Source: an uncultured Brevundimonas sp. (GTDB lineage Bacteria > Pseudomonadota > Alphaproteobacteria > Caulobacterales > Caulobacteraceae). Taken from it: a stretch of DNA of 58,097 nucleotides. The notes below the pieces were generated by a model, which did no database searches, had not been told where the DNA came from, and saw only the letters and a list, made by a program, of their open reading frames with translations. The translations under genes were made by a program, and so were the position numbers. The stretch spans positions 1 through 58,097 of the forward strand of contig CAZUXK010000003.1 of NCBI GenBank assembly GCA_964624025.1. The letters run 5' to 3'. This document shows, in pieces, positions 1 through 58,097 of this stretch; position 1 is the stretch's first letter; each line of letters starts with the position of its first letter.

Positions 1-15
1 GAAGCGGTGGAGGGG
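1..15. repeat. Partial REP-like palindromic element, truncated by the window edge
   Basis: GAAGCGGTGGAGGGG matches the 3' end (GAAGTGGTGGAGGGG, 1074-1088) of the element inside the capsid gene with one mismatch. Confidence 0.55.
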
Positions 16-54
16 CGACGGCTTTAGCCACGCCAGCGGCGAGCGGCGACCCTC

Positions 55-89
55 CTCGCCACTCACCACTCGCCACTAACCACTCGCCA
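55..89. repeat. Heptamer tandem repeat, 5 units
   Basis: ctcgcca ctcacca ctcgcca ctaacca ctcgcca, just downstream of the capsid stop; short complementary arm at 36-49. Confidence 0.9.
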
Positions 90-97
90 CCCGGCGA

Positions 98-1339
98 CTA
101 CGTCGCCGAGAACCTCATCACCTTGATGGCGTCGAAGTTCTGCACCCCGCCGCCGACGCGCTTGGTGGTGTAGAACAGCACATACGGCTTGGCCGAATAG
201 GGGTCGCGCAGCACCCGCACCCCGGCCCGGTCGACGATCAGATAGCCGCGCCGGAAGTCGCCGAAGGCGATCGCCAGGCTGTTGGCGGCGATGTCCGGCA
301 TGGTCTCGATCTCGGTCACCGGATAGCCCAGCAGGCTGGCCGTCTCCCTGGGCCGCGACGCCGGCGTCCAGATGTAGTTGCCGTCCGCGTCCTTGAACTT
401 GCGCACGGTCGAGACCGTCTTGCGGTTCATCACGAACCGCCCGTTCGGCCGGTACTGGGCCCGCGGCGCATAGATCAGGTCGATCAGCCGGTCGACCGGA
501 TGGCTGGCCGGAAAGGCCCCCGCCGCGCCCGAGGCCAGATAGCCGATCTGGCCCCAGGCGGCCGTCGCGTCCGGCGCCGTGTCATAGGCGAGGAAGCCCT
601 TCGGCTTGTTGACCCCGCTGCCGGTGACGAAGGCCTCGGTCTCCTGGGCGGCGAAGGCGTCCTCCACCTCCGAGGCCAGCCACTCGTCCATGTCGACCAG
701 GGCGTCGTCCAGCAGGGTCTGGGTCGCCGCCGGGCTGGCGTAGAGGTCCGCGGACGGGAACTCGATCAGCGACAGGGTGGCCGGATCCGTCTCCGGCCGC
801 GCCGCCGTCTCGGCCACCCAGCCGCACTCGACGCCGGCGGTCGAGACCGGCTTCCTGAACACCCCGCTGTTGATGGTCCGCACCGTGGCGATCTCGCGTA
901 TCGGCGAAGCCGCCATCAGCCGCCGCTCGATGGCCCGCTCCGTCTCCACCGGAGCCAGCACCCCCGACCCCGCCGCCGTCGACAGCCCGGCCTTCAGCTC
1001 CAGCCCGAGGCCCGTCTTCATCCACCCGGAAAACGCGCTCTTCTCCTCCCCACGCAGTGGGGAGGGGGACCACGAAGTGGTGGAGGGGCCCTCGCTCCCG
1101 CCCCCGATCGCCGGCCGCCGCGCCTCGCTGGCCAGCCGGTCCAGCCGCGCCTGGGCCGCCCCGACCGCCTGGTCGATACGCGCCACCTTCTCCTCCAGCA
1201 GCACGTCGGCCGAGGTCTTCTGCTCGATCTCCGCCAGCCGCGCGTCATTCGCCGCGCGGAAGGCCTCGAACGCCGCCATCATCTCGTGCAGCGCCGCCCG
1301 CGCCTCGGGCGCGCCCGAGACGGTCTTGGTCTCTTTCAT
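98..1339 (-). CDS. GTA/HK97-family major capsid protein
   Basis: ATG at 1339 with GGAG SD (MKETK...); motifs G.NKPKGFLAY, FGDF..GYLIVDR.G.RVLRDPYSAKPYVLFYTTKRVGGGV typical of RcGTA-like capsids. Confidence 0.95.
   Translation of the reverse strand: MKETKTVSGAPEARAALHEMMAAFEAFRAANDARLAEIEQKTSADVLLEEKVARIDQAVGAAQARLDRLASEARRPAIGGGSEGPSTTSWSPSPLRGEEKSAFSGWMKTGLGLELKAGLSTAAGSGVLAPVETERAIERRLMAASPIREIATVRTINSGVFRKPVSTAGVECGWVAETAARPETDPATLSLIEFPSADLYASPAATQTLLDDALVDMDEWLASEVEDAFAAQETEAFVTGSGVNKPKGFLAYDTAPDATAAWGQIGYLASGAAGAFPASHPVDRLIDLIYAPRAQYRPNGRFVMNRKTVSTVRKFKDADGNYIWTPASRPRETASLLGYPVTEIETMPDIAANSLAIAFGDFRRGYLIVDRAGVRVLRDPYSAKPYVLFYTTKRVGGGVQNFDAIKVMRFSAT
1044..1088. repeat. REP-like double-hairpin element inserted in frame in the capsid gene
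   Basis: CCTCCCCAC-GCA-GTGGGGAGG (1045-1065) followed by CCAC-GAA-GTGG (1070-1080); translated as PSTTSWSPSPLRGEE. Confidence 0.8.
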
Positions 1340-1486
1340 TGTCGGTCTCCGGTTGGGCCCCGCCCCCGACGGGCGCGGGGGTAGCTGAATGGCTAAGGCG
1401 GCAAGCACCCTTTCGGGCGCTCGCCGTCACTTTTGAAACGACGATGCGCAGCGAGCCTGACGAACGCTAAGGTCGCCGTCGCAGGC

Positions 1487-1873
1487 TCAGACCTCCCGGC
1501 GATCGATAGCCTGGCCGAACGCGATCAGATTGCCGTCCGGCGCAAGGACCAGCAGTTCTCGCTGACCATACGGCTTGTCAGTCGGCCCATGCACATTCCC
1601 GGCCGGCTGTTCCTCTAGCTTGGGCTTCAGCTCGTCATACAGGGCGTCCACGTCCCTGCAGTCGAAGTAGTAGGCGAAGCGGCGGGTGCCCGGCTGGAAC
1701 GGATTGCCCGGGCCAGCCTCCATTATCCTCATGCCGGCGCCGTCCCGGGCGACATAGGCGTAATCGGCCGAGCGGTACGCGACCGCGAAGCCCAGCACCC
1801 TGACCATGAAGTCGAGAGCGGACTCTAGATCGGGCGCCAGCATGAACGGGGTGACCTGAATGATATTCGGCAT
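1487..1873 (-). CDS. VOC/glyoxalase/bleomycin-resistance family protein
   Basis: 128 aa; TPFM..PDL..A.DF...LGF and P.DKPYGQRE....PDGNLIAFGQ motifs; GGAG SD. Confidence 0.9.
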   Translation of the reverse strand: MPNIIQVTPFMLAPDLESALDFMVRVLGFAVAYRSADYAYVARDGAGMRIMEAGPGNPFQPGTRRFAYYFDCRDVDALYDELKPKLEEQPAGNVHGPTDKPYGQRELLVLAPDGNLIAFGQAIDRREV

Positions 1874-1903
1874 GTCTCCGCCCCAGCCTGAGAGCGAGAA
1901 GGC

Positions 1904-2407
1904 TCAAGCAGAAACACCTCGGGCGCAAGCCGTCTGCGGCGCTGACAACCCCGCCACCTGAAAACGCGCCCCCGGCAGCATCGGGAAGGTCACCAGCGAC
2001 ACCTCCCACAGCTCCACCTCAGTCAGCACCCTGAGCCGCCCGTCGCGCCGGGCCCGGGCGGTGCGGAAGCCGATCGACAGGCCGTCCAGCGCCCCGGCCC
2101 GGACCAGGGCGGCGGCGAAGCGCGCCTCGGGTGACCAGGATTCGATCCGTCCCCGGGCGAACAGGCCCTTCGCATCCTCGCGCAGTTCATCCCAGACCCC
2201 GACGGGCGCCCGCCCGTCGTGCTGGAACAGCATCCGGATCTCCCCCGGCCCGGCCCGCGCCAGGCTGCGTCCGAACGCCCCTTCCGCCACCACATCGCCG
2301 TTCAGGTCCGCCACGCCCCACAGGGAGGCGTAGCCCTTGATGGTGAGTGGCGAGTGGCGAGGGGCGAATGACGAGTATCTAGACATTGCCAACGTCTCCG
2401 AGACCAT
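1904..2407 (-). CDS. HK97-family prohead protease (start uncertain: 2386, 2407 or 2431)
   Basis: I.GYASLWG..DL.GD.V..GAF, MLFQH, DGLSIGF, L.EVSLVTFPM motifs; lies between portal and capsid. Confidence 0.9.
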   Translation of the reverse strand: MVSETLAMSRYSSFAPRHSPLTIKGYASLWGVADLNGDVVAEGAFGRSLARAGPGEIRMLFQHDGRAPVGVWDELREDAKGLFARGRIESWSPEARFAAALVRAGALDGLSIGFRTARARRDGRLRVLTEVELWEVSLVTFPMLPGARFQVAGLSAPQTACARGVSA

Positions 2408-2448
2408 GCCCGCCCCCTCGCCACTCGTCACTCGTCACTCGTCACTCA
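2341..2448. repeat. Inverted pair of heptamer arrays (TGGCGAG-type at 2341-2375; CTCGTCA-type at 2417-2448)
   Basis: Read directly from the sequence; the two arms are complementary and enclose the candidate protease start codons at 2386 and 2407. Confidence 0.85.
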
Positions 2449-2662
2449 ACTGCGCCTCGATCCGCGCCAGCGTCGCCCGGGTCGTCTCCCCCTGGGCCTC
2501 CAGCCGGGCCAGCCGCTCGGCGACGGAGCGCTGCTCGACCACCGCCGCCTCCAGCGCCCCGATGCGCGCCGCCGCCCCGCCGGCCCAGATCAGTCCGGCG
2601 ATGGTCTGCACCACCAGCGCCGCCACCAGCGGGGCCGGCCATCGCTTCAGCTCCTCGGGCAT
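2435..2662 (-). CDS. Small GTA head protein (RcGTA g3.5/rcc01685-like), 75 aa
   Basis: ATG at 2662 with AAGGAGG SD; hydrophobic N-terminal helix plus coiled coil; position between portal and protease. Confidence 0.75.
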   Translation of the reverse strand: MPEELKRWPAPLVAALVVQTIAGLIWAGGAAARIGALEAAVVEQRSVAERLARLEAQGETTRATLARIEAQLSDE

Positions 2663-2683
2663 CGCCTCCTCCTTCGGCGAGGG

Positions 2684-2788
2684 CGTGAGACGTGAGTCGT
2701 GAGTCGTGATTGGCATCCGGCCACCGCCGCAGCCGCCCGACGCACGATTCACGACTCACGATTCACCAATCACCAATCACCAATCACG
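2684..2788. repeat. Inverted pair of heptamer arrays (CGTGAGT-type x4 at 2684-2711; ACTCACG/AATCACC-type x7 at 2740-2788)
   Basis: Read directly; the portal TGA (2784-2786) lies inside a repeat unit. Confidence 0.9.
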
Positions 2789-3923
2789 AGCCGACCCCCG
2801 CCATCCGCCGCCGCTCGTCCGGCGTCAGGAAGCTGGCCGCCTCCAGCCGCGCCCACAGGGCCTCGCGGTCCGCCGCCAGGGCCGGGGTGCCCTCCAGATC
2901 GGGCGCCACCCGGCAGCCGGGGAAGCGCGCTCCCAGCCAGCCCGACAGCGCCCCGGTGGTCCGCTGCACCAGCGGCATGACCGTCTGCCGCCACAGGGCG
3001 ACATTGGCCTCGCGATAGTTGGCGTAGGTGGCGTCGCCGGGAATGCCCAGCAGCTGCGGCGGCACCCCGAAGGCCAGGGCGATCTCGCGCGCCGCCGCGT
3101 GCTTGCCGGCGATGAAGTCCATCTCCGCCGGGGTCAGGCTGATCGGTTTCCAGTCCAGCCCGCCCTCCAGCAGCATCGGCCGCCCGGCGTTGGCCGCCCC
3201 GACATGGGCCTCGGCCAGCTCGGCCTTGAGCTGCTCGAACTGGGCCTCGGTCAGCCGCTCGCCGCCCCTGGCCCCATAGACCAGCGCCCCCGACGGCCGC
3301 GCCGCATTGTCCAGCAGCGCCTTGTTCCAGGCCCCGGAGGCGTTGTGCACATCGATGGCGAAGGCGGCCGCCTCCAGCGGCGGAAAGCCGTAGTGGTCGT
3401 CGGTCGGGTGGAACAGCTTCAGATGCAGCACCGGCGACCAGCCGTCGCTGCGCCGGGCGATCGTCACCGATCGTCCGCCCACGGCGTACTCATACCCCGC
3501 CGGCCAGCCGTTCGGCCCCGGGATCACCTTCACCCGGTCCGGGCGCAGGCTCCACAGCTCCGCCGGCGGAGCCTCCCCGTCCCCCGTCGCCTCGACATAG
3601 GCGTTGCCCGCCGTCTGCAGCCCGACGTACAGGGCCTCCAGCAGCTCGGCCCCGCCCTGCTCCGGATTGGGCCGCGCCAGCAGCGCCGCCAGAGGGTGAT
3701 CCGCCCGCCGCTCGCCCTCGACGAACACCGCCAGCGGCACGCTCGCCGCCGCCTCGGCCACCAGCCGGACGCAGCGATAGGTCACCGGATTGCGGGCGAA
3801 GCCCTCCTCCGCCAGCCGGGCGTAGTCGCGCGGCGTCCAGCGCGGCCGGCCGAGGTGGCTCAGCGCCACCAGCCGCCCGGTCCGGCTCGCCTTGGCCTCC
3901 CGGCCCCACAGGCTCCAGCGCAT
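2784..3923 (-). CDS. GTA/HK97-family portal protein
   Basis: 379 aa; HPL..LL.RPNP.Q, LRPDRV, NAGRPMLLEGGLDWK, REIALAFGVPPQLLGIPGDATYANY motifs. Confidence 0.95.
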   Translation of the reverse strand: MRWSLWGREAKASRTGRLVALSHLGRPRWTPRDYARLAEEGFARNPVTYRCVRLVAEAAASVPLAVFVEGERRADHPLAALLARPNPEQGGAELLEALYVGLQTAGNAYVEATGDGEAPPAELWSLRPDRVKVIPGPNGWPAGYEYAVGGRSVTIARRSDGWSPVLHLKLFHPTDDHYGFPPLEAAAFAIDVHNASGAWNKALLDNAARPSGALVYGARGGERLTEAQFEQLKAELAEAHVGAANAGRPMLLEGGLDWKPISLTPAEMDFIAGKHAAAREIALAFGVPPQLLGIPGDATYANYREANVALWRQTVMPLVQRTTGALSGWLGARFPGCRVAPDLEGTPALAADREALWARLEAASFLTPDERRRMAGVGS

Positions 3924-3948
3924 GCCGCCGCTCCTCTGTCGTCCCGCT

Positions 3949-5277
3949 TCAGACCCGGCGGATGCGCGGCAGGCCGTCGCCGCGCAGCATCAGCTCGGCC
4001 ACCGCCCACACCAGGGCGTCGCAGCGGTCGGGACTCGCTCCGCCCGCCGAACTGCCCATCGCAAGCATCTCGTCCTCGAGGGCGGCGAACACCGCCGCGT
4101 GCTTCACCCGCCCCTGCTCATAGAGCGCCGCCACCGGCTCGGCCCGGGCGCGCTTGCCGGTGGCGGCGCGCACCGCCCGCACCGGCGGCCCGTCCCCGGC
4201 CAGCCGCAGCACCGTCTCCACCATCTCGCCGCCCTGGTTGACCTCGGCCACGATGGTGGCCGCGTCGAAGTCCTGCGCCGCCGCCAGCGCCGCCCGGGCC
4301 CACTCCATCGGCGAGCAGCCGCGCACCGTGCGGTCGGCCAGCACATAGGCCGTCCCGCCCCGCCGCCCGGCCACCACGATGCCGCAGGCGTCGCCGCCGC
4401 GCGTGGCCGGCGGGTCGACCGCCACCACCACCCGCTCCAGCGCCCCGTCCGGCCGTCCCCGGCAGGCCGCCAGGATCTCCGCCGTCCACAGGCTGCCGTC
4501 GGGCTCCAGCACCAGCCCGTCCAGCTCCTGCGCCGCCAGCCGCGTGCCGCCGTACAGCGCCTGCAGCCCCTCCAGAAACCCGCTCGACAGATTGTCGGCG
4601 TTCTCCGCCGTCGCCGCCCGCGTCACCACACAGCCCGGCTCCTCCAGCAGCCGCCGGACCGCCGGGATCGCCTTCGGGGTGGTGGTGATCGCCAGCCGCG
4701 GATCGTCGCCCAGCCGCAGCCCCAGCCGCAGCATGGCCAGCACCGCCTCCGGCTGTCGCCAGGCCGCCAGCTCGTCCGCCCAGGCCGCGTGGAACTGCGG
4801 CCCGCGCAGGCTCTCCGGATCCTCCGCCGAAAAGGCGTAGGCCATGGCCCCGCCCGGCCACACCAGCCGCCGCCGGCTGGCCTCATAGGTCGGCCGCTCG
4901 GCCCGGGGCGCCACCGCCTTCAGCCCCGAGGGCCCCTCGATCATCACCTCGCGCACGTCGTGCAGCGTCGGCCCCACCAGCGCCAGCCGCGCCTCAGGCG
5001 TCGCCCGCGCGCTCAGCCACTCCGCTCCCGCCCGGGTCTTGCCGGCGCCGCGTCCGCCCATGAACAGCCAGGTGCGCCACGGCCCGTCCGGCGGCATCTG
5101 CGCCGTCCCCGCATGCCCCGGCCAATCCAGCCGCAGCGCCTCGATCTCCTGCGGCGTCATCGCCCGCAGCCACGCCCTTCGTCTCGCGGGCCGCAGCGAG
5201 GCGATCCAGGCGCATAAGGAGGCGGGCGCGGAGGGCCTCGAGCTCGGCCCCGCTCCATCCCCCATGTGCCGATCCAT
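3949..5277 (-). CDS. GTA large terminase (start uncertain: 5160, 5265 or 5277)
   Basis: Walker A GGRGAGKT, LRGPQF..AWADE Walker B, TTTP motif, nuclease VVAVDP and SPDR.DALVWA. Confidence 0.93.
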   Translation of the reverse strand: MDRHMGDGAGPSSRPSAPASLCAWIASLRPARRRAWLRAMTPQEIEALRLDWPGHAGTAQMPPDGPWRTWLFMGGRGAGKTRAGAEWLSARATPEARLALVGPTLHDVREVMIEGPSGLKAVAPRAERPTYEASRRRLVWPGGAMAYAFSAEDPESLRGPQFHAAWADELAAWRQPEAVLAMLRLGLRLGDDPRLAITTTPKAIPAVRRLLEEPGCVVTRAATAENADNLSSGFLEGLQALYGGTRLAAQELDGLVLEPDGSLWTAEILAACRGRPDGALERVVVAVDPPATRGGDACGIVVAGRRGGTAYVLADRTVRGCSPMEWARAALAAAQDFDAATIVAEVNQGGEMVETVLRLAGDGPPVRAVRAATGKRARAEPVAALYEQGRVKHAAVFAALEDEMLAMGSSAGGASPDRCDALVWAVAELMLRGDGLPRIRRV

Positions 5278-5431
5278 CCATCTGCGCCAGCTCCGCCAGG
5301 GCCTGCTCCAGCCGCACCAGGGCGAGGGCGGCCTTGCCGCGCCGCTCAACCTCGGCCACGTCCTCGCCGGCCGCCAGCCGGCGCCAGCTTTCGGCGAGGA
5401 CCTTCGCCGCCGAAGCCCGATCTCCCGCCAT
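4994..5431 (-). CDS. Putative GTA small terminase (g1-like)
   Basis: 145-aa helical ORF directly upstream of and overlapping TerL; ELEALRARLLMRLDRL segment resembles the C-terminal motif of GTA g1 proteins. Confidence 0.6.
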   Translation of the reverse strand: MAGDRASAAKVLAESWRRLAAGEDVAEVERRGKAALALVRLEQALAELAQMDGSAHGGWSGAELEALRARLLMRLDRLAAARETKGVAAGDDAAGDRGAAAGLAGACGDGADAAGRAVAHLAVHGRTRRRQDPGGSGVAERAGDA

Positions 5432-5553
5432 GCCTGAAGGATGCCACGCCAGCGCCAACGGGCAGGCGAGACGCGCTGCCGCGCCGACAACGCCATGACT
5501 CCGCATCGGATTCCCGCCGCCCATGGGTCAGCGAACCGCCCCCGGCCTGCGGA

Positions 5554-6321
5554 TCAGGGGTTGGACACCACCAGCCGCAGCCGCGAGCGCCGCGCCTCGT
5601 CGCTGGTCACCGGCGGCGGCCGCGGCGGCTCGGGATCGCGCGCCCGCCAGGCGTCCGGCCGCTCCAGCCAGCCGAGCGGGCTCTTCACCCGGTCCGGCAG
5701 GGGCGAGCGCGCCACCAGCTCCGGGGCGGCCTCGGTGCGCGCATGGCAGTGGGCCAGCACCTGGCGGTTATGCCCGCGCCCCGGCGGGGCCACGCTGACG
5801 ACCCGCTTGCGCGGATAGGACTCCTGCAGGAACCGGGCGGTGGCCGCATGGTCCCCGTCGGTGGTCAGCAGATAGGCCACGTCGAACCGGTCCGCGGCCG
5901 CATCCGCCGCCACCGCCAGCGCCAGATTGACGTCGCTCTGCTTCTCGGTCGCCTGCATCCAGCTGTGCCCGCAGGCGCGGCAGTGGTCGCCGTGGACGAC
6001 GAAATGGCCCATCAGGCAGCGCACGCCCGAGGCCCGCAGCGCCAGCTCATAGGTGGCCAGGGCCGTCATCCGGTCCTCGCGCTGCGGCCGGTGCGCCGCC
6101 ACCCAGGTCACCCCGGCCAGCCGCTCCCCGCGCGGAAGCAAGCCCCGCCCCAGCGCCTTCAGGTCCAGCCACAGCAGCTCGGGCCGGCCCAGATCGAGGA
6201 TGGCGTGATGCAGGTTGAAGCCGTCGACGTACAACCGGGCCCGGCGACGGAACAGCGGCAGGCTCGCGCCCCCGGCGCGCACCTGCGGCGTCTCCAGCGT
6301 TCCCCTGCCCGTGCGCGCCAT
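5554..6321 (-). CDS. NYN-domain (LabA/DUF88, PIN-fold) putative nuclease
   Basis: LYVDGFNL, EKQSDVNLA and LLTTDGDH acidic motifs. Confidence 0.85.
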   Translation of the reverse strand: MARTGRGTLETPQVRAGGASLPLFRRRARLYVDGFNLHHAILDLGRPELLWLDLKALGRGLLPRGERLAGVTWVAAHRPQREDRMTALATYELALRASGVRCLMGHFVVHGDHCRACGHSWMQATEKQSDVNLALAVAADAAADRFDVAYLLTTDGDHAATARFLQESYPRKRVVSVAPPGRGHNRQVLAHCHARTEAAPELVARSPLPDRVKSPLGWLERPDAWRARDPEPPRPPPVTSDEARRSRLRLVVSNP

Positions 6322-6395
6322 TCCGGCGGTTCCGTCCCCGTGGCTCCCCGGCAAAGGTTAACCACCGGCGCGCCGCCGAGTCTGTGGCCGAAACG

Positions 6396-8156
6396 CTACA
6401 TCCGCTCGGGCGTGGCGATTCCCAGCAGGTCCAGCGCCGTCTCGAGCTGGTCCAGCGCCGCCCGCGACAGGGCCAGCCGCGAAGCCCGCGTCTCCGCATC
6501 AGGCGCCGCCATCACCGGACAGGCGGCGTAGAACTTCGAGAAGCTCTGGGCCAGCCGGAAGGCGTGCTCGGCCACCAGATGCGGCCCGCGGCGCTCGTAG
6601 GCGTCCTCGACCGCCTGGGCGAAGGCGTCCAGCGTCAGGGCAAGGTCGCGCTCGGCCGGCGCGGCGATACGGATGTCCCCCGCCGCCGCCCCCTCGGCCG
6701 CCGCCCGCCGCAGCAGGCTCTTGATGCGCACCGCCTGGTACAGCAGGTACGGCCCGGTCTTGCCCTCGAACGAGGTGAAGCGGTCCAGGTCGAAGACGTA
6801 GCTGGTGGTGCGGTTGTTCGACAGGTCGGCGAACTTCAGCGCCGCCACCGCCACCTTGCGGGCGATGTCCTCGAATTCCTCCGGCGGCAGGTCGCCGCCC
6901 AGCTCCGCCTCGCGCAGCCGCTCGCGCGCCTTGTCGGTGGCCTGGCTGATCAGGTCGTACAGCTTCAGCACCCCGCCGGCGCGGGTCTTGAACGGCTTGC
7001 CGTCGGCCCCGTTCATGGTGCCGTTGGCGATGTGCTCCAGCTGCTCGGGGGTCGCGTAGCCGGCCTTGCACGCGGCCCGGAACACCTGGGCGAAGTGATC
7101 CGCCTGCCGCTGGTCGACGCAGTAGAGCGCCAGCTCGAAGTCCTGCTCGCGCCGGCGCTGCAGGATAGTCGCCAGATCGGTGGTGCCGTACATGGCCGAG
7201 CCTTCCGACGACACCAGCAGCAGCGGCGGCAGCTCGCGCTTGTCGCCCTCCTCGGCCACCCGGATGATCCAGGCGCCCTGGTCCAGCTCGGCCAGCCCCC
7301 GCGCCTTCAACTCCGCCACCATGTCCGGGATCAGCGAGTCGGCGTCCGACTCCCCGTTCCACAGGTCAAAGGTCACGCCCAGGGCCGAGAACTCGCGCTC
7401 TAACGCCGTCCGGCTGACCGCCACGAAGTGCGCCCACAGCGCCCGGTAACCCGGCCGCCCGGCCTGCAGCTCCGCCGTCGCCTTGCGCGCCCGGTCGCGG
7501 AACTCCGGCTCGGCCTTGGCCCGCGCCGCCGCGGCCGGATACAGCCGCTCCAGATCCTCAAGCGTCACCGGGCTCGCGTCCGGGAACGGCCCTTCGCCCT
7601 CGGCCATGAAGGCGGTCGCCAGCCCCTCGTCGGCGCAGGCGACGATCAGCAGGCCCATCTGGAAGCCCCAGTCGCCGAAGTGGGCGTCGCCCCACACCGT
7701 ATCGCCGCGGAAGCGGAACAGCCGCTTCAGGCTCTCGCCGATGATCGAGCTGCGCAGATGCCCCACGTGCATCGGCTTGGCCACGTTCGGGCCGGCATAG
7801 TCGATCACCACCCGCCGCGGCGCGGCCACGGCGTTCGCGCCCCGCATGGGCTCCGTCGCCGTCTGCGTCGCGCGCGCGGCCAGCGCCGCCGGCGAGGCCG
7901 TCAGGTTGAGGAAGCCCGGCCCGGCCACCTCGACGCGCGCCAGCGCCGGATCGCCCGCCAGCCGGTCGGCCACCCGGGTCGCCAGCTCGCGCGGATTGGC
8001 CTTCAGCGCCTTGGCGGCGGCCAGCGCGGCGTTGGACTGGAAGTCGGCCAGGTCAGGCCGGTCGGACGGCGTCACCTTGACCAGGTCGGCGGGCACGCCT
8101 TCGGCGGCGAAGGCGGCGGCCACCGCTTCGCGAAGTCGGGAAGCCAGACCGGTCAT
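6396..8156 (-). CDS. argS: Arginine--tRNA ligase
   Basis: [14 protein letters not shown] (HIGH), [22 protein letters not shown] and C-terminal LLGI..PERM; ATG at 8156. Confidence 0.97.
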
Positions 8157-8812
8157 TGCGCGCCGGCGACCCCCGCCTGCGGCCGGAAGCGGCTGCCCGA
8201 GCGGTTGAACTCGGCCATCTCCGGCGTCACGTCGAAGCCGACCAGAATCTCGAAGTTGGCCCCCGAAGTCGTGGCTTCGGCGCGCGGGATCACCACCCGC
8301 TGCTGCTGCTCGACCTGGGTCGTCCGCTGACCGTCGAAGTCGACCGGCAGGTCGAAATACTCCTTCGACAGCACCGCCCGGTTCCGCTCGGTCACGGCGA
8401 TCCAGTAGCGATAGGTGCGCGCGTCGCCCTCGGCCTGCGGCCCGCGGCCCAGGCTGAAAAGCACATTGAAGTCCACCGTGATCGGCTGGTCGCCCTGGTA
8501 GGCGCAACCCGAGGTCACGCCCTCGATCTCGCCGGTGTAACCGACCGCGGCGGTGGTGGCCTGGCCGCCCTCGAGTTCGACGTAACGCGCGGCGTCATAG
8601 AGAATCTTCACGAACGGGCACGGGCCGGCGTTCGGCTGGCGACGCAAGGGCGCCGGCCCGCGCGGCCGCTCGCGCTGCTGCTCCTCGCCATCCGCCTGCT
8701 GGCGCTCCGAGCGGTCACGGTCCTGACGGTCGCGCGACTGGGCCTGCGCCACATCCGGCGCGGCCACGCCCGCGATGAGCAGCGCGGAGAGAAGGAACGC
8801 GACACGGCGCAT
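8153..8812 (-). CDS. Secreted hypothetical protein
   Basis: ATG at 8812; signal peptide [15 protein letters not shown]...AQA; two cysteines; ATGA overlap with argS. Confidence 0.75.
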
Positions 8813-8953
8813 GAGGGAATCCCGGGCAGACGAAGGAACGCCCCGCGGACGGGGCGAAGGACGCTCGCGCCTGATAGCGGCTAAAGCGAGGCGCGGCAAA
8901 CGGGAGCGCGTGCGCCGGTAGCGGGCGGGGCCGGATGCGACTAGGGTGAAGCC

Positions 8954-9913
8954 ATGTCCGCCGAACCCCTCCCCCGTCCGGCCCTCAGCATCCGCATGGC
9001 GACCCCGCGCGGCTTCTGCGCCGGCGTCGACCGGGCCATCCAGATGGTCGAACGGGCGATCGCGAAGTGGGGCGCCCCGGTCTATGTCCGCCACGAGATC
9101 GTCCACAACAAGCACGTGGTCGATCGGCTGCGCAGCCTCGGCGCCGTCTTCGTCAAGGAGCTGGACGAGTGCCCGGACGACCGTCCGGTGGTCTTCTCGG
9201 CCCATGGCGTGCCCAAGTCCGTCCCGGCGGCGGCCAAGGCGCGCAACCTCTTCTTCCTCGACGCCACCTGCCCGCTGGTCTCCAAGGTCCATGTCGAGGC
9301 CGAGCGCCACCACGCCGCCGGGCGCCACATCCTGCTGATCGGCCACGCCGGCCACCCGGAGGTGGTCGGCACCATGGGCCAGCTGCCCGCGGGCGCCGTC
9401 AGCCTGATCGAGACCGTCGAGGACGCCGGGGCCTTCCAGCGTCCCGGCGACACGCCGCTGGCCTACGCCACCCAGACCACCCTGTCGCTGGACGACACCG
9501 CCGAGATCATCGCGGCGCTCAAGGCGCGCTTCCCCGAACTGCCCGACCCGCACAAGGAAGACATCTGCTACGCCACCACCAACCGCCAGGAGGCGGTCAA
9601 GCGGTTGGCGGAAGGGACGGACCTGGTGCTGGTGGTGGGCTCGCCCAACTCGTCCAACTCGGCCCGCCTCGTCGAGGTGGCGCTCAAGGCCGGGGCTCGC
9701 GACGCCCGCCTCATCGACGACGCCTCGCACATCGACTGGACCTGGCTCGAGGGCGTCAGCCGCCTCGGCCTGACCGCCGGCGCTTCGGCCCCGGAGAGCC
9801 TTGTCCAGGGCGTGATCGACGCCCTTGCGGCCCGCTTCGAGGTCACGGTCGAGGAAGACGGCGGCGAACGGGAGACGGTGACCTTCAAGCTCCCGCGCGC
9901 CCTGACGACCTAG
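8954..9913 (+). CDS. ispH: 4-hydroxy-3-methylbut-2-enyl diphosphate reductase
   Basis: [33 protein letters not shown] and NSSN motifs. Confidence 0.98.
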
Positions 9914-10569
9914 CCGTCCCGCAGGAAGTCCTGGGCGAACTCCGGCGCCTCGTCGTCGCCCGCGGGATCCTCCTCCTCGCCGCCCGGCCGCGCCGGGTCC
10001 GGCAGCTCGAAACCGGCCGGCACATTCATGTCCAACAGCCCCGCGGCCTTCATCTCCGCCAGCCCCGGCAGATCGGCCAGGCTGCCCAGTCCGAACTGCT
10101 CGAGGAACCGGTCCGCCGTGCCATAGGTCACCGGCCGCCCCGGCGAACGTCGCCGCCCCCGCAGCCGCACGAACCCCATCTCCAGCAGCTGGTCGAGGGT
10201 GCCCTTCGACATCGACACGCCGCGGACGCTCTCGATCTCCGCCCGCGTCACCGGCTGGTGATAGGCGATGATCGCCAGGGTCTCGAGCGCCGCCCGCGAC
10301 AGCCGCCGCGGCTCCTCCCGCTCCTCGGTCATCAGGAAGGCGAGATCCGGCGCGGTGCGGAAGCGCCAGCGGTCAGCGACGCACTCCAGCTCCACGCCCC
10401 GCCCCTGATACCGCGCCCGCAGGCCGGCGATGGCCCGGCCGACGTCCACGCCCTCCGGCAGGCGCGCCGCCAGATCCGCCGCCGACAGCGGCCCTGCCGC
10501 GGCGAACAGCAGGGCCTCCACCCGCCGCTCGATCTCGGCCTCTTCCGGCTGGAACCCAAGGTCGCTCAC
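9910..10569 (-). CDS. scpB: SMC-Scp complex subunit ScpB
   Basis: [40 protein letters not shown] motifs. Confidence 0.96.
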
Positions 10570-11390
10570 GGCGTGAGCTCCAGCGGCTGGCCGGTCGCCC
10601 GGCGGCGCAGGTACAGTGGCTCGAACGGGCCCGACTGGCGCACGTCCAGCGCCCCCTCCTTGACCAGCTCAAGTCCCGCCGACAGCGTCGAGGCGAGGCA
10701 GCTGGCGCGGCTGGGATCGCCCTCGGCCGTGCCCGGCTGCGGCGCCGCCTGCTCGAGGGTCGTCCAGGTCGCGAGGCGCGGCATGATCTCCCGCAGCCAG
10801 TCCCGCGCCGCCTCCAGCGGAAAGGCCTCGACCCGCTGGCCGGGACTGTACTGCCGCCCCGCCACCTTGCGGCGCTGCTCCACATAGGCCGCCATCAGCT
10901 CATAGAGGCCGGCGTCGATGCGGTCGGAAGGAATGATCACCGTGGCTTCGGGATCGCCGCGGGTGAACACGTCGCGCTTCAGCTGCGGCCGTTCCATCAG
11001 CCGGTCCGCCGCCTGCCGCATGGCCTCCAGCTTGCGCAGCCTGAAGGCCAGCGCCGCCGCCATCTGCTGCGCGTCGGGCTCTTCCGGCCGCCCCTTTTCC
11101 GTCCGCGGCAGCAGCAGCCGCGACTTCAGGAAGGCCAGCCAGGAGGCCATCACCAGATAGTCGGCGGCCAGCGCGAAGTTGCGCCGCCGCGCCTCGTGCA
11201 CAAAGGCGAGGTATTGCTCGGCCAGCCGGGTGATCGACAGCTTCAGCAGATCGACCTTCTGGCTGCGGGCCAGCGCCAGCAGCACGTGCAGCGGCCCCTC
11301 ATAGCCCTCGAGATCGACGACAAAGGCGTCCCGGGCGTCGATCTCCTCGGCCGCCGTGAAGTCGAGGCTCGGCTGGAACGCCTCCCTCAC
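10566..11390 (-). CDS. scpA: Segregation/condensation protein ScpA
   Basis: YEGPL..LL.L, ADYLVMA..L..LKSRLLLP, LEL.KEG; GTG start overlapping the nagZ stop. Confidence 0.95.
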   Translation of the reverse strand: MREAFQPSLDFTAAEEIDARDAFVVDLEGYEGPLHVLLALARSQKVDLLKLSITRLAEQYLAFVHEARRRNFALAADYLVMASWLAFLKSRLLLPRTEKGRPEEPDAQQMAAALAFRLRKLEAMRQAADRLMERPQLKRDVFTRGDPEATVIIPSDRIDAGLYELMAAYVEQRRKVAGRQYSPGQRVEAFPLEAARDWLREIMPRLATWTTLEQAAPQPGTAEGDPSRASCLASTLSAGLELVKEGALDVRQSGPFEPLYLRRRATGQPLELTP

Positions 11391-12436
11391 GCCTGGGCCT
11401 CCCCGACGTCGGGCCCCTTCGCGGCGTCCAGCCGCCCGGCCAGCATGGCGTCGAACCGGGCGCGGGCGGCCTCGAGGTCCAGAGGCTCGGGAGACCGCAC
11501 GATGCGGGCCAGCGCCGCCTGTGCCCGCCGGGCCGCCCCGCCGCGCAGCGGGCCGACGCCCTCGGCCACCTGCCGCATCTCGTCGAGATCGCCGGTCCAG
11601 TGGATGACGAGGTCGCACCCGGCCTTCAGCGAGGCCGCCGCCCGCTCGGTCAGGGTGCCGGACAGGGCGTTCATGCACAGGTCGTCCGACAGCAGCAGGC
11701 CGCCGAACCCCAGCCCCTCGCGGATCAGCCGGATGGCCTTGCGCGACTGGGTCGCCGGGCGTTTCCGGTCGATGGCGGTGAAGACAATGTGGGCGGTCAT
11801 GCCGATCGGCATGTCCGACAGGGCGCGGAACGGCGCGAAGTCCCAGGCTTCGAGGGTGTTGAGACCGACCTCGACCGTCGGCAGCTCCTTGTGGCTGTCG
11901 GCGAAGGCGCGGCCGTGCCCCGGCATGTGCTTGATCACCGGCAGCACACCGCCGGCCAGCAGCCCCTCGGCGGCGGCGCGGCCCAGCTGCGCCACCGTCG
12001 CCGGATCGCGGGCGTAGGCGCGATCCCCGATGATGTCGTGCGCCCCCGGAACCGGCACATCGAGCACCGGCACGCAGTCGATGTCGACGCCGACCGCCTT
12101 CAGGTCGTGGGCCATCAGCCGGCCGCCCAGCCGCGCCAGTTCGCGCGCCGCCAGAGGATCGTTGGTCGCCTTCAGATAGGCCTCGCCCGGGGGATACTTC
12201 GGCCAGTGCGGCGGCCCCATGCGCTGCACCCGGCCGCCTTCCTGGTCGATCAGGATCGGCGCGTGCCGGCCCACGCTTTCGCGCAGGGCGGCCGTCAGCG
12301 CCCGCACCTGGTCCGGGCTGTCGACATTGCGGCGAAACAGGATGAAGCCCCACGGCCGCACCTCGGCGAAGAAGGCGCGCTCGGCCGGCGTCAGCTCCAG
12401 CCCGGCGCAGCCATAGATCGCCGCCGACGCGTCCAA
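11387..12436 (-). CDS. nagZ: Beta-N-acetylhexosaminidase (GH3)
   Basis: ILFRRN, IDQEGGRVQR, KHMPGHG....DSH motifs; TTG start inferred. Confidence 0.95.
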   Translation of the reverse strand: MDASAAIYGCAGLELTPAERAFFAEVRPWGFILFRRNVDSPDQVRALTAALRESVGRHAPILIDQEGGRVQRMGPPHWPKYPPGEAYLKATNDPLAARELARLGGRLMAHDLKAVGVDIDCVPVLDVPVPGAHDIIGDRAYARDPATVAQLGRAAAEGLLAGGVLPVIKHMPGHGRAFADSHKELPTVEVGLNTLEAWDFAPFRALSDMPIGMTAHIVFTAIDRKRPATQSRKAIRLIREGLGFGGLLLSDDLCMNALSGTLTERAAASLKAGCDLVIHWTGDLDEMRQVAEGVGPLRGGAARRAQAALARIVRSPEPLDLEAARARFDAMLAGRLDAAKGPDVGEAQA

Positions 12437-12440
12437 GGCC

Positions 12441-13211
12441 TCAGCGCACCAGGCAGTCGCGGCCGGCGGCCCGCAGCGCGGCGCAGAAGGCTCGCGCCCG
12501 CTCCGGCGACAGGCCGGTGAACTGGGTGCGATAGACCGTCTGCCCGTTCGAGCTGGTGACTTCCTGCACCCGCTTGCCGGCGCCCGAGGCGAACTGCGGG
12601 AAGCCCGAGGCCACCGCTGCATACTCACGGTCGGCGATGGCGGTCGAGCCGAAGGCCCCGATCTGCACCGAAGCTGACCCGGTCGCCGGCGTCTCGGCCG
12701 CCCGATCGGCCCGGACCAGGGCGTCGCCGACGGGGTCCGCCGGACGGGCCGGAGCCGGGGTCGCAGGGGCGCGCGCCGCGGGCGCGGCCGGCGTCGGCGC
12801 GGCAGCCGGAGCCGGCAGGGCCTCGCGCGGCAGCGGCTCGGCCGCCGGCGGGGCGAAGGTCACCGGCCCGGGCGCCTGGGCGTCGGCATAGACGCTGACC
12901 CCCGCCTCGGGATCGACCGGCTGGGCGTCGACCGGCGCCTCGACCCGCAGCTCCCCGACCGGCTCGCCCACCGCCGGCGGCGCGTCCTCGGAGGCGCGCA
13001 GGCCGGAGCGGTAGAACAGCACCACGGCGACGATCAGGGCCAGCAGCACCGCCACGCTGACCATCAGGGTCACCGGCGGCCGGCTCGGCCCCGACGGAGC
13101 ACGCCGCGCGTCATAGCCGCGGTTGAACGGCAGGTCGTCGTCGGTCGGCGGCGTATAGGCGCCCCGTCCATGGTCGCGTTCGGACCGGCCGCGAGGATCG
13201 TCGTGGGACAT
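12441..13211 (-). CDS. ftsN: SPOR-domain cell division protein (FtsN-like)
   Basis: One TM helix, Pro/Ala linker, C-terminal SPOR domain (VQIGAF...FC..L...G..CLV); dgt-SPOR-nagZ-scpAB synteny. Confidence 0.8.
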   Translation of the reverse strand: MSHDDPRGRSERDHGRGAYTPPTDDDLPFNRGYDARRAPSGPSRPPVTLMVSVAVLLALIVAVVLFYRSGLRASEDAPPAVGEPVGELRVEAPVDAQPVDPEAGVSVYADAQAPGPVTFAPPAAEPLPREALPAPAAAPTPAAPAARAPATPAPARPADPVGDALVRADRAAETPATGSASVQIGAFGSTAIADREYAAVASGFPQFASGAGKRVQEVTSSNGQTVYRTQFTGLSPERARAFCAALRAAGRDCLVR

Positions 13212-13291
13212 GTCAGGCTCACCCGGATCGGCGGGACGGCCGAATCGGCCGCGCTCCGCGACAGTCTAGACGCCCCCGTGCCGCTTTCGAA

Positions 13292-14488
13292 TCACAAGTC
13301 GAGGGCGACATCGAGGCTGAACAGGTGCCGGTGCTCCTCGATCGCATAGCGGTCGGTCATGCCGGCGATGTAGTCGCACACCAGCCGCGCCCGCCTCGAA
13401 GGCTCCACCGACGCCGCCGTCGCCGCCCATTCGGTCGGCAGCACCGAGGGATCGGCGAGGAACAGGGCGAACATCTCGCGCAGCAGCCGCCGCGCCTGGC
13501 TGCGCGTGCGGTTGACGCGGTAGTGCCGGTACATGCGCTCGAACAGGAAGGCGCGCAGCCCGGTCAGCTGCTCCAGCATGCCGCGCGAGAAGGCCACCAT
13601 CGGCCGCCCCGCCAGACGCACGGCCTCGGGTCTGTCGATCCGGTCGGCCGCGAGCCGGGCCCGGGTCTCGGCCAGCACGTCATCGACCATGGCCCCGATC
13701 ATCCGCCGCACCGCCTCCAGCCGCACCATGCGGTCGTCCAGCCCTGGCCAGTCACGGCGCACCTCGCCCAGGATCGGCCCGATCAGCGGCAGGTCGGCCA
13801 GATCGGCGAGGGTGAACAGCCCCGCCTGCACCCCGTCGTCGACATCGTGGTTGTTGTAGGCGATGTCGTCGGCGATCGCCGCGACCTGGGCCTCCATCGA
13901 GGCGAAGGTGCCGAGCCGCAGGTCCCAGTCGCCGGCATAGGCGCCCACCGCCGCCCACGCCGGCTCGCCCAGCCGGTCCGTCACCGGGCCGTTGTGCTTG
14001 ATGACCCCCTCCAGCGTCTCCCAGCTCAGGTTCAGCCCCGGGAAGGCCGGATAGCGGCGCTCCAGCTCGGTGACCACGCGGAAGGTCTGGACATTGTGGT
14101 CGAAACCGCCGTGCTCGGTCATCAGCAGATGCAGCTCGTCCTCGCCCGCGTGCCCGAACGGCGGATGACCGAGGTCATGCGCCAGCGCCACGGCCTCGGC
14201 CAGGTCCACGTCCAGCTTCAGCGCCGCGGCAAGCGAGCGGGCGATCTGCGCCACCTCCAGCGAGTGGGTCAGCCGGGTGCGATAGTGGTCCCCCTCGTGG
14301 GCCACGAACACCTGGGTCTTCTCCTTCAGCCGGCGGAAGGCGGTGGCGTGGATGATGCGGTCGCGGTCGCGCGCGAAGGGGGTGCGCGTCCGGCTCTCCG
14401 CCTCGGGGTGGCGGCGGCCCCGGCTGGCGGCCGGGTCGCTGGCCCACGGCGCCAGACGACGGTCGACGGAAAGGCGATCGTGGCTCAC
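13292..14488 (-). CDS. dgt: Deoxyguanosinetriphosphate triphosphohydrolase
   Basis: [49 protein letters not shown] motifs. Confidence 0.96.
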
Positions 14489-14554
14489 GGGGATGCGGGC
14501 TTTCGTTCACGCCGGGGCTTTTCGCCCGGCCCTCGCCGGCACATATAGAAGGGC

Positions 14555-14932
14555 GTGAGCGACGCCCCAACCCACAGTTTCCAGATCACCCCGCGGGCCG
14601 CGCCCGACCACGGCCTGAGCCTGGCCGAGAGCGCCGCGCGCCGCCTCGCCCGCCTGTCCGAGGCAGAGGGCCGGCCCCTGCTGCTGCGCGTCGCCGTCGA
14701 TGGCGGCGGCTGTTCCGGCTTCCAGTACCGTTTCGAGCTCATCGAGGCGCCCGACGCGGACGACGTCATCGTCCGCTGCGACGGCCAGGCCGCCGCCGTG
14801 GATCCGGTTTCCCTCCCCCTGCTGCAGGGCTCGGAGATCGCCTTCGTCGACGAGCTGGTCGGGGCCCAGTTCGTGGTCCGCAACCCGAACGCCGCCTCGT
14901 CCTGCGGTTGCGGCGTCAGCTTCTCGATCTGA
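14555..14932 (+). CDS. erpA: Fe-S cluster insertion protein (ErpA/IscA, HesB family)
   Basis: GGGCSGFQY and NPNA.SSCGCG.SF motifs; divergent from dgt. Confidence 0.92.
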   Translation: MSDAPTHSFQITPRAAPDHGLSLAESAARRLARLSEAEGRPLLLRVAVDGGGCSGFQYRFELIEAPDADDVIVRCDGQAAAVDPVSLPLLQGSEIAFVDELVGAQFVVRNPNAASSCGCGVSFSI

Positions 14933-14952
14933 CGCCCCCGCGAGCAGCAGGC

Positions 14953-15603
14953 TTACGCCTCGACGCCGATCCCGATCGGACAGGTCACGCCGGTGCCGCC
15001 GATGCCGCAATAGCCGCCCGGGTTCCTGGCCAGATAGCCCTGGTGATAGTCTTCCGCGAAATAGTAGGGCCCCGCCTCAACGATCTCGGTGGTGATGCGC
15101 CCGCGCCCGGCCACCGTCAGCGCCGCCTGGTAGGCGTCGCGCGAGGCCTCGGCCTCGGCCCGCTGCGCCGCGTCGAGGACATAGATCGCCGACCGGTACT
15201 GGGTGCCGACGTCATTGCCCTGGCGCATGCCCTGGGTCGGGTCATGGTTCTCCCAGAAGGCCTTGAGCAGCGCGCCATAGCTGGTCGCGGTCGGGTCGAA
15301 CACCACCTGCACCACCTCGGCGTGGCCGGTCCGGCCCGAGCAGACCTCCTCATAGGTCGGGTTCGGCGTGAGGCCGCCGGCATAGCCGACCGAGGTCACC
15401 CACACGCCGGGTAGCTTCCAGAACACCCGCTCCACGCCCCAGAAGCAGCCCATGCCCAGGATCGCCGTCTGGAACCCCTCCGGATGCGGCCCCTTCAGCG
15501 GCCGGCCGTTGACCACATGGACCTCGTCGGTCTTCAGCGGCGTGTCGCGCCCCGGCAGGGCGGTGTCGGCGGTCGGCAGGGCGTCGGTCATCTTGCTCGG
15601 CAT
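14953..15603 (-). CDS. msrA: Peptide-methionine (S)-S-oxide reductase
   Basis: [28 protein letters not shown] motifs; ATG at 15603 with GGAG SD. Confidence 0.97.
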
Positions 15604-15721
15604 GGCGGGTCTCCGGATCGAGCCCGCCATATGGGGGCTCCGGCGCCGTTTGCCGAGAGGGCCGCTTGCCGCGCGCCCCCCGTTGATCTATCTCGCACCC
15701 CTTCCCGCCTGCGGTGGGTCC

Positions 15722-15811
15722 GGACAGGTGGCCGAGTGGTTGAAGGCGCACGCCTGGAACGCGTGTATAGGCGAAAGCCTATCGAGGGTTCGAATCCCTC
15801 TCTGTCCGCCA
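15722..15811 (+). tRNA. tRNA-Ser(GGA)
   Basis: Acceptor GGACAGG/TCTGTCC, anticodon arm CACGC-CT-GGA-AC-GCGTG, long variable arm, GGTTCGAATCC T-arm, G73 plus encoded CCA. Confidence 0.98.
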
Positions 15812-15991
15812 CCCCGCTTGAACTAAAACAATCGCTTAGGTGCCGTTTGCCAAGTGTGCCGTGCGGCGCACCCGCCGCGCGTCGAAGTTTCCCCCTTCAA
15901 GTGACATCGGCACACCGTGGCGCACTCCCGGCACAGTGTTGCGCCGCTTAAACAACCGTGCGTTCAATGGCAGATCAGGGGGGCGGCAATC

Positions 15992-16780
15992 ATGTGGCTG
16001 TTGGTTTATATTCCGGCGCTTGCCGGGATTTGGCGGTATCGCTTTTGGGGATTCTGGAAGTGGGTCGTCGCGATGTTTCTTTTGCAATCGGTTGCCGACT
16101 TTCTCTTCGCTGCGGGTGGCACCCTCGACCAGCCCCAAGGGGATGGGCTGATTACCGGGATGGTGCGTCGGGCAACCGACGACGGTGCTGAAGTCGCCTT
16201 GCTGGGCGTGGGCTTCTGGATCGTCTTCCTGATCGGCGTGGTCCTCATTGTCAGCCAGATGCGAAAAGCCGCGCGGCAACCGCCAGCGCACGCCGAAGTA
16301 GCCAGCAACGTGCCACTGCTGAGACGCACTGCGGAGACTGGCGGTCTGACCCTTGCGATAGCTGCGCTGATGTTCGTTTCGCTCTCGGCGATGATGTCGG
16401 AGAAGCCCTTGGCAGCGACGCAAGACGCTTACACGCTCGAACAAGAAGTCGCCGACGCAGCAGTGGAAATCGGCCGAACCGTGCCCCAGCAGATCGACCC
16501 TTCGACCAAGCTGGTCGGCGTTCGCTCGGCTGGCCGCGTCCTGATCTACGACTACGAGCTTTCGGAACGTGGCACGCCCGAACAGATGCGCGACTTCTTC
16601 GCGAAGAACTCGCTGGCGCGGGTTTGTGCGGATGCGGTGATGCGCCCAGAGATGCGGCGCGGCGTGACGTTCCGCTACTCCTACATGCTGATCGGGCAGG
16701 AGGCACCGGTCGAGATCGACGTGTCTGAGCCGGTCTGCGCCGCAACGGTTGGGGACCGCAGTGGCGGCACGCAACAGTAG
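15992..16780 (+). CDS. Membrane protein with a C-terminal pilotin-like (GspS/AspS2-type) domain
   Basis: Several hydrophobic helices, then P..ID..T.L...LIY.Y...VC...R.GVT..YSY...C; domain call is by eye. Confidence 0.55.
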   Translation: MWLLVYIPALAGIWRYRFWGFWKWVVAMFLLQSVADFLFAAGGTLDQPQGDGLITGMVRRATDDGAEVALLGVGFWIVFLIGVVLIVSQMRKAARQPPAHAEVASNVPLLRRTAETGGLTLAIAALMFVSLSAMMSEKPLAATQDAYTLEQEVADAAVEIGRTVPQQIDPSTKLVGVRSAGRVLIYDYELSERGTPEQMRDFFAKNSLARVCADAVMRPEMRRGVTFRYSYMLIGQEAPVEIDVSEPVCAATVGDRSGGTQQ

Positions 16781-17297
16781 CGCAGCGGGACCGCAGATCA
16801 CGCCAATCAGCGGCCTCGTCGATGACGCGGCCGACTACTTCAAGTCCGTGGTAATTCCTGCGGTCGAACTGGCATGCGCTCACCCTGCCTCGAAGTCCGT
16901 TGCCCTCTCCGCTTTCATCCTTCTTCACCACACTAAGGACTGGGCAAGGCATGAAGGTCTGATCACGTCGGAGGCCGACCTGTGGGCACATTGTCCCTAC
17001 GCCAATGTCATCGCGGAGATCGCGAACGGCGGGAAGCACCGGGTTGTCGGAGACAAGCATTTGGTAGCTGATCCAATGGTGGTGGAATTCCGGCTGTGCC
17101 GTTTCGGAGAAGGCGGCTACGGGGTCGGACCTTACGGCGTTGAAAATATCCAAGTGAAAGGCCGCAAGCTCGCGTCCGAAAAGCCGACGTGGCGATCTGT
17201 GCGAGCAGTCCTTCAGGAAGCTGTCGGCTGGTGGAAAACGACGCTCGATGAAGGCGCGGCTTCCAAGATTCAGGTTTCGCCCGGCGCATCACCCTGA
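16749..17297 (+). CDS. Hypothetical protein, possible HEPN-like fold (start uncertain)
   Basis: Helical ORF with A...LHH..DW and CP....IAEIANGGKH; no ATG start. Confidence 0.5.
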   Translation: MGTAVAARNSSAAGPQITPISGLVDDAADYFKSVVIPAVELACAHPASKSVALSAFILLHHTKDWARHEGLITSEADLWAHCPYANVIAEIANGGKHRVVGDKHLVADPMVVEFRLCRFGEGGYGVGPYGVENIQVKGRKLASEKPTWRSVRAVLQEAVGWWKTTLDEGAASKIQVSPGASP

Positions 17298-17579
17298 GAG
17301 GCTGGGGTGCCAGAACGACGTGAATGACGAAGCGTCTTCAAGTCGCTCAAACCAAATATCGAGCGAGCCGTCTTCCAACCCTGCGAAGCCCACCCATTGG
17401 CCTTTACACATTGCCTCCAGCCAAAGGCAAACGCTCCCGATCCAAGAGCGTTGGCGAGGAGTAGTTAGACGAGGAAATCTGGTTTGAGTGTGAACCCAGT
17501 CCTTCGATCCGATCTCTGTGACCTTCTGTAAGAGCACGAGTCTGTCTTCATCTTCTTCAACGATGATCTGTCTTGTCAT
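17289..17579 (-). CDS. Small hypothetical protein, phage-like
   Basis: 96 aa with ATG start; WL...C.GQW....IWFE..EDA..F..W pattern. Confidence 0.55.
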   Translation of the reverse strand: MTRQIIVEEDEDRLVLLQKVTEIGSKDWVHTQTRFPRLTTPRQRSWIGSVCLWLEAMCKGQWVGFAGLEDGSLDIWFERLEDASSFTSFWHPSLSG

Positions 17580-17685
17580 TACTCAATAGCTTCGCTTTGC
17601 GCGACGAAAACGTCGAACACGGTGACTTCCAAGTTGAGGGTTGAAGCGGCGCGGATGCTCGTGTCAGCTACTCCGCTACGCTGCC

Positions 17686-18198
17686 CTATTTGATTGGCGA
17701 AAACTCAGTGGACCACACAGTCCTCCGGTCCTCGGAATTCATGTGCTGTTCCTTCAGCACATAGCTCGCGGCCGTCGCGTGGTCGTCGATGATCCGCAAC
17801 GTGTAGGAGCCGGGAGGCACGATGTCGTTCCACACGCCGCCCCGTTCGCCGGGAAACATGCGATGGAACCGCAACAACCGATTGGTGCCCGGCGGCGTAG
17901 GTGGCACGCGCCACATTGCGTGGGCGTGAACGCTTCTGCGATCCCCTTCGAATGCGAAGAGGGCCAGCGATCTCGCTTCGCTCGGCAGCTTATGAAAGCG
18001 CCGCCCGAGGAGTTCTTCGTCAACCCGCCGATGAAGGCGGCGTAGATCGCCCTGAGCGGCCTCCAGACGGGTGTCTCGGTTCCACGACAGGGTAAGGACG
18101 TGGGTGAAGCGCAATGCCGCACAGAAGCGCGCCTGAGCCTCCTTAAAGGCTACTCGATTTCGCCCAACAAATGATGGCTCTTCGCTAATGTTCGACAT
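17686..18198 (-). CDS. Small HUH endonuclease / rolling-circle Rep-like protein
   Basis: Ordered RCR motifs: I THVLTL, II E....VHAHAMW, III SYVLK (YxxK). Confidence 0.75.
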   Translation of the reverse strand: MSNISEEPSFVGRNRVAFKEAQARFCAALRFTHVLTLSWNRDTRLEAAQGDLRRLHRRVDEELLGRRFHKLPSEARSLALFAFEGDRRSVHAHAMWRVPPTPPGTNRLLRFHRMFPGERGGVWNDIVPPGSYTLRIIDDHATAASYVLKEQHMNSEDRRTVWSTEFSPIK

Positions 18199-18255
18199 CA
18201 CTCATATCCATCTTCTACGATAGCGCACAGACTACTGGGCCGCCATTTGTTTTTG

Positions 18256-18288
18256 TATTTAAGCTAAGCGTCGAGCGGCTGGTAAATA
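18256..18288. promoter_or_regulatory. Back-to-back TAAATA boxes resembling the T4-type late promoter
   Basis: TATTTA at 18256-18261 (minus-strand box facing the HUH gene) and TAAATA at 18283-18288, 4 nt before ATG 18293, with no SD. Confidence 0.5.
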
Positions 18289-18292
18289 TTCG

Positions 18293-18580
18293 ATGAGATA
18301 CATCGAGATCATCCGCGAAGCCATGACAAGTTCTTCGCGAGCCGCAAAGACTATTAGCGACGCGGCAGCACGGAAGGCTGACGCACTTCGCACCTATCAA
18401 GGCAAGCTTCGCGTTGCGAAGGCGGCCGAAGCGAACGCCCGCAGCACCGAAGCGTCGGCGGCACGAACAGACCGTCTGGCCGCCAGCCAGCAAAAGCGAG
18501 CGGACGCTGCCGCCACCTATCAAGCTTCAATTCGCAGGGCCGACGATGCCATCCGTCGCTCGCGGCAACCCGACCGTTAG
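18293..18580 (+). CDS. Small Ala/Arg-rich helical protein with a capsid-targeting-sequence-like N-terminus
   Basis: 95 aa starting MRYIEIIRE-A; leaderless arrangement. Confidence 0.65.
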   Translation: MRYIEIIREAMTSSSRAAKTISDAAARKADALRTYQGKLRVAKAAEANARSTEASAARTDRLAASQQKRADAAATYQASIRRADDAIRRSRQPDR

Positions 18581-18608
18581 AAGCGTCCCCGACACGAAAT
18601 TCGGCCCC

Positions 18609-18684
18609 GTGGCACAGAGAAGTTGGCACGGCACCACTTAAACATATGAAACTCCTTGTGATTGATGGCAGTCAGGCTGGGATT
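18609..18684 (-). other. Internal inverted att-like site (core plus arm-type repeats)
   Basis: Reverse complement of 18666-18684 is AATCCCAGCCTGACTGCCA, 14/19 identical to the tRNA end; TTGGCACG lies 35 bp from this core, as it does at attR. Confidence 0.6.
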
Positions 18685-18731
18685 GCTTGTGATTCAAGCC
18701 GTCCAGAGCCGTTGCGCCCTTCGATGTCACC

Positions 18732-18803
18732 GATGTAGCGGACCACAATATGCGAGTCAAGTCGTATTTCCCCACTTGACGCATTGTTTGAAGATGGTAT
18801 GTT
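18732..18803. promoter_or_regulatory. Divergent housekeeping-type promoters around an inverted repeat
   Basis: Plus strand TTGACG(18776)-N16-TATGTT toward MarR/integrase; minus strand TTGACT(18760)-N15-GCTACATC; inverted repeat GTCAAGT/ACTTGAC at 18756-18780. Confidence 0.5.
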
Positions 18804-18845
18804 CTCTCCATCGTCGCAGCGAGCGGCGGACTTGAAAGATGCGAG

Positions 18846-19304
18846 ATGAAGCGACCGGTCCAGCATGGTGTCGAAGGCACAGATACAGATCGCGTGATGG
18901 CCGCGATGAACGGTCTCGCCGACCACGCCGCGACGTTCGCGGCAATTGAGTCGAGCGTCCGCACGATTGCCGAACTGATGCCCGCGCGCGTGTCATTGCG
19001 GCAGGGCCTCGCCTTCCTATTCGTCGTTCACGCCAACGCTCGGGGCCGCCGAGTGACGATGACAGACGTTCGCCAATCCTTCAGCGAAACGGAACACGGC
19101 TCGGTCAGCGTTGGCCAGTCCATCGCGAAGTCGTTTCAGGTCTTCTTTGAAGCCAGCAAGCAAGAGCCGAACGGCCTGAACTGGGTTCGGCAGGAAGCCG
19201 ACCGTGACGACCGGCGAAAGAAGTATCTGGTCATCACCGCCGAGGGCGCGGAGGTCGCACTGAAGATGGTTGCGCCTCCGCAGATCGAAGGCGACGAAGC
19301 ATGA
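18846..19304 (+). CDS. MarR-like winged-helix protein
   Basis: C-terminal GLNWVRQEAD.DDRRKKYLVIT.EG wing motif; ATGA coupling to the integrase. Confidence 0.8.
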   Translation: MKRPVQHGVEGTDTDRVMAAMNGLADHAATFAAIESSVRTIAELMPARVSLRQGLAFLFVVHANARGRRVTMTDVRQSFSETEHGSVSVGQSIAKSFQVFFEASKQEPNGLNWVRQEADRDDRRKKYLVITAEGAEVALKMVAPPQIEGDEA

Positions 19305-20401
19305 AATCCTTCGCCCTCAAGCCCAAGTCATCGGGCATCCTCTACGTCGAGTTTTACGAAGGAGAGGTTCGGCGACGCATCACCACGGGATCACGAGATA
19401 CGAAGGTCGCACGTCAACGCGCGCGAGAAATCGTTAGCGGAAACGTCGTCACTCCGACCCCCTCCGCACCGTCGAAATCGAGCGGGATGACGATGGGCCA
19501 ACTGCTTGATCTGTGCTGTAAAACTGTCTGGGCACCCCGCAATGTTCGATCACAGCGGACGGTGAAATCCAATGCCAAAATCCTTCGCGAGATGATCGGC
19601 GACGAGCCGGTTTCCGACATGACGTTCACCCGACTGGAGCTTCTTGTTCAGGAGCTTTTCAACCGTGGCTACGCTGCCGGAACAGTTCATCGGAAGATGT
19701 GCGCCGTCAGCAAAGCCCTGAACTATGCCGCGAAGATCACGGGGCCGAACGGTAAACCTGTCTTCCATGGCAAGCCGTCGATGCCGACTGTGGTGACGAA
19801 GAATTCTCGAAGCCGCGTCATCACGGCTGCGGAAGAGAAAGCAATTTTCTCTGCCATCGAAAAGCGAGCGAACAGCGAACCGGCTCGGTCATGGACGCGG
19901 TTCGCGCACTTGATCAGGTTCTTGCTCGATACGGGATGTCGCTTGGGTGAAGCCCTCAATTTGAGCGACGCGCTGATCGAATCCGATGGCGACGCGACCT
20001 TCGTCACCTTCCCGCGATACTCGACGAAGAACGACGAGCCTCGCAAGCTGCCGCTATCGAAAGCTATCGTCGCGAGCTTGCCCTACCTCCGGTCATGCGC
20101 CGTAGGTGAGAAGCTGTTTCCGATGAAGTCGCAGACCGTCTGGTATATGTGGAACTCGATCCGCTCTGACCTTGTGGCAGCGGGTCTTCCAGTTGCCGAT
20201 GTCGTTCTTCACACGATGCGCCACACCTGCCTGACGCGCCTCGCCCGCAGCGGCCTCGTGCCGCTGGAGCGTATCAGCGACTGGGCAGGGCACTCGACTA
20301 TTCAGGTCACGATGGACCACTATCGGCACATGCTGCCCGCCGACAAGCTCTCGACTCTCGCCGTCATTGAGGACATCGCAGCCGCAAATGCCAACCAATA
20401 G
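19301..20401 (+). CDS. Tyrosine recombinase / phage integrase
   Basis: Catalytic R (TGCRLGE), K (TKND), HxxR (HTMRH), H (AGHS) and Y (DHYRH) all intact. Confidence 0.96.
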   Translation: MKSFALKPKSSGILYVEFYEGEVRRRITTGSRDTKVARQRAREIVSGNVVTPTPSAPSKSSGMTMGQLLDLCCKTVWAPRNVRSQRTVKSNAKILREMIGDEPVSDMTFTRLELLVQELFNRGYAAGTVHRKMCAVSKALNYAAKITGPNGKPVFHGKPSMPTVVTKNSRSRVITAAEEKAIFSAIEKRANSEPARSWTRFAHLIRFLLDTGCRLGEALNLSDALIESDGDATFVTFPRYSTKNDEPRKLPLSKAIVASLPYLRSCAVGEKLFPMKSQTVWYMWNSIRSDLVAAGLPVADVVLHTMRHTCLTRLARSGLVPLERISDWAGHSTIQVTMDHYRHMLPADKLSTLAVIEDIAAANANQ

Positions 20402-20504
20402 TGTTGTCCCACTTTGCGAATTATCACACTATTCTTTTTGTCGATACTATAGTGGCCACGCTTGGCACGCTTAATACTGATAACGTATTGTTATTGTTGT
20501 GTTG

Positions 20505-20525
20505 AGTCCCGCTCTGTCCGCCACC
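20505..20525 (+). other. attR (displaced tRNA-Ser 3' end)
   Basis: AGTCCCGCTCTGTCCGCCACC versus AATCCCTCTCTGTCCGCCACC in the tRNA. Confidence 0.88.
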
Positions 20526-20692
20526 GCCGCCCCCCTCTAGTCTCGGTCTCCTCGTCGCTCCCGCCAGGAGCCCGACACGCCGGGCGCACACCCCTTCAAA
20601 CTCATCCGATCGCCGCCGCTTCTGAGCCCCTGACAGGGGCTTCGGGGCCATTTGGCGCGCCCCGTTCTCAAGGGTCGAAAGATCCGGATGAG

Positions 20693-20874
20693 TTTCCCTG
20701 CTAACAGGGAAAACATCAGGGAATTTTGGCGGAAAGCGAAGCCCGCCCAGCGCAGGCATCGGCGCGAAATGCCCACGCTGCCTGCATTTGCGGCGCGCGG
20801 TCGAGTTCCGCCGGCTGCAGGAAGCAGGGAATTTTTCGCGCCCGATCAGGGAAGCGTCGGCGGATTTCAGGGAA
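20693..20874. repeat. CAGGGAA repeat array downstream of the serine recombinase
   Basis: Palindrome TTTCCCTG-CTAA-CAGGGAAA (20693-20712) and direct copies at 20717, 20825, 20847 and 20868. Confidence 0.8.
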
Positions 20875-22465
20875 GCAGAGCCGCCCGCTGATCGTCCCAG
20901 GCCAGGGGGATCGCACGATGGCGCAGGTCCTCCAGACAGAGCCCCGGCTTCTGTCGGCCCTCCAGGAAGGCGAGCTGCACGTCCGGCGCCAGATAGGCCA
21001 GCCGGACGAGGTCGCGCTGATGGGGTGAGGCAGGAGATCGCACGATCATCCCCTCATCTCCGGCGTGGTCGGCCAGGATCGCATGGGCCGCCTTCAGCGC
21101 CTTGATCAGCGCCTGGCTCAGCCGCGCCTGCCTCGGCGCCTCGCCCTGGACCCAGGCGCGCCCACCCCGGAACTGAAGCCGGCGCGGCACGTGGAGCCAG
21201 AGCCTGGCGCCGTCCAGCGACAGGCGCTCGCCGGGCTCAAGCAGACGCGTCAGCCGCTCGATCACCATCGGAACCGACCGCTCCTCTTCGGCCAGGACGC
21301 GGGTCGCCAGCGCGATCTGGACCGCGGCATCGTGCACCTCAACCCGTGTCAGAAGCGTTTGCGGGTCGACGTGGGGGGCAAGGCGATAGAGCACCCCGAT
21401 GACCCACCGCTCGGTCGCGAGGGCCGGCAGGCGGTGGATGGCGCCGGGGCGAGGGTCGCGGGTGCGGCGGATGATGGTGCTGGAGACATAGTACCGGTGA
21501 GGCGCCCCGCTGCGGCCGTAGGCGTGCATCGGGGTCATGGGCACGCCATCGGCGTCGAAGATCTTGCCCTTCAGCGGCAGTAGCGGCGGCGGGGGCGCGA
21601 TGCGGTCCTTACGCTTGCTCGCTGGCCCGCGGCGGGCCCGGGTCGCCAGCTGCGCCTGGACCCGACCAAAAGTGGTCTGGTCGATGATCGGCGGATGGTC
21701 GCTGGGATAGGCCTGATCCTTGTGCGGGACCATGCCGAGGTAGGTCTTGTTGCGCAGCAGATGGTAGAGGGCCCCGTTATCGAAGGGCGTCCCGCCGAAC
21801 ACTGCCCCGGTCGTCGCGGTCCAGCGTTTGGAGACCCGCCCCTCGGCTTTCAGCTCCTGCTTCAGGGCCGGCACCGACTGCAGCTCCAGGAACCGGCGGA
21901 AGATGTGCCGGACCAGCTCGGCCTCCGCCTCGTTGAGCTTCAGCTTGCGGCCGGCGGGATCGTATCCGAGGGGCGGGCATCCCCCCATCCACATGCCCTT
22001 CTTTTTGGAGGCGGCGATCTTGTCGCGGATCCGCTCGCCGGTGACCTCCCGCTCGAACTGCGCGAACGACAGCAGCACATTCAGTGTCAGCCGTCCCATG
22101 GAGGTGGTGGTGTTGAAGGCCTGGGTCACCGACACGAACGAGACGCTGTGCCGATCAAACACCTCCACGATCCGGGCGAAGTCGCTCAGCGCCCGGGTCA
22201 GGCGATCGACCTTGTAGACCACCACCACATCGACCTTGCCGGCCGCGACGTCGGCCAGCAGCCTCTGGAGCCCTGGCCGCTCCATGGTGCCGCCCGAGAT
22301 CCCGCCGTCATCGTAGGCCGTCGCCAGCGCCGACCACCCCTCCCCCGCTTGGCTCTTCACATAGGCCTCGCAGGCCTCGCGCTGGGCATGGAGCGAGTTG
22401 AAGTCCTGCTCCAGCCCTTCCTCGGAGGACTTGCGGGTGTAGATGGCGCAGCGGAGCCTAGGCAT
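20867..22465 (-). CDS. Large serine recombinase
   Basis: CAIYTRKSS, DDGG.SGG..ERPGL, VYKVDRLTR, LLSFAQFERE, G..PLGYD motifs; 532 aa. Confidence 0.95.
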   Translation of the reverse strand: MPRLRCAIYTRKSSEEGLEQDFNSLHAQREACEAYVKSQAGEGWSALATAYDDGGISGGTMERPGLQRLLADVAAGKVDVVVVYKVDRLTRALSDFARIVEVFDRHSVSFVSVTQAFNTTTSMGRLTLNVLLSFAQFEREVTGERIRDKIAASKKKGMWMGGCPPLGYDPAGRKLKLNEAEAELVRHIFRRFLELQSVPALKQELKAEGRVSKRWTATTGAVFGGTPFDNGALYHLLRNKTYLGMVPHKDQAYPSDHPPIIDQTTFGRVQAQLATRARRGPASKRKDRIAPPPPLLPLKGKIFDADGVPMTPMHAYGRSGAPHRYYVSSTIIRRTRDPRPGAIHRLPALATERWVIGVLYRLAPHVDPQTLLTRVEVHDAAVQIALATRVLAEEERSVPMVIERLTRLLEPGERLSLDGARLWLHVPRRLQFRGGRAWVQGEAPRQARLSQALIKALKAAHAILADHAGDEGMIVRSPASPHQRDLVRLAYLAPDVQLAFLEGRQKPGLCLEDLRHRAIPLAWDDQRAALLP

Positions 22466-22883
22466 CGGCCCCGCTGCGCTTCACAAGACCAAAGAACAGC
22501 GGCCCGCTCCAGGCGCCGCCCGATATGCCCCGGGCGACAGCCGTCAGGCTGCGGTAGGTGCGGCCGTCCCACTCGAACCCCGCCGGGGTGCGCCGGACCG
22601 TGTGCGCCCGGCCCTGCCACTCCCGCGTCAGGATCGTGCCCACGGGGACCTCGAGCGCGCCGCGCCTGGGTGGCTTCTGGTCCTGCAGCTTGCGCATGGC
22701 CTGCGGGCAGAGGCCGCCGAAGGCCTCGGCCTGGATCCGCCAGGCCAGCATCAGCCCCAGAAGCTCGCGCGACCGCAGCCTGGGCTCTGGGCCGCCGTAG
22801 CGGGCGACCCACGCCTGCCTCAGGCCCTGAAGGTCCAGGCGCTCCAGCGCCCGGACCTCCTCGGTGATCGCCGCCCGCGTCAC
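22458..22883 (-). CDS. DUF2924 family protein
   Basis: LAWRIQ..AFGGL, GT.L.REWQG..H.V, SLTAVA..ISG..WSGP.FFGL. Confidence 0.9.
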   Translation of the reverse strand: MTRAAITEEVRALERLDLQGLRQAWVARYGGPEPRLRSRELLGLMLAWRIQAEAFGGLCPQAMRKLQDQKPPRRGALEVPVGTILTREWQGRAHTVRRTPAGFEWDGRTYRSLTAVARGISGGAWSGPLFFGLVKRSGADA

Positions 22884-23233
22884 GTCGTGCCCCGCGCGTT
22901 CGCGTCGGCGATGCGGTAGACCCTGCCGGCGTCGGTTTTGTCCGACGTGATCGTCAGGCCGTGCTTGCGCTTGAGCGCCCCCGCCAGGGCCCCACGGACC
23001 GAGTGCGGCAGCCAGTCAGTCGCCTCGCTCATCTGCGCGACCGTCGCGCCCTCGGGGCGGCGCATCAGCGCCACGATGGTCCCGAGCTTGCCGGCGGGCG
23101 CGCCAGGCGCACCGGCGCTCTTAGGCGGCTTGCTGGCCCCATGATCGCTACGGCTGGCGACCCTGCGCTCGGGGGACTGCATCCCGCTGATCGCGGGACG
23201 GGTGGACTTCGATGCAGGCTTACTCTTGGCCAT
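22880..23233 (-). CDS. DUF3489 family winged-helix protein
   Basis: K...IVAL..RPEGAT......TDW.PHSVRGALAG.LK.K.G...GRVYRI; ATG at 23233 with GAGGAG SD. Confidence 0.88.
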   Translation of the reverse strand: MAKSKPASKSTRPAISGMQSPERRVASRSDHGASKPPKSAGAPGAPAGKLGTIVALMRRPEGATVAQMSEATDWLPHSVRGALAGALKRKHGLTITSDKTDAGRVYRIADANARGTT

Positions 23234-23355
23234 TGGGCCCTCCTCTTGTTTGAGCAGGCCCCGTGGTGGGCCTGCTACCGAGGAAGGCCCGCGAGGGGCG
23301 GGCACGAAGCGACCAATGCTTCGACAGCGGATGAAGTCCAGAGCACTATCGGGTC

Positions 23356-23997
23356 ATGAACGCTGATCACCCCTACCCCTACGAAGACGCCGCAGAACTG
23401 TTTGCCTTCGTCGCCTATCCCAAGGACGAAGCACGTCAGGCCCAAGCTGTGGCGACCTTGCGCCGGCGTTATGCAGCTTGGCTCGTGGATGCGACAGGTG
23501 AAGCAGCTAAGCCTCATCTGAGGGTGACCGACCTGCTCTCTGATGCAGGAAAGGTGGAGGCGTACAGCCGCAAATTGGAGCCGCTGTTGCGGAAGCGCCT
23601 TTTGGCGGGGCACATCGGCCGCGCCTACATCGAAGACGAACTCCAACAGCGTCCGACGAGGCTAACGCACGCCGCTATGGCCGAACGCGAAGGCGTAAAC
23701 GAGCGCGGCCTTCGGCGCCTGCTCAACGAAGCAGCCCCTGCTTTTCAGTTGTGCACGGCCCTGGCTGAAACCTTCCAGCGCGGTCGCCGACAGGCGCACA
23801 GCTCGGGGGGCGAAGAACCGGATATCTTCACCCTCATGCGCGATCCCGGCTTCGTCCCGAGCGTCCTGGGCCTAGCGCACATTCACGAAGCGCTGATCGC
23901 CCGGGTCGTCCAGCTGGAAGCGGTGCGGAGGCGAATGCTCCGACTTGAGGAGTCAAGGGCCATTTTCCGCCAGATGACAGCCCATCACACGGGCTAG
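23356..23997 (+). CDS. Hypothetical protein, possible HTH
   Basis: 213-aa ORF with ATG; LTHAAMAEREGVNERGLRRLL segment is HTH-like. Confidence 0.55.
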   Translation: MNADHPYPYEDAAELFAFVAYPKDEARQAQAVATLRRRYAAWLVDATGEAAKPHLRVTDLLSDAGKVEAYSRKLEPLLRKRLLAGHIGRAYIEDELQQRPTRLTHAAMAEREGVNERGLRRLLNEAAPAFQLCTALAETFQRGRRQAHSSGGEEPDIFTLMRDPGFVPSVLGLAHIHEALIARVVQLEAVRRRMLRLEESRAIFRQMTAHHTG

Positions 23998-24036
23998 TGC
24001 AGTTGGCACCAGCTCCCTTTCGAAGGGAGCTCCACA

Positions 24037-24763
24037 TTGCCACACATCCAACCGCTGAAGATCGAAATGGCGCCGCTCGCCGAACTGACGGTGAGCCCGC
24101 GTCACACTCGCCGAGTGACCCGGCCGCAGCTTCAGCGCGTTAAGCGCAGCATCTCCAAGTTCGGCTTCATTGTTCCGATCCTCATCGACGCTTGCGGTCG
24201 CATCATTGCCGGAGCCGTTCGCGTCGAGGCGGCCAAGGCACTCGGCTACAGCGAGGCCCCGTCCATCCGGCTCGAACACCTGACGCCGGAGCAGGTCGAA
24301 GCCTTCGCCATCGCCGAGAATCGCTTGGTCGAGACCGGCGAATGGGACGACGACATGCTCGCTGTGGTCTTCAAGGACCTCAGCGCGCTGGACCTTGATT
24401 TCGGCCTCGACATCACCGGGTTCACCCTGCCGGAGATCGACCTGAAGATCGCCGGCATCGACCAGGGAGATGACGCGGCCGACGATCCTGACGACCGGGC
24501 CGTCCCGCCGGGGCCCTCTGTAGTCCAGCATGGAGAACTCTGGACCCTCGGCCGGCATCGCCTCATCTGCGGCTCCTGTCTTGAGACAGAGGTTTGGACC
24601 CGGCTGATGGCGGGCGTGGTCGCCGCGATCATCATCGCTGACCTCCCCTACAACTGCGCCATCACAGGGCACGTCAGCTCGACCGGCAAGTTCCGCGAGT
24701 TCGCCATGGCCTCGGGCGAGATGGGCGAGGCCGAGTTCCAGGCCTTCATGCTTCAGGCCTGCC
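24037..24763 (+). pseudogene. ParB-N + N6/N4 DNA methyltransferase, truncated by IS6
   Basis: SI.KFGF..PILID, IAENRL.E..EWD, W.LG.HRL.CG and ADLPYN (DPPY-like) motifs; runs into the IS terminal repeat before the SAM-binding motif. Confidence 0.88.
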
Positions 24764-25578
24764 GGCGCTGTCAGGATAACTGTGCCGGGTTGAGAAGCGC
24801 CCTGCCCTGCTGAAATCAGGCGACAGCGGCTGACCATGCAGCGTCGGCTTCGGCGCGGAAGCGGCGAAGTGTGGGTCTGCTGATCAAATGGCGTTGGATG
24901 TTGAAGGTGTTGTAGATCGCCGCGTGGGTTGTGAGGAATCTCTGGGCTGAGGCTTGGGATTTGAACCGCTGCTGTTGTCGTTCTCGTCGTCGGATCGGCA
25001 GGTGGGAGTTCTCAACGCGGTTGTTCTCCCGGAGCCGGCCCGGCCGGTGCAGATGCCTCAGATTCAGTTGATCGAGAGCGGCTCCGTACGACGCCAGGCC
25101 GTCGGTCGTGATCGTCTGCGGCTCGACCGGCTGGTTGTGGAGGAGGCGCTTCAAGAGCCTGATCGCCGCCTCTGTGTCCCGCCGGCGCTGGACTACAAGG
25201 TCCAGGACCTCACCTTCGTCGTCGACGGCCCGCCACAGATACAACCGCTTGCCGCCGATCCAGCAGACCATCTCGTCCAGATGCCAGCGCGGCGACGGAG
25301 CCGGCCGATGACGCCTCAATCTTTTGGCGATCAGAGGTCCGAACTTGATGGTCCAACACCGGATCGTCTCGTAGCTGACATCGATCCCGCGCTGCGCCAA
25401 CAGCTCCTCGACGTCTCGAAAACTGAGGCTGAATCGAAAGTACAGCCATACGGCGTGGCAGATTACGTCAGCCGGAAATCGGTGACGCTTGAACGAAATC
25501 GGCTTCACGAAACACCATCCCAGACAGCGGCTTATGCCGACTTTGCCGGTGACCTTTTGGCGTTTGCCTGACAGCACC
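24764..25578 (-). mobile_element. IS6-family insertion sequence (815 bp)
   Basis: Imperfect terminal repeats GGCGCTGTCAGGATAAC / GGTGCTGTCAGGCAAAC around a DDE transposase. Confidence 0.92.
24816..25508 (-). CDS. IS6-family transposase, intact
   Basis: FKRHRFP, WHLDE, YLWRAVD.EG, TTDG, NNRVE.SH motifs; GTG at 25508. Confidence 0.95.
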   Translation of the reverse strand: MKPISFKRHRFPADVICHAVWLYFRFSLSFRDVEELLAQRGIDVSYETIRCWTIKFGPLIAKRLRRHRPAPSPRWHLDEMVCWIGGKRLYLWRAVDDEGEVLDLVVQRRRDTEAAIRLLKRLLHNQPVEPQTITTDGLASYGAALDQLNLRHLHRPGRLRENNRVENSHLPIRRRERQQQRFKSQASAQRFLTTHAAIYNTFNIQRHLISRPTLRRFRAEADAAWSAAVA

Positions 25579-25693
25579 CAACGGCGTATTGTCGGTGGGC
25601 TGCCCATGTCTGCAGTTGGCGCCGAGCTGCCCCCTCCCCTCCCAGCTTTGCGCCTAAGCTTCATTCCTCGAAACGCAGCCGCCTGTTCGCTGA

Positions 25694-25704
25694 CTGACAG
25701 CACC
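25694..25704 (-). repeat. Orphan IS6-type terminal repeat
   Basis: CTGACAGCACC, identical to and co-oriented with 25568-25578 and 43958-43968. Confidence 0.75.
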
Positions 25705-25722
25705 TGATCTCGCGCGACCTGA

Positions 25723-26901
25723 TTAGCCCGGGACGCCGTCGAGCTGACGTGCGATCAGCTCCTTCATGATCTCGTTGGCGCCGCCGTAGATCTTCTGCAC
25801 GCGGCTATCCACGAACTGACGCGCGACGCCATATTCCTGCATGAAGCCGTAGCCGCCGAAGATTTGCACGCAGTCGTCGGCGACCTCGCACTGGACCTCG
25901 CTGCTCCACCATTTGATCATGGAGGCGGTGGCGGGATCGAGGGCATCGCGGTCCAGCCGGCCGATGGCGTCGGCCATGAAGCAGCGCAGGACCTCCGTCT
26001 TGGTCTTGGCTTCCGCCAGCTTGTAGCGCACGTTCTGTTGATCGATCAGGCGCTTGCCGAAGGCTTGGCGGGTCTGGGCGTAGGCCACGGTCTCGGCCAC
26101 CACATAGTCCATGGCCCCGAGCGCCAACAGACCGACCGCCGCCCGCTCCCAGGGCAGCTGCTCCATCATCTGGAAGAAGCCCTGGCCCTCGGTATCCCCG
26201 AGAAGAGCGCTCGCGGGCGCGCGCACGTCGTCGAAGAACAGCTCGGCGGTGTCGTTGCCCTTCATGCCGATCTTCTTGAGATTGGCCCCCCGGCGGAATC
26301 CCTCCAGCTGGTCCAGCTCCAGGATCACCAGGGAGATGCCGCGGGCCCGCGCGTCCGGGTCGGTCTTGGCCACGAGGCAAACGAGGTCGGCCGAACCGCC
26401 GTTGGTGATGAAGGTCTTGGACCCCGAAATCGAATAGCCGTCCTTGGTGCGGACCGCCGTGGTGCGGATGCCCTGAAGGTCCGATCCCGCGGCGGGCTCG
26501 GTCATGCCCAGCGCCGCGACGATCTGGCCGGACGCGAGGCCGGGCAGCCAGCGCGCCTTCTGGTCTTCGGTGCCGTAGGCCTCGATGTAGTGGAGGACGC
26601 ACTGCTGGATGACGATGCCCCAGCCGGTGTCGCCCGAACGGGCGTAGCCGAGGCAGGTCAGGGCCTCGAAGCTGCGCGGAAGGCCCGACCCGCCGTACGC
26701 CTCTCCGATCGAGGGCGCGATGAGGCCGAGCTCGCCCGCGCGGGTCCAGAGCGCCCGGTCCACCACGCCTTCCTCGTACCAGCGGGCGGAGTGGGACGTG
26801 ATCTCACTCGCCACGAACCGCTCCACAAGATCGGCGAAGGTGGCGTGATCGTCCGTCCACCAGTCGGCGCGCTGAAACACCGAGGCAGTGTCGCCGCTCA
26901 T
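25723..26901 (-). CDS. Acyl-CoA dehydrogenase
   Basis: MTEP.AGSDL, GSKTFITNG, K.GM...DTAELFFDDV, R.AFGK, IYGGANEIMK. Confidence 0.95.
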   Translation of the reverse strand: MSGDTASVFQRADWWTDDHATFADLVERFVASEITSHSARWYEEGVVDRALWTRAGELGLIAPSIGEAYGGSGLPRSFEALTCLGYARSGDTGWGIVIQQCVLHYIEAYGTEDQKARWLPGLASGQIVAALGMTEPAAGSDLQGIRTTAVRTKDGYSISGSKTFITNGGSADLVCLVAKTDPDARARGISLVILELDQLEGFRRGANLKKIGMKGNDTAELFFDDVRAPASALLGDTEGQGFFQMMEQLPWERAAVGLLALGAMDYVVAETVAYAQTRQAFGKRLIDQQNVRYKLAEAKTKTEVLRCFMADAIGRLDRDALDPATASMIKWWSSEVQCEVADDCVQIFGGYGFMQEYGVARQFVDSRVQKIYGGANEIMKELIARQLDGVPG

Positions 26902-28307
26902 GCCGGAACCCGGTTTTCGGCCTGCGCGAGCAGCGTCTCCAGCTTGGCCGCCATCATGGCCATGACCGAGCGGCGAAGCGTCATGGCCTCGGCTCGGGCG
27001 ACCGGATCCTCGGGCAGGGCCGGTCCCACGTGCCGCACCCAGTCCAGGCGGCAGCCGTCGAGCCAGCGGTCCAGGGCCGCGTCCTGGGCCCAGCGGTTCT
27101 CGTTGCGGCTGTCGGCGATGGTGGTGCGCAGGAAGTCGACCGGCGTGTCGGGATGGGCGATCGGGCGGCAGAGGTCGTTCTTGACGACCGGGTCGTCGTA
27201 GGCCGCCTCGACGTGGCCGATGAAGGCGGCGCTGAACACCTGCTGACAGGTGCGGACCGACTGCAGGGTGATCCGGCGATCGGAGAAGACCGGGACCTCG
27301 GGCCGCTGCTCCAGCCCGTCGGCGGTGCAGTCGACATGCAGGGTGTCCGGCGTGGTCGGGACGCGACCACCGTCCAGCACGATGGCGTCCGCCTCGATGC
27401 GCTGGACACGCCCGAGGCGGACCACCGACGTCAGGCTGCGCAGCTCCGACAGCTCCACCTGGGAGACGGTGGCGCAGCGGTACATCTCCGGCTTCACCGC
27501 GGTGTCGATGCGCGACAGCCGCCCGCAGGCCTCGAGCCGTTCAAACAGGTCGTCGACGTCGGTCGCCGCCTGGATGGCCTCGAACTGCCCGACATAGACG
27601 GGGATGACCTGGTCGGCGAAGGCCGGTCCGGGCTGGGTCAGGGTGCGGTCGATCAGCCAGGAATCGCGCGGCATGATCCAGGTGATGCGGTCCGGGGCCA
27701 CCCCGCGCCGCAGCAGCCACAGACAGGCGTCGATGCCGGTCTTGCCGGCGCCCACGACGGTGAAGCGCTCGTACTCCCCCGCCAGGGCGGCCAGCACGTT
27801 CGGCGGCCCGCAGGCCACGCCGGCGGCGACCTCGAACGGCGGGGTCCGCATCGCCGGCACGGTGACGTTCTGATAGGTGGCGTCCACCAGGGCGCGGGTC
27901 GGCGTCACGGTGAAGGTCTCGCCGGAGACCCGCGAGCGGCACCGCCCCTCGCCGAGGTGCTCTGTCATCGGCAGGTAGCGCACGCGGCCGGACGGCAGAA
28001 GGGTGCGCGCCATCACCTGGTCGAAGTAGCTGCAGATCTCGCCGACCCCCGCCAGCTCGTAGAGGCCGGCGTTGGGGCCATGGGCGTCGATCTGATCGTC
28101 GCCCAGCTTGCGCGAGGCCACGCCGTAGCCGACCGAGGGCTGGTGCAGGCGCACGAAGGGATAGGCCAAGGTCCAGTGCCCGCCCGGCTGATCGTAGCGA
28201 TCGACTATGACGATGGTGGCGTCCGTCTCGGCGACGAGCACGTCGGCGAAGGCCAGGCCCATGGCCCCTGCCCCCACCACCAGATAGTCGGCCTGGATGT
28301 TGCTCAT
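26898..28307 (-). CDS. NAD(P)/FAD-dependent oxidoreductase
   Basis: VVGAGAMG, GGHW..AYPFVRLHQPS and a second Rossmann motif VVGAGKTG. Confidence 0.85.
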   Translation of the reverse strand: MSNIQADYLVVGAGAMGLAFADVLVAETDATIVIVDRYDQPGGHWTLAYPFVRLHQPSVGYGVASRKLGDDQIDAHGPNAGLYELAGVGEICSYFDQVMARTLLPSGRVRYLPMTEHLGEGRCRSRVSGETFTVTPTRALVDATYQNVTVPAMRTPPFEVAAGVACGPPNVLAALAGEYERFTVVGAGKTGIDACLWLLRRGVAPDRITWIMPRDSWLIDRTLTQPGPAFADQVIPVYVGQFEAIQAATDVDDLFERLEACGRLSRIDTAVKPEMYRCATVSQVELSELRSLTSVVRLGRVQRIEADAIVLDGGRVPTTPDTLHVDCTADGLEQRPEVPVFSDRRITLQSVRTCQQVFSAAFIGHVEAAYDDPVVKNDLCRPIAHPDTPVDFLRTTIADSRNENRWAQDAALDRWLDGCRLDWVRHVGPALPEDPVARAEAMTLRRSVMAMMAAKLETLLAQAENRVPA

Positions 28308-28315
28308 GGCCCGCC

Positions 28316-29221
28316 TCAGCTCAGCTTCAGGCCGGCCGCCTGGGCGGCCTTGCCGACGAACTTCATGACCTGACCGCCGCCGTCCTCATAGGCCACGGCC
28401 CCCGACAGGTCGCTGATCCGGTCCCAGGCGGCCGCCACGGCCTCGGGCGTGTTCTCCTCCGGACCAAAATGCACGCCGTCGGTTTCCAGGATGATGGTGC
28501 GGGCGTAGCCGCCGGCGGTCGCGTCCAGGATGACCCGCGAGGGCGCGTCCTCGCTGACCAGGAACAGCAGGCCCGGCGTCACGGCCCTGGCCTCCATCAG
28601 GTCGATGATCGCTGGCGGCAGGAGATCGCGGGTCATCTGCGTCGCCGCGCCGGGGGCGAGGGTGTTGACCCGGATGTTGGCCTTGGCCCCTTCCAGGTGC
28701 AGCACGTTCATCAGCCCGACCATGGCCATCTTGGCCGCGCCGTAGTTCGACTGGCCGAAGTTGCCGTAGAGGCCCGACGAGGAGCTGGTGAAGACGATCC
28801 GGCCGTAACCGGCCTCGCGCATGTGCGGCCAGACCGCGAGGGTGCAGACGGCCGTGCCGGCCACGTGGACCCGCATCACCGCCTCCCAGTCGGCCAGCGT
28901 CATCTTGGCGAAGGTGCGGTCGCGCAGGATGCCGGCGTTGTTGACCAGGATGTCGACCCGGCCCCAGCGGTCCAGAGTCTGGGCGACCATGTCGCCGACC
29001 TGCGCCTCGTCGGCCACGTCGGCGCCGTGCGCCAGGGCCTCGCCGCCCGCCGCCTCGATCAGGGCGACGGTCTCCAGCGCCGACGCCGGGACCGTTCCGC
29101 CGCCATAATCGTTGACCACCACCTTGGCGCCGCGCGCGGCCAGACCGAGGGCATGCTCGCGCCCCAGGCCGCCTCCGGCGCCGGTGACGATGGCGACGCG
29201 GCCGTCAAAGCGGATGGTCAT
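28316..29221 (-). CDS. SDR, MFE-2-like 3-hydroxyacyl-CoA dehydrogenase
   Basis: TGAGGGLG, VVVND, NNAGILRD, GNFGQSNYGAAK. Confidence 0.92.
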   Translation of the reverse strand: MTIRFDGRVAIVTGAGGGLGREHALGLAARGAKVVVNDYGGGTVPASALETVALIEAAGGEALAHGADVADEAQVGDMVAQTLDRWGRVDILVNNAGILRDRTFAKMTLADWEAVMRVHVAGTAVCTLAVWPHMREAGYGRIVFTSSSSGLYGNFGQSNYGAAKMAMVGLMNVLHLEGAKANIRVNTLAPGAATQMTRDLLPPAIIDLMEARAVTPGLLFLVSEDAPSRVILDATAGGYARTIILETDGVHFGPEENTPEAVAAAWDRISDLSGAVAYEDGGGQVMKFVGKAAQAAGLKLS

Positions 29222-30213
29222 CAGGCAGGCTCCTTGGCGTGAAGTGTGAAGGCCTCGGCCATGACCTCGGCGTAGGTCCGGCGTGGGCGCCAGCCGAGCT
29301 CACGGCGGAGGCGCGAGGCGTCGATGCGGTTGTCGAAGCCGATCAGGTTGAGCCCCTCCAGCGTCGGCAGGGCCAGGTCGGCGGGGCCGACCAGATCGGC
29401 CGGACGTTCGTTGGCGCGCGCGGCCGCCAGCACCGGCTCCAGCGGATAGGCCGGCGGCGGCGGACGATCGGCGAGGACGGCGATATCGTCGAAGAAGCGC
29501 CGCCAGGTCACCCCCTCGCCGTCGCAGACGTTGTAGGTGCGCCCGACCGCCGCCTCATGGGTTCCCGCGAGCACAATGGCGTCAGCGAGATTGTCGACGT
29601 GGGTCAGGCCGGCTTCGTTGCGCTCGGCGTCCCCGAACACGGCTCCGCCGGTGGAGCGGAACAGGTCGATCAGCCGATCCCCCCAGGCCCCGCCGCCGCC
29701 GAAGCCATAGACGTTGGCGGGCCGCACCAGGGTCAGGGCGAGATCGGAATGGGCCGCGACCTCGAGCGCCAGCCGCTCCTGGCCCTGCTTGGCCCGGCCG
29801 TAGGCGCCCTGCCAGGCGCCGAACCCGTCATCTTCCCGACAGATCCGGGTCTGGATGCGATCCCCATAGATTGCGATGGAGGAGGCCACGACGACCCGCG
29901 AGCCCTGAGCGGCGGCCGCCTCGCAGACACGGCGCGTGCCTTCCGCGATCACCGCCCATTGGCGATCGTAGTCTCCCGCATGCCCGACGAGCGCGGCCAG
30001 GTGGATGACCAGGTCCGCGCCCCCCACGGCCCGCGCCACGTCGTCCGCCTGGGTGACGTCGCCCTCGATCCGTCGCACTCGCCCGGCCCAGTTCGGCGGC
30101 TCCGGATCGCCGGGCAGGGCGAAGCTCGCGACCGACCAGCCGTCCGCCAGCAGCCGGTCCGCCACGCGTCGGCCGATGAAGCCCGAGCCGCCGGTGACCA
30201 GCGCCGAGGGCAT
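29221..30213 (-). CDS. Extended SDR, NAD-dependent epimerase/dehydratase (3-beta-HSD-like)
   Basis: VTGGSGFIG, HLAA, YGRAK, RPANVYG; ATG at 30213 coupled to the thiolase stop. Confidence 0.88.
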   Translation of the reverse strand: MPSALVTGGSGFIGRRVADRLLADGWSVASFALPGDPEPPNWAGRVRRIEGDVTQADDVARAVGGADLVIHLAALVGHAGDYDRQWAVIAEGTRRVCEAAAAQGSRVVVASSIAIYGDRIQTRICREDDGFGAWQGAYGRAKQGQERLALEVAAHSDLALTLVRPANVYGFGGGGAWGDRLIDLFRSTGGAVFGDAERNEAGLTHVDNLADAIVLAGTHEAAVGRTYNVCDGEGVTWRRFFDDIAVLADRPPPPAYPLEPVLAAARANERPADLVGPADLALPTLEGLNLIGFDNRIDASRLRRELGWRPRRTYAEVMAEAFTLHAKEPA

Positions 30214-31418
30214 CAGGCGATCTCGATGAGACCCGCCGCGCCCATGCCGGCGCCGACGCACATGGTGACGACGGCGTACCGGACGCCCCGACGTTTGCCC
30301 TCGATCAGGGCGTGTCCGACCGAGCGCGCCCCGGTCATGCCGTAGGGGTGGCCGATCGAGATGGCGCCGCCGTTGACGTTGTAGATCTCCGGGTCGATCC
30401 CGAGCGTGTCGCGGCAGTAGAGGCACTGGCTGGCGAAGGCCTCGTTCAGCTCCCACAGGCCGATGTCGGAGACCTTGAGGCCATGCCGCTCCAGAAGGCG
30501 CGGGACCGCATAGATCGGCCCGATACCCATCTCGTCGGGTTCGCAGCCGGCGGTGGCGAAGCCGCGGAACCAGCCCAGGGGCTCGATCCCGCGCGACTTC
30601 GCCAGGTCTCCGTCCATGAGGACGGCCACGCTGGCCCCGTCCGACTGCTGGCTGGCGTTGCCCGCCGTGACCGTCTTGCCCTCGGCCATGGTCATGCCGC
30701 CCTTTAGGACGGGCTTGAGGGCGGCCAGCGAGTCATAGGTCGTCTCGGGCCGGTTGCATTCGTCGCGATCCACCAGGACCTCGACGTCGCGGCTTTCGCC
30801 GGTGGCCTTGTCGGTCTGCTTCCACAGGGTCTTGAGCGGGACGATCTCGGCGTCGAAGCGGCCGGCGGCCTGGGCCGCGGCGGTGCGCTGCTGGCTCTGC
30901 AGGGCGTAGCGGTCCTGCGCCTCGCGGCTGACGCCATAGCGCTCGGCGACGATCTCGGCGGTCTCGATCATGGTCATCCAGAGCGCCGGGTGGGCGGCGT
31001 AGAGCTCCGGCTCCACGGCGCCGTGCATGTTCATGTGGCCCGACAGCTGGACCATGGAGATGGATTCCACGCCGCCCGCGGCGATCACCGGAACGCCCTC
31101 GGTACGGATGCGGCCGGCGGCGAAGGCGATCGCCTGCAGCCCCGAGGAGCAGTAGCGGTTCACCGTGACGCCCGAGGTGGTCACCGGGCACCCGGCCTTG
31201 ATCGCGGCGTTGCGGGCGATGTTGAAGCCGGTCGCCCCCTCGGGCATGCCCGCGCCCAGGATCACGTCCTCGATCTCGGCGGGCTCCACGCCCGCGCGCT
31301 GGATGGCGTGCTCCAGCACATGCCCAGCCAGCCGGATGGGGTGCGTCTGGTTGAAGCTGCCCCGGACCGATTTGGCCATGGCGGTGCGCGCGGTGGAGAC
31401 GATGGCGACGTCGGTCAT
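30213..31418 (-). CDS. Acetyl-CoA C-acyltransferase (thiolase)
   Basis: NRYCSSG, NEAFA, GHPYG, MCVG.GMG. Confidence 0.96.
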
Positions 31419-31441
31419 GGAACCTCCCGTTTTTCTTTTTA

Positions 31442-31541
31442 GCTAAACAGATGTTCAGCGGCCGCGCAACAGTCGCTGGACTGGCGGCGTGTCGAAACCG
31501 CCCCGGTGCGCAGCGCAGGCATGACTAAACAGTTGCTCAGC
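31442..31541. promoter_or_regulatory. Two copies of the cluster operator (CTRAACA-N2-TGYTCAG)
   Basis: GCTAAACAGATGTTCAGC at 31442-31459 and ACTAAACAGTTGCTCAGC at 31524-31541, in the divergent thiolase/MFS gap. Confidence 0.8.
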
Positions 31542-31594
31542 GACCGGGGGTGCATAGTGTGGACCCTCGCGCCGAAGGGAGGGCAAGCGTCGCC

Positions 31595-32866
31595 ATGTCC
31601 GAGTCCAAACTCCAGCCGTCCGGTCGGGGAGCCGCCCTGTGGGCGCTGACGCTCCTGTCGGCCGTCAGCTTCTTCAACTACCTCGACCGCATGGTCATCG
31701 CCGTGCTGGTGCAGCCGATCAAGGCGGACCTCGGCCTGTCGGACACCCAGGTGGGGCTGGTCTCCGGCTTCGCCTTCGCCCTGCTCTATGCGCTCGCGGG
31801 CCTGCCGATCGCGCGCATCGCCGACCGCAGCTCGCGCGTGCGACTGATCTCGGTCTGCCTGGTGCTGTGGAGCGCCATGACGGCGGTCACCGGCCTCGCG
31901 CGCAACTTCCTGGAGCTGTTCCTGGCGCGGATGGCGGTCGGCGTGGGAGAGGCGGGCTGCGTGCCGGCGTCGCACTCCCTGCTCGGCGACCTGTTCTCGC
32001 CCCGGACACGGGCCCTCGCCGTCGGCGTTTTCCAGGTCGGCGGACTTCTCGGCATGAGCTTCGGGCTGGCGGGCGCCGGATGGGTGGCGGAGACCTACGG
32101 CTGGCGCACGGCGCTCGTCGCCGCAGGCCTCGCCGGCGCCCCCTTGGCCCTCCTTCTCGTGCTGACGGTGAGGGAGCCCCGCCGGGCCGAGGTCGCCGCG
32201 TCGGCCCGAGGCGAGACGACGCTCCAGACGCTGAGAGCGCTGGCCCGACGCCCGACGCTGGCCCATCTGATCATCGGCCTGTCGATCGGGGCCTTCGCCA
32301 CCTATGGCATCGGCCAGTGGGTCGCGGCCTTCTACATCCGCAGCCACGGCCTGGGTCTGGCCGAGGTCGGGCTGATCACCGGTTCGATCGCGGCGGGGGC
32401 GGGCATCCTGGGCACCCTGGCCGGCGGAGGGCTCATGGTCTGGTTGCGCCGGCGGGACGCCCGCTGGGAGCTGTGGCAGCCCATGGCGGCCTATCTGCTG
32501 GCGGCGCCCCTGTTCGCGGGGGCGTTTCTGGTGACGGACCTCTCCGCCGCCCTGGCGCTGCAGTTCGGGGGCACCCTCCTCGGGGCCATGGGTGGGGGCG
32601 TGGCCCTGGCGGCGATCCAGAGCTTCGCCGAGCCCCACCGCCGCGCCACAGCGGTCGCCGTCATGCTGATGCTGTCGTCGCTGATCGGCCTGGGCCTCGG
32701 ACCGGCGGCCGTCGGCGCGCTCAGCGATGCGCTCACGGCCACACAGGCGGGCGCCAGTCTGAGGATCGCGCTCGCCGCGTCGACGGCCTTCCTCGCCTGG
32801 GCGGCGCTGCACTTCCTGCTGGCGGCCCGATCCGCCGGCTCCGACGGCTCGCCGGCCCCGCGGTGA
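31595..32866 (+). CDS. MFS transporter (spinster-like)
   Basis: NYLDR, IKADLGLSD.Q.G, R..VG.GEAG..PAS.SL..D.F; about 12 hydrophobic segments. Confidence 0.92.
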   Translation: MSESKLQPSGRGAALWALTLLSAVSFFNYLDRMVIAVLVQPIKADLGLSDTQVGLVSGFAFALLYALAGLPIARIADRSSRVRLISVCLVLWSAMTAVTGLARNFLELFLARMAVGVGEAGCVPASHSLLGDLFSPRTRALAVGVFQVGGLLGMSFGLAGAGWVAETYGWRTALVAAGLAGAPLALLLVLTVREPRRAEVAASARGETTLQTLRALARRPTLAHLIIGLSIGAFATYGIGQWVAAFYIRSHGLGLAEVGLITGSIAAGAGILGTLAGGGLMVWLRRRDARWELWQPMAAYLLAAPLFAGAFLVTDLSAALALQFGGTLLGAMGGGVALAAIQSFAEPHRRATAVAVMLMLSSLIGLGLGPAAVGALSDALTATQAGASLRIALAASTAFLAWAALHFLLAARSAGSDGSPAPR

Positions 32867-32871
32867 AGGCG

Positions 32872-33492
32872 TCAGTGACTCAGCGCGGCCGGCCGCCGCG
32901 CCGCCCTCCGGACGGAGGCCGCCGTGTGCACCAAGCCCGGTTCCGGCGTCATGAGGGTCTGGAGCCAATGCGCCGTCGTTGTCGTGAGGACCTCGCCGGC
33001 TCCGGGCTCCAGGCCCATGGCCCGCCTGGCCAGCAGCCCCATGATCAGGGTCCAGGCCGCCTGAGCGCGCGCGCCGGCGTCCGGCCCGCCCAGCGCGGCC
33101 TCCAGGGAGCGCAGGACGGCGGCTTGGGCCGCCGCGCGGACGTCGCGTGATCCGGCTTCGGACAGGATGGCGCGAAACAGCAGATCGAAGGCGCGCGCCT
33201 CCGGGCCGCCGTCCGCGCCGAGCAGCTGATCGACCACCCGGCGGCCAAAAGTGGCGGGATCTCCCGCGCACAGCGCGTCCCATGCGCCCGACGCCAGGAC
33301 GGCCTCGCACAGTCCCGCCTTGGAGCCGAAGTATCGCGGGATCAGCGCCGCATCGACGGCGGCGACGCGGGCGATGTCGCGCAGGCCGACGGCGTCGAAG
33401 CCGTGGCTGGCGAACAGGTCACCGGCGGCCTCGATCAGGGCCCGACGCGTGCGCTCGGCGCAGCGCGGGCGGGGCCCCAGCTCACAGACCAC
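32872..33492 (-). CDS. TetR-family regulator
   Basis: TR.ALI.AA..LFA..GFD.V.LRDIA..A.VD.ALI.RYFGSK. Confidence 0.88.
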   Translation of the reverse strand: MVCELGPRPRCAERTRRALIEAAGDLFASHGFDAVGLRDIARVAAVDAALIPRYFGSKAGLCEAVLASGAWDALCAGDPATFGRRVVDQLLGADGGPEARAFDLLFRAILSEAGSRDVRAAAQAAVLRSLEAALGGPDAGARAQAAWTLIMGLLARRAMGLEPGAGEVLTTTTAHWLQTLMTPEPGLVHTAASVRRAARRPAALSH

Positions 33493-34396
33493 GACCTGAT
33501 CCCGACAGGTGACGCAGGAGTTCCGTCGCGACCGAGCGGGGCTGCTCCAGCTGCGGGAAATGGCCCGCGTCGAGCGTCTCGACCCTCAAACCTCCGGGGA
33601 AGTCCTCCGGCTGCATGCTGGCGCGATAGATGTCCGCGCCGATGCAGGCGTCCCGACTTCCGATCAGGCCCAGCGTCGGCGCCTGGACCGTGCTCGCGAG
33701 CAGGGCGTGGCTGGGGGCGGCCGCCGGCGACCGGTCCAGCGCCTGGCGGTAGTAGTCCAGCGCGGCCCGACGCGTCGCGCGATCCGACAGCCGTCGGCGA
33801 GCGTCCCCGAGCGCCGTCGGCTCTGGCGTCCAGTTCGGCGACCACTTGCGCCAGAGGCGCTCCACGAAGCCGGCGCGGCCGCGCCCCACCCACCAGTCCG
33901 ACAGGCCCTTCAGCTGGAAGAAGACAATGTAGGACGAGCGGCTCACCTGCGCCTTGTCGTCCTTCATGGCGAGGGCGAAGCGCAGGGGATGGGGGACCGA
34001 GATCATGGAGAGGCTGAGCGTCTGGTCCGGCCGCCCCGCCGCCGCCGCGAAGGCGATGGTGGCGCCCCAGTCGTGCCCCACCAGATGCGCCCTGTCCGCG
34101 CCCAGAGCCGCGATGAGCCCCGAGACGTCGCCGGCCAGATCGGCCAGGCGGTAGCCGCCGTCGGCCGGGCGCGAGCTCGCCTCATAGCCCCGCAGCGTCA
34201 CCGCCGCGCACCGGAAGCCGGCCTCGGCGAGCACCGGCATGACAAGGCACCAGGTGCCCGGCCCGTCGGGAAACCCATGGAGCAGGAGCACCAGCGGCCC
34301 CTCGCCCATCTCATGGATGGTGAAGGCGAGCGGGCCGACGGAGACGGCGTGCGCCCGCGCCCCGGGGATCAGGTCGCCCGGGGCGGCGTCAGACAC
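33482..34396 (-). CDS. Alpha/beta hydrolase (epoxide hydrolase-like)
   Basis: HGFP, GHDWG (Asp nucleophile), GHFPQLEQP. Confidence 0.88.
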   Translation of the reverse strand: MSDAAPGDLIPGARAHAVSVGPLAFTIHEMGEGPLVLLLHGFPDGPGTWCLVMPVLAEAGFRCAAVTLRGYEASSRPADGGYRLADLAGDVSGLIAALGADRAHLVGHDWGATIAFAAAAGRPDQTLSLSMISVPHPLRFALAMKDDKAQVSRSSYIVFFQLKGLSDWWVGRGRAGFVERLWRKWSPNWTPEPTALGDARRRLSDRATRRAALDYYRQALDRSPAAAPSHALLASTVQAPTLGLIGSRDACIGADIYRASMQPEDFPGGLRVETLDAGHFPQLEQPRSVATELLRHLSGSGRGL

Positions 34397-35438
34397 GGGC
34401 GTCGCTCCAGGGGTCGATGAGGATCTTGGCGTGGGCTTCCGGATCGGCGAGCGCCGCGAAGGCGTCGGCGACGCCCTCCAGGCCGACGGTGCCGGTGATC
34501 ATCGGCTTCCAGTTGATCTCGCCGGCCTCCAGCAAACGCAGGGCCTCGGTGAACTCCTCGGCGGTGTAGTAGATCACGAACTGGAGGCTCAGCTCCTTGG
34601 TGATGGCGATCATCGGGATGAAGCTCTCGTCGCCGGGCGCGATGCCCGTGACCACGACCCGGCTCCCGGCCGGGGCCTCCAGCACGATCTTGCCGAGCAG
34701 CCCCGGCGCGCCGGTGTTCTCGAACACCACCACCCTGCGCCCCGGCGCGATCTCGGCGGCGCGGGCGAAGGGGCTGCCGGCGCGCGCGTCGATCACCTCG
34801 GTCGCGCCCTGGGTCAGAGCCAGGTCCCGGCGACGCGGGGACAGGTCCGAGGCCAGGATGACGTCCACGCCGCGCACCTTCAGGATGGCGGTGACGGCCA
34901 GGCCGATCGGCCCGCAGCCCACTACGACGGCGACGTCGCCGGGCTTGAGCTCGGCCTTGTTGACCGCGTGCACGGCAATGCCCAGCGGCTCGGTCAGGGC
35001 GGCGGCCGCGTCGGGCAGGTCGTCGGCGACCTTCACCAGGAGGGCGGCGCTCAGCACCATGTATTGGGCGTAGGCGCCCGGCGTGTCCGGCGTGGAACCC
35101 AGGAGCGCGGGCCCCGTGGCCTTGAGCACGAAGGGCATGGAGCAGACGCGGTCGCCGACCTTGAGCCCGCCCGGATCGCCCTCGCCGAAGGCGACGACCT
35201 CGGCGACGAACTCATGGCCCAGGACCAGACCCTCGGTCAGGCCCCGCCGCATCTCCTCGACCGGCGCGCCGAGCTTCTCGGCCTTGTCGATCAGGTCGGG
35301 GAAGTGGCGGAAGATGTGCAGATCCGATCCGCAGATGCCGCAGGCCCGCACCTTGACCAGCACCTCGCCGGGGCCGGGCGTGGGGATGGTCACGTCCTCC
35401 ACGAAGAAGCGGCTGTTGCGCATCACGGCCGAACGCAT
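34389..35438 (-). CDS. Zinc-binding (MDR) dehydrogenase
   Basis: CGICGSDLH, GHEF, VGCGPIG; no four-Cys structural zinc lobe. Confidence 0.92.
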   Translation of the reverse strand: MRSAVMRNSRFFVEDVTIPTPGPGEVLVKVRACGICGSDLHIFRHFPDLIDKAEKLGAPVEEMRRGLTEGLVLGHEFVAEVVAFGEGDPGGLKVGDRVCSMPFVLKATGPALLGSTPDTPGAYAQYMVLSAALLVKVADDLPDAAAALTEPLGIAVHAVNKAELKPGDVAVVVGCGPIGLAVTAILKVRGVDVILASDLSPRRRDLALTQGATEVIDARAGSPFARAAEIAPGRRVVVFENTGAPGLLGKIVLEAPAGSRVVVTGIAPGDESFIPMIAITKELSLQFVIYYTAEEFTEALRLLEAGEINWKPMITGTVGLEGVADAFAALADPEAHAKILIDPWSDARV

Positions 35439-35479
35439 GTGCGGATCCTCTTGCGGTGGAAGACGGAAGGGGACGAGGG

Positions 35480-36052
35480 CTATTCGCCGACGACGATCAG
35501 TTTGGAGATGTCCAGGCCGAGCGCCTCGCAGTAGCCGCGGTAGATCTCCAGCGCGAAGCGGGCGTCCATCACCGAGGTCACCTTACCCTCGTCGTCCAGG
35601 TTGATGTTGGCGCCGTGAACGGCGAACCAGACGATGGTCTCGCCCTCCTGGTCGGCGGGGGTGCAGAGGGTGTGGACCGAGCCGGCCGGCTCGAACAGGT
35701 AGGAACCCGGGGCGTTCACCGCCTCGGGCGCCTCGGCGTAGAACCAGCGGCCCTTCAGCGTGACGGCGTAGACCAGGCCGGTATGGAAGTGACGGGCCAC
35801 CTTGTAGTTGGGGGGCAGTCGCGTCTTGGAGATCCAGAGCCCCTGCTCGAGATTGACGTGCAGCAGCTGGATGGCCGAGCCGTCGCCGGCCTCCACCCAC
35901 GGCAGATCCGCGTCGCCGACGTGCAGGGTGTCGACATCGGCGTTGACCGGGATCAGAGGGCGCTTGGAGATCTTCTCGACAAAGGCCAGGAGCGCGGGCG
36001 GGACGGCCGGCGAAGCGGCTTCGGCTGCGACGGGATCCAGGGTCTCGCTCAT
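35480..36052 (-). CDS. Cupin, 2,4'-dihydroxyacetophenone dioxygenase-like
   Basis: H.HTG.V...T..G.W.Y.E and GSYLFEPAGS.HTL. Confidence 0.8.
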   Translation of the reverse strand: MSETLDPVAAEAASPAVPPALLAFVEKISKRPLIPVNADVDTLHVGDADLPWVEAGDGSAIQLLHVNLEQGLWISKTRLPPNYKVARHFHTGLVYAVTLKGRWFYAEAPEAVNAPGSYLFEPAGSVHTLCTPADQEGETIVWFAVHGANINLDDEGKVTSVMDARFALEIYRGYCEALGLDISKLIVVGE

Positions 36053-36238
36053 GCTCAGGCTCCTTCCTTCCGGCCGCGCGCTGGCGACGTCAGATCGGCG
36101 ATGGGGATCACGGTCGCCCGTGCGGCGCCGGTGGAGAATACGGAGACCTGGTGGTCTCGCCGACGCGCCGCGCTGCCTGCCCGTGGGCGACGGCCTCGTC
36201 CTCAGCTCCCTACGAACGCCCGCCTTGGCGACGGTGTA

Positions 36239-36301
36239 TACTTACATTCACCTTGGCATGTATGTTGATCGAGTCAAGGGGCAACTGAACAGATGCTCAG
36301 C
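36239..36301. promoter_or_regulatory. Operator-like sites upstream of TetR 36310
   Basis: Imperfect palindrome TACTTACAT-N10-ATGTATGTT at 36239-36266 and cluster operator ACTGAACAGATGCTCAGC at 36284-36301. Confidence 0.65.
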
Positions 36302-36309
36302 GAAGGCGG

Positions 36310-36930
36310 ATGCAGGGAGGGGCACGCTTGCGGCGGACGCAGAGGGAGCGCAGCGAGACGACCCAAGCCCGCCTGCTGGAGGCGACTGTGGAAGTTCTGG
36401 CGGAGGTCGGGTGGGCGCGACTGACGACGGCGGCGATCTGCGAGCGGGCGGGCCTCACCCGCGGTGCGCAGTTGCATCATTTCCCCACCAAAGCTGCCCT
36501 GGTCAATGCGGCGGTGCGGCGGCTGACGGAGCGGGTTCTGTCGGGCTTCGACGAAGGCCTGGACGCCATTTGGCCCGAGGGGGATCCGCTGGCCCAGTTC
36601 CTGGAGGGCGTGTGGCGAACGCTGGACGGCCCCCTGTTCGAAGTGGGGCTGGAGCTTTTGGTTGCGGCCCGCAGCGACCCCGACCTGCGGCGGGCGCTGG
36701 AGCCGGCGACGGCCGAGCTGCGCGCCGCGACCGAAGTCCGCGTGCGCCGCGTGGCCGCCGCGCTCCACCCGGCCCATCCGGGCGCGCTGGAGCCGGTCCT
36801 CCACCTTTCGGTCCACCTGGTCCACGCCTTCGCACTGGACCGGGTCGTGTCGCCCCGCCCGGAGCGGAGCCGCGCGTTGTTCGAGGCGTGGAGCGAGGTT
36901 GTGCGCCGACTGGTCGCCCATGAAGGCTGA
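36310..36930 (+). CDS. TetR-family regulator
   Basis: RRTQ.ERS..T..RLL.AT...L...G....TT..I..RAG.TRGAQLHHFPTK. Confidence 0.92.
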   Translation: MQGGARLRRTQRERSETTQARLLEATVEVLAEVGWARLTTAAICERAGLTRGAQLHHFPTKAALVNAAVRRLTERVLSGFDEGLDAIWPEGDPLAQFLEGVWRTLDGPLFEVGLELLVAARSDPDLRRALEPATAELRAATEVRVRRVAAALHPAHPGALEPVLHLSVHLVHAFALDRVVSPRPERSRALFEAWSEVVRRLVAHEG

Positions 36931-37120
36931 CATCCGCGACCGGGTCTCTGGCCCCATGACGCGGCAGGTCCCGTAGAAACACCTGCCAACGGTCGGACAG
37001 GGCCTCGGCCGCGCGAAGGAACTAGCGATGGTCGCCGCCCAAGCCATGGCAGATCACCAGCCACGGCCGATCGGGCACGCCGAGCGCCGTTAGTCGATGG
37101 GGCCCGCCGGCCGCCTCAGC

Positions 37121-37576
37121 TCAGCAGTACTGCATCGTCAACCATTCCGCCGCGAGCGCCGGACGCTCCTCGCCTTCGATCTCGACGCTGACCTCGGTGC
37201 GCAGCAGGTAGCGTCCCCCGCCCTTGTCCTCCACGCCCAGCAGGGTGTAACGCGCGCGGATGCGACGGCCGGTCCGAACCGGAGCAAGGAAGCGGATTTT
37301 CTCGAAGCCGTAGTTCACGCCCATCTTGATCCCCTCCAGCACCACGACCTGGTCCGGGATGAGGCTGGCGAGCAGCGACAGGGTCAGAAAGCCGTGGGCG
37401 ATGGTGCCCCCGAACGGGGTCGCGGCGGCGGCGGCCGGGTCCACATGGATGAACTGGCGGTCCCCGGTCACCTCGGCGAAGGCGTCGACCATGGCTTGGT
37501 CCACGGCGAGCCAGTCCGAGGTGCCGAGATCGTGGTTGGTGAGGGTGAGCGCCTCAGCGGGCTTCAGGATCTGCAT
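37121..37576 (-). CDS. MaoC-family (R)-specific dehydratase
   Basis: FA..TGD.Q.IHVD, IAHGFLTLSL, NYG..K.RF..PV. Confidence 0.92.
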   Translation of the reverse strand: MQILKPAEALTLTNHDLGTSDWLAVDQAMVDAFAEVTGDRQFIHVDPAAAAATPFGGTIAHGFLTLSLLASLIPDQVVVLEGIKMGVNYGFEKIRFLAPVRTGRRIRARYTLLGVEDKGGGRYLLRTEVSVEIEGEERPALAAEWLTMQYC

Positions 37577-37607
37577 TCGACCTCTCGTTTTCGCCTAGGA
37601 CCCGAAG

Positions 37608-37636
37608 AAAAAAGCGGCGCGGACCAGCCGCGCCGC
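37608..37636 (-). terminator. Rho-independent terminator after the TonB receptor
   Basis: GCGGCGCGG-N5-CCGCGCCGC followed by T6 on the minus strand. Confidence 0.75.
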
Positions 37637-37654
37637 AGGTTTTCAGGAGAGGTC

Positions 37655-39814
37655 TCAGTAGTTGACGGACAGGAGCAGGCCGATCCGTCGCGGGTAGACC
37701 GCCTGGAAGCCGGTCGAGGACGCCAGAAGCGGCCCCTCCTCGCCGAGCACATTGTCGGCGAAGACATCCAGCCTGTACCGGTCGTTCGACACGCCGGCTC
37801 GGAGCGTCATCATCCCCAGGGTTCCGGATTCCAGTCCGCTCGCGAGATCGGTCTGCCTAGCCCGGTAGCTGTAGCTCCCGAACAGGTTGAGATCCAGGCT
37901 GTTGGACAGGGTTCGAGTGTAGGTGGTGGCGAACGACAGGTTGGACTCAGGCACACCCGGAAGCCGCTCGCCCTCCGCCGCCGACGGCAGCACCGCCGAC
38001 AGGGCCGGGTCGACCTCGCTGAACTCGGCTGAGTTGATGTTGCCGACCAGCTGGAAGGACAGGCCTGCGACGGGCGGCCGCCACGTCAGGCCCAAATCCA
38101 AACCATAGATCTCGGCGTCGCCGCCGTTCACCGTGGCCACGAGGCCGGCAGAGGTTGTGAAGGGCACCTGGATGTCGGACCAGTCGGTGTAGTAGACTGC
38201 CGCGTCGATGCTGAAGGATCGATCGGCCGTCCGCATCTTGGTCCCGATCTCATAGCTCCACAGCTCGTCGGGCTCGATGATTGTCGAGGTGGTCACTCCG
38301 TCCAGACCGGCGAAGGCGACCTGGCCCTGCGTCTGGATCGAACCGGAGCGGAACCCCTTGGCGGCGTTGAAGTAGATCGTGGCGTCGTCGTTGGGCTTGT
38401 AGGTCAGGTTGAAGCGCGGGCTGAGCGAATCGAAGCTGCCCTCGCCCGAGGACGGCAGGGCGATCCCGGGCGGTGCGAAGGTCGGGTAGAGGGTGGTGAC
38501 GCCCGAGGCGCTGCGCTCGTCCTCGAAGTAGCGCAGGCCGATCAGCGGGATCAGCTTGCCGTCCATCAGCTCGTAGGACGCCTCGCCGTAGATCGCGAAG
38601 GACTCGGTCTTGAGCGGGGCCGGCGACTGGGTGATCAGCGGCAGGAACAGCGTGGTCCCGCCGAACGGAAACGGGATGGTGTAGTCGAATGACGAGACGA
38701 TCTCGGCATCGGTATACAGACCGCCAACGATCCAGTTCAGCGGACCTCCACCGTTGGAGATCAGCCGCACCTCCTGGCTGAAGCTTTCGCTTTGGAAGTT
38801 CGCCACGGCGCGCAGCGCCGAGACAGCGGTGTTGAGCGTGGTGTCGAACTCCAGCTGATGCTCGAAGTAGGAGGTGCCGGTCTGCAGGGTGACGCCGCCC
38901 AGATCCCAGTCGATGGCGGCCGTGTAGACGTCGGCGGTGACCTGGTTGTAGGGCCGGGTCCCGAAGCTGACCGGCAGCAGCGGCGGATCGACGTTGATCA
39001 GCCCGTTGTTGTAGTCCTGATGATTGTCGATGTGCCAGGCACCCAGGGTTACGTCGACGGCGTCGGTCGGCCGAAGCAGCAGCTTGGCCCGGACGTTGTA
39101 GTTCTCGACCCCGTTCAGGTCGCTTTCGCCCGGGCGGTCGGACGCTTCCGCGAAGCCACTGAGCTCCTCGTAGCCGCCGCTGATGCGCAGCGCCGCCCGA
39201 TCCTCGGCGATCGGGATGTTCACCACGGCGTCCGCGGCCCAGTTCGTGCCGCCGCCGTCGGTCGACGAGATCTCGCCCAGCATACGAGCGGAGAAGTCGC
39301 GGGTGTCGGGCGTCGGTGTGATCAGCCGCACGAGGCCGCCCATGGCGCCGTTGCCGTAGAGGGTGCCCTGAGGTCCGCGCAGAATCTCGGTGCGTTCCAG
39401 ATCGAACAGCCGCGACGGAGGCGAGATCTGCAGATTGGGAATCGAGAAGACGACGTCGTCGATGTAGTAGCCGGTGGTCGAATCGCCAACGGTGCCGGAG
39501 CTGATGCCGCGGATCTGGATGGTGTCGAATCCGGGCGCGGCCTTGGAGACGACCGAGGCGCCGGGCACGAAGTCCACCAGCTGGGTCAGCTCGCGCGTGC
39601 CCTGGGCTTCCAGCTGTTCGCCGCTGATCGCCTGGACCGAGAGCGGTACGTCGATCAGGTTCTGGGCTCGCTTCTGCGCCGTGACGATGATCTCTTCGAC
39701 CACCGTCGCCTCCTGCAGATCTGGCGCGCTCTGGGCCCAAGCCCCGCCGGCGACGCCCAAGCTCAGCGCCAAGGACGACACACCGGCCCGCGCCATCATC
39801 TTCACTCTCGACAT
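37655..39814 (-). CDS. TonB-dependent receptor
   Basis: Signal peptide, TonB box EEIIVTAQKR, EILRGPQGTLYG plug motif, C-terminal aromatic residue; ATG at 39814. Confidence 0.95.
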   Translation of the reverse strand: MSRVKMMARAGVSSLALSLGVAGGAWAQSAPDLQEATVVEEIIVTAQKRAQNLIDVPLSVQAISGEQLEAQGTRELTQLVDFVPGASVVSKAAPGFDTIQIRGISSGTVGDSTTGYYIDDVVFSIPNLQISPPSRLFDLERTEILRGPQGTLYGNGAMGGLVRLITPTPDTRDFSARMLGEISSTDGGGTNWAADAVVNIPIAEDRAALRISGGYEELSGFAEASDRPGESDLNGVENYNVRAKLLLRPTDAVDVTLGAWHIDNHQDYNNGLINVDPPLLPVSFGTRPYNQVTADVYTAAIDWDLGGVTLQTGTSYFEHQLEFDTTLNTAVSALRAVANFQSESFSQEVRLISNGGGPLNWIVGGLYTDAEIVSSFDYTIPFPFGGTTLFLPLITQSPAPLKTESFAIYGEASYELMDGKLIPLIGLRYFEDERSASGVTTLYPTFAPPGIALPSSGEGSFDSLSPRFNLTYKPNDDATIYFNAAKGFRSGSIQTQGQVAFAGLDGVTTSTIIEPDELWSYEIGTKMRTADRSFSIDAAVYYTDWSDIQVPFTTSAGLVATVNGGDAEIYGLDLGLTWRPPVAGLSFQLVGNINSAEFSEVDPALSAVLPSAAEGERLPGVPESNLSFATTYTRTLSNSLDLNLFGSYSYRARQTDLASGLESGTLGMMTLRAGVSNDRYRLDVFADNVLGEEGPLLASSTGFQAVYPRRIGLLLSVNY

Positions 39815-39892
39815 AGGTCCTCCCTGGTTCCCTCGCAGGCCGCCCGGCGGCTGGTCGGAAGATCCGCCCAAGTCTGATCCTGCAAGGGTCAC

Positions 39893-39910
39893 GCTAAACA
39901 GATGTTCAGC
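39893..39910. promoter_or_regulatory. Cluster operator
   Basis: GCTAAACAGATGTTCAGC, identical to 31442-31459. Confidence 0.85.
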
Positions 39911-39946
39911 CTGAGCGCAAGTCAGGCTGAACGCCCGCTCATCACT

Positions 39947-40738
39947 TCATCGACCGGTGTAGTCGCCAGGCCGCTTCTCCCGGAAGGCGGTGAGGGCCTC
40001 GACGAAGTCCTCTGTCCGCGTGCCGAGCAGCCACTGGTCGGCGTCGGCGTGCATGACGGCGGCGTCGAGCGCCCCTGAAAGCGCGTTGACGCTGCGCTTG
40101 ATCATCTGGACGGCGATCGGCGGCAGGGCGGCGTAAGACAGCGCCATCGTCCGCGCCGCCCCATCCAGCTGATCGCGGGAGACCACCTGATCGACGAACC
40201 CCCAACGCTCCAGGGTTGCGGCGTCGATCAGGTCGCCCGACATCACCAGCCGCTTGGCCCGGGCCGGCCCCGCAAGCCGCACCGCCAGCGGCAGGGCATT
40301 CCACATCAGATTGATGCCGAGCTTGACCTCCCCATAGCCAATCCGCGCGCCGTCTGCGGCGATGCGGAAATCGCAGGCGGTGGCGATGCAGGTGGCGCCT
40401 CCGGTGGCGATGCCCTGGATGGCGCAGATGGTCGGCTGGTCGATCTCCTGGAGCGCGCGCAGCAGCCGCGCGCCCTGCTGAGCGGTGCGGCGCAGCTGCA
40501 CCGTCGGCGGCGGTGCCTCTCCGCCCCCGACCGAGCCGATGTCGGCCCCGACTGAGAAGTGGTCCCCCTCCGCGCGGAGGATTACCGCCCGGACCTCGGC
40601 CATCTCCCGCAACTCCCCCGCCAGGGATTCCAGCTGACGCAGGGTCTGCGGCGTCAGGGCGTTGCGCCGCTCGCGCCGGTCGAGCGTCAGGATCGCCAGC
40701 GGACCCTCGACGCTCAGGGTGAAATCGCCTTGGCTCAT
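39947..40738 (-). CDS. Enoyl-CoA hydratase/isomerase
   Basis: RNAL, FSVGADI, ACDFRIA, GEVKLG, AF.EKR. Confidence 0.92.
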   Translation of the reverse strand: MSQGDFTLSVEGPLAILTLDRRERRNALTPQTLRQLESLAGELREMAEVRAVILRAEGDHFSVGADIGSVGGGEAPPPTVQLRRTAQQGARLLRALQEIDQPTICAIQGIATGGATCIATACDFRIAADGARIGYGEVKLGINLMWNALPLAVRLAGPARAKRLVMSGDLIDAATLERWGFVDQVVSRDQLDGAARTMALSYAALPPIAVQMIKRSVNALSGALDAAVMHADADQWLLGTRTEDFVEALTAFREKRPGDYTGR

Positions 40739-42333
40739 GACGGGGCTCCCTCGTGCTTGAGCCGACGCTTGAGCGCCTGCTTGTCAATCTTGGAACTGGG
40801 CAGCAACGGCAGCGCCGCCTCGAAACTGAAGGTTTTGGGCACCTTATAGTTGGCCAGCCGGTCTCTCAGGAATCGTCGCAGATCCTCGACCTCGACCACG
40901 GCGTCTGGCTTGGTCGCGACGAAGGCGTGGCCCACCTCCTGGAAGACCGGGTGCGGCACCGGCAGCACGGCGGCGGCGGCCACGGCCGGGTGTTCGGAGA
41001 GCGCCTGTTCGATCTCCACCGGATAGATGTTGTAGCCGCCCGACTTGTACATCTCCTTCAGTCGACCGACGAAGGCGAACCCTCCGTCCGGCCGGCGCAC
41101 CCCAAGGTCGCCGGTCCGCAGCCAGCCGTCCGGGGTGAAGGCCTCGCGCGTCGCCTCGGGGCGGCGAAAGTAACCGGTCATCACCAGGGGTCCCTGAACC
41201 TGGATCTCGCCGGGCTCCCCGGCTCCGGCCTCCGCCCCCTCGGCGTCGGCGATCCGCAGCCGACAGTAGGCGAGGGGCAAGCCGAAACTCTCCGCCATGA
41301 CCGCGGCCGAAGCGCCGGGCGGAGTCGCGGTGACGATGCCCACCGTCTCGGTCTGGCCGTAGACGTTGGCCATGCGCACCCCCGTGTCCAGCACCGGCCG
41401 GATATGAGCCTCAGGGGCCGAACCCCCGCCGAACACGACCAGCCGATAGGAGCCGAGCACCGCCAAGCTGGCCTCGGGCGCTTGGGCGAACATGGCGAAG
41501 GTGGTTGGGCTCGCGACCAGGTAGGTCGGCCGTTCGCGGACCGTCAGAGCCGCGATCTCGCCCATGTCCACGCGGTGATGAAAGATGATGCGGCCGCCAT
41601 AGGCGAACACGTTCATGCAGACGTTGTTCAGCGCCCCGACGTGGTTGATCGGCGCGACGCACAGGGTGCTCTCCAGTCCGTCGCCCATCCAGTCGACGTT
41701 GATCAGGGCGGCGGCCACGATGGCCCGGTGCGACAGCATGGCTCCCTTGGGTTGACCCGTGGTGCCCGAGGTGTAGACGATCACCGCCACGTCCTCGGGA
41801 TCGACGGCCGCTCGGCGGGCCGCCAGCGCATCGTCGGCGACGTCCGCCCCCGAGGCGGCGAAGGCGTGGAGGTCGGCGAGGTCCACGAAGCGCTGGACCC
41901 GGGGGCCGGCGGCCGTCAGATCGCTCATGTAGTCGCGGTCCTCGTAGCGGCCGCGCACGAAGACGAGTCGCGGTTCGGCGTCCTCAAGCAGATAGACGTA
42001 CTCGGGCCGCTGGTAGCGGGGGTTGAGCCCCATCCACACGGCGCCGATGGAGGTCGCCGCCAGGTAGTTCAGCCAGAAGTCGACCGACGGGGGAGTGAGC
42101 GTCGCCACCCGGTCGCCCACCTCCACGCCCGCCCGGATGAGGGCCTTAGCCAGAGCGTCGACCCGCGCCCGCAGGTCCGCATAGGTGAGCCGCAGGTCCC
42201 CATCGACTGCCGCGACCGCGCCCGGTCGCTCGTCCGCATGTCGCGCAAGCAGGTCGTGAATCCGCAGGCCGTCAAAGGCCGCGCCGCTCCATCCCGGGCT
42301 TCCGTTTGCCAGCATCCGTCCGCGCTCCTCCAC
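40735..42333 (-). CDS. Acyl-CoA synthetase (AMP-forming)
   Basis: YTSGTTGQPKG, YGQTE, RTGDLG, GR.KEM.KSGG.NIYP.EIE, KIDK. Confidence 0.95.
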   Translation of the reverse strand: MEERGRMLANGSPGWSGAAFDGLRIHDLLARHADERPGAVAAVDGDLRLTYADLRARVDALAKALIRAGVEVGDRVATLTPPSVDFWLNYLAATSIGAVWMGLNPRYQRPEYVYLLEDAEPRLVFVRGRYEDRDYMSDLTAAGPRVQRFVDLADLHAFAASGADVADDALAARRAAVDPEDVAVIVYTSGTTGQPKGAMLSHRAIVAAALINVDWMGDGLESTLCVAPINHVGALNNVCMNVFAYGGRIIFHHRVDMGEIAALTVRERPTYLVASPTTFAMFAQAPEASLAVLGSYRLVVFGGGSAPEAHIRPVLDTGVRMANVYGQTETVGIVTATPPGASAAVMAESFGLPLAYCRLRIADAEGAEAGAGEPGEIQVQGPLVMTGYFRRPEATREAFTPDGWLRTGDLGVRRPDGGFAFVGRLKEMYKSGGYNIYPVEIEQALSEHPAVAAAAVLPVPHPVFQEVGHAFVATKPDAVVEVEDLRRFLRDRLANYKVPKTFSFEAALPLLPSSKIDKQALKRRLKHEGAPS

Positions 42334-42368
42334 GTCTTTTTGGGGAGAGCATAGGAGCGACGAAGCTG

Positions 42369-42386
42369 ACTGAGCAAATGTTTAGT
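42369..42386. promoter_or_regulatory. Cluster operator upstream of the CoA ligase
   Basis: ACTGAGCAAATGTTTAGT (reverse complement ACTAAACATTTGCTCAGT). Confidence 0.75.
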
Positions 42387-43017
42387 TCGGATCGGGTCTA
42401 GTTCCGCGGAAGACCAGATCGACGTACGCCCGATGGCGCCGCCGCCAGAGTTCCCGCTCAAAGCCGGACTTGCCGAGCACCCGCTCGACGTAGGGCTCGA
42501 GCAGCAGGGTGCCCAGTTCCAGGTACATGATGAGCAGGGGCAGCCAGAGCCGATCCACGTCCGGGCGCAGCTTGTTGTCCGCGTCCATGCGGTCGACGCT
42601 GGTTCGAACCACCTGGTAGAACCGCTCAAACAGCCCGCCACCCCAATCGCTGCCCTCCAGCATGGCGCGCCGCATATAGGCCTTGGACGTCTCCCAGTCC
42701 TCGATGTGGCGGTCGATCCAGTCCTCGATCCAGGAGGTGACGCTGTCGAGCGACTCCTGAGCCTCCATCCGCGCCCGAGGGGCCTCAGCGAACAGCACCT
42801 CCTCGAACTGGCTGAGGAAGTAGCGGTCCACTGCCTCGCGAAGCCCCACCTTGGAGCCGAAATGGTGGTTGATAAGACCCACCGAGACATCCGCCGCCGC
42901 CGCGATGTCGCGCACGGTCACACCGTCGAAGCCGCGCTCGGCGAACAGCTTCATGGCTACCTGGACCAGGCGCTGCTGTCCGGGGGAAAAGGCGATCACC
43001 TCGGCGGTCTTGGCCAT
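42382..43017 (-). CDS. TetR-family regulator
   Basis: A..LFAE.GFD..TVRDIA..A.VS.GLI.HHFGSK; weak operator copy at 43027-43044 upstream. Confidence 0.92.
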   Translation of the reverse strand: MAKTAEVIAFSPGQQRLVQVAMKLFAERGFDGVTVRDIAAAADVSVGLINHHFGSKVGLREAVDRYFLSQFEEVLFAEAPRARMEAQESLDSVTSWIEDWIDRHIEDWETSKAYMRRAMLEGSDWGGGLFERFYQVVRTSVDRMDADNKLRPDVDRLWLPLLIMYLELGTLLLEPYVERVLGKSGFERELWRRRHRAYVDLVFRGTRPDPN

Positions 43018-43156
43018 CGGAGCTCCACTGAATAAACCCTCAGCCTAGAGATGTGCGGCGCTGGAATCCACAAGGCCCGCCCCCATTGGTCGAGTAAACT
43101 CAAGTTGTCCACCCACTGCCGGCCGAGGTCTTCTGCGGCATGGGTGCCCCGGCCGG

Positions 43157-43968
43157 AGGATTGTCAGCTTAACGCCTCGTAGGACAACGGTCCCTCCCCT
43201 GCCCTGTTTACGCCGTTGCCGCCGCCCAAGCGGCGTCGGCTCCGGCGCGGAAGCGGCGCAGGGTCGGGCGGCTGATCAGATGTCGCCGGGTGTAGAAGGT
43301 GTTGTAGGCGCCGGCACGGGTGGTGAGGAAACGCTGGGCTGAGGCCGGGCTCTTGAAGAGCTGCATCTTCCGCTCCCGTCTTGGGATCGGGAGATGCGCG
43401 TTCTTTGCCCTGTTGTTCTCTCGAAGCCGGCCCGGACGATGGATGTTCTCCAGGCCAAGCTCCCGAACGGCGGACCCGCAGGACGCAAGTCCGTCGGTGA
43501 CGATGACTTCCGGCTCCACCGGCGGGATGCGCAGCAGACGCTTCAGCAGCACCAGCGCGGCGTCGTGATCGCGACGCCCCTGCACCACCCCATCGAGCAC
43601 TTCGCCTTCATCATCGACCGCCCGCCACAGGTCCATGCGGCGGGCGCCGATGCTGCAGACCACCTCGTCCAGATGCCAGCGGCGGCGCCGGCCGCCTGCG
43701 CTTCAGGTTCCGGGCGATCTGCGGGCCGAACCTGATGGTCCAGCACCGGATCGTCTCGTAGCTGACGTCGATGCCGCGCCGGGCGAACATCTCCTCCACG
43801 TCGCGAAAGCTGAGGGTGAAGCGGAAACAGAGCCAGACCGCCTGGCGGATAACGTCCGCAGGGAACCGGCGCCGCTTGAACGAGAGCGGCCGCACGCTCC
43901 TCGCCTCCCCGAAAACGGGCCACAGAAAGCTCGAAGCGGAGACCTGTTAGCTTTAAACTGACAGCACC
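43157..43968 (-). mobile_element. Degenerate IS6-family element
   Basis: Terminal repeat CTGACAGCACC at 43958-43968; decayed partner AGGATTGTCAGCTTAAC at 43157-43173. Confidence 0.85.
43208..43895 (-). pseudogene. Frameshifted IS6 transposase
   Basis: N-half (43611-43895) and C-half (43208-43663) are in different frames; about 5 nt missing near 43680 relative to the first copy. Confidence 0.9.
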
Positions 43969-44035
43969 GCCATCTGCCCCGGCTCACTGGCCCCTCGTGG
44001 CCGTTGATCGCTTCAAACCGATCGTCCCGAGGCGG

Positions 44036-44680
44036 CTATCGGGGGTGGGCGATGGCCTCGACGGCCAGGCGTGCGCTCTCCACGACGCCCCGGCTCAGGG
44101 CTTCGCGATCCAGACCGAGATGATCGACCGCGCCGACGTAGTCGCTCGCCCCGTCAACCAGTGAGGCCACCAGAACACTGGCCAGGGCCGAGTCTCTCGC
44201 ATCCATGCCCGGATAGAGTCCGGCGATGATGTCGCCGAGGGCGCGGAGGTAACGCGCCCTGAACGCCGACACCACGGCGGCGGCTGTGGCGTCATGGTGC
44301 GCGCGGGCCTCGATCATGCTGAGCAGGCCGCCCTCGGCCTCCTTGAGCGAGACCTCGAGGACGAAGCGCACAGCCACCCCCAGCCGGTCCTCATCCGGCG
44401 CCCCGTCCAGAACCTCCGCAAGCCGCGCCTCATGACCGGCGAGGAGCCGATTGACGAAGGCCCCGAGCAAGGCAGCCTTCGTGGGAAAGTGATACTGAAG
44501 CGCCGCCAGCGAGATGCCGAGCCTTCGCGCGACGGCCCGCATCGAAACCCCATCGAGGCCCGCCTCGCGGCAAATCTGCTCGAGACAGTCGAGCGCCAGA
44601 TCCGGCGTTTCGCTCTGGCCTGCCACCCTCGACCCCCGCGCCCGCGCCCGCCAGCCTCGGGCATCGCTACAGGCGGGCAT
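44036..44680 (-). CDS. TetR-family regulator (start uncertain)
   Basis: G.DGVSMRAVA.RLGISLAALQYHFPTK. Confidence 0.88.
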   Translation of the reverse strand: MPACSDARGWRARARGSRVAGQSETPDLALDCLEQICREAGLDGVSMRAVARRLGISLAALQYHFPTKAALLGAFVNRLLAGHEARLAEVLDGAPDEDRLGVAVRFVLEVSLKEAEGGLLSMIEARAHHDATAAAVVSAFRARYLRALGDIIAGLYPGMDARDSALASVLVASLVDGASDYVGAVDHLGLDREALSRGVVESARLAVEAIAHPR

Positions 44681-44683
44681 GAC

Positions 44684-44739
44684 GCCTGTCAATTGACAGG
44701 CATCCGCGCCAGCTCTACAAGCCTGTCAACTGACAGGCT
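44684..44739. promoter_or_regulatory. Tandem palindromic operators
   Basis: Perfect GCCTGTCAATTGACAGGC at 44684-44701 and AGCCTGTCAACTGACAGGCT at 44720-44739, between divergent TetR and oxidase genes. Confidence 0.85.
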
Positions 44740-44747
44740 GGGCCAAC

Positions 44748-46091
44748 ATGCTGGATGTTCTCGTTGTCGGGGCAGGCCTCGCCGGCCTGTCTGCCGCCAG
44801 GGCGCTGAAGCGCGCCGGCGCCTCGGTCCGGGTGCTGGAGAGCCGCGACCGGATCGGCGGCCGGGTGCACTCGCAGGGGCTGGACGTTGGCGTCACCCTC
44901 GATCTCGGGGCCCAGTTCATCGGCGACGCCCACGCCCATGTGCTCCACCTCGTCGGGGAAGCCGGGTTGCGGCGCGCGGCCGTGCACCGGTCCGGCGATG
45001 GGCTGCACGCGCGTCCCGGACAGCCGGCGCAGCGGGCGCCCGCCGACGCCTGGCCGCTCGGCTGGCGGGATCGTCTCGACGTCCTGCAGGCCGCCTGGCG
45101 ACTGGATCGGGCGATGAGGCGTCTCGACGGGGCCGCGGCGCCGGCTCTTGATCGCCTCACGGCCGGCGCGTTCCTGCGCCGCCAGACCCTTTTCGAGCCG
45201 GCGGCCGCCCTGCTCGGCGGCTACATCGAGGGCGAGCTGTGCGTCCCGCTCGATGACATCTCCGCCCGTGAAGTCCTCGATCAGGGGCGCGCCGTGGGCG
45301 GGCTCGCCGGCGAGCGCGCGTCGGCCGGCTGGTTTCTGCCCGACGGCGCCGCCGGCCTGGCGGACTGGCTCGCCGGGGGCCTCGCCGATGCGCTGACCCT
45401 GAACGCCCGGGTCACCGCCGTCGTCCCCGGACAGGACCATGTGACCGTCGCCGTCGGCCAGGAGAGCCTCCGCGCCCGCCACGCGATCATCGCCATTCCG
45501 CCACAGCTCTACGGGGCAGCCGGCCTGCTGCCTCACCTGCCGGGGACCTGGAGAGAGGCCCTGGCGGACTGGCGGCCGGGCGCCGTCATCAAGACCCTCC
45601 TCGTGTTCGAGCGTCCCTGGTGGCGGTCCCGCGGTCTTTCCGGCGCGGTGATCGCCCCCGCAGAGGTCTTCTCCGCCGCCGTCGACGCCTCACCCGCTGA
45701 CGACGGGCCGGGCGTGCTGGTGGTGTTCTCGACCGGGAGAGGCGCCCGCACCCTGGGCGCCACGGCAGACGAGGCCGTGCGGATCAACGCGGCGATGGCC
45801 TGGGTCCAGCGACGCTTCGGCGGTGAAACCCCGCCCCTCGTGACGGGCCGATCGATCGACTGGTCCGCGGATGCCCACAGCCTCGGCGGCTACGCCAGCC
45901 GGCGCGGGCCGGGCGGCTGGACCGCCGCGCCCGACCTCTTCCGCCCCGTCCACCGGTTGCACTTCGCCGGCACGGAGACGGCCGGAGCGTGGCGATCCTT
46001 CATGGAAGGCGCGATCCGGTCGGGTCTGCGCGCGGCGCGAGAGGTGCTTGAGGGGCCAGGGCCCGCGCCGGACGGAACGCCGGTACGCTGA
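44748..46091 (+). CDS. Flavin monoamine oxidase family protein
   Basis: VVGAGLAGL.AA, E.RDRIGGR, DLGAQF, HFAGTETA...MEGAIRSG.RAA. Confidence 0.92.
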   Translation: MLDVLVVGAGLAGLSAARALKRAGASVRVLESRDRIGGRVHSQGLDVGVTLDLGAQFIGDAHAHVLHLVGEAGLRRAAVHRSGDGLHARPGQPAQRAPADAWPLGWRDRLDVLQAAWRLDRAMRRLDGAAAPALDRLTAGAFLRRQTLFEPAAALLGGYIEGELCVPLDDISAREVLDQGRAVGGLAGERASAGWFLPDGAAGLADWLAGGLADALTLNARVTAVVPGQDHVTVAVGQESLRARHAIIAIPPQLYGAAGLLPHLPGTWREALADWRPGAVIKTLLVFERPWWRSRGLSGAVIAPAEVFSAAVDASPADDGPGVLVVFSTGRGARTLGATADEAVRINAAMAWVQRRFGGETPPLVTGRSIDWSADAHSLGGYASRRGPGGWTAAPDLFRPVHRLHFAGTETAGAWRSFMEGAIRSGLRAAREVLEGPGPAPDGTPVR

Positions 46092-46199
46092 TGCCGGGGC
46101 GGGTCCGCCCCCCTGCGCCGAAGAGCGATACGCCTGTGATTGCCCCCCCCCGCCTGCCCGCCTTCCCTTCCGGGCGCGGCGGCGGCATGGTGCGCCGGC

Positions 46200-46952
46200 A
46201 TGTTCAGTGACGACGAGGTGGAGCGTTACGCCCGGCATCTGGTGCTGCGCGAGCTCGGCGGGCCCGGCCAGCAGCGGCTGAAGGCGGCGCGCGTGGCCCT
46301 CGTCGGGGCAGGCGGCGTCGGCGCCCCGGCCGCACTTTACCTGGCGGCGGCCGGCGTCGGGACCCTGCGGCTGATCGACGACGATGCGGTCGCCCTGTCC
46401 AACCTGCAGCGCCAGATCCTGTTCGCCACCGCCGACGTGGGCCGGCCCAAGGTCGAGGTCGCCGCCGCGCGGCTGACCGCCCTCAATCCGCACGTCGCGG
46501 TCGAGGCGCGCCCCGTGCGGCTGGACGCCGGCACGGTCGACGATCTGCTGGCCGACGTCGATCTGGTGCTGGACGGCAGCGACAGCTTCGACACCCGCGC
46601 CCTCGTCGGCGACGCCTGCGTGGCGCGCGGCCTGCCGCTGGTGGCGGCGGCGCTCGGCCGCTGGGACGGCCAGGTCGTGCTGCTGCGCGGCCAGCCCTGC
46701 TGGCGCTGCTATGTGCCGGCGCCGCCGCCCGACGCGGAGACCTGCGCCCGCATGGGCGTGGTCGGGGCCCTGGCCGGGGTGATCGGCTCGGCCGCCGCCC
46801 TGCTGGCCGTCCGGGTTCTGGCGGAGGTCGGCGAGGCGCCGGCCGGCGAGATGATGCTGTTCGACGGCCTCGGCTGGCGCGCCCGCACCAGCCGCATCGC
46901 CGCCGATCCGCACTGTCCCGCTTGCGGGACCGGCGGGCTCAGCCGAGGCTGA
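46200..46952 (+). CDS. moeB: HesA/MoeB/ThiF adenylyltransferase
   Basis: ERYARH..L.E.GGPGQ, GAGG.G, SNLQRQ, CWRC and CPAC; ATG at 46200. Confidence 0.85.
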   Translation: MFSDDEVERYARHLVLRELGGPGQQRLKAARVALVGAGGVGAPAALYLAAAGVGTLRLIDDDAVALSNLQRQILFATADVGRPKVEVAAARLTALNPHVAVEARPVRLDAGTVDDLLADVDLVLDGSDSFDTRALVGDACVARGLPLVAAALGRWDGQVVLLRGQPCWRCYVPAPPPDAETCARMGVVGALAGVIGSAAALLAVRVLAEVGEAPAGEMMLFDGLGWRARTSRIAADPHCPACGTGGLSRG

Positions 46953-48024
46953 GCATCAGCCCGGCCTGCGGCGGCGTGCGCCCGTCCAGCAAGTCGCGCC
47001 AGGCCGCGCGGGCGGCGTCCGGCCCCTGCAGATGGCGCACCTCCAGCCGCGCGCCCGCGTCCGCGGCGATCCGGGCGCTGGCCTCCATGGCCCGTCGCAT
47101 CGCCACCCCGGGCCCCCAGTCGGCCTCGCGCTTGGCGAACTGCGCCGGGGCGAAGAAGAAGGCCGGCGCCGCCCCCTTCAGCTCGCCGTGGCGCCGCCCG
47201 GCGTCCCAGTGGGTGGCCCCTACCAGCACATTGGCCACGACCGACGCCCCCAGCCGGTCGTCGACCGCCTGCAGCACGGCGCCAGAGCCGGACATGTCGA
47301 CCAGCACGCTCGGCTCCCCCGCCGGCAGGCCGGCGATGTCCTCATAGGCGACCACCTCGTCGTACAGGCCCAGCGAGCGGGTGAAGTCGAGGTTGCCGGC
47401 CGAGGTCAGGCCGATCACGCGGCGACGCACCTCCGGCTCCCGGGTCAGCATCCACGCCAGCCCGAAGGCGGTCTTGGACGAGGCGCTGGCGATCAGCACC
47501 TGCGCGGCCCCGAAGGCGGCGTTGTCCTCCAGATAGTCCGCCAGCACCCAGGAGGTGGCGAACAGCGGGAACAGCAGGGCCCGCGCGTCGCCCAGCGCCG
47601 CCATCGCCGCCGGCTCGCCCGCCAGCCGGTTGTAGCGATTGTACAGGGCCGGCAGGTCGCGGCGGTGCGCCGCCATGTCCATGAAGCCCGACCCGCTGAT
47701 CTTCCCCGGCTGCAGGGTGACGTGCGAGGCCATGGGGAAGAAGCCATACAGCCGCTCGCCGACGGCGATCTCCGGGCAGGCCGAGGCGGTCACCGTGGCG
47801 AAGCCCCAGACCGGGACCAGGCCCCAGGTCTCATCGACCGGAAAGAAACCCCAGTAACCGAGGCTCTCCCCGGTCACGGCATAGCTGACGTTGTTGGCGG
47901 TCAGGGCGAAGCGATCGATCGACGCCACCACCTCTCCCGGCTGCGGCGGCGTCAGGGGCGCGGTCACGACCCGCGTCTGCTTCAGGTCACGGCGCTGCAC
48001 CTGCAGCTGGACGATGGACGTCAT
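46939..48024 (-). CDS. DUF2855 family protein
   Basis: FALTANN.SYA..G....YW.FFP, PVWGFA, SASSKTA, VG.THW, FFAP. Confidence 0.85.
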   Translation of the reverse strand: MTSIVQLQVQRRDLKQTRVVTAPLTPPQPGEVVASIDRFALTANNVSYAVTGESLGYWGFFPVDETWGLVPVWGFATVTASACPEIAVGERLYGFFPMASHVTLQPGKISGSGFMDMAAHRRDLPALYNRYNRLAGEPAAMAALGDARALLFPLFATSWVLADYLEDNAAFGAAQVLIASASSKTAFGLAWMLTREPEVRRRVIGLTSAGNLDFTRSLGLYDEVVAYEDIAGLPAGEPSVLVDMSGSGAVLQAVDDRLGASVVANVLVGATHWDAGRRHGELKGAAPAFFFAPAQFAKREADWGPGVAMRRAMEASARIAADAGARLEVRHLQGPDAARAAWRDLLDGRTPPQAGLMLSLG

Positions 48025-48146
48025 GAGCGGCTCTCCCCGGCGACGCCCCTCCTCACTAAGCGGCCCCGTCGCGGCAGGGAAGGCGGCGGCGGTGATCGCA
48101 CCCGCACCCCTTGCCGGATGCCCCGCAAAGGCTATAGTCGCCCCAT

Positions 48147-48163
48147 ATAATCATACTAATTTG
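48147..48163. promoter_or_regulatory. Putative FadR/GntR operator
   Basis: ATAATCATACTAATTTG, near-identical to ATTATCATACTATTTG at 54062-54077. Confidence 0.6.
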
Positions 48164-48172
48164 AGGAATGAG

Positions 48173-49807
48173 ATGACCGGACTGACACGCCGCGGCGCCT
48201 TTGGCGGGCTGGGCGCAGGGCTCGGCGCCGGCGCCCTCGCCGCCGCCCTGCCCGTCGCCGCCCGGGCCCAGTCGCGCGACCAGATCGCGCCCTTCGGCCG
48301 GGAATTCGCCCACATGCGCTGGCGCGCCGGGATCGAGAACCAGCGCCGCGCCGACCTCGGCGACGGGACCTTCCTCAATCCGGTGCTGGCCGGCGACCAC
48401 CCGGACCCGACCATCCTGCGCGATGGCGACGACTACTACATGACCCATTCGTCGTTCGAGTCGGTGCCCGGACTGGTCATCTGGCACTCGCGCGACCTGG
48501 TGAACTGGACCCCGGTCACCGCCGCCCTGACCACCAACATCGGCTCGGTCTGGGCCCCCGAGCTGTGCAGGCACGACGGGCGCTACTTCCTCTACATCCC
48601 GGCCCGCACCCCGACCTACCGCTCCAACTATGTGATCTGGGCCGACCGCATCGAGGGCCCGTGGAGCGAGCCGATCGACCTCAACCTGCCGAACCACATC
48701 GACCCGGGCCACATCATCGGCGAGGACGGCAAGCGCTACCTGTTCCTGTCCGGCGGCGACATGGTCCAGCTCAGCGACGACGGCCTGTCGACGGTCGGCG
48801 AGGTGCACCACGTCTACGACCCATGGCGCTACCCGACCGACTGGGTGGTCGAAAGCTTCTCGCCGGAGGGCCCCAGCGTCATCCGCCGCGGCGACTGGTT
48901 CTACATGATCACGGCGGTCGGCGGCACGGCCGGCCCGCCGACCGGCCACATGGTCATCGCCGCCCGCTCACGCTCGGTGTTCGGCCCGTGGGAGGATGCT
49001 CCGGGCAATCCGCTCGTGCGGACCACCGACGCCGCCGAGAAGTGGTGGTCACGCGGTCACGCCAGCCTCGTCGAGGGGCCCGACGGCCGCTGGTGGAGCG
49101 TCTATCACGGCTACGAGAACGCCTACTGGACCCTCGGCCGGCAGACCCTGCTCGACAGCGTCGAATGGACCGAGGACGGCTGGTTCCGCATGACCGGAGG
49201 CGACCTGTCGCGGCCCCTGCCCATGCCGGCCCCGTCACGCCCGGACACGCCGCACGGCCGCGCCCTGTCCGACGACTTCAGCACCGACAGGTTCGGCGTC
49301 CAGTGGAGCTTCTACAACCCCGGTCCCGACAGTCGCGCGCGTCTGTCCCGCGCCAACGGGACCCTGACCATGCAGGCGCTCGGCACGGCCCCGAAGGACT
49401 GCTCGCCGCTCACCTTCACCGTCGGCGACCAGGCCTACCAGGTGGAGTGCGAGATCGAGATCGACCCCGGCGTCACGGCGGGCCTCATCCTGTTCTACGA
49501 CAGCGCCCTCTACTGCGGCCTCGGCTTCGACGAGCGGCGCTTCGTCACCCACCAGTACGGCATCGAGCGCGGCCGGCCGGGCCATTCCCACGGCCGACGC
49601 ATGTTCGTGCGCCTGACCAATGACCGGCACATCGTCACCCTGCACACCAGCGGCGACGGCCGGACCTGGACGAAGTTCGACCGCCAGATGGAAGTGTCGG
49701 GCTACCACCACAATGTCCGCGGCGGCTTCATGATGCTGCGGCCGGGCATCTACGCGGCGGGCGGCGGCGCCGCCCGGTTCCGCAACGTCAGATACCAGGC
49801 GCTGTAG
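48173..49807 (+). CDS. GH43 glycoside hydrolase (xylosidase/arabinosidase), Tat-exported
   Basis: TRRGAF twin-arginine leader; NPVL.GD.PDP, WAP, IDPG, EGP, GHAS motifs; C-terminal beta-sandwich. Confidence 0.92.
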   Translation: MTGLTRRGAFGGLGAGLGAGALAAALPVAARAQSRDQIAPFGREFAHMRWRAGIENQRRADLGDGTFLNPVLAGDHPDPTILRDGDDYYMTHSSFESVPGLVIWHSRDLVNWTPVTAALTTNIGSVWAPELCRHDGRYFLYIPARTPTYRSNYVIWADRIEGPWSEPIDLNLPNHIDPGHIIGEDGKRYLFLSGGDMVQLSDDGLSTVGEVHHVYDPWRYPTDWVVESFSPEGPSVIRRGDWFYMITAVGGTAGPPTGHMVIAARSRSVFGPWEDAPGNPLVRTTDAAEKWWSRGHASLVEGPDGRWWSVYHGYENAYWTLGRQTLLDSVEWTEDGWFRMTGGDLSRPLPMPAPSRPDTPHGRALSDDFSTDRFGVQWSFYNPGPDSRARLSRANGTLTMQALGTAPKDCSPLTFTVGDQAYQVECEIEIDPGVTAGLILFYDSALYCGLGFDERRFVTHQYGIERGRPGHSHGRRMFVRLTNDRHIVTLHTSGDGRTWTKFDRQMEVSGYHHNVRGGFMMLRPGIYAAGGGAARFRNVRYQAL

Positions 49808-50510
49808 CCTCGGCGGCGGCCGGGCGCCCTTCGCGGGCGACCCGGTCGACGCCGCTCTGGATCACCGCGCGCATCGCCGCCGCCGCCCCGGCGGCGTCGC
49901 CGTCAGCAATGCAGTCGACGATGCGTGCGTGCGCCGCCACGGTCTCTGCGTGCAGCTCGGGCCGGTCGACCGGCGGACTGACGGTGAAGGCCTCCATCAG
50001 CGCCGCCTGGATCACCGCCGCCATGGAGCGGATCATCGGATTGCGCGACGCGGCCCCGACCGCGAGGTGCAGTTCCAGGTCCGCCCGCGCGAAGGCGTCC
50101 GGGGAGGCGGTTTCCGTCTGCATATGCTCGAGCGCCGTCCTCATGGCGGCCAGGTCCTCGGGCGTGCGCCGCTCGGCCGCCAGGGCCGCCGCCGTCGGCT
50201 CCAGCGCCAGCCGCACCTCGGCCAGATTGCGACGGAACTCGGCGTCGACCCCCGCCTCAACCCGCCAGGCCAGCACATCGGGATCGAAATAGTTCCACTG
50301 CGCCCGGTCAGCGACCCGGGTGCCCACCCGCGTCTTGGCCACCAGCAGCCCCTTGGCCGACAGGGTCTTGATCGCCTCGCGCAGCGCCGTGCGCGACACC
50401 CCGAACCGTTCGAGCAGCGCCATCTCCGGCGGCAGGTTGGCCCCGACCGGGACCTCGCCGGCGAGGATCTGCAGGCCGAGACTGCGGACAATCTTGTCGT
50501 GGTTCGCCAT
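49788..50510 (-). CDS. FadR/GntR-family regulator (DgoR-like)
   Basis: LP.E..L...FGVSRT.LREA.K.L.AKGL......GT.V; FCD domain. Confidence 0.92.
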   Translation of the reverse strand: MANHDKIVRSLGLQILAGEVPVGANLPPEMALLERFGVSRTALREAIKTLSAKGLLVAKTRVGTRVADRAQWNYFDPDVLAWRVEAGVDAEFRRNLAEVRLALEPTAAALAAERRTPEDLAAMRTALEHMQTETASPDAFARADLELHLAVGAASRNPMIRSMAAVIQAALMEAFTVSPPVDRPELHAETVAAHARIVDCIADGDAAGAAAAMRAVIQSGVDRVAREGRPAAAEATAPGI

Positions 50511-50581
50511 GCCCCAGTGATGAACGCGGACAGGCGGCGCGGCAAGGCGTCAACAGTCTCGTCACGCGCCTCGAAAAGAGC

Positions 50582-50609
50582 GGGCAGGACATCAGTCGAC
50601 GTCCTGCCC
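50582..50609. terminator. Hairpin after the TonB receptor
   Basis: GGGCAGGAC-N10-GTCCTGCCC; no clear U-tract. Confidence 0.45.
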
Positions 50610-50657
50610 CAGGTGTCCGACGGCATTGAACCTCGGGAGGAGGCCCGTCGAAAGCGA

Positions 50658-53600
50658 TCAGAACCGCATGTTCAGCCCGGCGAAGAACTGCCGCCCCGTC
50701 GAGGCGTAGTTCGTCACCACCGGGTCACCGGCATAGGCGAAGCGGTCGGAGGTTTGGTTGGTCAGATTCAGCGCCTCCAGCGTGAGGCCGATGTTGTCAT
50801 TGACCTGGTACCGGAACGAGGCGTCGACGTTGAGGGTCGCCTCGCTGCCGAGGAAGTCATTGACCAGCGGCGCGTCGCAGAAACCGGGTTCACAGACGCC
50901 TGAGGCGATCGGATACTGGGTGAAGTACTCCGAGCGATAGGCGGTCGACACCCGCGCGTTCCAGCGATCGGTCTCGTAGAACAGGGTGACGTTGAAGGCG
51001 TCCGGCGACGCGCCCGTGAACGGTCCCGGCGCCGTCACCAGCGGCGAGGGGCTGAGGATGTAGTTCAGCTCGGAATCGATGTGGGTGTAGTTGGCCTGCA
51101 TCCCGAACTTGTCGAACGGCGCCGGCAGGAAGGTGAAGTTCTGCTGGTAGCTGAGCTCCACCCCGCGGATGTAGCCGCCCGGCGCGTCGCGGAACTGGCG
51201 GATGCTGAACGGCAGGTCGGCGTCGATATAAGCAAGCGCATTGGCGTTGGTCTGCGAGGCCCGCAGCTGCGCGATGGCGTCCGCCGACAGGATCGAGGTC
51301 AGCGGCCCCTCGGCGATCAGGGTCTGCGGGAACGAGCTGATGTCCTTGTCGAACAGGGCGATCGAGAACAGGGCGTCCTCGGCGAAGTACCACTCGAACG
51401 ACAGGTCGAGGTTGGTGGCCCGGAAGGGGCTCAGTTGGGTGTTGCCGAGGGTGATGGAGCCGCCGTTGACCGCGCCCACCCCGGTCGGGACCGAGAAGGC
51501 GGTGACGCTCGGAGCCAGGTTGCCCAGGAGCGGCCGCGCCATGACCTTGGCGGCGCCGAAGCGCACGATCATGTCGTCGCGGATTTCCCACGCCAGGTTC
51601 AGGGACGGCAGGGTGTCCGTGTACGCGTTGGAGTCGGAGACGGGGCGCGAGGTGTTGGTCAGGCCATCGGCCTGGACCTCGGTCTTGGCGTAACGCACGC
51701 CGGCGTTGCCGCGCAGGGGGCGACCCAGCAGGTCGAGGCGGAAGTCCGCCTGCAGGAAGGCGCTCGTATTGTCCTCCACCACGCCATACTGGTTGGCGGC
51801 GTTGGACAGGCGCGACAGGCGCCAGTCCCCCCACTGGTTGACGCAGTTGCAGTCGAATCCGAACAGCGACTGGAAGGCCTCGAGGTCCGGCACGAAGAAG
51901 CTGGTGGTCGTGCCGTCCGGCACGTTCAGCCCCTGACCCCAGTTCACCACCCGGCCCATGTCGGCGATGTTGACGCGGGCCTCCAGCAGCGACGGGTTGA
52001 GCGTCTCGTTGGTCAGGCGGCGCGCCTCGCTCGTCACGAACTCATAGGTCCGCACGCTGATCCCGCCGCGCAGGGTGAAGGCGTCGTTGGCGTCCCAGGC
52101 GAAATCGACGCGGCCGCCCTCGTAGGTGTTCTCCACCTCGCGCTGGAAGTGGCGCAGGGCCGAGTAGTTCTTGACGAAGTCCCACGCCTGCGGATTCGCC
52201 GCGTCGAAGCCGAAGTCGAGCAGCGGCATGTCCCCGCCGCCGCGGGCGTCATAGACGAGGTAGCCGTTCCCGGCCGTGCCCTGGCCGGAGTCGAGACGAA
52301 TGAAGTCGACCAGCAGCCCCTGGCTTTCGTTGCGCGAGCTGGAGAAGCCATACAGCGCCTTCATGCGGAACCGGTCGCTGAACTCGTGATCGAGGTTGAA
52401 CGACAGCTGCTGGAATTCGGTGGTGTAGGTCTGGGCGTCCGTCGCCGACCGCAGGTCGACATTACCGAGCACCAGATAGTCGGCGTTGGCGCCCGTCGGG
52501 CTCAGAGCCGCATCGATGACCCGGACCGAAGGCCGGCCAATAAAGGCCGTCCGCCGGAACAGGCCGTTCGGGTCCGCGCCGAAGCCCGGCGATCCCGACC
52601 AGTTGTAATAGTCGAACGGGTCGAGGTTGAACGGGTTGAAGCTGTTGTTCGTGCCGGGAACCAGATTGCCGCCGTTCAGCTGCTGGCCGCAGTCGATGGC
52701 GTCGCGGATGTCGGTCGCCGCCTGCGCCACGCACGAATTGTAGAGCCCGCGCCGCGTATTGACCGGCGTGCTGGCGTTGGCCGTATTCAGGCCGGCGTTG
52801 GTGTTGTTGCGGTTCAGCCCGACGGTCTGGACCTGCAGGTTGACCGAGCTGTTGTCGAACTTCGAGTAGACGCCGTCGACGCTCAGGGTCGTACGGTCCT
52901 GCGGCCGCCATTGCAGCCCCAGGGTCGCGCCCAGCCGCTCCTGCTCCAGTTCCTGCTGGTTCAGGGTGGCCAGCGACGGAATGCGCACCGTCGGTCCGGC
53001 GGCGGTCACCACGCCGTTGGTCACGGTCGAGCCGCGGGGATTGTGAAGCAGGGCGTAGGCGGCGGGGTTGGAGCCGCGCAGGGTGTCGCAGACCGCCGTA
53101 TTGGTGATGTTGGCGGTGACGATGGCGTTGCAGGCCGTGCCCGCCGGCGCTGCGAAGCCCTGGCGGTTCTGGCCGTTGGTGATGGTCGAGGTGGCGAAGG
53201 TCGCCCCGCGATACAGATAGTCCGACTGGCCGGGCTGGCGCAGGTAGCTGTCGGTGATCTGGTTGCGCTCGGAGTAGGCGATGGAGCCCAGCACCCCGAA
53301 GTCGCCGAGGCCGGTGGTCCAGCGGTCCGAGTACAGCGCCGCGATGCGCGGGCTGTTCTGGCCGCCGTTCTCGTAGTGGGCGTTGGCCAGAGACAGGGCC
53401 ATGCGCCGGCCCGGGAAGTCGAAGGGGCGGCCGGTCTGCAGATCGACCGTGGCGCCGAGGGCGCCTTCATCGGTCTCGGCCGAAGCGGTCTTGCGCACCC
53501 GGATCGAGTTGAACAGCTCGGAAGCGAAAACGTTGAAGTCGAAGCCGCGGCCGCGGTTCGGGCTGGTGCCCGAGTCGTTGGAGCCGGCGGTCGACAGGGC

Positions 53601-53972
53601 TTCCAGCCCGTTCAGGCGCACCCGGGTGAAGTCGCTGCCGAGGCCTCGGACCACGATGGTGCGGCCCTCGCCATTGTCGCGGTCGATCGACACGCCCGGC
53701 AGGCGCTGGATCGACTCGGCGAGGTTGGCGTCGGGGAAGTCGGCGATGTCCTCCGCGTTGATCGCGTCGATCATCTCGTTGGCGTTCCGCTTGGTCAGCA
53801 GGGCGCTGCGCAGCGCCCCCCGGATGCCGGTGACGACGACTTCCTCGACCTCGGCGACCGGCTCCTGCGGCGCGGCCTGGGCCTGGACGGTCCCGGCCGT
53901 GGCAAGCGCCAGGGCGAGGCCGGAAGCGGCGGACAGGGCATAGGCGCGCGTGCGCCGTGTGGCGTGAGACAT
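50658..53972 (-). CDS. Large TonB-dependent receptor (carbohydrate type), about 1104 aa
   Basis: EEVVVTGIR, AEDI.DFPD.NLAES.QR.PGV, GN..L.PF.A.N.D, C-terminal Phe; ATG at 53972 with GGAGG SD. Confidence 0.95.
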   Translation of the reverse strand: MSHATRRTRAYALSAASGLALALATAGTVQAQAAPQEPVAEVEEVVVTGIRGALRSALLTKRNANEMIDAINAEDIADFPDANLAESIQRLPGVSIDRDNGEGRTIVVRGLGSDFTRVRLNGLEALSTAGSNDSGTSPNRGRGFDFNVFASELFNSIRVRKTASAETDEGALGATVDLQTGRPFDFPGRRMALSLANAHYENGGQNSPRIAALYSDRWTTGLGDFGVLGSIAYSERNQITDSYLRQPGQSDYLYRGATFATSTITNGQNRQGFAAPAGTACNAIVTANITNTAVCDTLRGSNPAAYALLHNPRGSTVTNGVVTAAGPTVRIPSLATLNQQELEQERLGATLGLQWRPQDRTTLSVDGVYSKFDNSSVNLQVQTVGLNRNNTNAGLNTANASTPVNTRRGLYNSCVAQAATDIRDAIDCGQQLNGGNLVPGTNNSFNPFNLDPFDYYNWSGSPGFGADPNGLFRRTAFIGRPSVRVIDAALSPTGANADYLVLGNVDLRSATDAQTYTTEFQQLSFNLDHEFSDRFRMKALYGFSSSRNESQGLLVDFIRLDSGQGTAGNGYLVYDARGGGDMPLLDFGFDAANPQAWDFVKNYSALRHFQREVENTYEGGRVDFAWDANDAFTLRGGISVRTYEFVTSEARRLTNETLNPSLLEARVNIADMGRVVNWGQGLNVPDGTTTSFFVPDLEAFQSLFGFDCNCVNQWGDWRLSRLSNAANQYGVVEDNTSAFLQADFRLDLLGRPLRGNAGVRYAKTEVQADGLTNTSRPVSDSNAYTDTLPSLNLAWEIRDDMIVRFGAAKVMARPLLGNLAPSVTAFSVPTGVGAVNGGSITLGNTQLSPFRATNLDLSFEWYFAEDALFSIALFDKDISSFPQTLIAEGPLTSILSADAIAQLRASQTNANALAYIDADLPFSIRQFRDAPGGYIRGVELSYQQNFTFLPAPFDKFGMQANYTHIDSELNYILSPSPLVTAPGPFTGASPDAFNVTLFYETDRWNARVSTAYRSEYFTQYPIASGVCEPGFCDAPLVNDFLGSEATLNVDASFRYQVNDNIGLTLEALNLTNQTSDRFAYAGDPVVTNYASTGRQFFAGLNMRF

Positions 53973-54061
53973 GAGATTCCTCCTCCCATTTGGTGAGCGG
54001 CGCCTTTTCCCGGACGGGCAGACCCCTGCTTCGACCACCGGTTCTTCCGGCTGCGATTAGT

Positions 54062-54077
54062 ATTATCATACTATTTG
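54062..54077. promoter_or_regulatory. Putative FadR/GntR operator
   Basis: ATTATCATACTATTTG, shared with the GH43 upstream region. Confidence 0.6.
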
Positions 54078-54165
54078 TTTCGGCAAAAGCCCTTCGCCGT
54101 CTTTCCGCCGCAGGACGACGGGGACGGCCGATGCTAGGAGTCCGGCGTCTGCGAAAAGGCCCGCC

Positions 54166-54930
54166 ATGCGCGCTTCCCTGAGGTCCGTCTCGACGATCGG
54201 CCTGATCGGCTTCGGCGCCTTCGGCCGGCTTGTCGCCACGCATCTCCAGCCGTGGTTCGCCCTGCGGGTCCATGACGCCGGCGCTGCGCCTGAGGCGGAT
54301 CCGGCTGGCCGCGGCCTTACCCCGGCATCCCTGCCAGAAGCCGCCGCCTGCGACGTCGTCATCCTCGCCGTCCCGGTGTCCGCCATCCCGGAGGTCGTGC
54401 GCGCCATCGCCCCGCACCTGCGCCCGGGCGCTCTCGTCGTCGACGTCGGCTCGGTCAAGCTGGAGCCGGCCGCGGCGATGGCGGCGGGCCTGCCCGACCA
54501 CGTCGAGATCCTCGCCACCCACCCGCTGTTCGGACCGCAGAGCGCCCGTAACGGCGTCCGCGGTCTCGGCATCGCCCTGTGTCACGTCCGCAGCCCCGGC
54601 GCCGGGCGTGTCGCCGCCTTCCTGCGTCGCGCGCTCGGGCTGAAGGTGCACCTGACCACCGCCGACGCGCACGACCGCGAGGCCGCCATGGTGCAGGGGC
54701 TGACCCATCTGATCGCCCGCATCCTGGTCGAGATGGAGCCCCTGCCGCGCACCCTCACCACGGCCAGCTTCAGCCTTCTCATGCAGGCGGTGGAGATGGT
54801 GCGGCACGACGCCCCCGAAGTCTTCCTCGCCATCGAGCGCGCCAACCCTCACGCCAAAGCCGTGCGGGACCGCTTCTTCGACCTCGCCGCGCAGCTGCGG
54901 CGCGAGCTGGACGGCGGCCCCGGCCACTGA
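54166..54930 (+). CDS. tyrA: Prephenate dehydrogenase (short, stand-alone)
   Basis: IGFGAFG, DVGSVK, HPLFGP, HD...A..QGLTH. Confidence 0.88.
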   Translation: MRASLRSVSTIGLIGFGAFGRLVATHLQPWFALRVHDAGAAPEADPAGRGLTPASLPEAAACDVVILAVPVSAIPEVVRAIAPHLRPGALVVDVGSVKLEPAAAMAAGLPDHVEILATHPLFGPQSARNGVRGLGIALCHVRSPGAGRVAAFLRRALGLKVHLTTADAHDREAAMVQGLTHLIARILVEMEPLPRTLTTASFSLLMQAVEMVRHDAPEVFLAIERANPHAKAVRDRFFDLAAQLRRELDGGPGH

Positions 54931-54979
54931 TCCGCAGCCCCCGCGCGACCGGGCGGCGCGACCGCGCGCCGCTTGCTTT

Positions 54980-55024
54980 TGGGAGCCATTCTCATTATCA
55001 CGCCGCGACTGCGAATAAGTCGCC
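54980..55024. promoter_or_regulatory. Two Fur-box-like sites
   Basis: TGGGA-GCCAT-TCTCA (54980-54994) and TGCGA-ATAAG-TCGCC (55010-55024) upstream of an iron-type receptor. Confidence 0.55.
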
Positions 55025-55040
55025 ATAACAAAGACCATCC

Positions 55041-57212
55041 ATGCCCCGTCTCGCCGCCCTCGCCACCACCATGCTCACCGCGCTCGCCGCCAGCGGGGCC
55101 GCCCTCGCCCAGGCGCCGGTCGCGCCGGTCTCGGCCGAGGCGGGGCCGCGCGTGGCCGAGATCGTGGTCATCGGCGAGCGTGGCAATCTGCTGACCATCC
55201 CGGGCTCCGGCGCGACGATCGAGACGGCGGACCTCGAACGCTCCCGTGCGTTCACGATCAACGACGCCCTGCGCCAGGCGCCGGGCGTGTTCGCCCGCGA
55301 CGAAGAGGGCTTCGGCATGCGGCCCAACATCGGCGTCCGCGGGCTCAATCCGACCCGCTCGACCAAGGTGCTGCTGCTCGAGGACGGCCTGCCGCTCGCC
55401 TATGCCCCCTACGGCGACAACGCCAGCTACTTCCACCCGTCGCTGGGCCGCTACGCCCGGGTCGAGGTGCTGAAGGGCGCCTCCCAGGTGCGCTTCGGGC
55501 CCCAGACCATTGGCGGGGTGATCAACTACATCACCCCGGAGGCCCCGGAGACCTTTGGCGGCAGCCTGCGTCTGGCCGGCGGCTCGCAGGGCTATCGCGA
55601 GATCGACGGCCTCGTCGGCGGCCCGGCCCTCGGCGGCCGCGGCCTGCTGCACGTCCAGAACCGCCGCAGCGACAGCAGCCGCGAGAACCAGGACCTGCAG
55701 TACACGGACATCTTCGCCAAGATGTCCTGGGACATCGCCCCCGACCAGGTGCTAACCGCCCGCGTCAGCCGGCACGAGGAAGACTCGCAGGTCACCTATT
55801 CGGGCCTGACCCTGGCCGAGTTCACCGCCGACCCCTACGCCAACCCCTTCGCCAATGACTCCTTCCGGACGGAGCGCTGGGGCGCCGCCGTCAGCCACGC
55901 CTGGTTCCTCGACGAGGCGACGACCCTGCGCACCAGCGTGTACGGCTCGACCTTCAACCGCGACTGGTGGCGTCAGTCGTCCAATTCGGGCCAGCGCCCC
56001 AACGACGCCTCCGACCCCGCCTGCGGCGGCCTGGCCAACCTCAACACCACCTGCGGCAACGAAGGCCGCCTGCGCGACTACTGGACCGCGGGCCTCGAGA
56101 CCCGGCTGAGCCGCGACACCGCCGCCTTCGGCGCCGACATCCGGCTTGAGGCGGGGCTGCGCTACCACACCGAGGACCAGCAGCGCCGCCAGTGGAACGG
56201 CGACACCCCGACCGCCCGCACCCCGGGCACGGGCCGCAACGCCGGCGTGGTCGAGGACAACGAGCGTCTGACCGACGCCTGGAGCGCCTTCGCCAGCGCC
56301 CGCATCGAGTCCGGCCCGTGGATCGTCGAGCCCGGCCTGCGCCTCGAGCGCATCGAGTACGAGCGCCTGAACCGCCTCAACGGCGCGCGCGGGACGACCG
56401 ACCTCGATGTCGTGGTGCCCGGCCTCGGCGTCATGTACCGGCTGGGCGACCGCTCGGTCGTCTACGCCGGCGTGCACAAGGGCTTCGCCCCGCCCCGCGT
56501 CGAGGACATCATCAGCAACACCACCGGCGGCGCGGTCGACCTCGACGCCGAGGAGAGCGTCAACTGGGAGCTGGGCCTGCGCGGCGACGTCGCCCCCGGC
56601 CTCTACCTCGACGCCGGGCTGTTCCGGATGAACTTCGACAACCAGATCATCCCGCAGAGCGTGGCCGGCGGCGTCGGCGCCACCCTGACCTCGGCCGGCG
56701 AGACCCTGCACCAGGGCTTCGAGCTGCTCGCGCGCGGCTCGGCCCGCGAGGCCGGCTGGCTGCAGAACGGCGACGACCTCTACGCCCGCCTGAGCCTGAC
56801 CCACGTCGCCGACGCGAAGTTCGAGGGCCGGCGCTTCTCGACCGTCGCCGGCTCCACCGCCGTCAGCGTCACCGGCAACCGCCTGCCCTATGCGCCGGAA
56901 TGGCTGTGGGCCGCCGCCGTCGGCTACGAGTACCGCGGCTGGCTGCAGGGCGAGATCGAGGCCCAGTACACCGACGCCATGTTCACCGACGACCTGAACA
57001 CGGTGGCGGTCATCGCCAACGGCCAGCGCGGCCGCATCGACGACGTGCTGCTGTGGAACGCCACGGTCAACGCCGACCTCCCGGGCACGCCCCTGACCCT
57101 CTTCGTCACCGGCCGCAACCTGACCGACGAGCTCTACATCGTCGACCGCTCGCGCGGCATCCTGCCGGGCGCCCGTCGCGGCTTCCAGGCCGGGATCAGC
57201 TTCGCCTTCTGA
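55041..57212 (+). CDS. TonB-dependent receptor, FecA-like
   Basis: E.GFG.RPNIG.RG.NP.RS.K..LLEDG.P...APY, EVLKG; C-terminal Phe. Confidence 0.93.
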   Translation: MPRLAALATTMLTALAASGAALAQAPVAPVSAEAGPRVAEIVVIGERGNLLTIPGSGATIETADLERSRAFTINDALRQAPGVFARDEEGFGMRPNIGVRGLNPTRSTKVLLLEDGLPLAYAPYGDNASYFHPSLGRYARVEVLKGASQVRFGPQTIGGVINYITPEAPETFGGSLRLAGGSQGYREIDGLVGGPALGGRGLLHVQNRRSDSSRENQDLQYTDIFAKMSWDIAPDQVLTARVSRHEEDSQVTYSGLTLAEFTADPYANPFANDSFRTERWGAAVSHAWFLDEATTLRTSVYGSTFNRDWWRQSSNSGQRPNDASDPACGGLANLNTTCGNEGRLRDYWTAGLETRLSRDTAAFGADIRLEAGLRYHTEDQQRRQWNGDTPTARTPGTGRNAGVVEDNERLTDAWSAFASARIESGPWIVEPGLRLERIEYERLNRLNGARGTTDLDVVVPGLGVMYRLGDRSVVYAGVHKGFAPPRVEDIISNTTGGAVDLDAEESVNWELGLRGDVAPGLYLDAGLFRMNFDNQIIPQSVAGGVGATLTSAGETLHQGFELLARGSAREAGWLQNGDDLYARLSLTHVADAKFEGRRFSTVAGSTAVSVTGNRLPYAPEWLWAAAVGYEYRGWLQGEIEAQYTDAMFTDDLNTVAVIANGQRGRIDDVLLWNATVNADLPGTPLTLFVTGRNLTDELYIVDRSRGILPGARRGFQAGISFAF

Positions 57213-57237
57213 GGCGCCGCCTCCGGATGACGCCCCG

Positions 57238-57269
57238 ACCGCCGGGCGCCCACGGGGGCGTCCGGCGGT
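57238..57269 (+). terminator. Terminator-like hairpin
   Basis: ACCGCCGGGCGCCC-ACGG-GGGCGTCCGGCGGT, 25 nt after the stop. Confidence 0.6.
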
Positions 57270-57352
57270 TCGCGTCTGGAGCCGGGGAGTGCGGCGCGAC
57301 ACCGGGCCGCGCCGGCCCCGCTTGCCCCCACGCCCGCGCCCCGTATCTGCAA

Positions 57353-57370
57353 TTTCAGAAATTTCTGAAA
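57353..57370. promoter_or_regulatory. Perfect 18-bp palindromic operator
   Basis: TTTCAGAAATTTCTGAAA, 6 nt upstream of the GbsR-type gene. Confidence 0.85.
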
Positions 57371-57376
57371 GTTCAG

Positions 57377-57970
57377 ATGGCGATGCAGCTTCCCCCGCTC
57401 CACCAGGAGTTCGTGCTCCACTTCGGCGAGATGGGCTCGCGCTGGGGCATCAACCGCACGGTCGGCCAGATCTACGCCCTGCTGTTCCTCAGCGCCGAGC
57501 CGCTCAACGCCGACCAGATCGTGGAGCGGCTCGGCTTCTCGCGCTCCAACGTCTCCATGGGCCTGAAGGAGCTGCAGAGCTGGAACCTCGTCCGCCTGCG
57601 GCACATGCCGGATGACCGGCGCGACTACTTCACCACGCCCCAGGACCTCTGGGAGATCGTCCGCACCCTCGTCGAGGAGCGCAAGAAGCGCGAGATCGAC
57701 CCGACCCTGACCAAGCTGCGCGAGCTGCAGATGCAGCAGCCCGCCACCGACGAGGACCGCCACGCCCACGCCCGCATCGCCGAGCTCGGCGCCCTGATCG
57801 AGCTGCTGTCCGGCTGGTACAGCGACATGAACCGTCTGGAGACCGAGCGGCTGGTCCAGTTGCTGGCGCTGGGCAGCAAGATCCAGCGCCTCGTCGAGGG
57901 GGCCGAGCGCATCGTGCCGTTCGCGGGGGGCGCCCGCAAAGGCCGGACCGCCCCGGCCACGGAGGCCTGA
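57377..57970 (+). CDS. GbsR/MarR-family regulator of the cytochrome bd operon (CydE-like)
   Basis: FVLHFGEMGSRWGINRTVGQIYALL, SRSNVS..LKEL, ERKKREIDPT; directly upstream of cydA. Confidence 0.92.
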   Translation: MAMQLPPLHQEFVLHFGEMGSRWGINRTVGQIYALLFLSAEPLNADQIVERLGFSRSNVSMGLKELQSWNLVRLRHMPDDRRDYFTTPQDLWEIVRTLVEERKKREIDPTLTKLRELQMQQPATDEDRHAHARIAELGALIELLSGWYSDMNRLETERLVQLLALGSKIQRLVEGAERIVPFAGGARKGRTAPATEA

Positions 57971-57973
57971 GCC

Positions 57974-58097
57974 ATGGAAACCCTGCTGCTGTCGCGCATC
58001 CAGTTCGCGGCCAACATCTCCTTCCACATCCTGTTCCCGACCATCACCATCGCGCTGGGCTGGGTGCTGCTGTTCTTCAAGCTGCGCTTCAACGCCA
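57974..58097 (+). CDS. cydA: Cytochrome bd ubiquinol oxidase subunit I (5' part only)
   Basis: METLLLSRIQFAANISFHILFPTITIALGW, containing the heme-ligand His. Confidence 0.9.
   Translation, partial: METLLLSRIQFAANISFHILFPTITIALGWVLLFFKLRFNA

What the first reader, a model, noticed from the sequence alone, without database searches (positions are those of the whole stretch)
15800..20525. Minimal tRNA-Ser-integrated element: integrase + MarR + HUH Rep + phage-late-type gene, a candidate new phage satellite or hitchhiker
Seen: 14-bp att duplication, intact tyrosine integrase coupled to a MarR-like wHTH, a 170-aa HUH protein, four other cargo ORFs, lower GC, and no capsid, terminase, primase/helicase or conjugation genes. 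Known: PICI and PICMI satellites use primase/helicase and AlpA, P4 uses alpha primase, and mobilisable IMEs use long relaxases. Inference: this gene set fits none of those. With the TAAATA boxes, the capsid-targeting-like peptide and the third att site, it looks like a ~4.7-kb element triggered by, and travelling with, a large lytic phage.
Basis: partly seen in the sequence, partly recalled or inferred. Interest (0 to 1): 0.9.

Follow-up and report, generated by a model that had tools for sequence, protein, structure and literature searches.

The report
Candidate satellite of giant T4-like phages
A 4.7-kb mobile island in a bacterial tRNA gene belongs to a family of small islands whose replication gene and a small protein sit behind the late-gene promoter motif of giant T4-like phages, so it likely waits for such a phage to infect and would then copy itself and ride out in the phage's particles.

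Summary
The element is real: 14-bp att cores (15800, 20512), 58.7% GC in a 71.1% genome. Near-identical copies (~95%) in other runs end exactly at attR.

It joins two modules:
(1) The MarR-like wHTH and integrase are the known lysogeny module of temperate T7-like phages (S2B, jiawei), which carry the same tRNA-Ser core and arm repeats.
(2) A core that recurs in islands with unrelated recombinases: HUH Rep, ORF3 and the 95-aa ORF5.

Three traits of that core point to T4-like jumbo phages:
- TAAATA boxes, often 4-5 nt before the start codon as in huge phages (host leaderless spacing peaks at 6).
- ORF5's MR[YFWL]xE[IL] N-terminus; two Atu_ph07 proteins that begin with a similar motif are virion proteins.
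- ORF3, whose family is otherwise found only in huge-phage loci.

The 'third att' is an arm-type repeat without a core. Excision, replication and packaging were not observed, and no helper is identified. Best reading: a helper-dependent satellite of T4-like jumbo phages (0.55); main rival, a phage-triggered defence island (0.25). I found no description in my literature searches.

The parts
15722..15811 (+). tRNA-Ser(GGA), the integration target, left intact
15800..15813 (+). attL core CTCTGTCCGCCACC; phage S2B shares 10 bp and phage jiawei 12 bp of it downstream of their integrase
15840..15953 (.). GGCAC/GTGCC repeats next to attL, inferred integrase arm-type sites; the same motif flanks the cores of S2B and jiawei
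15992..16780 (+). orf1, 262 aa, three weakly hydrophobic segments; variable cargo (replaced in run X6)
   Evidence: only a sub-threshold Pfam hit
16749..17297 (+). orf2, up to 182 aa, variable cargo; 8 of 12 listed substitutions at third codon positions; a HEPN-like look is by eye and recalled only
   Evidence: (no family)
17289..17579 (-). ORF3, 96 aa, directly after Rep; small protein family found after Rep in 6 islands and in many copies in huge-phage loci
17686..18198 (-). 170-aa stand-alone HUH endonuclease, predicted rolling-circle initiator (H91-x-H93, Y146-x-x-K149)
18256..18261 (-). TAAATA box 57 nt before the Rep ATG, inferred phage late promoter for Rep-ORF3
18283..18288 (+). TAAATA box 4 nt before the ORF5 ATG, inferred leaderless phage late promoter
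18293..18580 (+). ORF5, 95 aa, net charge +10, predicted helical hairpin, N-terminus MRYIEIIRE of the jumbo-phage type
18776..18803 (+). sigma-70-like promoter match (9 of 12, with TG) upstream of wHTH-int; a consensus match only
18846..19304 (+). MarR-like wHTH, 35% identical to S2B gp57
19301..20401 (+). tyrosine integrase, 45% identical to S2B gp56, catalytic residues intact
20453..20476 (+). arm-type repeat next to attR
20512..20525 (+). attR core; matches from other runs stop at 20524 and go on into different DNA

Best explanation
The island is a mobile, tRNA-integrated element that is likely a satellite of T4-like jumbo phages: the helper's late sigma factor would read its TAAATA boxes, the HUH protein would copy the excised circle by rolling-circle replication, and the copies would be packaged into helper heads. 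Shown: the att cores, the intact unit in other samples, the gene set, and the recurrence of TAAATA, Rep, ORF5 and ORF3 across islands with unrelated recombinases. Inferred steps: (1) the S2B-type integrase inserts and excises the element at tRNA-Ser, under a host promoter and wHTH control; (2) on infection, a gp55-like sigma factor turns on Rep-ORF3 and ORF5; (3) Rep nicks an origin not yet found and makes concatemers; (4) a headful terminase, which in T4 is loaded with the help of gp55, takes late-transcribed island DNA as substrate, PICMI-style, with no capsid remodelling; (5) ORF5 enters the prohead through its N-terminal peptide and, being basic, binds or escorts the DNA.
For: TAAATA is the commonest of the 15 A4T2 hexamers in 11 islands not chosen by that motif (18 in 57 kb; words that do not overlap it 2-6), but 14th of 15 in the host assembly. 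Island boxes at leaderless starts lie 4-5 nt before the start codon, as do 58 of 111 matches in IMG/VR loci (overlapping loci counted twice). Host TA-hexamers peak at 6 nt (255 vs 66, 99, 110) and none is TAAATA. The box precedes portal, prohead protease and terS genes in Sinorhizobium phage Phosso, portal and protease in Atu_ph07, and capsid, gp22 and sheath genes in Cr30; it is absent from S2B. 56 of 58 ORF5 relatives keep the N-terminal motif while the bodies diverge. Atu_ph07 gp196 and gp199, which begin with a similar motif, are in its virion mass-spectrometry table (14 and 1 peptides; gene numbers inferred from portal=198 and matching masses). A profile built from five other islands finds ORF3 (E 0.0014 among 29,177 frames) and otherwise phage-scan loci. 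5 of 6 genomes found by ORF5 alone have an HUH Rep within 2.5 kb. A scan by promoter plus peptide only returned 6 of 79 metagenome loci with an adjacent Rep (two are near-copies). T4 precedent for the capsid targeting sequence and for gp17-gp55 coupling: PMC3012670 (passages).
Against: No attP circle or empty-attB joint was listed in 8 runs; these are contigs only, and the joint table was cut. No island was found in IMG/VR (searches found none; 0 of 103 loci). No replication origin or packaging site was found, and there is no small terminase. No cultured Caulobacteraceae jumbo myophage was identified. In the cultured phages the boxes are leadered (17-38 nt); the leaderless form was seen only in uncultured phages of unknown host. 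Of the 6 ORF5 genomes, 3 have an exact box within 30 nt of ORF5, 1 a one-mismatch box and 2 none. 25 of the 26 more distant HUH loci lack a box or ORF5 at the gene. A late-expressed Rep leaves little time before lysis (inference).
Confidence: 0.55

Rival explanations
1. Phage-triggered defence island: the late promoters act as a tripwire, ORF5 enters and spoils proheads, ORF3 mimics a phage protein, and Rep amplifies the island or nicks phage DNA; the island spreads by other means and is not specifically packaged.
For: The same promoter and peptide evidence. Related islands carry methyltransferase- or nuclease-like cargo by eye. No packaging gene or virome copy was found.
Against: No PADLOC match for 6 ORFs. 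A replication initiator under phage control, an intact integrase and ~95% identical copies with different flanks fit self-spreading better. Defence and hitchhiking are not exclusive.
Confidence: 0.25
2. The island integrates into the helper's own genome (huge phages carry many tRNA genes) and is expressed and carried from there.
For: tRNA-targeting integrase; huge-phage loci hold large tRNA arrays; promoters match phage late genes.
Against: No island gene in the IMG/VR scans, in 103 viral loci or among GenBank phages by ORF5; located islands sit in bacterial contigs.
Confidence: 0.08
3. A plasmid-like integrative element run by host promoters; TAAATA is a host sigma-70 -10 box and the phage likeness is ancestry or chance.
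For: Leaderless genes are common in this host (spacing peak); the wider HUH family (912 clusters) mostly lacks the box.
Against: Spacing is 4-5, not 6; no host leaderless start has TAAATA; no conserved -35 by eye; two unrelated jumbo-phage protein traits occur together with the box.
Confidence: 0.07
4. Deletion remnant of an S2B-like T7 prophage that picked up unrelated genes.
For: The wHTH+int pair, att core and arm repeats match S2B and jiawei; 5 of 15 wHTH loci carry T7-type phage genes.
Against: No S2B gene other than int and wHTH in the element. The unit is intact in several runs. The core recurs with other tyrosine integrases and serine recombinases. Island integrases group apart from prophage ones, though with weak support (83, quick tree).
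Confidence: 0.05

Closest known systems
PICMI satellites of virulent vibriophages (PMC10803314, passages read)
   Same: Small integrated island of few genes, no capsid remodelling genes, a gene overlapping the integrase by ATGA; PICMI replicates by rolling circle and is packaged as a concatemer, which is the model proposed here.
   Different: PICMI needs AlpA, a primase and the fis site; this element has an HUH Rep, tRNA sites, late-type promoters and a head-targeting-like protein, and its predicted helper is a jumbo T4-like phage.
MarR+integrase lysogeny module of temperate T7-like phages (S2B, jiawei, LUZ100; PMC10134795, passages read)
   Same: Adjacent wHTH and integrase (35% and 45% to S2B), same tRNA-Ser core and arm repeats.
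   Different: No RNA polymerase, replication or virion genes; the module is exchangeable within the island family.
T4 late promoter and capsid targeting sequence of internal proteins (PMC3012670 and PMC5259590, passages read)
   Same: TAAATA core; a short conserved N-terminal peptide on otherwise diverse proteins.
   Different: Here both sit on a bacterial island without a sigma factor; the peptide follows the jumbo-phage form, and targeting is not shown.
SIRV1 ORF119 (PDB 2X3G) and other rolling-circle HUH initiators
   Same: Best structural match (Foldseek E 9.9e-4; Z 7.7, rmsd 4.0, 112 aligned); HUH and YxxK motifs.
   Different: 12% identity; no Pfam family; the Z value is in the range common to ferredoxin-like folds; no origin found.
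T7 islands of enterobacteria (Chen and Schneider 2006; recalled, paper not held)
   Same: Small tRNA islands with an integrase and promoters that only a lytic phage could read.
   Different: Those carry T7-type polymerase promoters; these carry T4-type late boxes and a Rep.
PLE, PICI, P4, tycheposons, VEIMEs (named in review PMC11389934, passages read; features recalled)
   Same: Integrative, helper-dependent lifestyle (inferred here).
   Different: None of their packaging, capsid-size or primase genes was detected; the review has no occurrence of 'jumbo', 'T4-like' or 'HUH'.

Membership tests
PICMI | integrase | tested here: met
PICMI | AlpA regulator and primase | tested here: not met
   no such Pfam or PHROG hit among the element's 7 main ORFs; definition
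PICMI | integration at fis | tested here: not met
   site is tRNA-Ser
PICMI / satellites in general | helper-induced excision, replication and packaging | not testable with these tools
   contigs of 8 runs listed no attP or attB joint, which cannot show absence
PICI / P4 / PLE | primase-helicase or RepA, terminase or capsid-size genes | tested here: not met
   features recalled
Temperate T7-like prophage | MarR-like gene directly upstream of integrase, tRNA att | tested here: met
Temperate T7-like prophage | RNA polymerase, DNA polymerase, virion genes | tested here: not met
   20 S2B proteins gave no tblastn hit in window 8001-28000
T7 islands (recalled) | tandem T7-type promoters | tested here: inconclusive
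   a 14-mer repeat scan of S2B and jiawei gave no promoter consensus to search with
HUH rolling-circle initiator | HUH motif and catalytic YxxK | tested here: met
HUH rolling-circle initiator | fold | tested here: met
   best hit 2X3G in two searches, viral HUH domains further down; modest scores
HUH rolling-circle initiator | cognate nick site or origin | tested here: inconclusive
   no conserved non-coding block among 17 islands
T4-type late promoter | TAAATA core, no -35, about 5 nt to the start | tested here: met
T4-type late promoter | dependence on a gp55-like sigma factor | not testable with these tools
   needs transcript mapping in infection
Capsid targeting sequence | conserved N-terminal peptide shared with virion proteins | tested here: met
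   (two Atu_ph07 proteins checked, one with a single peptide; no non-virion control set)
Capsid targeting sequence | import into the prohead and cleavage | not testable with these tools
   needs virion proteomics
Mobilisable IME | MOB relaxase | tested here: not met
   170-aa HUH with no Pfam relaxase hit; no plasmid relative
Known defence system | PADLOC model match | tested here: inconclusive
   0 of 6 proteins matched a 2023 library

The most novel reading that the evidence does not exclude
A previously undescribed family of satellites of T4-like jumbo and huge phages: 4-7 kb islands that hand control of a rolling-circle initiator to the helper's late sigma factor and load their own protein into the helper's head with a copy of its capsid targeting peptide, swapping recombinases and Rep types freely. 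The islands would also mark Caulobacteraceae as hosts of 400-600 kb uncultured phages.
Probability: 0.45. Interest if true: 0.92.

Novelty: new variant of a known kind. Interest (0 to 1): 0.8.

Why it matters
The review I checked lists satellite families with no mention of jumbo or T4-like helpers. A satellite of jumbo T4-like phages would show a new way to parasitise a lytic phage: borrow its late promoter for timing and its head-targeting peptide for entry, with no packaging genes of its own. It is directly testable with a 4.7-kb element. It offers a sequence handle for linking uncultured huge phages to hosts, and a natural probe of how proteins are loaded into jumbo heads. If the defence reading is right, it is a new phage-sensing route, through the late sigma factor.

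Tried and rejected
- Third att core: rejected.
- T7-prophage remnant: rejected as main reading.
- Host sigma-70 origin of TAAATA: disfavoured.
- int+MarR+HUH as family signature: rejected. Most of the 15 wHTH loci are T7-like prophages or other islands; only L026 has a Rep and ORF5.
- Whole HUH family as phage-linked: rejected. Box-linked Reps need 5 changes on the tree, with one 7-row group (89/88) holding the window's protein.
- IMG/VR scans for HUH and ORF5 found nothing; two alignments were too diverse to scan with.
- ORF5: no GenBank phage hit, no significant fold match (best E 0.09), Atlas hits 0.77-0.79 to viral hypothetical clusters, a lead only. Not found with profile A6 in 360 class-wide genomes.
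- HUH: no plasmid hit. No origin found.
- No attP or attB joints in 8 of the 21 runs listed.
- Substitution pattern did not support ORF3 (2 of 6 at third positions; partial tables); its support is by homology.
- The Atlas gave no answer for HUH or ORF3.
- Chen and Schneider 2006 was not held.
- No complex prediction was run.
- Literature searches without a describing paper: (listings only).
Full report
1. Observation. The window holds tRNA-Ser(GGA) at 15722-15811. Its 3' end is repeated as a 14-bp core at 20512-20525, and the 12-bp core occurs only twice in the 2.55-Mb assembly. The 4.7 kb between is 58.7% GC against 71.1%. It encodes orf1, orf2, ORF3, an HUH protein, ORF5, a wHTH and an integrase. 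Only the integrase has a Pfam hit above threshold; its catalytic residues are present. The host family is inferred to be Caulobacteraceae, because ORF5 relatives, one identical to a protein in a same-family genome, carry the NCBI labels Caulobacteraceae bacterium or Phenylobacterium.

2. It moves as a unit. I laid 8 of the 21 listed runs, all contigs. One 17.1-kb contig in X10 spans 15812-20524 with 217 differences and a diverged 70-bp stretch. X3 covers the whole element in four pieces (202 differences) while the host flank matches only in short, diverged pieces. X6 has the same site, Rep and wHTH-int but 1,316 other letters in place of the orf1-ORF3 stretch. Matches stop at 20524 and continue into at least two flanks unlike the window's. 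None of 19 same-genus tRNA-Ser sites shows element genes in the next 0.3-1.5 kb; the 18 printed all differ. No attP circle or empty-site joint was listed; contigs drop rare forms and one table was cut.

3. The integration module is known. Among 50,697 phage records, the only two hits of the wHTH and the two best hits of the integrase are adjacent genes of the T7-like phages S2B (35%, 45%) and jiawei. Downstream of their integrases lie 10 and 12 bp of the same tRNA-Ser core with the same GGCAC repeats. A MarR-like gene co-transcribed with the integrase is described for LUZ100 and other temperate T7-like phages (PMC10134795, passages). The wHTH occurs in 14 of 400 family genomes; of 15 loci, 5 carry T7-type genes and the rest are other islands or lone genes.

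4. The HUH protein. It has 912 relatives at 50% clustering, nearly all of the 150 listed being 140-200 aa. E84, Y146 and K149 are invariant and H91 and H93 nearly so in 104 sequences. The model (pLDDT 81.7) matches SIRV1 ORF119 best in two searches, with modest scores. 5 of 6 listed substitutions are at third positions. I take it as a rolling-circle initiator; no origin was found.

5. A recurring core. An ORF5 profile hit 6 of 400 family genomes. Five have an HUH Rep within 2.5 kb: two of the window's type and three of a larger Rep_1-like type (PF01446 E 0.16). Three sit in tRNA islands of 5-6 kb with 12-, 17- and 51-bp repeats. Their recombinases differ: S2B-type, distant tyrosine types, or serine types. 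ORF5 has 58 relatives at 90% clustering; 56 begin MR[YFWL]x[EQ][ILF] and all are basic. It folds as a helical hairpin with no significant match. ORF3 follows Rep in six islands. ORF5 was not found in 360 class-wide genomes, while the HUH family was in 21 of 400 family and 6 of 390 class genomes.

6. The core points to T4-like jumbo phages. (a) TAAATA: 2 of the 9 copies in the assembly lie back to back before Rep and ORF5. In 11 islands not chosen by the motif it is the top A4T2 hexamer (18; 16 without the window), against rank 14 of 15 in the host. In other family loci it ranks third (47 in 498 kb), and these include other islands. It precedes head genes in Phosso, Atu_ph07 and Cr30 and is absent from S2B. 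ATAAATA is the predicted late promoter of jumbo phage CBB (PMC5259590, passages), and group 2 jumbo phages encode sigma factors and gp33 (PMC7824862, passages). (b) Spacing: a pattern of box plus peptide hit 103 IMG/VR stretches, several on contigs of 400-607 kb; 58 of 111 matches have 4-5 nt before ATG, as do the island leaderless starts, whereas host leaderless hexamers peak at 6 nt and never read TAAATA. (c) Peptide: the motif opens 2 of 26,055 host frames. It begins a small protein between portal and protease genes in an uncultured phage whose protease is closest to Phosso, PA5oct-like phages and Atu_ph07. Two Atu_ph07 proteins with a similar start are in its virion table (PMC6102473 supplement; passages). 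In T4 such a peptide is the only conserved part of internal head proteins (PMC3012670, passages). (d) ORF3: a profile without the window's protein finds it and phage-scan loci, with 9 and 11 copies in two of them after iteration. (e) The pattern alone, run on metagenomes (127 stretches, scan truncated, 79 with flanks analysed), returned 6 loci with an adjacent Rep, among them L168 with int (60%), wHTH, ORF5, Rep and ORF3.

7. Limits. The link is a subclade trait. Among 31 loci found by HUH alone, the five closest have a box at Rep or at an adjacent peptide-led gene, and 25 of the other 26 do not; the tree needs 5 changes. Two of six ORF5 genes have no box directly upstream. No island turned up in viral collections. 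Cultured jumbo phages use leadered boxes. No helper is known.

8. Mechanism. I commit to a helper-dependent satellite (0.55): integrase excises, the helper's late sigma factor fires Rep-ORF3 and ORF5, Rep makes concatemers, the headful terminase takes them, and ORF5 enters the head. In T4, extracts lacking gp55 package concatemers about 100-fold less well, which offers a route from late promoters to packaging without a terminase gene; PICMI shows concatemer packaging without capsid remodelling (PMC10803314, passages). All steps after integration are inferred. Rivals: phage-triggered defence (0.25), integration into the phage genome (0.08), host-run element (0.07), T7 remnant (0.05).

9. Novelty. 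It works like a PICMI-type hitchhiker but fails PICMI, PICI, P4 and IME membership tests. Searches (listings) found no description, and the review PMC11389934 (passages) has no 'jumbo', 'T4-like' or 'HUH'. Subscription papers and bioRxiv supplements are not covered. Earlier notes of this scan report T4-type boxes in E. coli islands and small HUH islands elsewhere (unchecked), but nothing like this sequence. Verdict: new variant of a known kind, interest 0.8.

Noticed in passing
window 20867-25703: A second mobile remnant follows attR: large serine recombinase, DUF2924, DUF3489 and a ParB_N protein, then a transposase-like ORF (IS6-like by recall). The tRNA-Ser site seems to collect elements in tandem.
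   Followed up: partly
L323-L340 (same-genus tRNA-Ser sites): All 18 printed downstream sequences differ and many look like island ends, so this tRNA is an integration hotspot.
   Followed up: partly
L024:7952-18045 (G321): S2B-type int+wHTH facing away from a compact block of T7-type RNA polymerase, portal, capsid and tail genes, with no DNA polymerase or primase hit between them; a possible capsid-forming T7-like satellite or remnant.
   Followed up: no
L023:7578-10545 (G032): 2.9-kb island at tRNA-Ser(GCT) with little more than int and wHTH.
   Followed up: no
L018 (OR464703): Phage jiawei is deposited with a mycobacterial host but carries the S2B-like module and a 12-bp match to this tRNA-Ser core; its host label may be wrong (inference).
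   Followed up: no
L101, L103: The ORF3 family is expanded to 9 copies in 10 kb and 11 in 5.6 kb of phage contigs and has no Pfam or PHROG match for the members tested.
   Followed up: partly
L192, L198, L172, L156: Lower-GC loci with other small peptide-led proteins; L192 has an HUH gene 5 nt behind TAAATA and 7 boxes in 4.3 kb, suggesting parallel families in other hosts.
   Followed up: partly
L319, L320, L313, L314: Distant HUH islands without ORF5 still hold 2-4 TAAATA boxes (four TGTAAATA in L319); the phage link may be wider than counted.
   Followed up: no
window 16749-17297: orf2 shows a HEPN-like pattern by eye (recalled), without the usual arginine; no family hit.
   Followed up: partly
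L050-L152, L155-L280: Huge phages with 44-58% GC use leaderless TAAATA-N4-6-ATG late genes for many peptide-led proteins, several with YHG motifs typical of ADP-ribosyltransferase-like domains (label recalled).
   Followed up: partly

Follow-up and report, generated by a model that had tools for sequence, protein, structure and literature searches.

Divergent TAAATA boxes in a small tRNA-integrated island of Brevundimonas: predicted promoters for the late sigma factor of T4-related jumbo phages

Two copies of the hexamer TAAATA, and exactly two, occur in the stretch of Brevundimonas DNA analysed here (58,097 nt, hereafter the window). They are divergent, pointing outward with 21 bp between them, and each faces a gene. 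Which sigma factor reads them, that of the host or that of a phage? The features in question are as follows.

17686..18201, minus strand: stand-alone HUH endonuclease, 170 aa from ATG 18198 (motifs, predicted structure, fold matches).
18256..18261, minus strand: TAAATA box toward the HUH gene, predicted phage late-sigma promoter (motif count, homologue comparison).
18283..18288, plus strand: TAAATA box ending 4 nt ahead of ORF95 and predicted to be a phage late-sigma promoter that gives a leaderless transcript (motif, homologues, host-spacing control).
18293..18580, plus strand: ORF95, helical hairpin with the N-terminus MRYIEIIRE (profile search, structure model).

No Shine-Dalgarno sequence is present in the 4 nt between the end of the plus box and ATG 18293. 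For the HUH gene, the distance from the minus box is 54 nt to GTG 18201 and 57 nt to ATG 18198. This layout is the one described in the original prediction, down to the 21-bp spacing, the leaderless gene and the lack of further copies in the window. That prediction took T4 as its model, in which late promoters are read by gp55 with gp33 and gp45. The boxes are GGTAAATA and CTTAAATA. Both contain the 6-nt core, and neither equals the full T4 8-mer, TATAAATA, from which their first two bases depart.

A genome-wide count, proposed at the outset as a check, gave 9 copies of TAAATA in 2.55 Mb of 71% GC DNA. The copies are indeed few, but across the 64 AT-only hexamers the count varies between 4 and 71, and TAAATA falls inside that range, so that its scarcity alone is unremarkable. 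Scarcity was dropped as evidence, other AT-only hexamers being equally rare. In 100 shuffles of the window, TAAATA appeared 0.42 times on average and at least twice in 5 of the 100. Support beyond chance comes from the retention of the boxes in homologues, which is analyzed below.

The boxes lie in a 4.7-kb island of low GC, integrated at tRNA-Ser(GGA) and bounded by 22-nt direct repeats. Its remaining features are these.

15722..15811, plus strand: tRNA-Ser(GGA), the integration site (ARAGORN).
15792..15813, plus strand: attL, the 22-nt direct repeat at the tRNA 3′ end (repeat family D8, 91% identical to 20504-20525).
15992..16780, plus strand: cargo gene for a 262-aa hydrophobic, probably membrane protein of no family, start uncertain (sub-threshold Pfam hits only; no PADLOC hit).
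16749..17297, plus strand: second cargo ORF, at most 182 aa long, without a family and with an uncertain start (Pfam, PHROG and PADLOC scans).
17289..17579, minus strand: 96-aa ORF of no family that follows the HUH gene in the same direction (ORF list, locus comparison).
18776..18803, plus strand: sigma70-type promoter candidate TTGACG-16-TATGTT for the regulator–integrase operon (promoter scan).
18846..19304, plus strand: putative DNA-binding regulator, 152 aa, overlapping the integrase start (weak phrog_9665 hit, E 0.0014).
19301..20401, plus strand: tyrosine integrase, 366 aa (PF00589, E 5e-16; phrog_1).
20504..20525, plus strand: attR (repeat; contig match ends).

Contigs of two sequencing runs from two other studies (X3 and X4) contain nearly the whole island at roughly 93–98% identity, and the match ends at 20524, confirming the right end of the island. 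No attP junction was seen in the contigs of four sequencing runs, a result that is uninformative on its absence. The island thus has an integrase and att repeats and no virion genes of its own, which is what is expected of a satellite. No helicase or primase hit was obtained in the element, and a k-mer search across 10 elements found no shared nick site or origin. Two short non-coding sequences between ORF95 and the regulator are kept in the window and in two related loci (L011 and L012): GGCACGG (window 18625-18631) and TGGC(A/G)GTC (window 18666-18680), the latter an inverted repeat in L011 and L012 that is degenerate in the window. They are candidates for a terminator, an operator or a nick site. 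The 96-aa ORF has a homologue behind the HUH gene of L012 (26% identity, pairwise E 8e-7). At the aligned place of the regulator–integrase promoter, L011 has TTGACA, and the promoter sequence is not conserved in L012. Homologues of the regulator were found in L011, L012 and L013 only, that is, in 3 of the 14 related loci compared. Right after attR, a separate second mobile region begins with a large serine recombinase (PF00239 and PF07508; window 20867-22465, minus strand, onward).

In the HUH protein, H91-x-H93 and Y146-x-x-K149 are invariant in 21 aligned sequences. The structure model (pLDDT 85) has SIRV1 ORF119 as its top PDB match; geminivirus Rep is also among the matches, as is microvirus/gpA Rep. 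Because the metal-binding motif and the catalytic tyrosine are invariant and the matches are of Rep-type fold, the HUH label given to the leftward gene holds. The protein belongs to no Pfam, PHROG or PADLOC family, and tblastn against 72,556 plasmids gave no match.

Loci encoding related HUH proteins were gathered by protein similarity rather than by motif and, with duplicates merged and the window included, number 32. Left out of the 32 are two loci with sensor-kinase frames (L007 and L008), a 21-residue match (L017) and a second copy in one genome (L028). Sense TAAATA lies within -100 to +15 of 11 of the 32 HUH genes and is the commonest of all hexamers there; its reverse complement, present in 7 of the 32 regions, is the second. 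In 500 dinucleotide shuffles of these regions the sense count averaged 0.97 and never exceeded 6, a test that overstates the case because the loci are kin. The sense box is missing from 21 of the 32, two of them sister to a positive locus. In a tree of 30 HUH proteins, box-positive loci occupy several long, deep branches and the negatives are mostly in separate groups; loci of the same family group with named Phenylobacterium and Brevundimonas records, which points to a host in Caulobacteraceae. One locus (L002/L108) has two full copies of TATAAATA. The original prediction was to fall if the boxes were not conserved upstream of homologues; TAAATA is kept ahead of homologues of both HUH and ORF95 at 25–50% protein identity, so this condition did not refute it. 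Four distant HUH loci from other families of the order (L110, L111, L112 and L114) keep TAAATA, gave no ORF95 hit, and share a protein of 150–184 aa, the L110 copy of which is phrog_31551, of unknown function.

The ORF95 box is placed more strictly. ORF95 homologues occur at nine HUH loci. In six of the nine, the ATG follows TAAATA at a distance of 4–5 nt. The remaining three have the homologue in third position in an operon whose start lies 21–25 nt past a TAAATA that is divergent from the HUH box. In these operons (L108/L002, L109/L003 and L016), genes of 78, 71 and about 90 aa, the last being the ORF95 homologue, follow one TAAATA; the elements have a resolvase, with a tRNA-Pro or tRNA-Gln adjoining in two and a tyrosine integrase in two. 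When the window, L011 and L012 are compared, no invariant stretch ahead of the ORF95 ATG is longer than the box, and the flanking bases are not conserved. Ten database homologues have N-termini over-extended by gene callers, and the added residues of 9 could encode TAAATA 4–7 nt upstream of the true start. Of 254 control windows, 2 could do so. The test shows compatibility rather than the actual bases.

As to ORF95 itself, the model is a hairpin of two helices, H3-50 and H56-91. A fold search returned generic helical matches only, none at E ≤ 0.001, and an Atlas search gave three viral hypothetical clusters at 0.77–0.79, which we take as a lead only. There was no match in Pfam, PHROG or PADLOC, none by tblastn in 50,697 phage records, none in the five jumbo phage records searched and none in 400 other genomes of the class. 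A profile search collected 37 clusters, and in 33 of these the N-terminus is M[RK]-hydrophobic-x-[ED]-hydrophobic. The MRYIEIIRE of ORF95 is likely, judging by its sequence, a head-targeting tag.

The combination of box and tag is found in phages. IMG/VR was scanned for TAAATA, a gap of 4–5 nt and a coded tag. The scan matched 74 viral stretches, several of them on contigs of 400–608 kb, ahead of unrelated proteins. In each of three uncultured phages of 415–608 kb, the series TAAATA, 4–5 nt, ATG, MRYxEII occurs about 17–20 times. For these three, a looser form of the pattern returned 18, 17 and 20 rows, a few of them double, and a permuted hexamer 1, 2 and 0, counts that are partly circular because the records were found with the pattern itself. 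Neighbouring ORFs outside the query give the same picture: a box lies within 16 nt of 16 of the 28 tagged ORFs versus 29 of the 501 others. Four of five such jumbo records encode both a member of phrog_234, the T4 gp55 late sigma family, and a homologue of the T4-type head maturation protease, the fifth record being 72% complete.

One of these records (G623) is complete at 517 kb. TAAATA is its top hexamer at gaps of 3–6 nt, preceding 44 of 756 ORFs, 42 of them at gap 4–5. Nine ORFs have both box and tag, 35 the box only, 6 the tag only and 706 neither, a partly circular tally since the record was found by the pattern. Among hand-picked genes, TAAATA lies within 40 nt of those for sheath, tube, portal, large terminase, baseplate wedge and head–tail adaptor. 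In the same genome (L148-L173), about 44 genes are leaderless and of late type, and an RNA-ligase-family protein is among those with the tag; paralogous groups open with a second motif, M[ST][NH]WYRN, and a NUDIX hydrolase is tagged without a leaderless box.

The sigma factor of another record (G622) has its closest cultured relatives in PA5oct-like phages and in Sinorhizobium phage Phosso (43–46% identity). Cultured phages were rejected as models of the leaderless form, of which Cr30, T4 and Phosso have 0 cases, Atu_ph07 has 1 and PA5oct has 3. In Caulobacter phage Cr30, TAAATA lies 28 nt before the prohead core gene, so that Cr30 could still read the boxes. In Atu_ph07, a run of similar-sized hypothetical genes (L116:39484-50000) includes two ORFs, beginning MRWEQLTE and MKWNDLNE, whose starts lie 20 nt past a TAAATA, so that box and tag occur here with a leader. 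Two of the four tagged proteins of PA5oct have a mass-spectrometry virion note, against a baseline of 93 of 461 proteins in the portion of PMC7318152 consulted; the link from tag to virion is weak. The proposal of a T4-type late promoter survives in its core and in the gp55-encoding phages that share it; the closest match is to uncultured jumbo phages of 400–600 kb, not to T4 or Cr30. Related-locus scans of IMG/VR with two alignments (A1 and A2) found no relatives of the element.

Of 401 genomes from the order, 4 also have box plus tag, one of them being the source genome. There, a second islet of about 1.9 kb (L105:4049-5989; G000 contig C37, box at C37:13671) lies between a tRNA-Thr and a repeat of the tRNA end, with no integrase seen. 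It has an 82-aa ORF (MRIDEV...), unrelated to ORF95, with TAAATA 4 nt before the ATG; searches with this ORF gave 31 database homologues and no match in the five jumbo records. A divergent 333-aa ORF presumably resembles a formylglycine-generating-enzyme-type domain. In another genome (L143, G575:C55:15601), a chromosomal 77-aa ORF beginning MRFRDLIE, again unrelated to ORF95, stands 5 nt behind TAAATA and is possibly another phage-responsive gene.

We judge that the boxes are probably read by a gp55-type late sigma factor of a T4-related jumbo phage, a prediction drawn from the promoter comparisons above. To the fuller proposal, that they are such promoters in a minimal tRNA-integrated satellite of a jumbo phage, we incline by a modest degree. 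With boxes of phage type, the island is likely quiet until a jumbo phage infects. The cycle would run as follows. The regulator–integrase operon would be driven by its ordinary host promoter, and the HUH gene and ORF95 would stay silent until the phage late sigma factor reprograms the host RNA polymerase. The HUH protein would then nick the excised element, and rolling-circle synthesis with borrowed enzymes would yield DNA that the phage could package. ORF95 would be made from a leaderless mRNA, like the products of many late genes of the phage itself. Its MRYxEII..E tag would send it into proheads, where the head protease would clip it, and the protein would aid packaging or delivery of the element, or else handicap the phage. 

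A more general proposal is made tentatively, as possible rather than probable: minimal alphaproteobacterial islands may parasitise uncultured T4-related jumbo phages by a double mimicry, that of the late promoter and that of the capsid-targeting signal. On such a reading, the copied promoter would restrict the rolling-circle nickase to the late phase, and the copied signal would load an island protein into the phage head. By analogy with the T4 in-vitro system, the HUH nick might in addition load the phage sliding clamp and boost the boxes in cis. The relevant part of PMC2988020 describes basal transcription by gp55 alone on supercoiled DNA, with a nick serving as the clamp-loading enhancer.

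A different use of the same phage late-sigma promoters would be a defence tripwire. The module would then not be a satellite, and the element would spread otherwise; late HUH protein would nick phage or host DNA, and ORF95, serving as a tagged decoy, would block either the assembly of proheads or the head protease. All of the promoter evidence fits this equally. From locus to locus the HUH–ORF95 pair has tyrosine or serine recombinases as neighbours that are not related to each other, like a portable cassette, the element yielded neither origin nor helicase, and box and tag recur at an unrelated small gene in the tRNA-flanked islet lacking an integrase. Against this, no PADLOC hit was obtained for any of the six element proteins scanned (model library of 2023), and in HUH proteins of this fold initiation is sequence-specific. 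Further, islands that a jumbo phage was shown to package have inovirus-Gp2-like genes in their core, according to the text of PMC12595487 available to us; a kinship of the island HUH protein with inovirus Gp2 lacks support because the former has no Pfam hit. We consider the defensive role rather unlikely, though it is the main rival.

It is improbable that the boxes are read by the host, whether as -10-only or regulator-assisted sigma70 promoters or as sites for the island’s own regulator, with the likeness to phage reflecting gene ancestry. Leaderless genes are common in the host group, where TAnnnn peaks at gap 6. In the part of PMC4287350 that bears on this, TTAA half-sites are CtrA sites in Caulobacter, and about 37% of mapped start sites have no assigned sigma motif; a TTAA overlaps the left box. 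Spacing tells against the host. In a set of 1548 long host ORFs, TAnnnT is most frequent at gap 6 (25 ORFs) and gap 7 (10), with 0 at gap 4 and 2 at gap 5, and no TAAATA was found at gaps 2–12 before the ATGs of these ORFs. The ORF95 start codon, its position read from the sequence, is instead at gap 4–5, as in G623, and the sigma70 reading of its box was rejected on this ground; TAAATA also lacks the -7 T. No sigma70 pair was found at either box, and the bases 5′ of the box vary between homologues. A role for the regulator is opposed by the limited occurrence of its homologues (3 of 14 loci) and by retention of the box where the regulator is missing, and gene ancestry by the failure to find ORF95 in the five jumbo records.

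Coincidence in the AT-rich intergenic DNA of foreign islands is very improbable: AT-only hexamers are all rare in this genome and the upstream regions are AT-richer than the rest, but the conserved position of the box, fixed at 4–5 nt across diverged homologues amid unconserved flanking bases, largely refutes it, as do shuffles that reach at most 6 of 32 against the 11 observed.

What would the late-sigma satellite mean if true? A six-base promoter would allow sensing by way of the phage sigma factor, and a nine-residue tag would allow entry by way of a head-sorting signal. Satellites of lytic jumbo phages have been demonstrated only lately, and the portion of PMC12595487 at hand offers no promoter mechanism by which the helper is sensed; its main text does not mention TAAATA, sigma or HUH. 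A literature search, covering mainly open-access papers, listed no publication on a bacterial island with gp55-type promoters. The box-plus-tag signature is a means of finding further host genes that respond to such phages, as with the second one in the source genome, and it suggests Caulobacteraceae and Sphingomonas as the host group of phages of 400–600 kb known from metagenomes only. Should the module be defensive, it would be a new late-promoter tripwire.

Among known systems, the promoters of T4 and of jumbo phages CBB and GAP32 come closest to the boxes. As far as the sections consulted go, T4 late promoters have an 8-bp box and no -35 element (PMC2988020), ATAAATA is predicted before structural genes in CBB and GAP32, and CBB has a gp55-like gene, with gp33 and gp45 not detected (PMC5259590). 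The island boxes share the TAAATA core and the lack of a conserved -35, and would likewise have a start about 5 nt downstream (PMC2988020, PMC5259590). They differ in lying on a host-chromosomal island and in having the 6-nt core only. The ORF95 transcript is predicted to be fully leaderless, like those of the uncultured jumbo phages and unlike those of T4, Cr30 and PA5oct.

The nearest parallel in logic is P4, which answers the late activator of its helper, as the island would answer a late sigma factor. Like the island, P4 integrates at a tRNA site. P4 carries the alpha primase-helicase, Sid and Psu, families that the island is without; alpha, sid, psu, delta and ash had no Pfam or PHROG hit among seven element proteins. 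The P2 late activator, Ogr, also promotes the P4 late genes, as stated in the part of PMC8628076 consulted. Ogr is an activator, not a sigma factor, and P2 is a small temperate phage. The island would resemble P4 in this late response and is outside the satellite families tested.

With the Pseudomonas islands I23, I44 and I55, the island shares a tyrosine integrase, direct repeats at a stable RNA gene and the lack of transfer genes; its putative regulator and its HUH gene would be the counterparts of their HTH and inovirus-Gp2-like genes, and I55 is selectively packaged by a jumbo phage, so far as the available text of PMC12595487 describes them. Those islands are larger (20–70 kb), use a tmRNA site and carry alpA, YqaJ and RadC plus defence cargo (same text of PMC12595487). 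Ours is at tRNA-Ser, with no AlpA hit and no intY–tmRNA arrangement. The HUH protein, for its part, is like the stand-alone Reps (SIRV1 ORF119, geminivirus Rep and microvirus gpA) in fold, HUH motif and single YxxK, and differs from them in having no Pfam or PHROG family, helicase domain or identified origin.

The predicted tag, finally, resembles the capsid-targeting sequences of T4 IPI–III. IPII and IPIII start with MKTYQEFIAE. The genes for the T4 internal proteins are early genes. These proteins have capsid-targeting propeptides of 10–20 residues, cut after Glu by the head protease, according to the portion of PMC5694885 consulted. The MRYxEIIxE of the host-island protein, a putative tag, differs from the T4 version in being one residue shorter ahead of the first Glu. 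In both cases, a short N-terminal series of basic, aromatic, Glu, hydrophobic and Glu residues is carried by unrelated proteins.

What the first reader, a model, noticed from the sequence alone, without database searches (positions are those of the whole stretch)
18293..18580. Small basic helical protein with a capsid-targeting-sequence-like leader (MRYIEIIRE|A)
Seen: N-terminus MRYIEIIRE followed by an Ala/Arg-rich, internally repetitive helix (RKADALRTYQ and KRADAAATYQ). Known: T4 internal proteins carry a ~10-aa capsid targeting sequence (MKTYQEFIAE type) that the prohead protease cleaves after I/L-x-E. Inference: the element may load its own protein into helper proheads, to interfere with or resize the head, or to be co-injected into the next cell.
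Basis: inference. Interest (0 to 1): 0.75.

Follow-up and report, generated by a model that had tools for sequence, protein, structure and literature searches.

The report
Island protein stowing in jumbo-phage heads
A 4.7-kb mobile element in a Caulobacter-family bacterium carries a small protein that begins with the same short tag as many particle proteins of giant T4-like phages and sits behind a phage-style promoter motif, so the element likely switches on during infection and likely loads its own protein into the phage head, which would be a way of parasitising a phage that my literature searches did not find described.

Summary
The ORF is real: 95 aa, pI 11, predicted helical hairpin, inside a 4.7-kb tRNA-Ser-integrated element with a tyrosine integrase and an HUH Rep-fold gene. 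The leader is not chance. All 53 homologues (31-92% identical) keep its 6-residue core, it is unique among 6,387 host ORFs, and 20 of 22 Atu_ph07 jumbo-phage ORFs with this leader map to that phage's published virion proteome (baseline about 18%). New: TAAATA lies 4 nt before the ATG. This is the spacing in uncultured 400-600-kb T4-like phages (gp21-type protease, gp55-like sigma), not the host's -10 spacing. The hexamer occurs 9 times in the host genome, twice in this element, and precedes the Rep-like gene in 6 of 8 related elements. Best reading: a satellite of RaK2/Atu_ph07-like jumbo phages, turned on by the phage late sigma, whose protein is packaged like an internal protein, cleaved after Glu9 and injected. 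Packaging, cleavage, the helper's identity and the mature domain's role (DNA escort versus head poisoning) are untested. This scan noted a similar module in another genome (e1-9839157, unchecked).

The parts
18293..18580 (+). 95-aa basic helical-hairpin protein with a capsid-targeting-like leader (the finding)
18293..18319 (+). 9-residue leader MRYIEIIRE; predicted gp21-type cut after Ile7-Arg8-Glu9
   Evidence: 53/53 keep the 6-residue core, 46/53 have Glu at position 8-10; T4 rules from PMC9026906 passages
18283..18288 (+). TAAATA late-promoter-like hexamer 4 nt before the ATG (predicted leaderless mRNA)
18256..18261 (-). second, divergent TAAATA, 54 nt upstream of the Rep-like gene
17686..18201 (-). 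HUH (rolling-circle Rep-fold) endonuclease, 171 aa; invariant T37, H92-x-H94, Y147-xx-K150
   Evidence: weak PF23343 hit of the L006 homologue
18846..19304 (+). putative winged-helix regulator
   Evidence: weak PHROG transcription-regulator hit, E 0.0014
19301..20401 (+). tyrosine integrase
   Evidence: PF00589 E 5e-16; phrog_1
15792..15813 (+). attL (3' end of tRNA-Ser)
   Evidence: 22-nt direct repeat
20504..20525 (+). attR
   Evidence: related copies in four other runs diverge exactly behind 20524
15722..15811 (+). tRNA-Ser(GGA), the integration site
15917..17579 (.). variable cargo: predicted membrane protein (15917-16780+), 16749-17297+, 17289-17579-
   Evidence: no significant Pfam, PHROG or PADLOC hits; replaced by 1,316 other letters in run X6

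Best explanation
The gene lies in a 4.7-kb tRNA-integrated element that is likely a satellite of a RaK2/Atu_ph07-like T4-type jumbo phage: the phage's late sigma factor would transcribe it from the TAAATA motif, and its leader would load the protein into the helper prohead. The gp21-type protease would then cut after Glu9 and free an 86-residue basic hairpin inside the head, which would be injected into the next cell. The same promoter type would switch on the HUH Rep, which would amplify the excised element by rolling circle so that the helper packages it. The freed hairpin most likely acts for the element's DNA (binding, escorting or shielding it on entry), as T4 internal proteins act for T4 DNA. 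Shown: element boundaries and mobility, HUH fold, leader conservation, virion association of the same leader in Atu_ph07, promoter motif and its spacing. Inferred: transcription by the phage sigma (about 0.8), packaging and cleavage (about 0.8), transduction of the element (about 0.65), escort role of the mature domain (about 0.45).
For: Leader: core kept in 53/53 homologues at 31-92% identity while residues 10-14 drop to 13-19% modal identity; Arg2 uses AGA, CGC, CGA, CGT and CGG codons, so selection is on the peptide; 1 of 6,387 host ORFs carries it, this gene. Phage side: 57 distinct IMG/VR ORFs start with MRYxEIIxE; 4 of 5 such large contigs encode a gp21-type protease and 2 of 3 a homologue of Atu_ph07 gp694, that phage's gp55 counterpart; 20 of 22 leader-bearing Atu_ph07 ORFs map to virion Table S5 of PMC6102473, against 131 of 714 overall. 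Promoter: TAAATA-N3-6-ATG occurs 53, 90 and 64 times against 0, 7 and 13 reversed controls in three jumbo contigs, one carrying the identical TAAATATTCGATG; the leader follows it in 12 of 74 such ORFs versus 2 of 828 others; phage spacing puts the T at -11/-10 (64 cases, 6 at -12), the window's is -10, and host leaderless starts peak at -12. It stands 4-5 nt before the gene in 5 of 10 loci, at the head of the operon in 3 more, with one mismatch in a ninth, and before the Rep-like gene in 6 of 8 loci. ATAAATA is the predicted late promoter of jumbo phage CBB (PMC5259590, passages).
Against: No helper phage is identified: the hosts of the three IMG/VR contigs are unknown, and no Caulobacteraceae phage is among the 40 best gp21 hits. 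The TAAATA-ATG layout is not enriched in Atu_ph07 (39 vs 56 control) or Cr30 (2 vs 9), and the PA5oct transcriptome paper does not contain the motif, so the promoter's function rests on prediction. L008 has the gene with no TAAATA, even with one mismatch, within 700 nt. 7 of 53 members lack the predicted cleavage Glu. A weak sigma-70-like site (9/12) lies at 18192-18221. Virion MS does not show location inside the head or cleavage, and 8 of the 14 hits from gp57 on are paralogues (7 of 9 groups after collapsing). The mature domain has no informative structural match.
Confidence: 0.55

Rival explanations
1. Head poison or decoy: the protein is made late and enters the prohead through the leader, but its job is to lower the helper's yield (compete for core-binding sites or the protease, or spoil ejection). 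The module then acts mainly as anti-jumbo-phage interference.
For: The same promoter and leader evidence. Related elements carry defence cargo: Eco29kI plus Dcm plus Vsr in L131, a C5 methylase in L008, an HNH protein in L125. Satellites commonly reduce helper yield (PMC12772148, part 1 read).
Against: No PADLOC match. A Rep-like gene lies next to it in 8 of 10 loci under the same promoter type, which suits a function in transmission. T4 heads tolerate 20-200 foreign CTS fusions per particle (PMC9026906).
Confidence: 0.25
2. Protease-triggered switch: the leader is a substrate for the phage prohead protease, and its removal activates the hairpin in the infected cell (for example to regulate Rep or excision); packaging is incidental.
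For: Ile-x-Glu is kept in most members; the protein is basic and is encoded divergently from Rep in the window.
Against: The residues matching T4's targeting positions (Tyr3, Glu5, Ile6) are better conserved than the cleavage Glu, and 7 of 53 lack the Glu while keeping the core.
Confidence: 0.1
3. Captured phage gene with vestigial signals, or an ordinary host-transcribed leaderless gene whose start resembles the phage tag by chance.
For: A host -10 consensus GCTANAWC (recalled, not from a call) resembles GCTAAATA in L006 and L131; weak sigma-70-like site upstream.
Against: No homologue in IMG/VR. The signals persist at about 35% identity and with two unrelated Rep-like genes. The spacing is that of the phage, not the host, and no TAAATA lies between -22 and -6 of 1,938 host candidate starts.
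Confidence: 0.1

Closest known systems
T4 internal proteins IPI/IPII/IPIII and their capsid targeting sequence (PMC9026906, PMC3012670; passages read)
   Same: Short M-[KR]-aromatic-x-E-hydrophobic...-E leader on a small basic protein; predicted gp21 cut after I/L-x-E; mature part unrelated to other carriers of the tag
   Different: Encoded by a bacterial chromosomal element, not a phage; leader 8-9 residues, matching the RaK2/Atu_ph07-group form rather than T4's 10; mature domain is a predicted helical hairpin with no viral homologue found
Leader-bearing virion proteins of Agrobacterium jumbo phage Atu_ph07 (e.g. gp487, gp548, gp57-63; PMC6102473 Table S5)
   Same: Near-identical leader (gp487 starts MRYIELCE); 20 of 22 such ORFs are in the virion list
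   Different: They mostly follow Shine-Dalgarno sites rather than TAAATA; the sections I read do not describe the leader; phage-encoded
I55-type jumbo-phage satellites of Pseudomonas (PMC12595487 passages; PMC12772148 part 1)
   Same: Integrase-bearing island with defence cargo that depends on a jumbo phage
   Different: I55 family: 20-70 kb, next to tmRNA, no recognisable replication genes. Here: 4.7 kb, tRNA-Ser, HUH Rep, phage-type promoter motifs and a capsid-tagged protein; helper dependence is inferred only
PICMI, PICI, PLE and P4 satellites (PICMI features recalled; the others as summarised in PMC12772148)
   Same: Small integrated element with integrase, a replication gene and variable cargo, presumed helper-induced
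   Different: No AlpA, primase-helicase, terminase or capsid-size protein detected; replication by an HUH enzyme; induction apparently by direct use of the helper's late sigma
T7 islands (Chen and Schneider 2006; recalled, seen only through citing papers in a listing; fetch failed)
   Same: tRNA-integrated island carrying promoters of a lytic phage's own transcription machinery
   Different: T7 RNA polymerase promoters in enterobacteria; I recall no capsid-tagged protein there

Membership tests
T4-type capsid-targeted internal protein | N-terminal propeptide with conserved targeting residues (T4 positions 4 and 7) | tested here: met
   Tyr3/Ile6 align with T4 Tyr4/Phe7 after a one-residue shift; core in 53/53
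T4-type capsid-targeted internal protein | gp21 site I/L-x-E ending the propeptide | tested here: met
   Ile7-Arg8-Glu9 in the window; Glu at position 8-10 in 46/53
T4-type capsid-targeted internal protein | Late expression from a gp55-type promoter | tested here: inconclusive
   Motif, spacing and conservation fit; no transcript data
T4-type capsid-targeted internal protein | Physically packaged, cleaved and injected | not testable with these tools
   Indirect only: the same leader marks Atu_ph07 virion proteins
T4-type capsid-targeted internal protein | Encoded by the phage | tested here: not met
   No homologue in IMG/VR; found only in Caulobacteraceae islands among genomes searched
Phage satellite (general) | Integrase, att repeats and mobility | tested here: met
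   different right flanks behind attR in other runs
Phage satellite (general) | Own replication gene and no virion structural genes | tested here: met
   HUH Rep fold; no structural hits
Phage satellite (general) | Helper-induced excision, replication and packaging | not testable with these tools
   Only contigs were available; no circular junction was listed, which cannot show absence
PICI / PICMI | AlpA-type regulator and primase/helicase replicon (recalled definition) | tested here: not met
   No such Pfam or PHROG hit on any element ORF
I55-type jumbo-phage satellite | tmRNA-adjacent, 20-70 kb, no replication genes | tested here: not met
   tRNA-Ser, 4.7 kb, HUH Rep against PMC12772148

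The most novel reading that the evidence does not exclude
A new family of minimal rolling-circle satellites of T4-like jumbo phages that need no inducer of their own. They borrow the helper's late sigma factor to switch on Rep, and counterfeit the helper's capsid-targeting tag to place their own protein in the head and deliver it, with their DNA, to the next cell.
Probability: 0.5. Interest if true: 0.92.

Novelty: new variant of a known kind. Interest (0 to 1): 0.82.

Why it matters
Known satellites hijack capsid size, terminase or tails. None of my ten literature searches (open-access PMC and bioRxiv only) returned a bacterial element that uses a phage capsid-targeting tag or a gp55-type promoter. 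If true, this adds protein stowaway delivery and direct late-sigma sensing to the satellite repertoire and extends satellites to T4-like jumbo phages of alphaproteobacteria. It also defines an 8-9-residue packaging tag for RaK2/Atu_ph07-like phages that marks unannotated head proteins and can be tested at once with cultured relatives. The tag plus TAAATA gives a search signature for further island genes aimed at these phages.

Tried and rejected
Pfam, PHROG and PADLOC: no hit for the target. ESM Atlas: only sub-0.8 hits to unnamed viral clusters, a lead at best; the Atlas gave no answer for the Rep. Foldseek against BFVD: no match at E<=0.001, generic coiled coils. IMG/VR scans for homologues: none; longer or fused forms: none among 7,996 candidates, weak evidence. 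Complex prediction Rep + target: no answer, score 0.00, which is no evidence either way. Sequencing runs: no RNA holder listed; no circular junction listed in 7 distinct runs of contigs. Caulobacter phage Cr30 as helper: rejected, no whole-genome match to the leader pattern, no TAAATA-ATG enrichment; it has a T4-type 10-residue leader gene instead. TIGR02937 was the wrong probe for a gp55-like sigma. The class-wide pattern scan (61 of 381 genomes) was too loose; hits fell largely in small genomes and I did not use it. The family-wide scan gave 7 hits in 381 genomes, 4 of them this protein family, against 4 control hits. No shared non-coding origin was found between elements by blastn. Internal-Met start: rejected. 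Host sigma -10 reading of TAAATA: disfavoured by spacing. Dropped loci: L128 (fragment), L129 (same as L125), L132 and L005 (weak hits with stops).

Full report
Observation. The ORF at 18293-18580(+) encodes 95 aa beginning MRYIEIIRE|A; pI 11.06, net +10, 25 Ala and 16 Arg. AlphaFold2 on a 20-sequence alignment gives a helical hairpin, H3-50 and H56-91, pLDDT 85.5. The two quoted 10-mers are no better than chance (172 of 500 shuffles), but an 18-residue window at the same offset is (3 of 500). The alternative start at Met11 is unlikely: the 92%-identical P0001 lacks it and only 5 of 53 members have a Met in residues 8-16.

The element. GC falls from about 72% to 58% downstream of tRNA-Ser(GGA) at 15722-15811. 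A 22-nt direct repeat at 15792-15813 and 20504-20525 bounds 4.7 kb. It holds a tyrosine integrase, a weak winged-helix gene, three unannotated cargo ORFs, the target, and a divergent 171-aa gene. That gene has invariant T37, H92-x-H94 and Y147-xx-K150 in six homologues, and its model (pLDDT 81.5) best matches SIRV1 ORF119 (E 6e-4) and the wheat dwarf virus Rep domain (E 7e-3), with weaker hits to other Reps among unrelated folds: an HUH Rep fold. Related copies in four other runs cover the element and diverge exactly behind 20524, into three different flanks; in run X6 the cargo is replaced. The element is therefore mobile. Relatives are labelled Caulobacteraceae or Phenylobacterium.

The family. 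Searches gave 53 sequences, 31-92% identical to the query. It was found in 9 of 401 genomes of the family and in none of 400 other genomes of the class, and not in IMG/VR. The 6-residue core M-[RK]-[YFLWA]-x-[EQD]-[ILF] is in 53/53 (two with a Val start codon) and a Glu at position 8-10 in 46/53, while residues 10-14 are 13-19% conserved. Arg2 is encoded by five different codons in ten loci. A similar pattern matches 1 of 6,387 host ORFs of 80 aa or more, this gene. T4 IPII and IPIII begin MKTYQEFIAE; PMC9026906 (passages) places targeting at residues 4 and 7 and processing at 8 and 10, which align with Tyr3, Ile6, Ile7 and Glu9 here.

Who uses this leader. An IMG/VR scan for MRYxEIIxE returned 102 stretches; after removing Ser-codon matches, ORFs under 40 aa and duplicates, 57 ORFs with diverse downstream sequences remained, several per contig in 290-415-kb genomes. 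Four of five large contigs tested encode a gp21-type protease, whose nearest cultured relatives are Phosso, PA5oct, Atu_ph07, SCTP-2 and CBB. Two of three encode a homologue of Atu_ph07 gp694, listed as that phage's gp55 counterpart. I mapped Table S5 of PMC6102473 (abstract, section 29 and supplement rows read) onto the genome by molecular weight and order: 120 of 122 rows from gp57 on were placed. Of 16 leader-bearing ORFs in that part, 14 are virion proteins (Fisher p 3e-9, not corrected for paralogy; 7 of 9 groups after collapsing paralogues). The pattern was written after I saw, with residue classes taken from the family. The six leader ORFs below 45 kb were a held-out check: all six masses match table rows gp43, 47, 53, 54, 55 and 56. 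In total 20 of 22, against 131 of 714 proteins overall. MS on these virions does not show location inside the head or cleavage.

The promoter. TAAATA lies at 18283-18288, 4 nt before the ATG, with no Shine-Dalgarno. The hexamer occurs 9 times in the 2.55-Mb genome (about 13 expected from composition), twice in this intergenic gap; only 2 of 31,952 ATG-started frames have it 3-12 nt upstream. In the IMG/VR set 22 of 57 leader ORFs have it, 20 at spacing 4-5. TAAATA-N3-6-ATG occurs 53, 90 and 64 times in G799, G802 and G803 against 0, 7 and 13 reversed controls, but is not enriched in Atu_ph07 (39 vs 56) or Cr30 (2 vs 9). In 400 kb sampled from those three contigs (regions chosen for holding motif matches) the leader follows the motif in 12 of 74 ORFs versus 2 of 828 others. 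Spacing separates it from the host -10 box: host starts have TA at -12 (115 against 18-38 at neighbouring positions), phage TAAATA starts at -11/-10 (64 against 6 at -12), and the window's is at -10. PMC5259590 (passages) predicts ATAAATA as the late promoter of CBB; PMC7318152 (passages) does not contain it for PA5oct. Of 10 distinct loci with the full gene, 5 have TAAATA 4-5 nt upstream, 3 at the head of an operon about 470 nt upstream, 1 a one-mismatch copy at -11, and L008 none. Six loci carry the same HUH family nearby and two a second Rep-like type with HUH-like motifs that does not match the first profile; TAAATA precedes the Rep-like gene in 6 of these 8. Integrases or resolvases and restriction-type cargo surround them.

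Mechanism. Two independent phage signals, promoter and leader, on one island gene, plus the same promoter on Rep, are best explained by a satellite tuned to a RaK2/Atu_ph07-like jumbo phage. Inferred sequence of events: the late sigma transcribes rep and the target; Rep amplifies the excised element; the helper's headful terminase packages it (an analogy to T4 from my own knowledge); the target enters proheads by its leader, is cut after Glu9 and is injected. I favour an escort or shielding role for the basic 86-residue hairpin (0.45) over head poisoning (0.25), a protease-triggered switch (0.1) or vestigial signals (0.1); nothing here tests the mature domain. Against the model: no helper is identified, there are no transcript data, no circular form was listed, 7 of 53 lack the cleavage Glu, L008 lacks the promoter, and a weak sigma-70-like site lies upstream.

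Comparison and novelty. It works like a T4 internal protein but is not phage-encoded. It works like a satellite but fails the defining features of PICI/PICMI (recalled) and of I55-type elements (PMC12772148 part 1 of 2 read; PMC12595487 passages). T7 islands are a recalled precedent for phage promoters in islands. Ten searches of open-access text found no description of this combination; subscription papers and bioRxiv supplements were not searched. An unchecked note of this scan (e1-9839157) describes a similar module in another genome; I had reached the promoter and Rep reading before seeing it (notes), and it is not independent proof. Verdict: a real feature, a new variant of a known kind (phage satellite) with an apparently undescribed component; interest 0.82.

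Noticed in passing
G000:C37:13671-13929 (L115:8672-8930, +): The only other host ATG with TAAATA just upstream (4 nt): an 82-aa ORF starting MRIDEVTHP at the edge of a lower-GC island next to tRNA-Thr; the identical TAAATACGAGATG occurs in jumbo contig G802. No Pfam, PADLOC or IMG/VR hit. Possibly a second phage-triggered island gene.
   Followed up: partly
L007:7131-7379, L125:6521 on, L126:4623-4877, L127 minus strand from 2721: A second small conserved gene (about 80 aa...SMRSWSEQWAGR..NFA..) behind TAAATA in four related elements but absent from the window's element; no Pfam hit.
   Followed up: partly
L131:6976-7884(+) and L133:6501-7442(-): A second Rep-like family (about 300 aa, CxxxxCxxC plus HUH-like motifs, 32% identical to each other) stands beside the same tagged gene, which suggests the gene moves between replicon types.
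   Followed up: partly
Atu_ph07 (W01), e.g. ORF starts 45663-50592, 353336, 392813: An 8-9-residue M[KR][WYFL]x[EQD][IL]..E leader marks 20 unannotated virion proteins and could serve as an annotation rule for head proteins in this phage group.
   Followed up: yes
G799, G802, G803 (IMG/VR jumbo contigs): 53-90 apparently leaderless TAAATA-ATG genes per genome, many with a second leader type (M.MR..I.L.E), a gene-expression style not seen in the sampled cultured relatives.
   Followed up: partly
window 20867-25703: Directly behind attR lies a second island: large serine recombinase (20867-22465-), small ORFs, a ParB/methylase-like ORF interrupted by an IS6-like transposase (24816-25703-; labels from sequence appearance, not from a call).
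   Followed up: no
L131:8412-10712; L008:4496-6690; L125:5047-5589: Related elements carry restriction-type cargo: Eco29kI, C5 methylase and Vsr; a C5 methylase with an unknown partner; an HNH protein.
   Followed up: partly
Cr30 (L010:28335, -): A 106-aa hypothetical protein of Caulobacter phage Cr30 starts with a T4-type 10-residue leader (MKTFKQFFNE), a candidate internal protein.
   Followed up: no
proteins P0001, P0002, P0004, P0029: Their longest contigs are 5.0-6.1 kb, about the size of the element, which might reflect free copies; not verifiable here.
   Followed up: no

What the first reader, a model, noticed from the sequence alone, without database searches (positions are those of the whole stretch)
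18609..18730. Third att-like site inside the element, inverted and with a different core: possible second-target attP or inversion site
Seen: the reverse complement of 18666-18684 (AATCCC-AGCCTGA-CTGCCA) mirrors the tRNA end (AATCCC-TCTCTGT-CCGCCA) and attR (AGTCCC-GCTCTGT-CCGCCA), with 4 of its 5 mismatches in the central 7 bp. TTGGCACG sits exactly 35 bp from the 19-bp core here (18623-18630) and at attR (20462-20469), and TTTGCCAA sits 34 bp from attL. A TGTCAC lies on the other side (18725-18730). Known: tyrosine integrases bind flanking core and arm sites and need identity in the ~7-bp overlap. Inference: the site keeps the binding elements but changes the overlap, so it should prefer a different target, such as another tRNA 3' end (possibly a phage tRNA). 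That would make a two-address element. Alternatively it inverts 15.8-18.7 kb or is the scar of an older insertion.
Basis: partly seen in the sequence, partly recalled or inferred. Interest (0 to 1): 0.85.

Follow-up and report, generated by a model that had tools for sequence, protein, structure and literature searches.

The report
Phage end-joining site kept by island
This extra recombination-like site in a small bacterial DNA island has the same build as a site found inside the repeated genome ends of T7-like temperate phages, and it likely lets one integrase join a linear or multi-copy genome into a circle before inserting it, rather than giving the island a second target address.

Summary
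The 4.7-kb tRNA-Ser island carries a T7-like-phage regulator-integrase pair and a HUH-fold Rep-like gene. Three related islands have the same site upstream of the regulator. Decisive: the same architecture (two tandem GGCAC-type boxes, an IHF-like box, a symmetric core, a private 7-bp overlap) lies inside the 259-bp terminal repeat of phage S2B and just downstream of terL in 11 of 20 related phage loci, with 0 hits in 712 kb elsewhere; a profile trained only on phage sites ranks the window's site first in its genome. All 13 phage overlaps tabulated differ, whereas attP overlaps are shared among relatives. Best reading: a self-by-self end-joining/resolution site (loxP-like) used by the same integrase that integrates at the tRNA; activity is untested. 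A second tRNA address is poorly supported: no host or viral tRNA matched the window's overlap, although a relative's overlap matches viral tRNA-Asp ends. Not found in ten literature searches.

The parts
15722..15811 (+). tRNA-Ser(GGA), integration target
   Evidence: ARAGORN; Rfam
15795..15811 (+). attL 17-bp core, overlap CTCTGTC at 15800-15806
15812..15870 (-). attL arm: IHF-like box and GGCAC-type boxes
   Evidence: binding inferred
15917..17297 (+). cargo: two ORFs (287 aa, 182 aa) without family hits
17289..17579 (-). 96-aa ORF, no family hit
17686..18201 (-). 171-aa HUH-fold protein with invariant HxH (92, 94) and YxxK (147, 150); likely rolling-circle initiator
18293..18580 (+). 95-aa Ala-rich ORF predicted as one long helix; homolog in L088
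18610..18630 (+). two tandem direct GGCAC boxes at -55 and -41 from the core (terminal-repeat-type geometry)
   Evidence: spacing kept in run X8 despite different upstream DNA
18639..18651 (+). IHF-like box 14 bp before the core (2 mismatches to the recalled consensus)
   Evidence: alignment, spacing shared with phage sites; binding inferred
18666..18682 (+). third core TGGCA GTCAGGC TGGGA; overlap 18671-18677
18725..18730 (+).
18776..18803 (+). sigma-70-like promoter ahead of regulator-integrase operon
   Evidence: 9 of 12 matches; similar in L088
18846..19304 (+). 152-aa regulator, 35% identical to the gene before the S2B integrase (the position annotated MarR-like in related phages)
19301..20401 (+). 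366-aa tyrosine integrase of the T7-like temperate phage lineage
20450..20506 (+). attR arm: single forward box at -43, IHF-like box
20507..20523 (+). attR 17-bp core, overlap CTCTGTC at 20512-20518

Best explanation
The site is the island's copy of an integrase-type site that sits inside the direct terminal repeats of related T7-like temperate phages, and it likely recombines only with an identical copy of itself, which would circularise a terminally redundant phage genome and would resolve multimers of this island into monomer circles. Steps: (1, shown) phages of this integrase lineage carry two classes of site, attP after int and a one-armed site in the terminal repeat with its own overlap; (2, inferred) after injection the two repeat copies are joined by Int plus IHF, giving the circle that integration at the tRNA needs; because both partners are copies of one sequence the overlap is not tied to any host target; (3, shown) the island kept this site, the regulator-integrase pair and the tRNA att ends, lost the phage genes and packaging landmarks, and has a HUH-fold gene; (4, inferred) the excised island replicates by rolling circle, travels as a concatemer in a helper capsid, is cut to monomer circles at this site and then integrates through attP. 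The 3-of-7 overlap mismatch would keep the two reactions apart.
For: Inside shown terminal repeats: S2B 151-167 and 45574-45590 of a 259-bp exact repeat, best non-attP profile hit of the 45.7-kb genome; Lo5R7ANS position 144 of a 246-bp repeat, 15 of 16 flank bases equal to its attP with a different overlap, rank 1 in 9 kb; Pasto position 162 of an annotated 271-bp repeat, 12 of 16, rank 2. Strict tandem-box+core pattern: 11 of 20 terL-bearing loci within 1.6 kb after terL (29.8 kb searched), 0 hits in 711.8 kb elsewhere; five more (L010, L093, L103, L106, L109) by profile score. Geometry: boxes at about -54/-41 in phage repeats and islands, versus one forward box at -43 to -46 in post-int att arms. 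Profile trained on 11 phage sites only ranks 18666 first in the 2.55-Mb genome (18.8; attL 15.9) and finds L088 27.6, L089 29.2, L008 16.5. Overlaps: 13 of 13 tabulated phage sites differ, close pairs differ by one base, while att overlaps are shared by up to five elements; near-identical island copies differ in the overlap (X3/X4) and L008 has another one. Island integrases nest among T7-like phage integrases (SH-aLRT 94, quick tree). HUH motifs and fold. Concatemeric virion packaging of small integrase-bearing elements is described (PMC9618062, passages).
Against: No binding or recombination data; no circle or multimer junction seen (only contigs were available). 9 of 20 phage loci fail the strict pattern and L105, L107, L110, L111 were recovered by neither pattern nor profile; the pattern was shaped after seeing 11 sites (L009, L013, L112, L008 were new to it). 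The 8+8 flank test was not significant for S2B, ProddE, LUZ100, S-TIP37 and four pelagiphages (7 of these plus S2B = 8 of 11 phages). The islands lack the phage repeat landmarks, so T7-type packaging is not indicated. 4 of 8 non-phage loci with full-length integrase lack the site (L011, L014, L015, L090). L088 and L089 share the overlap GTCTGAC over about 0.8 substitutions per site, more than free drift predicts; partial palindromy may explain it, or a fixed partner. The margin of the window's site over background is thin (18.8 vs 17.2). Fold Z-scores for the HUH protein are middling (7.7 at best). Homologous recombination across 250-bp repeats could circularise phages without Int.
Confidence: 0.6

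Rival explanations
1. Two-address element, helper version: the island circle uses this site to recombine into the terminal-repeat site of a T7-like helper phage with the same overlap and rides in its capsid.
For: Same site class as phage terminal-repeat sites; overlap identical in L088 and L089; 4.7 kb is small.
Against: None of 13 tabulated phage overlaps or the further ones equals an island overlap; a scan for box+core with island-type overlaps gave 69 viral loci, none with a terL, integrase or Rep homolog and all with negative profile scores; no island-in-phage locus found.
Confidence: 0.13
2. One reading: an intact second attP for another tRNA 3' end, possibly a phage tRNA.
For: The right half of the window's core is tRNA-like; the L088/L089 overlap plus half-site equals the 3' end of tRNA-Asp in 11 of 51 viral loci, and the X3/X4 overlap occurs in viral tRNA-Trp (3) and tRNA-Arg (1).
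Against: 9 of the 16 heptamers allowed by the pattern hit some viral tRNA, so such matches are common; the window's own overlap hits none in either reading; the tRNA-Asp contigs are 35-39% GC against a 70% GC host; no host tRNA match; the site is one-armed with terminal-repeat geometry, not attP geometry; tRNA-like halves also occur in phage repeat sites L093 and L112.
Confidence: 0.07
3. Regulatory site: Int or the MarR-like regulator binds here to control the operon or the phage's early promoters, without strand exchange.
For: 100 bp upstream of the operon's promoter-like sequence; MarR boxes near the RNAP promoter are hypothesised for such phages (PMC10134795, passages) and GGCAC-type words are frequent there.
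Against: In phages the site is 3.5-8 kb from the operon; fixed box-IHF-core spacing and a symmetric core around 7 variable bases are recombination-site features; cores track each phage's own attP core (Lo5R7ANS, Pasto).
Confidence: 0.09
4. Vestige: the island is a deleted T7-like prophage and the site, functional in phages, is now idle.
For: Order attL-...-site-regulator-int-attR equals that of co-directional prophages (L017, L094); 4 of 8 non-phage loci lack it; the window's copy scores lower than relatives.
Against: Core and boxes are kept while spacers diverge in four islands; run X8 has different upstream DNA with the same box spacing; surrounding repeat landmarks are gone while the site stays.
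Confidence: 0.08
5. Inversion site for 15.8-18.7 kb, or hairpin (protelomerase-like) end formation at a near-palindromic overlap.
For: Window core is a mirror of the tRNA end; cores occur in both orientations in the family and the L016 core is nearly the reverse complement of the L018 core; island overlaps average 2.5 of 3 palindromic pairs.
Against: 3 of 7 overlap mismatches; no inverted locus or joint seen; many phage overlaps are not palindromic (mean 1.5 of 3).
Confidence: 0.03

Closest known systems
Phage P1 Cre-loxP (recalled)
   Same: Tyrosine recombinase joining two identical sites in terminally redundant DNA to make a circle and to resolve multimers.
   Different: Cre is a dedicated, arm-less enzyme; here the site has arm-like and IHF-like boxes and the only recombinase in the island is the tRNA-targeting integrase, so one enzyme would serve two site classes.
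MarR-integrase module of temperate T7-like phages (S2B, LUZ100, pelagiphages, S-TIP37, Pasto, Lo5R7ANS)
   Same: Homologous integrase (45% to S2B) and regulator, att core downstream of int, tRNA target; terminal-repeat site shared.
   Different: The island has no RNA polymerase, terminase or structural genes. The three papers read in passages describe attP only and contain the word 'circular' 0 times.
Lambda-type attP/attL/attR with arm and IHF sites (recalled)
   Same: Core of inverted half-sites around a 7-bp overlap, AT-rich IHF-like box, distal repeated boxes.
   Different: One-armed, tandem boxes of 13-14 bp period, no partner of equal overlap anywhere in the element or host.
VEIMEs / concatemer-packaged phage satellites (PMC9618062)
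   Same: Small integrative element, tyrosine integrase, no capsid genes, rolling-circle-type replication gene.
   Different: Packaging of this island is not shown; no helper known; a resolution site was not seen in the passages read.

Membership tests
second attP (two-address element) | arms on both sides of the core in attP geometry | tested here: not met
   one arm with tandem boxes at -55/-41, unlike post-int att arms; right-side TGTCAC not conserved
second attP (two-address element) | a natural target with the same overlap | tested here: inconclusive
   none for the window's overlap in own genome, 301 family genomes or viral contigs; viral tRNA-Asp match for L088/L089 at a high base rate
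second attP (two-address element) | related elements found opened at the site | tested here: not met
   intact in window, L088, L089, L008 and runs X3, X4, X8, X11; small sample
terminal-repeat site of T7-like temperate phages (defined here) | tandem boxes, IHF-like box, symmetric core at fixed spacing | tested here: met
terminal-repeat site of T7-like temperate phages (defined here) | lies within a terminal repeat with packaging landmarks | tested here: not met
   landmarks absent around the window, L088 and L089 sites; met for S2B, Lo5R7ANS, Pasto
lox/res-type self-recombining site | recombination between two identical copies | not testable with these tools
   needs in vitro or plasmid assay
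lox/res-type self-recombining site | overlap not tied to a host target | tested here: met
   13 distinct overlaps in 13 phage sites; four different ones in island copies, with L088 = L089 as the exception
invertible segment | inverted sites with identical overlap; both orientations seen | tested here: not met
   3 of 7 mismatches; no joint in contigs
phage satellite | integrase and att ends at a tRNA, own replication gene, no virion genes | tested here: met
   Rep function inferred from motifs and fold
phage satellite | helper-dependent induction and packaging | not testable with these tools
   no homolog of the HUH protein in viral contigs; no virion data
HUH rolling-circle initiator | HxH and YxxK motifs on a Rep fold | tested here: met
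   invariant in 13 of 13 aligned homologs; top fold matches include SIRV1 ORF119 (Z 7.7, rmsd 3.6, 111 aligned) and AAV5 Rep (Z 7.1), tied with ferredoxin-like folds

The most novel reading that the evidence does not exclude
Temperate T7-like phages solve their circularisation problem with a previously unnoticed integrase site built into the direct terminal repeat, so a single lambda-type integrase runs two orthogonal reactions (end-joining on a private overlap, integration on a tRNA overlap); a family of 3-6 kb HUH-Rep islands derived from these phages kept the end-joining site to turn packaged concatemers into circles, or to enter helper genomes at their termini.
Probability: 0.55. Interest if true: 0.85.

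Novelty: new variant of a known kind. Interest (0 to 1): 0.74.

Why it matters
T7-like phages inject linear DNA with direct repeats and no cohesive ends, yet many integrate; how they first become circular is not addressed in the papers read here. The site gives a concrete, testable answer in a cultured phage (S2B on Caulobacter), a sequence marker of temperate capacity, and possibly a natural pair of orthogonal sites for one integrase. It also defines a small island family descended from these phages.

Tried and rejected
Exact scan for the L088 core in viral contigs: 7 hits, all chance coding matches. Box+IHF+core scan: only two already known loci. Tandem-box scan: 5 loci, 1 true (already known) terminal-repeat site, 1 more near terL without a good score. 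HUH protein not found in plasmids or viral contigs; weaker homologs in 6 of 275 genus genomes and 3 of 400 order genomes; the 7 genus regions inspected had no integrase homolog. No close island among 275 genus genomes by DNA; 11 of 275 carry related integrases, mostly N-terminally shorter and without the site. First 800-bp post-terL test missed sites lying further out, later extended to 1.6 kb. A planned negative control failed: RHEph01 and RHEph21 proved to carry integrases; RHEph21's left end shows tandem boxes, IHF-like box and its attP half-site by eye, but the automatic flank test did not report it. No integrase-less relative was tested. No RNA holder listed. One opposite-strand joint 15556/20236 in run X1 (31-base side, not at an att site) was set aside; X1 and X2 barely cover the third site. 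PADLOC: no hit for the five island ORFs. L008's Rep-like ORF does not align to the window's HUH family. The protein atlas gave no answer. Earlier findings: nothing relevant in 4 look-ups.

Full report
Observation. Comparing att sites across the family gives a symmetric 17-bp core TGGCR-N7-YGCCA, so the overlap is CTCTGTC at attL and attR and GTCAGGC (18671-18677) at the third site; the box lies 40 bp from the overlap here and 42 bp at attR. The core match alone could be chance (49 five-mismatch hits in 2.55 Mb); core plus boxes is not.

The element. A 4.7-kb island of about 58% GC in a 70% GC host sits in tRNA-Ser(GGA). It holds three ORFs without family hits, a 171-aa protein with invariant HxH and YxxK motifs in 13 of 13 aligned sequences whose model matches HUH initiators among other ferredoxin-like folds (pLDDT 83; Foldseek top hit SIRV1 ORF119, E 3.6e-3; VIA Z 7.7), a 95-aa helical ORF, the third site, a regulator and a tyrosine integrase. 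The nearest phage integrases are those of the Autographiviridae records S2B (45%) and jiawei (39%), where regulator and integrase precede the RNA polymerase. In a quick tree of 55 sequences the island clade sits with T7-like phage integrases L093, L094, L096 (SH-aLRT 94; careful search unfinished).

Conservation in islands. Of 165 loci fetched with integrase alignments I analysed the 38 closest plus two phage records and 14 genus regions. L088 (integrase 69%) and L089 (60%) have the site 150-180 bp before the regulator with overlap GTCTGAC and share the HUH gene. L008 (48%), a delimited 4.8-kb tRNA-Ser island, has it with overlap CTGAACG and an unrelated ORF bearing HUH-like motifs. L011, L014, L015 and L090 do not (4 of 8), nor do eight loci with N-terminally shorter integrases. 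Contigs of runs X3 and X4 carry the island at about 93-97% identity with one change in the overlap; X8 matches from 18639 rightwards and has different DNA to the left that still holds two boxes at the same spacing; no joint touches the site.

The phage homolog. A profile built only from tRNA-att arms found extra one-armed sites in L010, L017, L093, L094 and L103; the ORF ending about 300-500 bp before them is the large terminase, the last gene of T7-like genomes. In S2B the site lies at 151-167 of the 259-bp exact terminal repeat and is the best non-attP hit of the genome; in jiawei it is 309 bp after terL. A uniform pattern (two tandem boxes, 35-37 bp, core) hits 11 of 20 terL-bearing loci within 1.6 kb after terL and 0 times in 711.8 kb elsewhere; profile scores add five; four remain unrecovered. 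The pattern was shaped on 11 sites, so it is partly circular; L009, L013, L112 and L008 were new to it. Boxes stand at about -54/-41 in phage repeats and islands but singly at -43 to -46 in post-int att arms. A profile trained on 11 phage sites alone ranks the window's site first in its genome, narrowly (18.8 vs 17.2), above attL. In a lineage at 27% identity, Lo5R7ANS has a site inside its 246-bp repeat that matches its own attP flanks at 15 of 16 with a different overlap, and Pasto at 12 of 16; jiawei scores 14 of 16; the other 8 of 11 phages were not significant in that test. All 13 tabulated phage overlaps differ, while att overlaps are shared.

Mechanism. A site duplicated with the terminal repeat always meets an identical partner, which explains a free overlap, and tyrosine recombinases need overlap identity (established knowledge), which explains why it should not cross-react with attL/attR. 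I infer Int- and IHF-dependent joining of the phage ends, like Cre-loxP of P1 (recalled), before integration. The islands lost the repeat's landmarks but kept the site next to a HUH-fold gene, so I infer resolution of rolling-circle multimers after transfer, in the manner of concatemer-packaged satellites (PMC9618062, passages). Binding, strand exchange, replication and packaging are all untested, and the identity of the GGCAC boxes as Int arm sites rather than regulator operators is inferred; the IHF consensus is recalled.

No tRNA of the window's genome (87.6% complete) fits. A tRNA-end pattern allowing 16 overlaps hit 2 of 301 family genomes, both in coding DNA, and 51 viral loci, 44 of them tRNAs: none with the window's overlap, 11 tRNA-Asp with the L088/L089 overlap and half-site, 4 with the X3/X4 overlap. 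Nine of 16 heptamers hit a tRNA and the tRNA-Asp contigs are 35-39% GC, so this is weak, but with the L088 = L089 identity it keeps a fixed-partner reading alive. No viral terminal-repeat site with an island overlap was found.

Literature. Ten searches listed no paper on an att-like site in T7-like terminal repeats. Passages found by term search were read in PMC8776855, bioRxiv 10.1101/410191 and PMC10134795 ('circular' 0 times in each), PMC9703825 and PMC9618062; supplements were not read. The S2B paper and the ProddE/Pasto paper (recalled) were not available and could mention it.

Verdict. A real, conserved site; not an intact second attP; most likely a self-recombining end-joining/resolution site inherited from T7-like temperate phages. 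New variant of a known kind; interest 0.74; confidence in the mechanism 0.6.

Noticed in passing
window 20690-23305: Right of attR begins another likely element: a large serine recombinase (20867-22465, minus) with DUF2924 and DUF3489 genes and ACAGGGAA-type repeats at its edge; tRNA-Ser(GGA) is a tandem insertion hotspot, also in L088, L089, L091.
   Followed up: partly
window 24816-25703: IS6/IS240-family transposase.
   Followed up: no
L201, L202, L204, L205, L207-L211: Islands in the window's genus with the same regulator but integrases whose match starts at residue 34-68, lacking GGCAC arms and the extra site; several have a different att-like core 6-8 kb upstream.
   Followed up: partly
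L203, L212: T7-like prophages in which regulator-integrase is divergent from the RNA polymerase gene, unlike S2B.
   Followed up: no
post-int att sites across the family: The tRNA-Ser core occurs in both orientations relative to int (e.g. window, S2B, L017, L094 versus jiawei, L010, L016), and the L016 terminal-repeat core is nearly the reverse complement of the L018 one: cores appear to flip during evolution.
   Followed up: partly
L100, L101, L104, L107-L109, L112, L113: T7-like viral contigs with arm boxes after int but no recognisable tRNA-type core there; L108 and L112 still keep the terminal-repeat site, which would fit circularisation without tRNA integration.
   Followed up: partly
L221 (OR464703.1): Record named a Mycobacterium phage, but it is T7-like, its attP overlap equals the window's tRNA-Ser overlap and its relatives are alphaproteobacterial prophages; the host label is doubtful.
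   Followed up: no
L014 8300-9450: 6.2-kb island with an Ala-rich ORF like the window's 95-aa ORF on the opposite strand and no extra site.
   Followed up: partly
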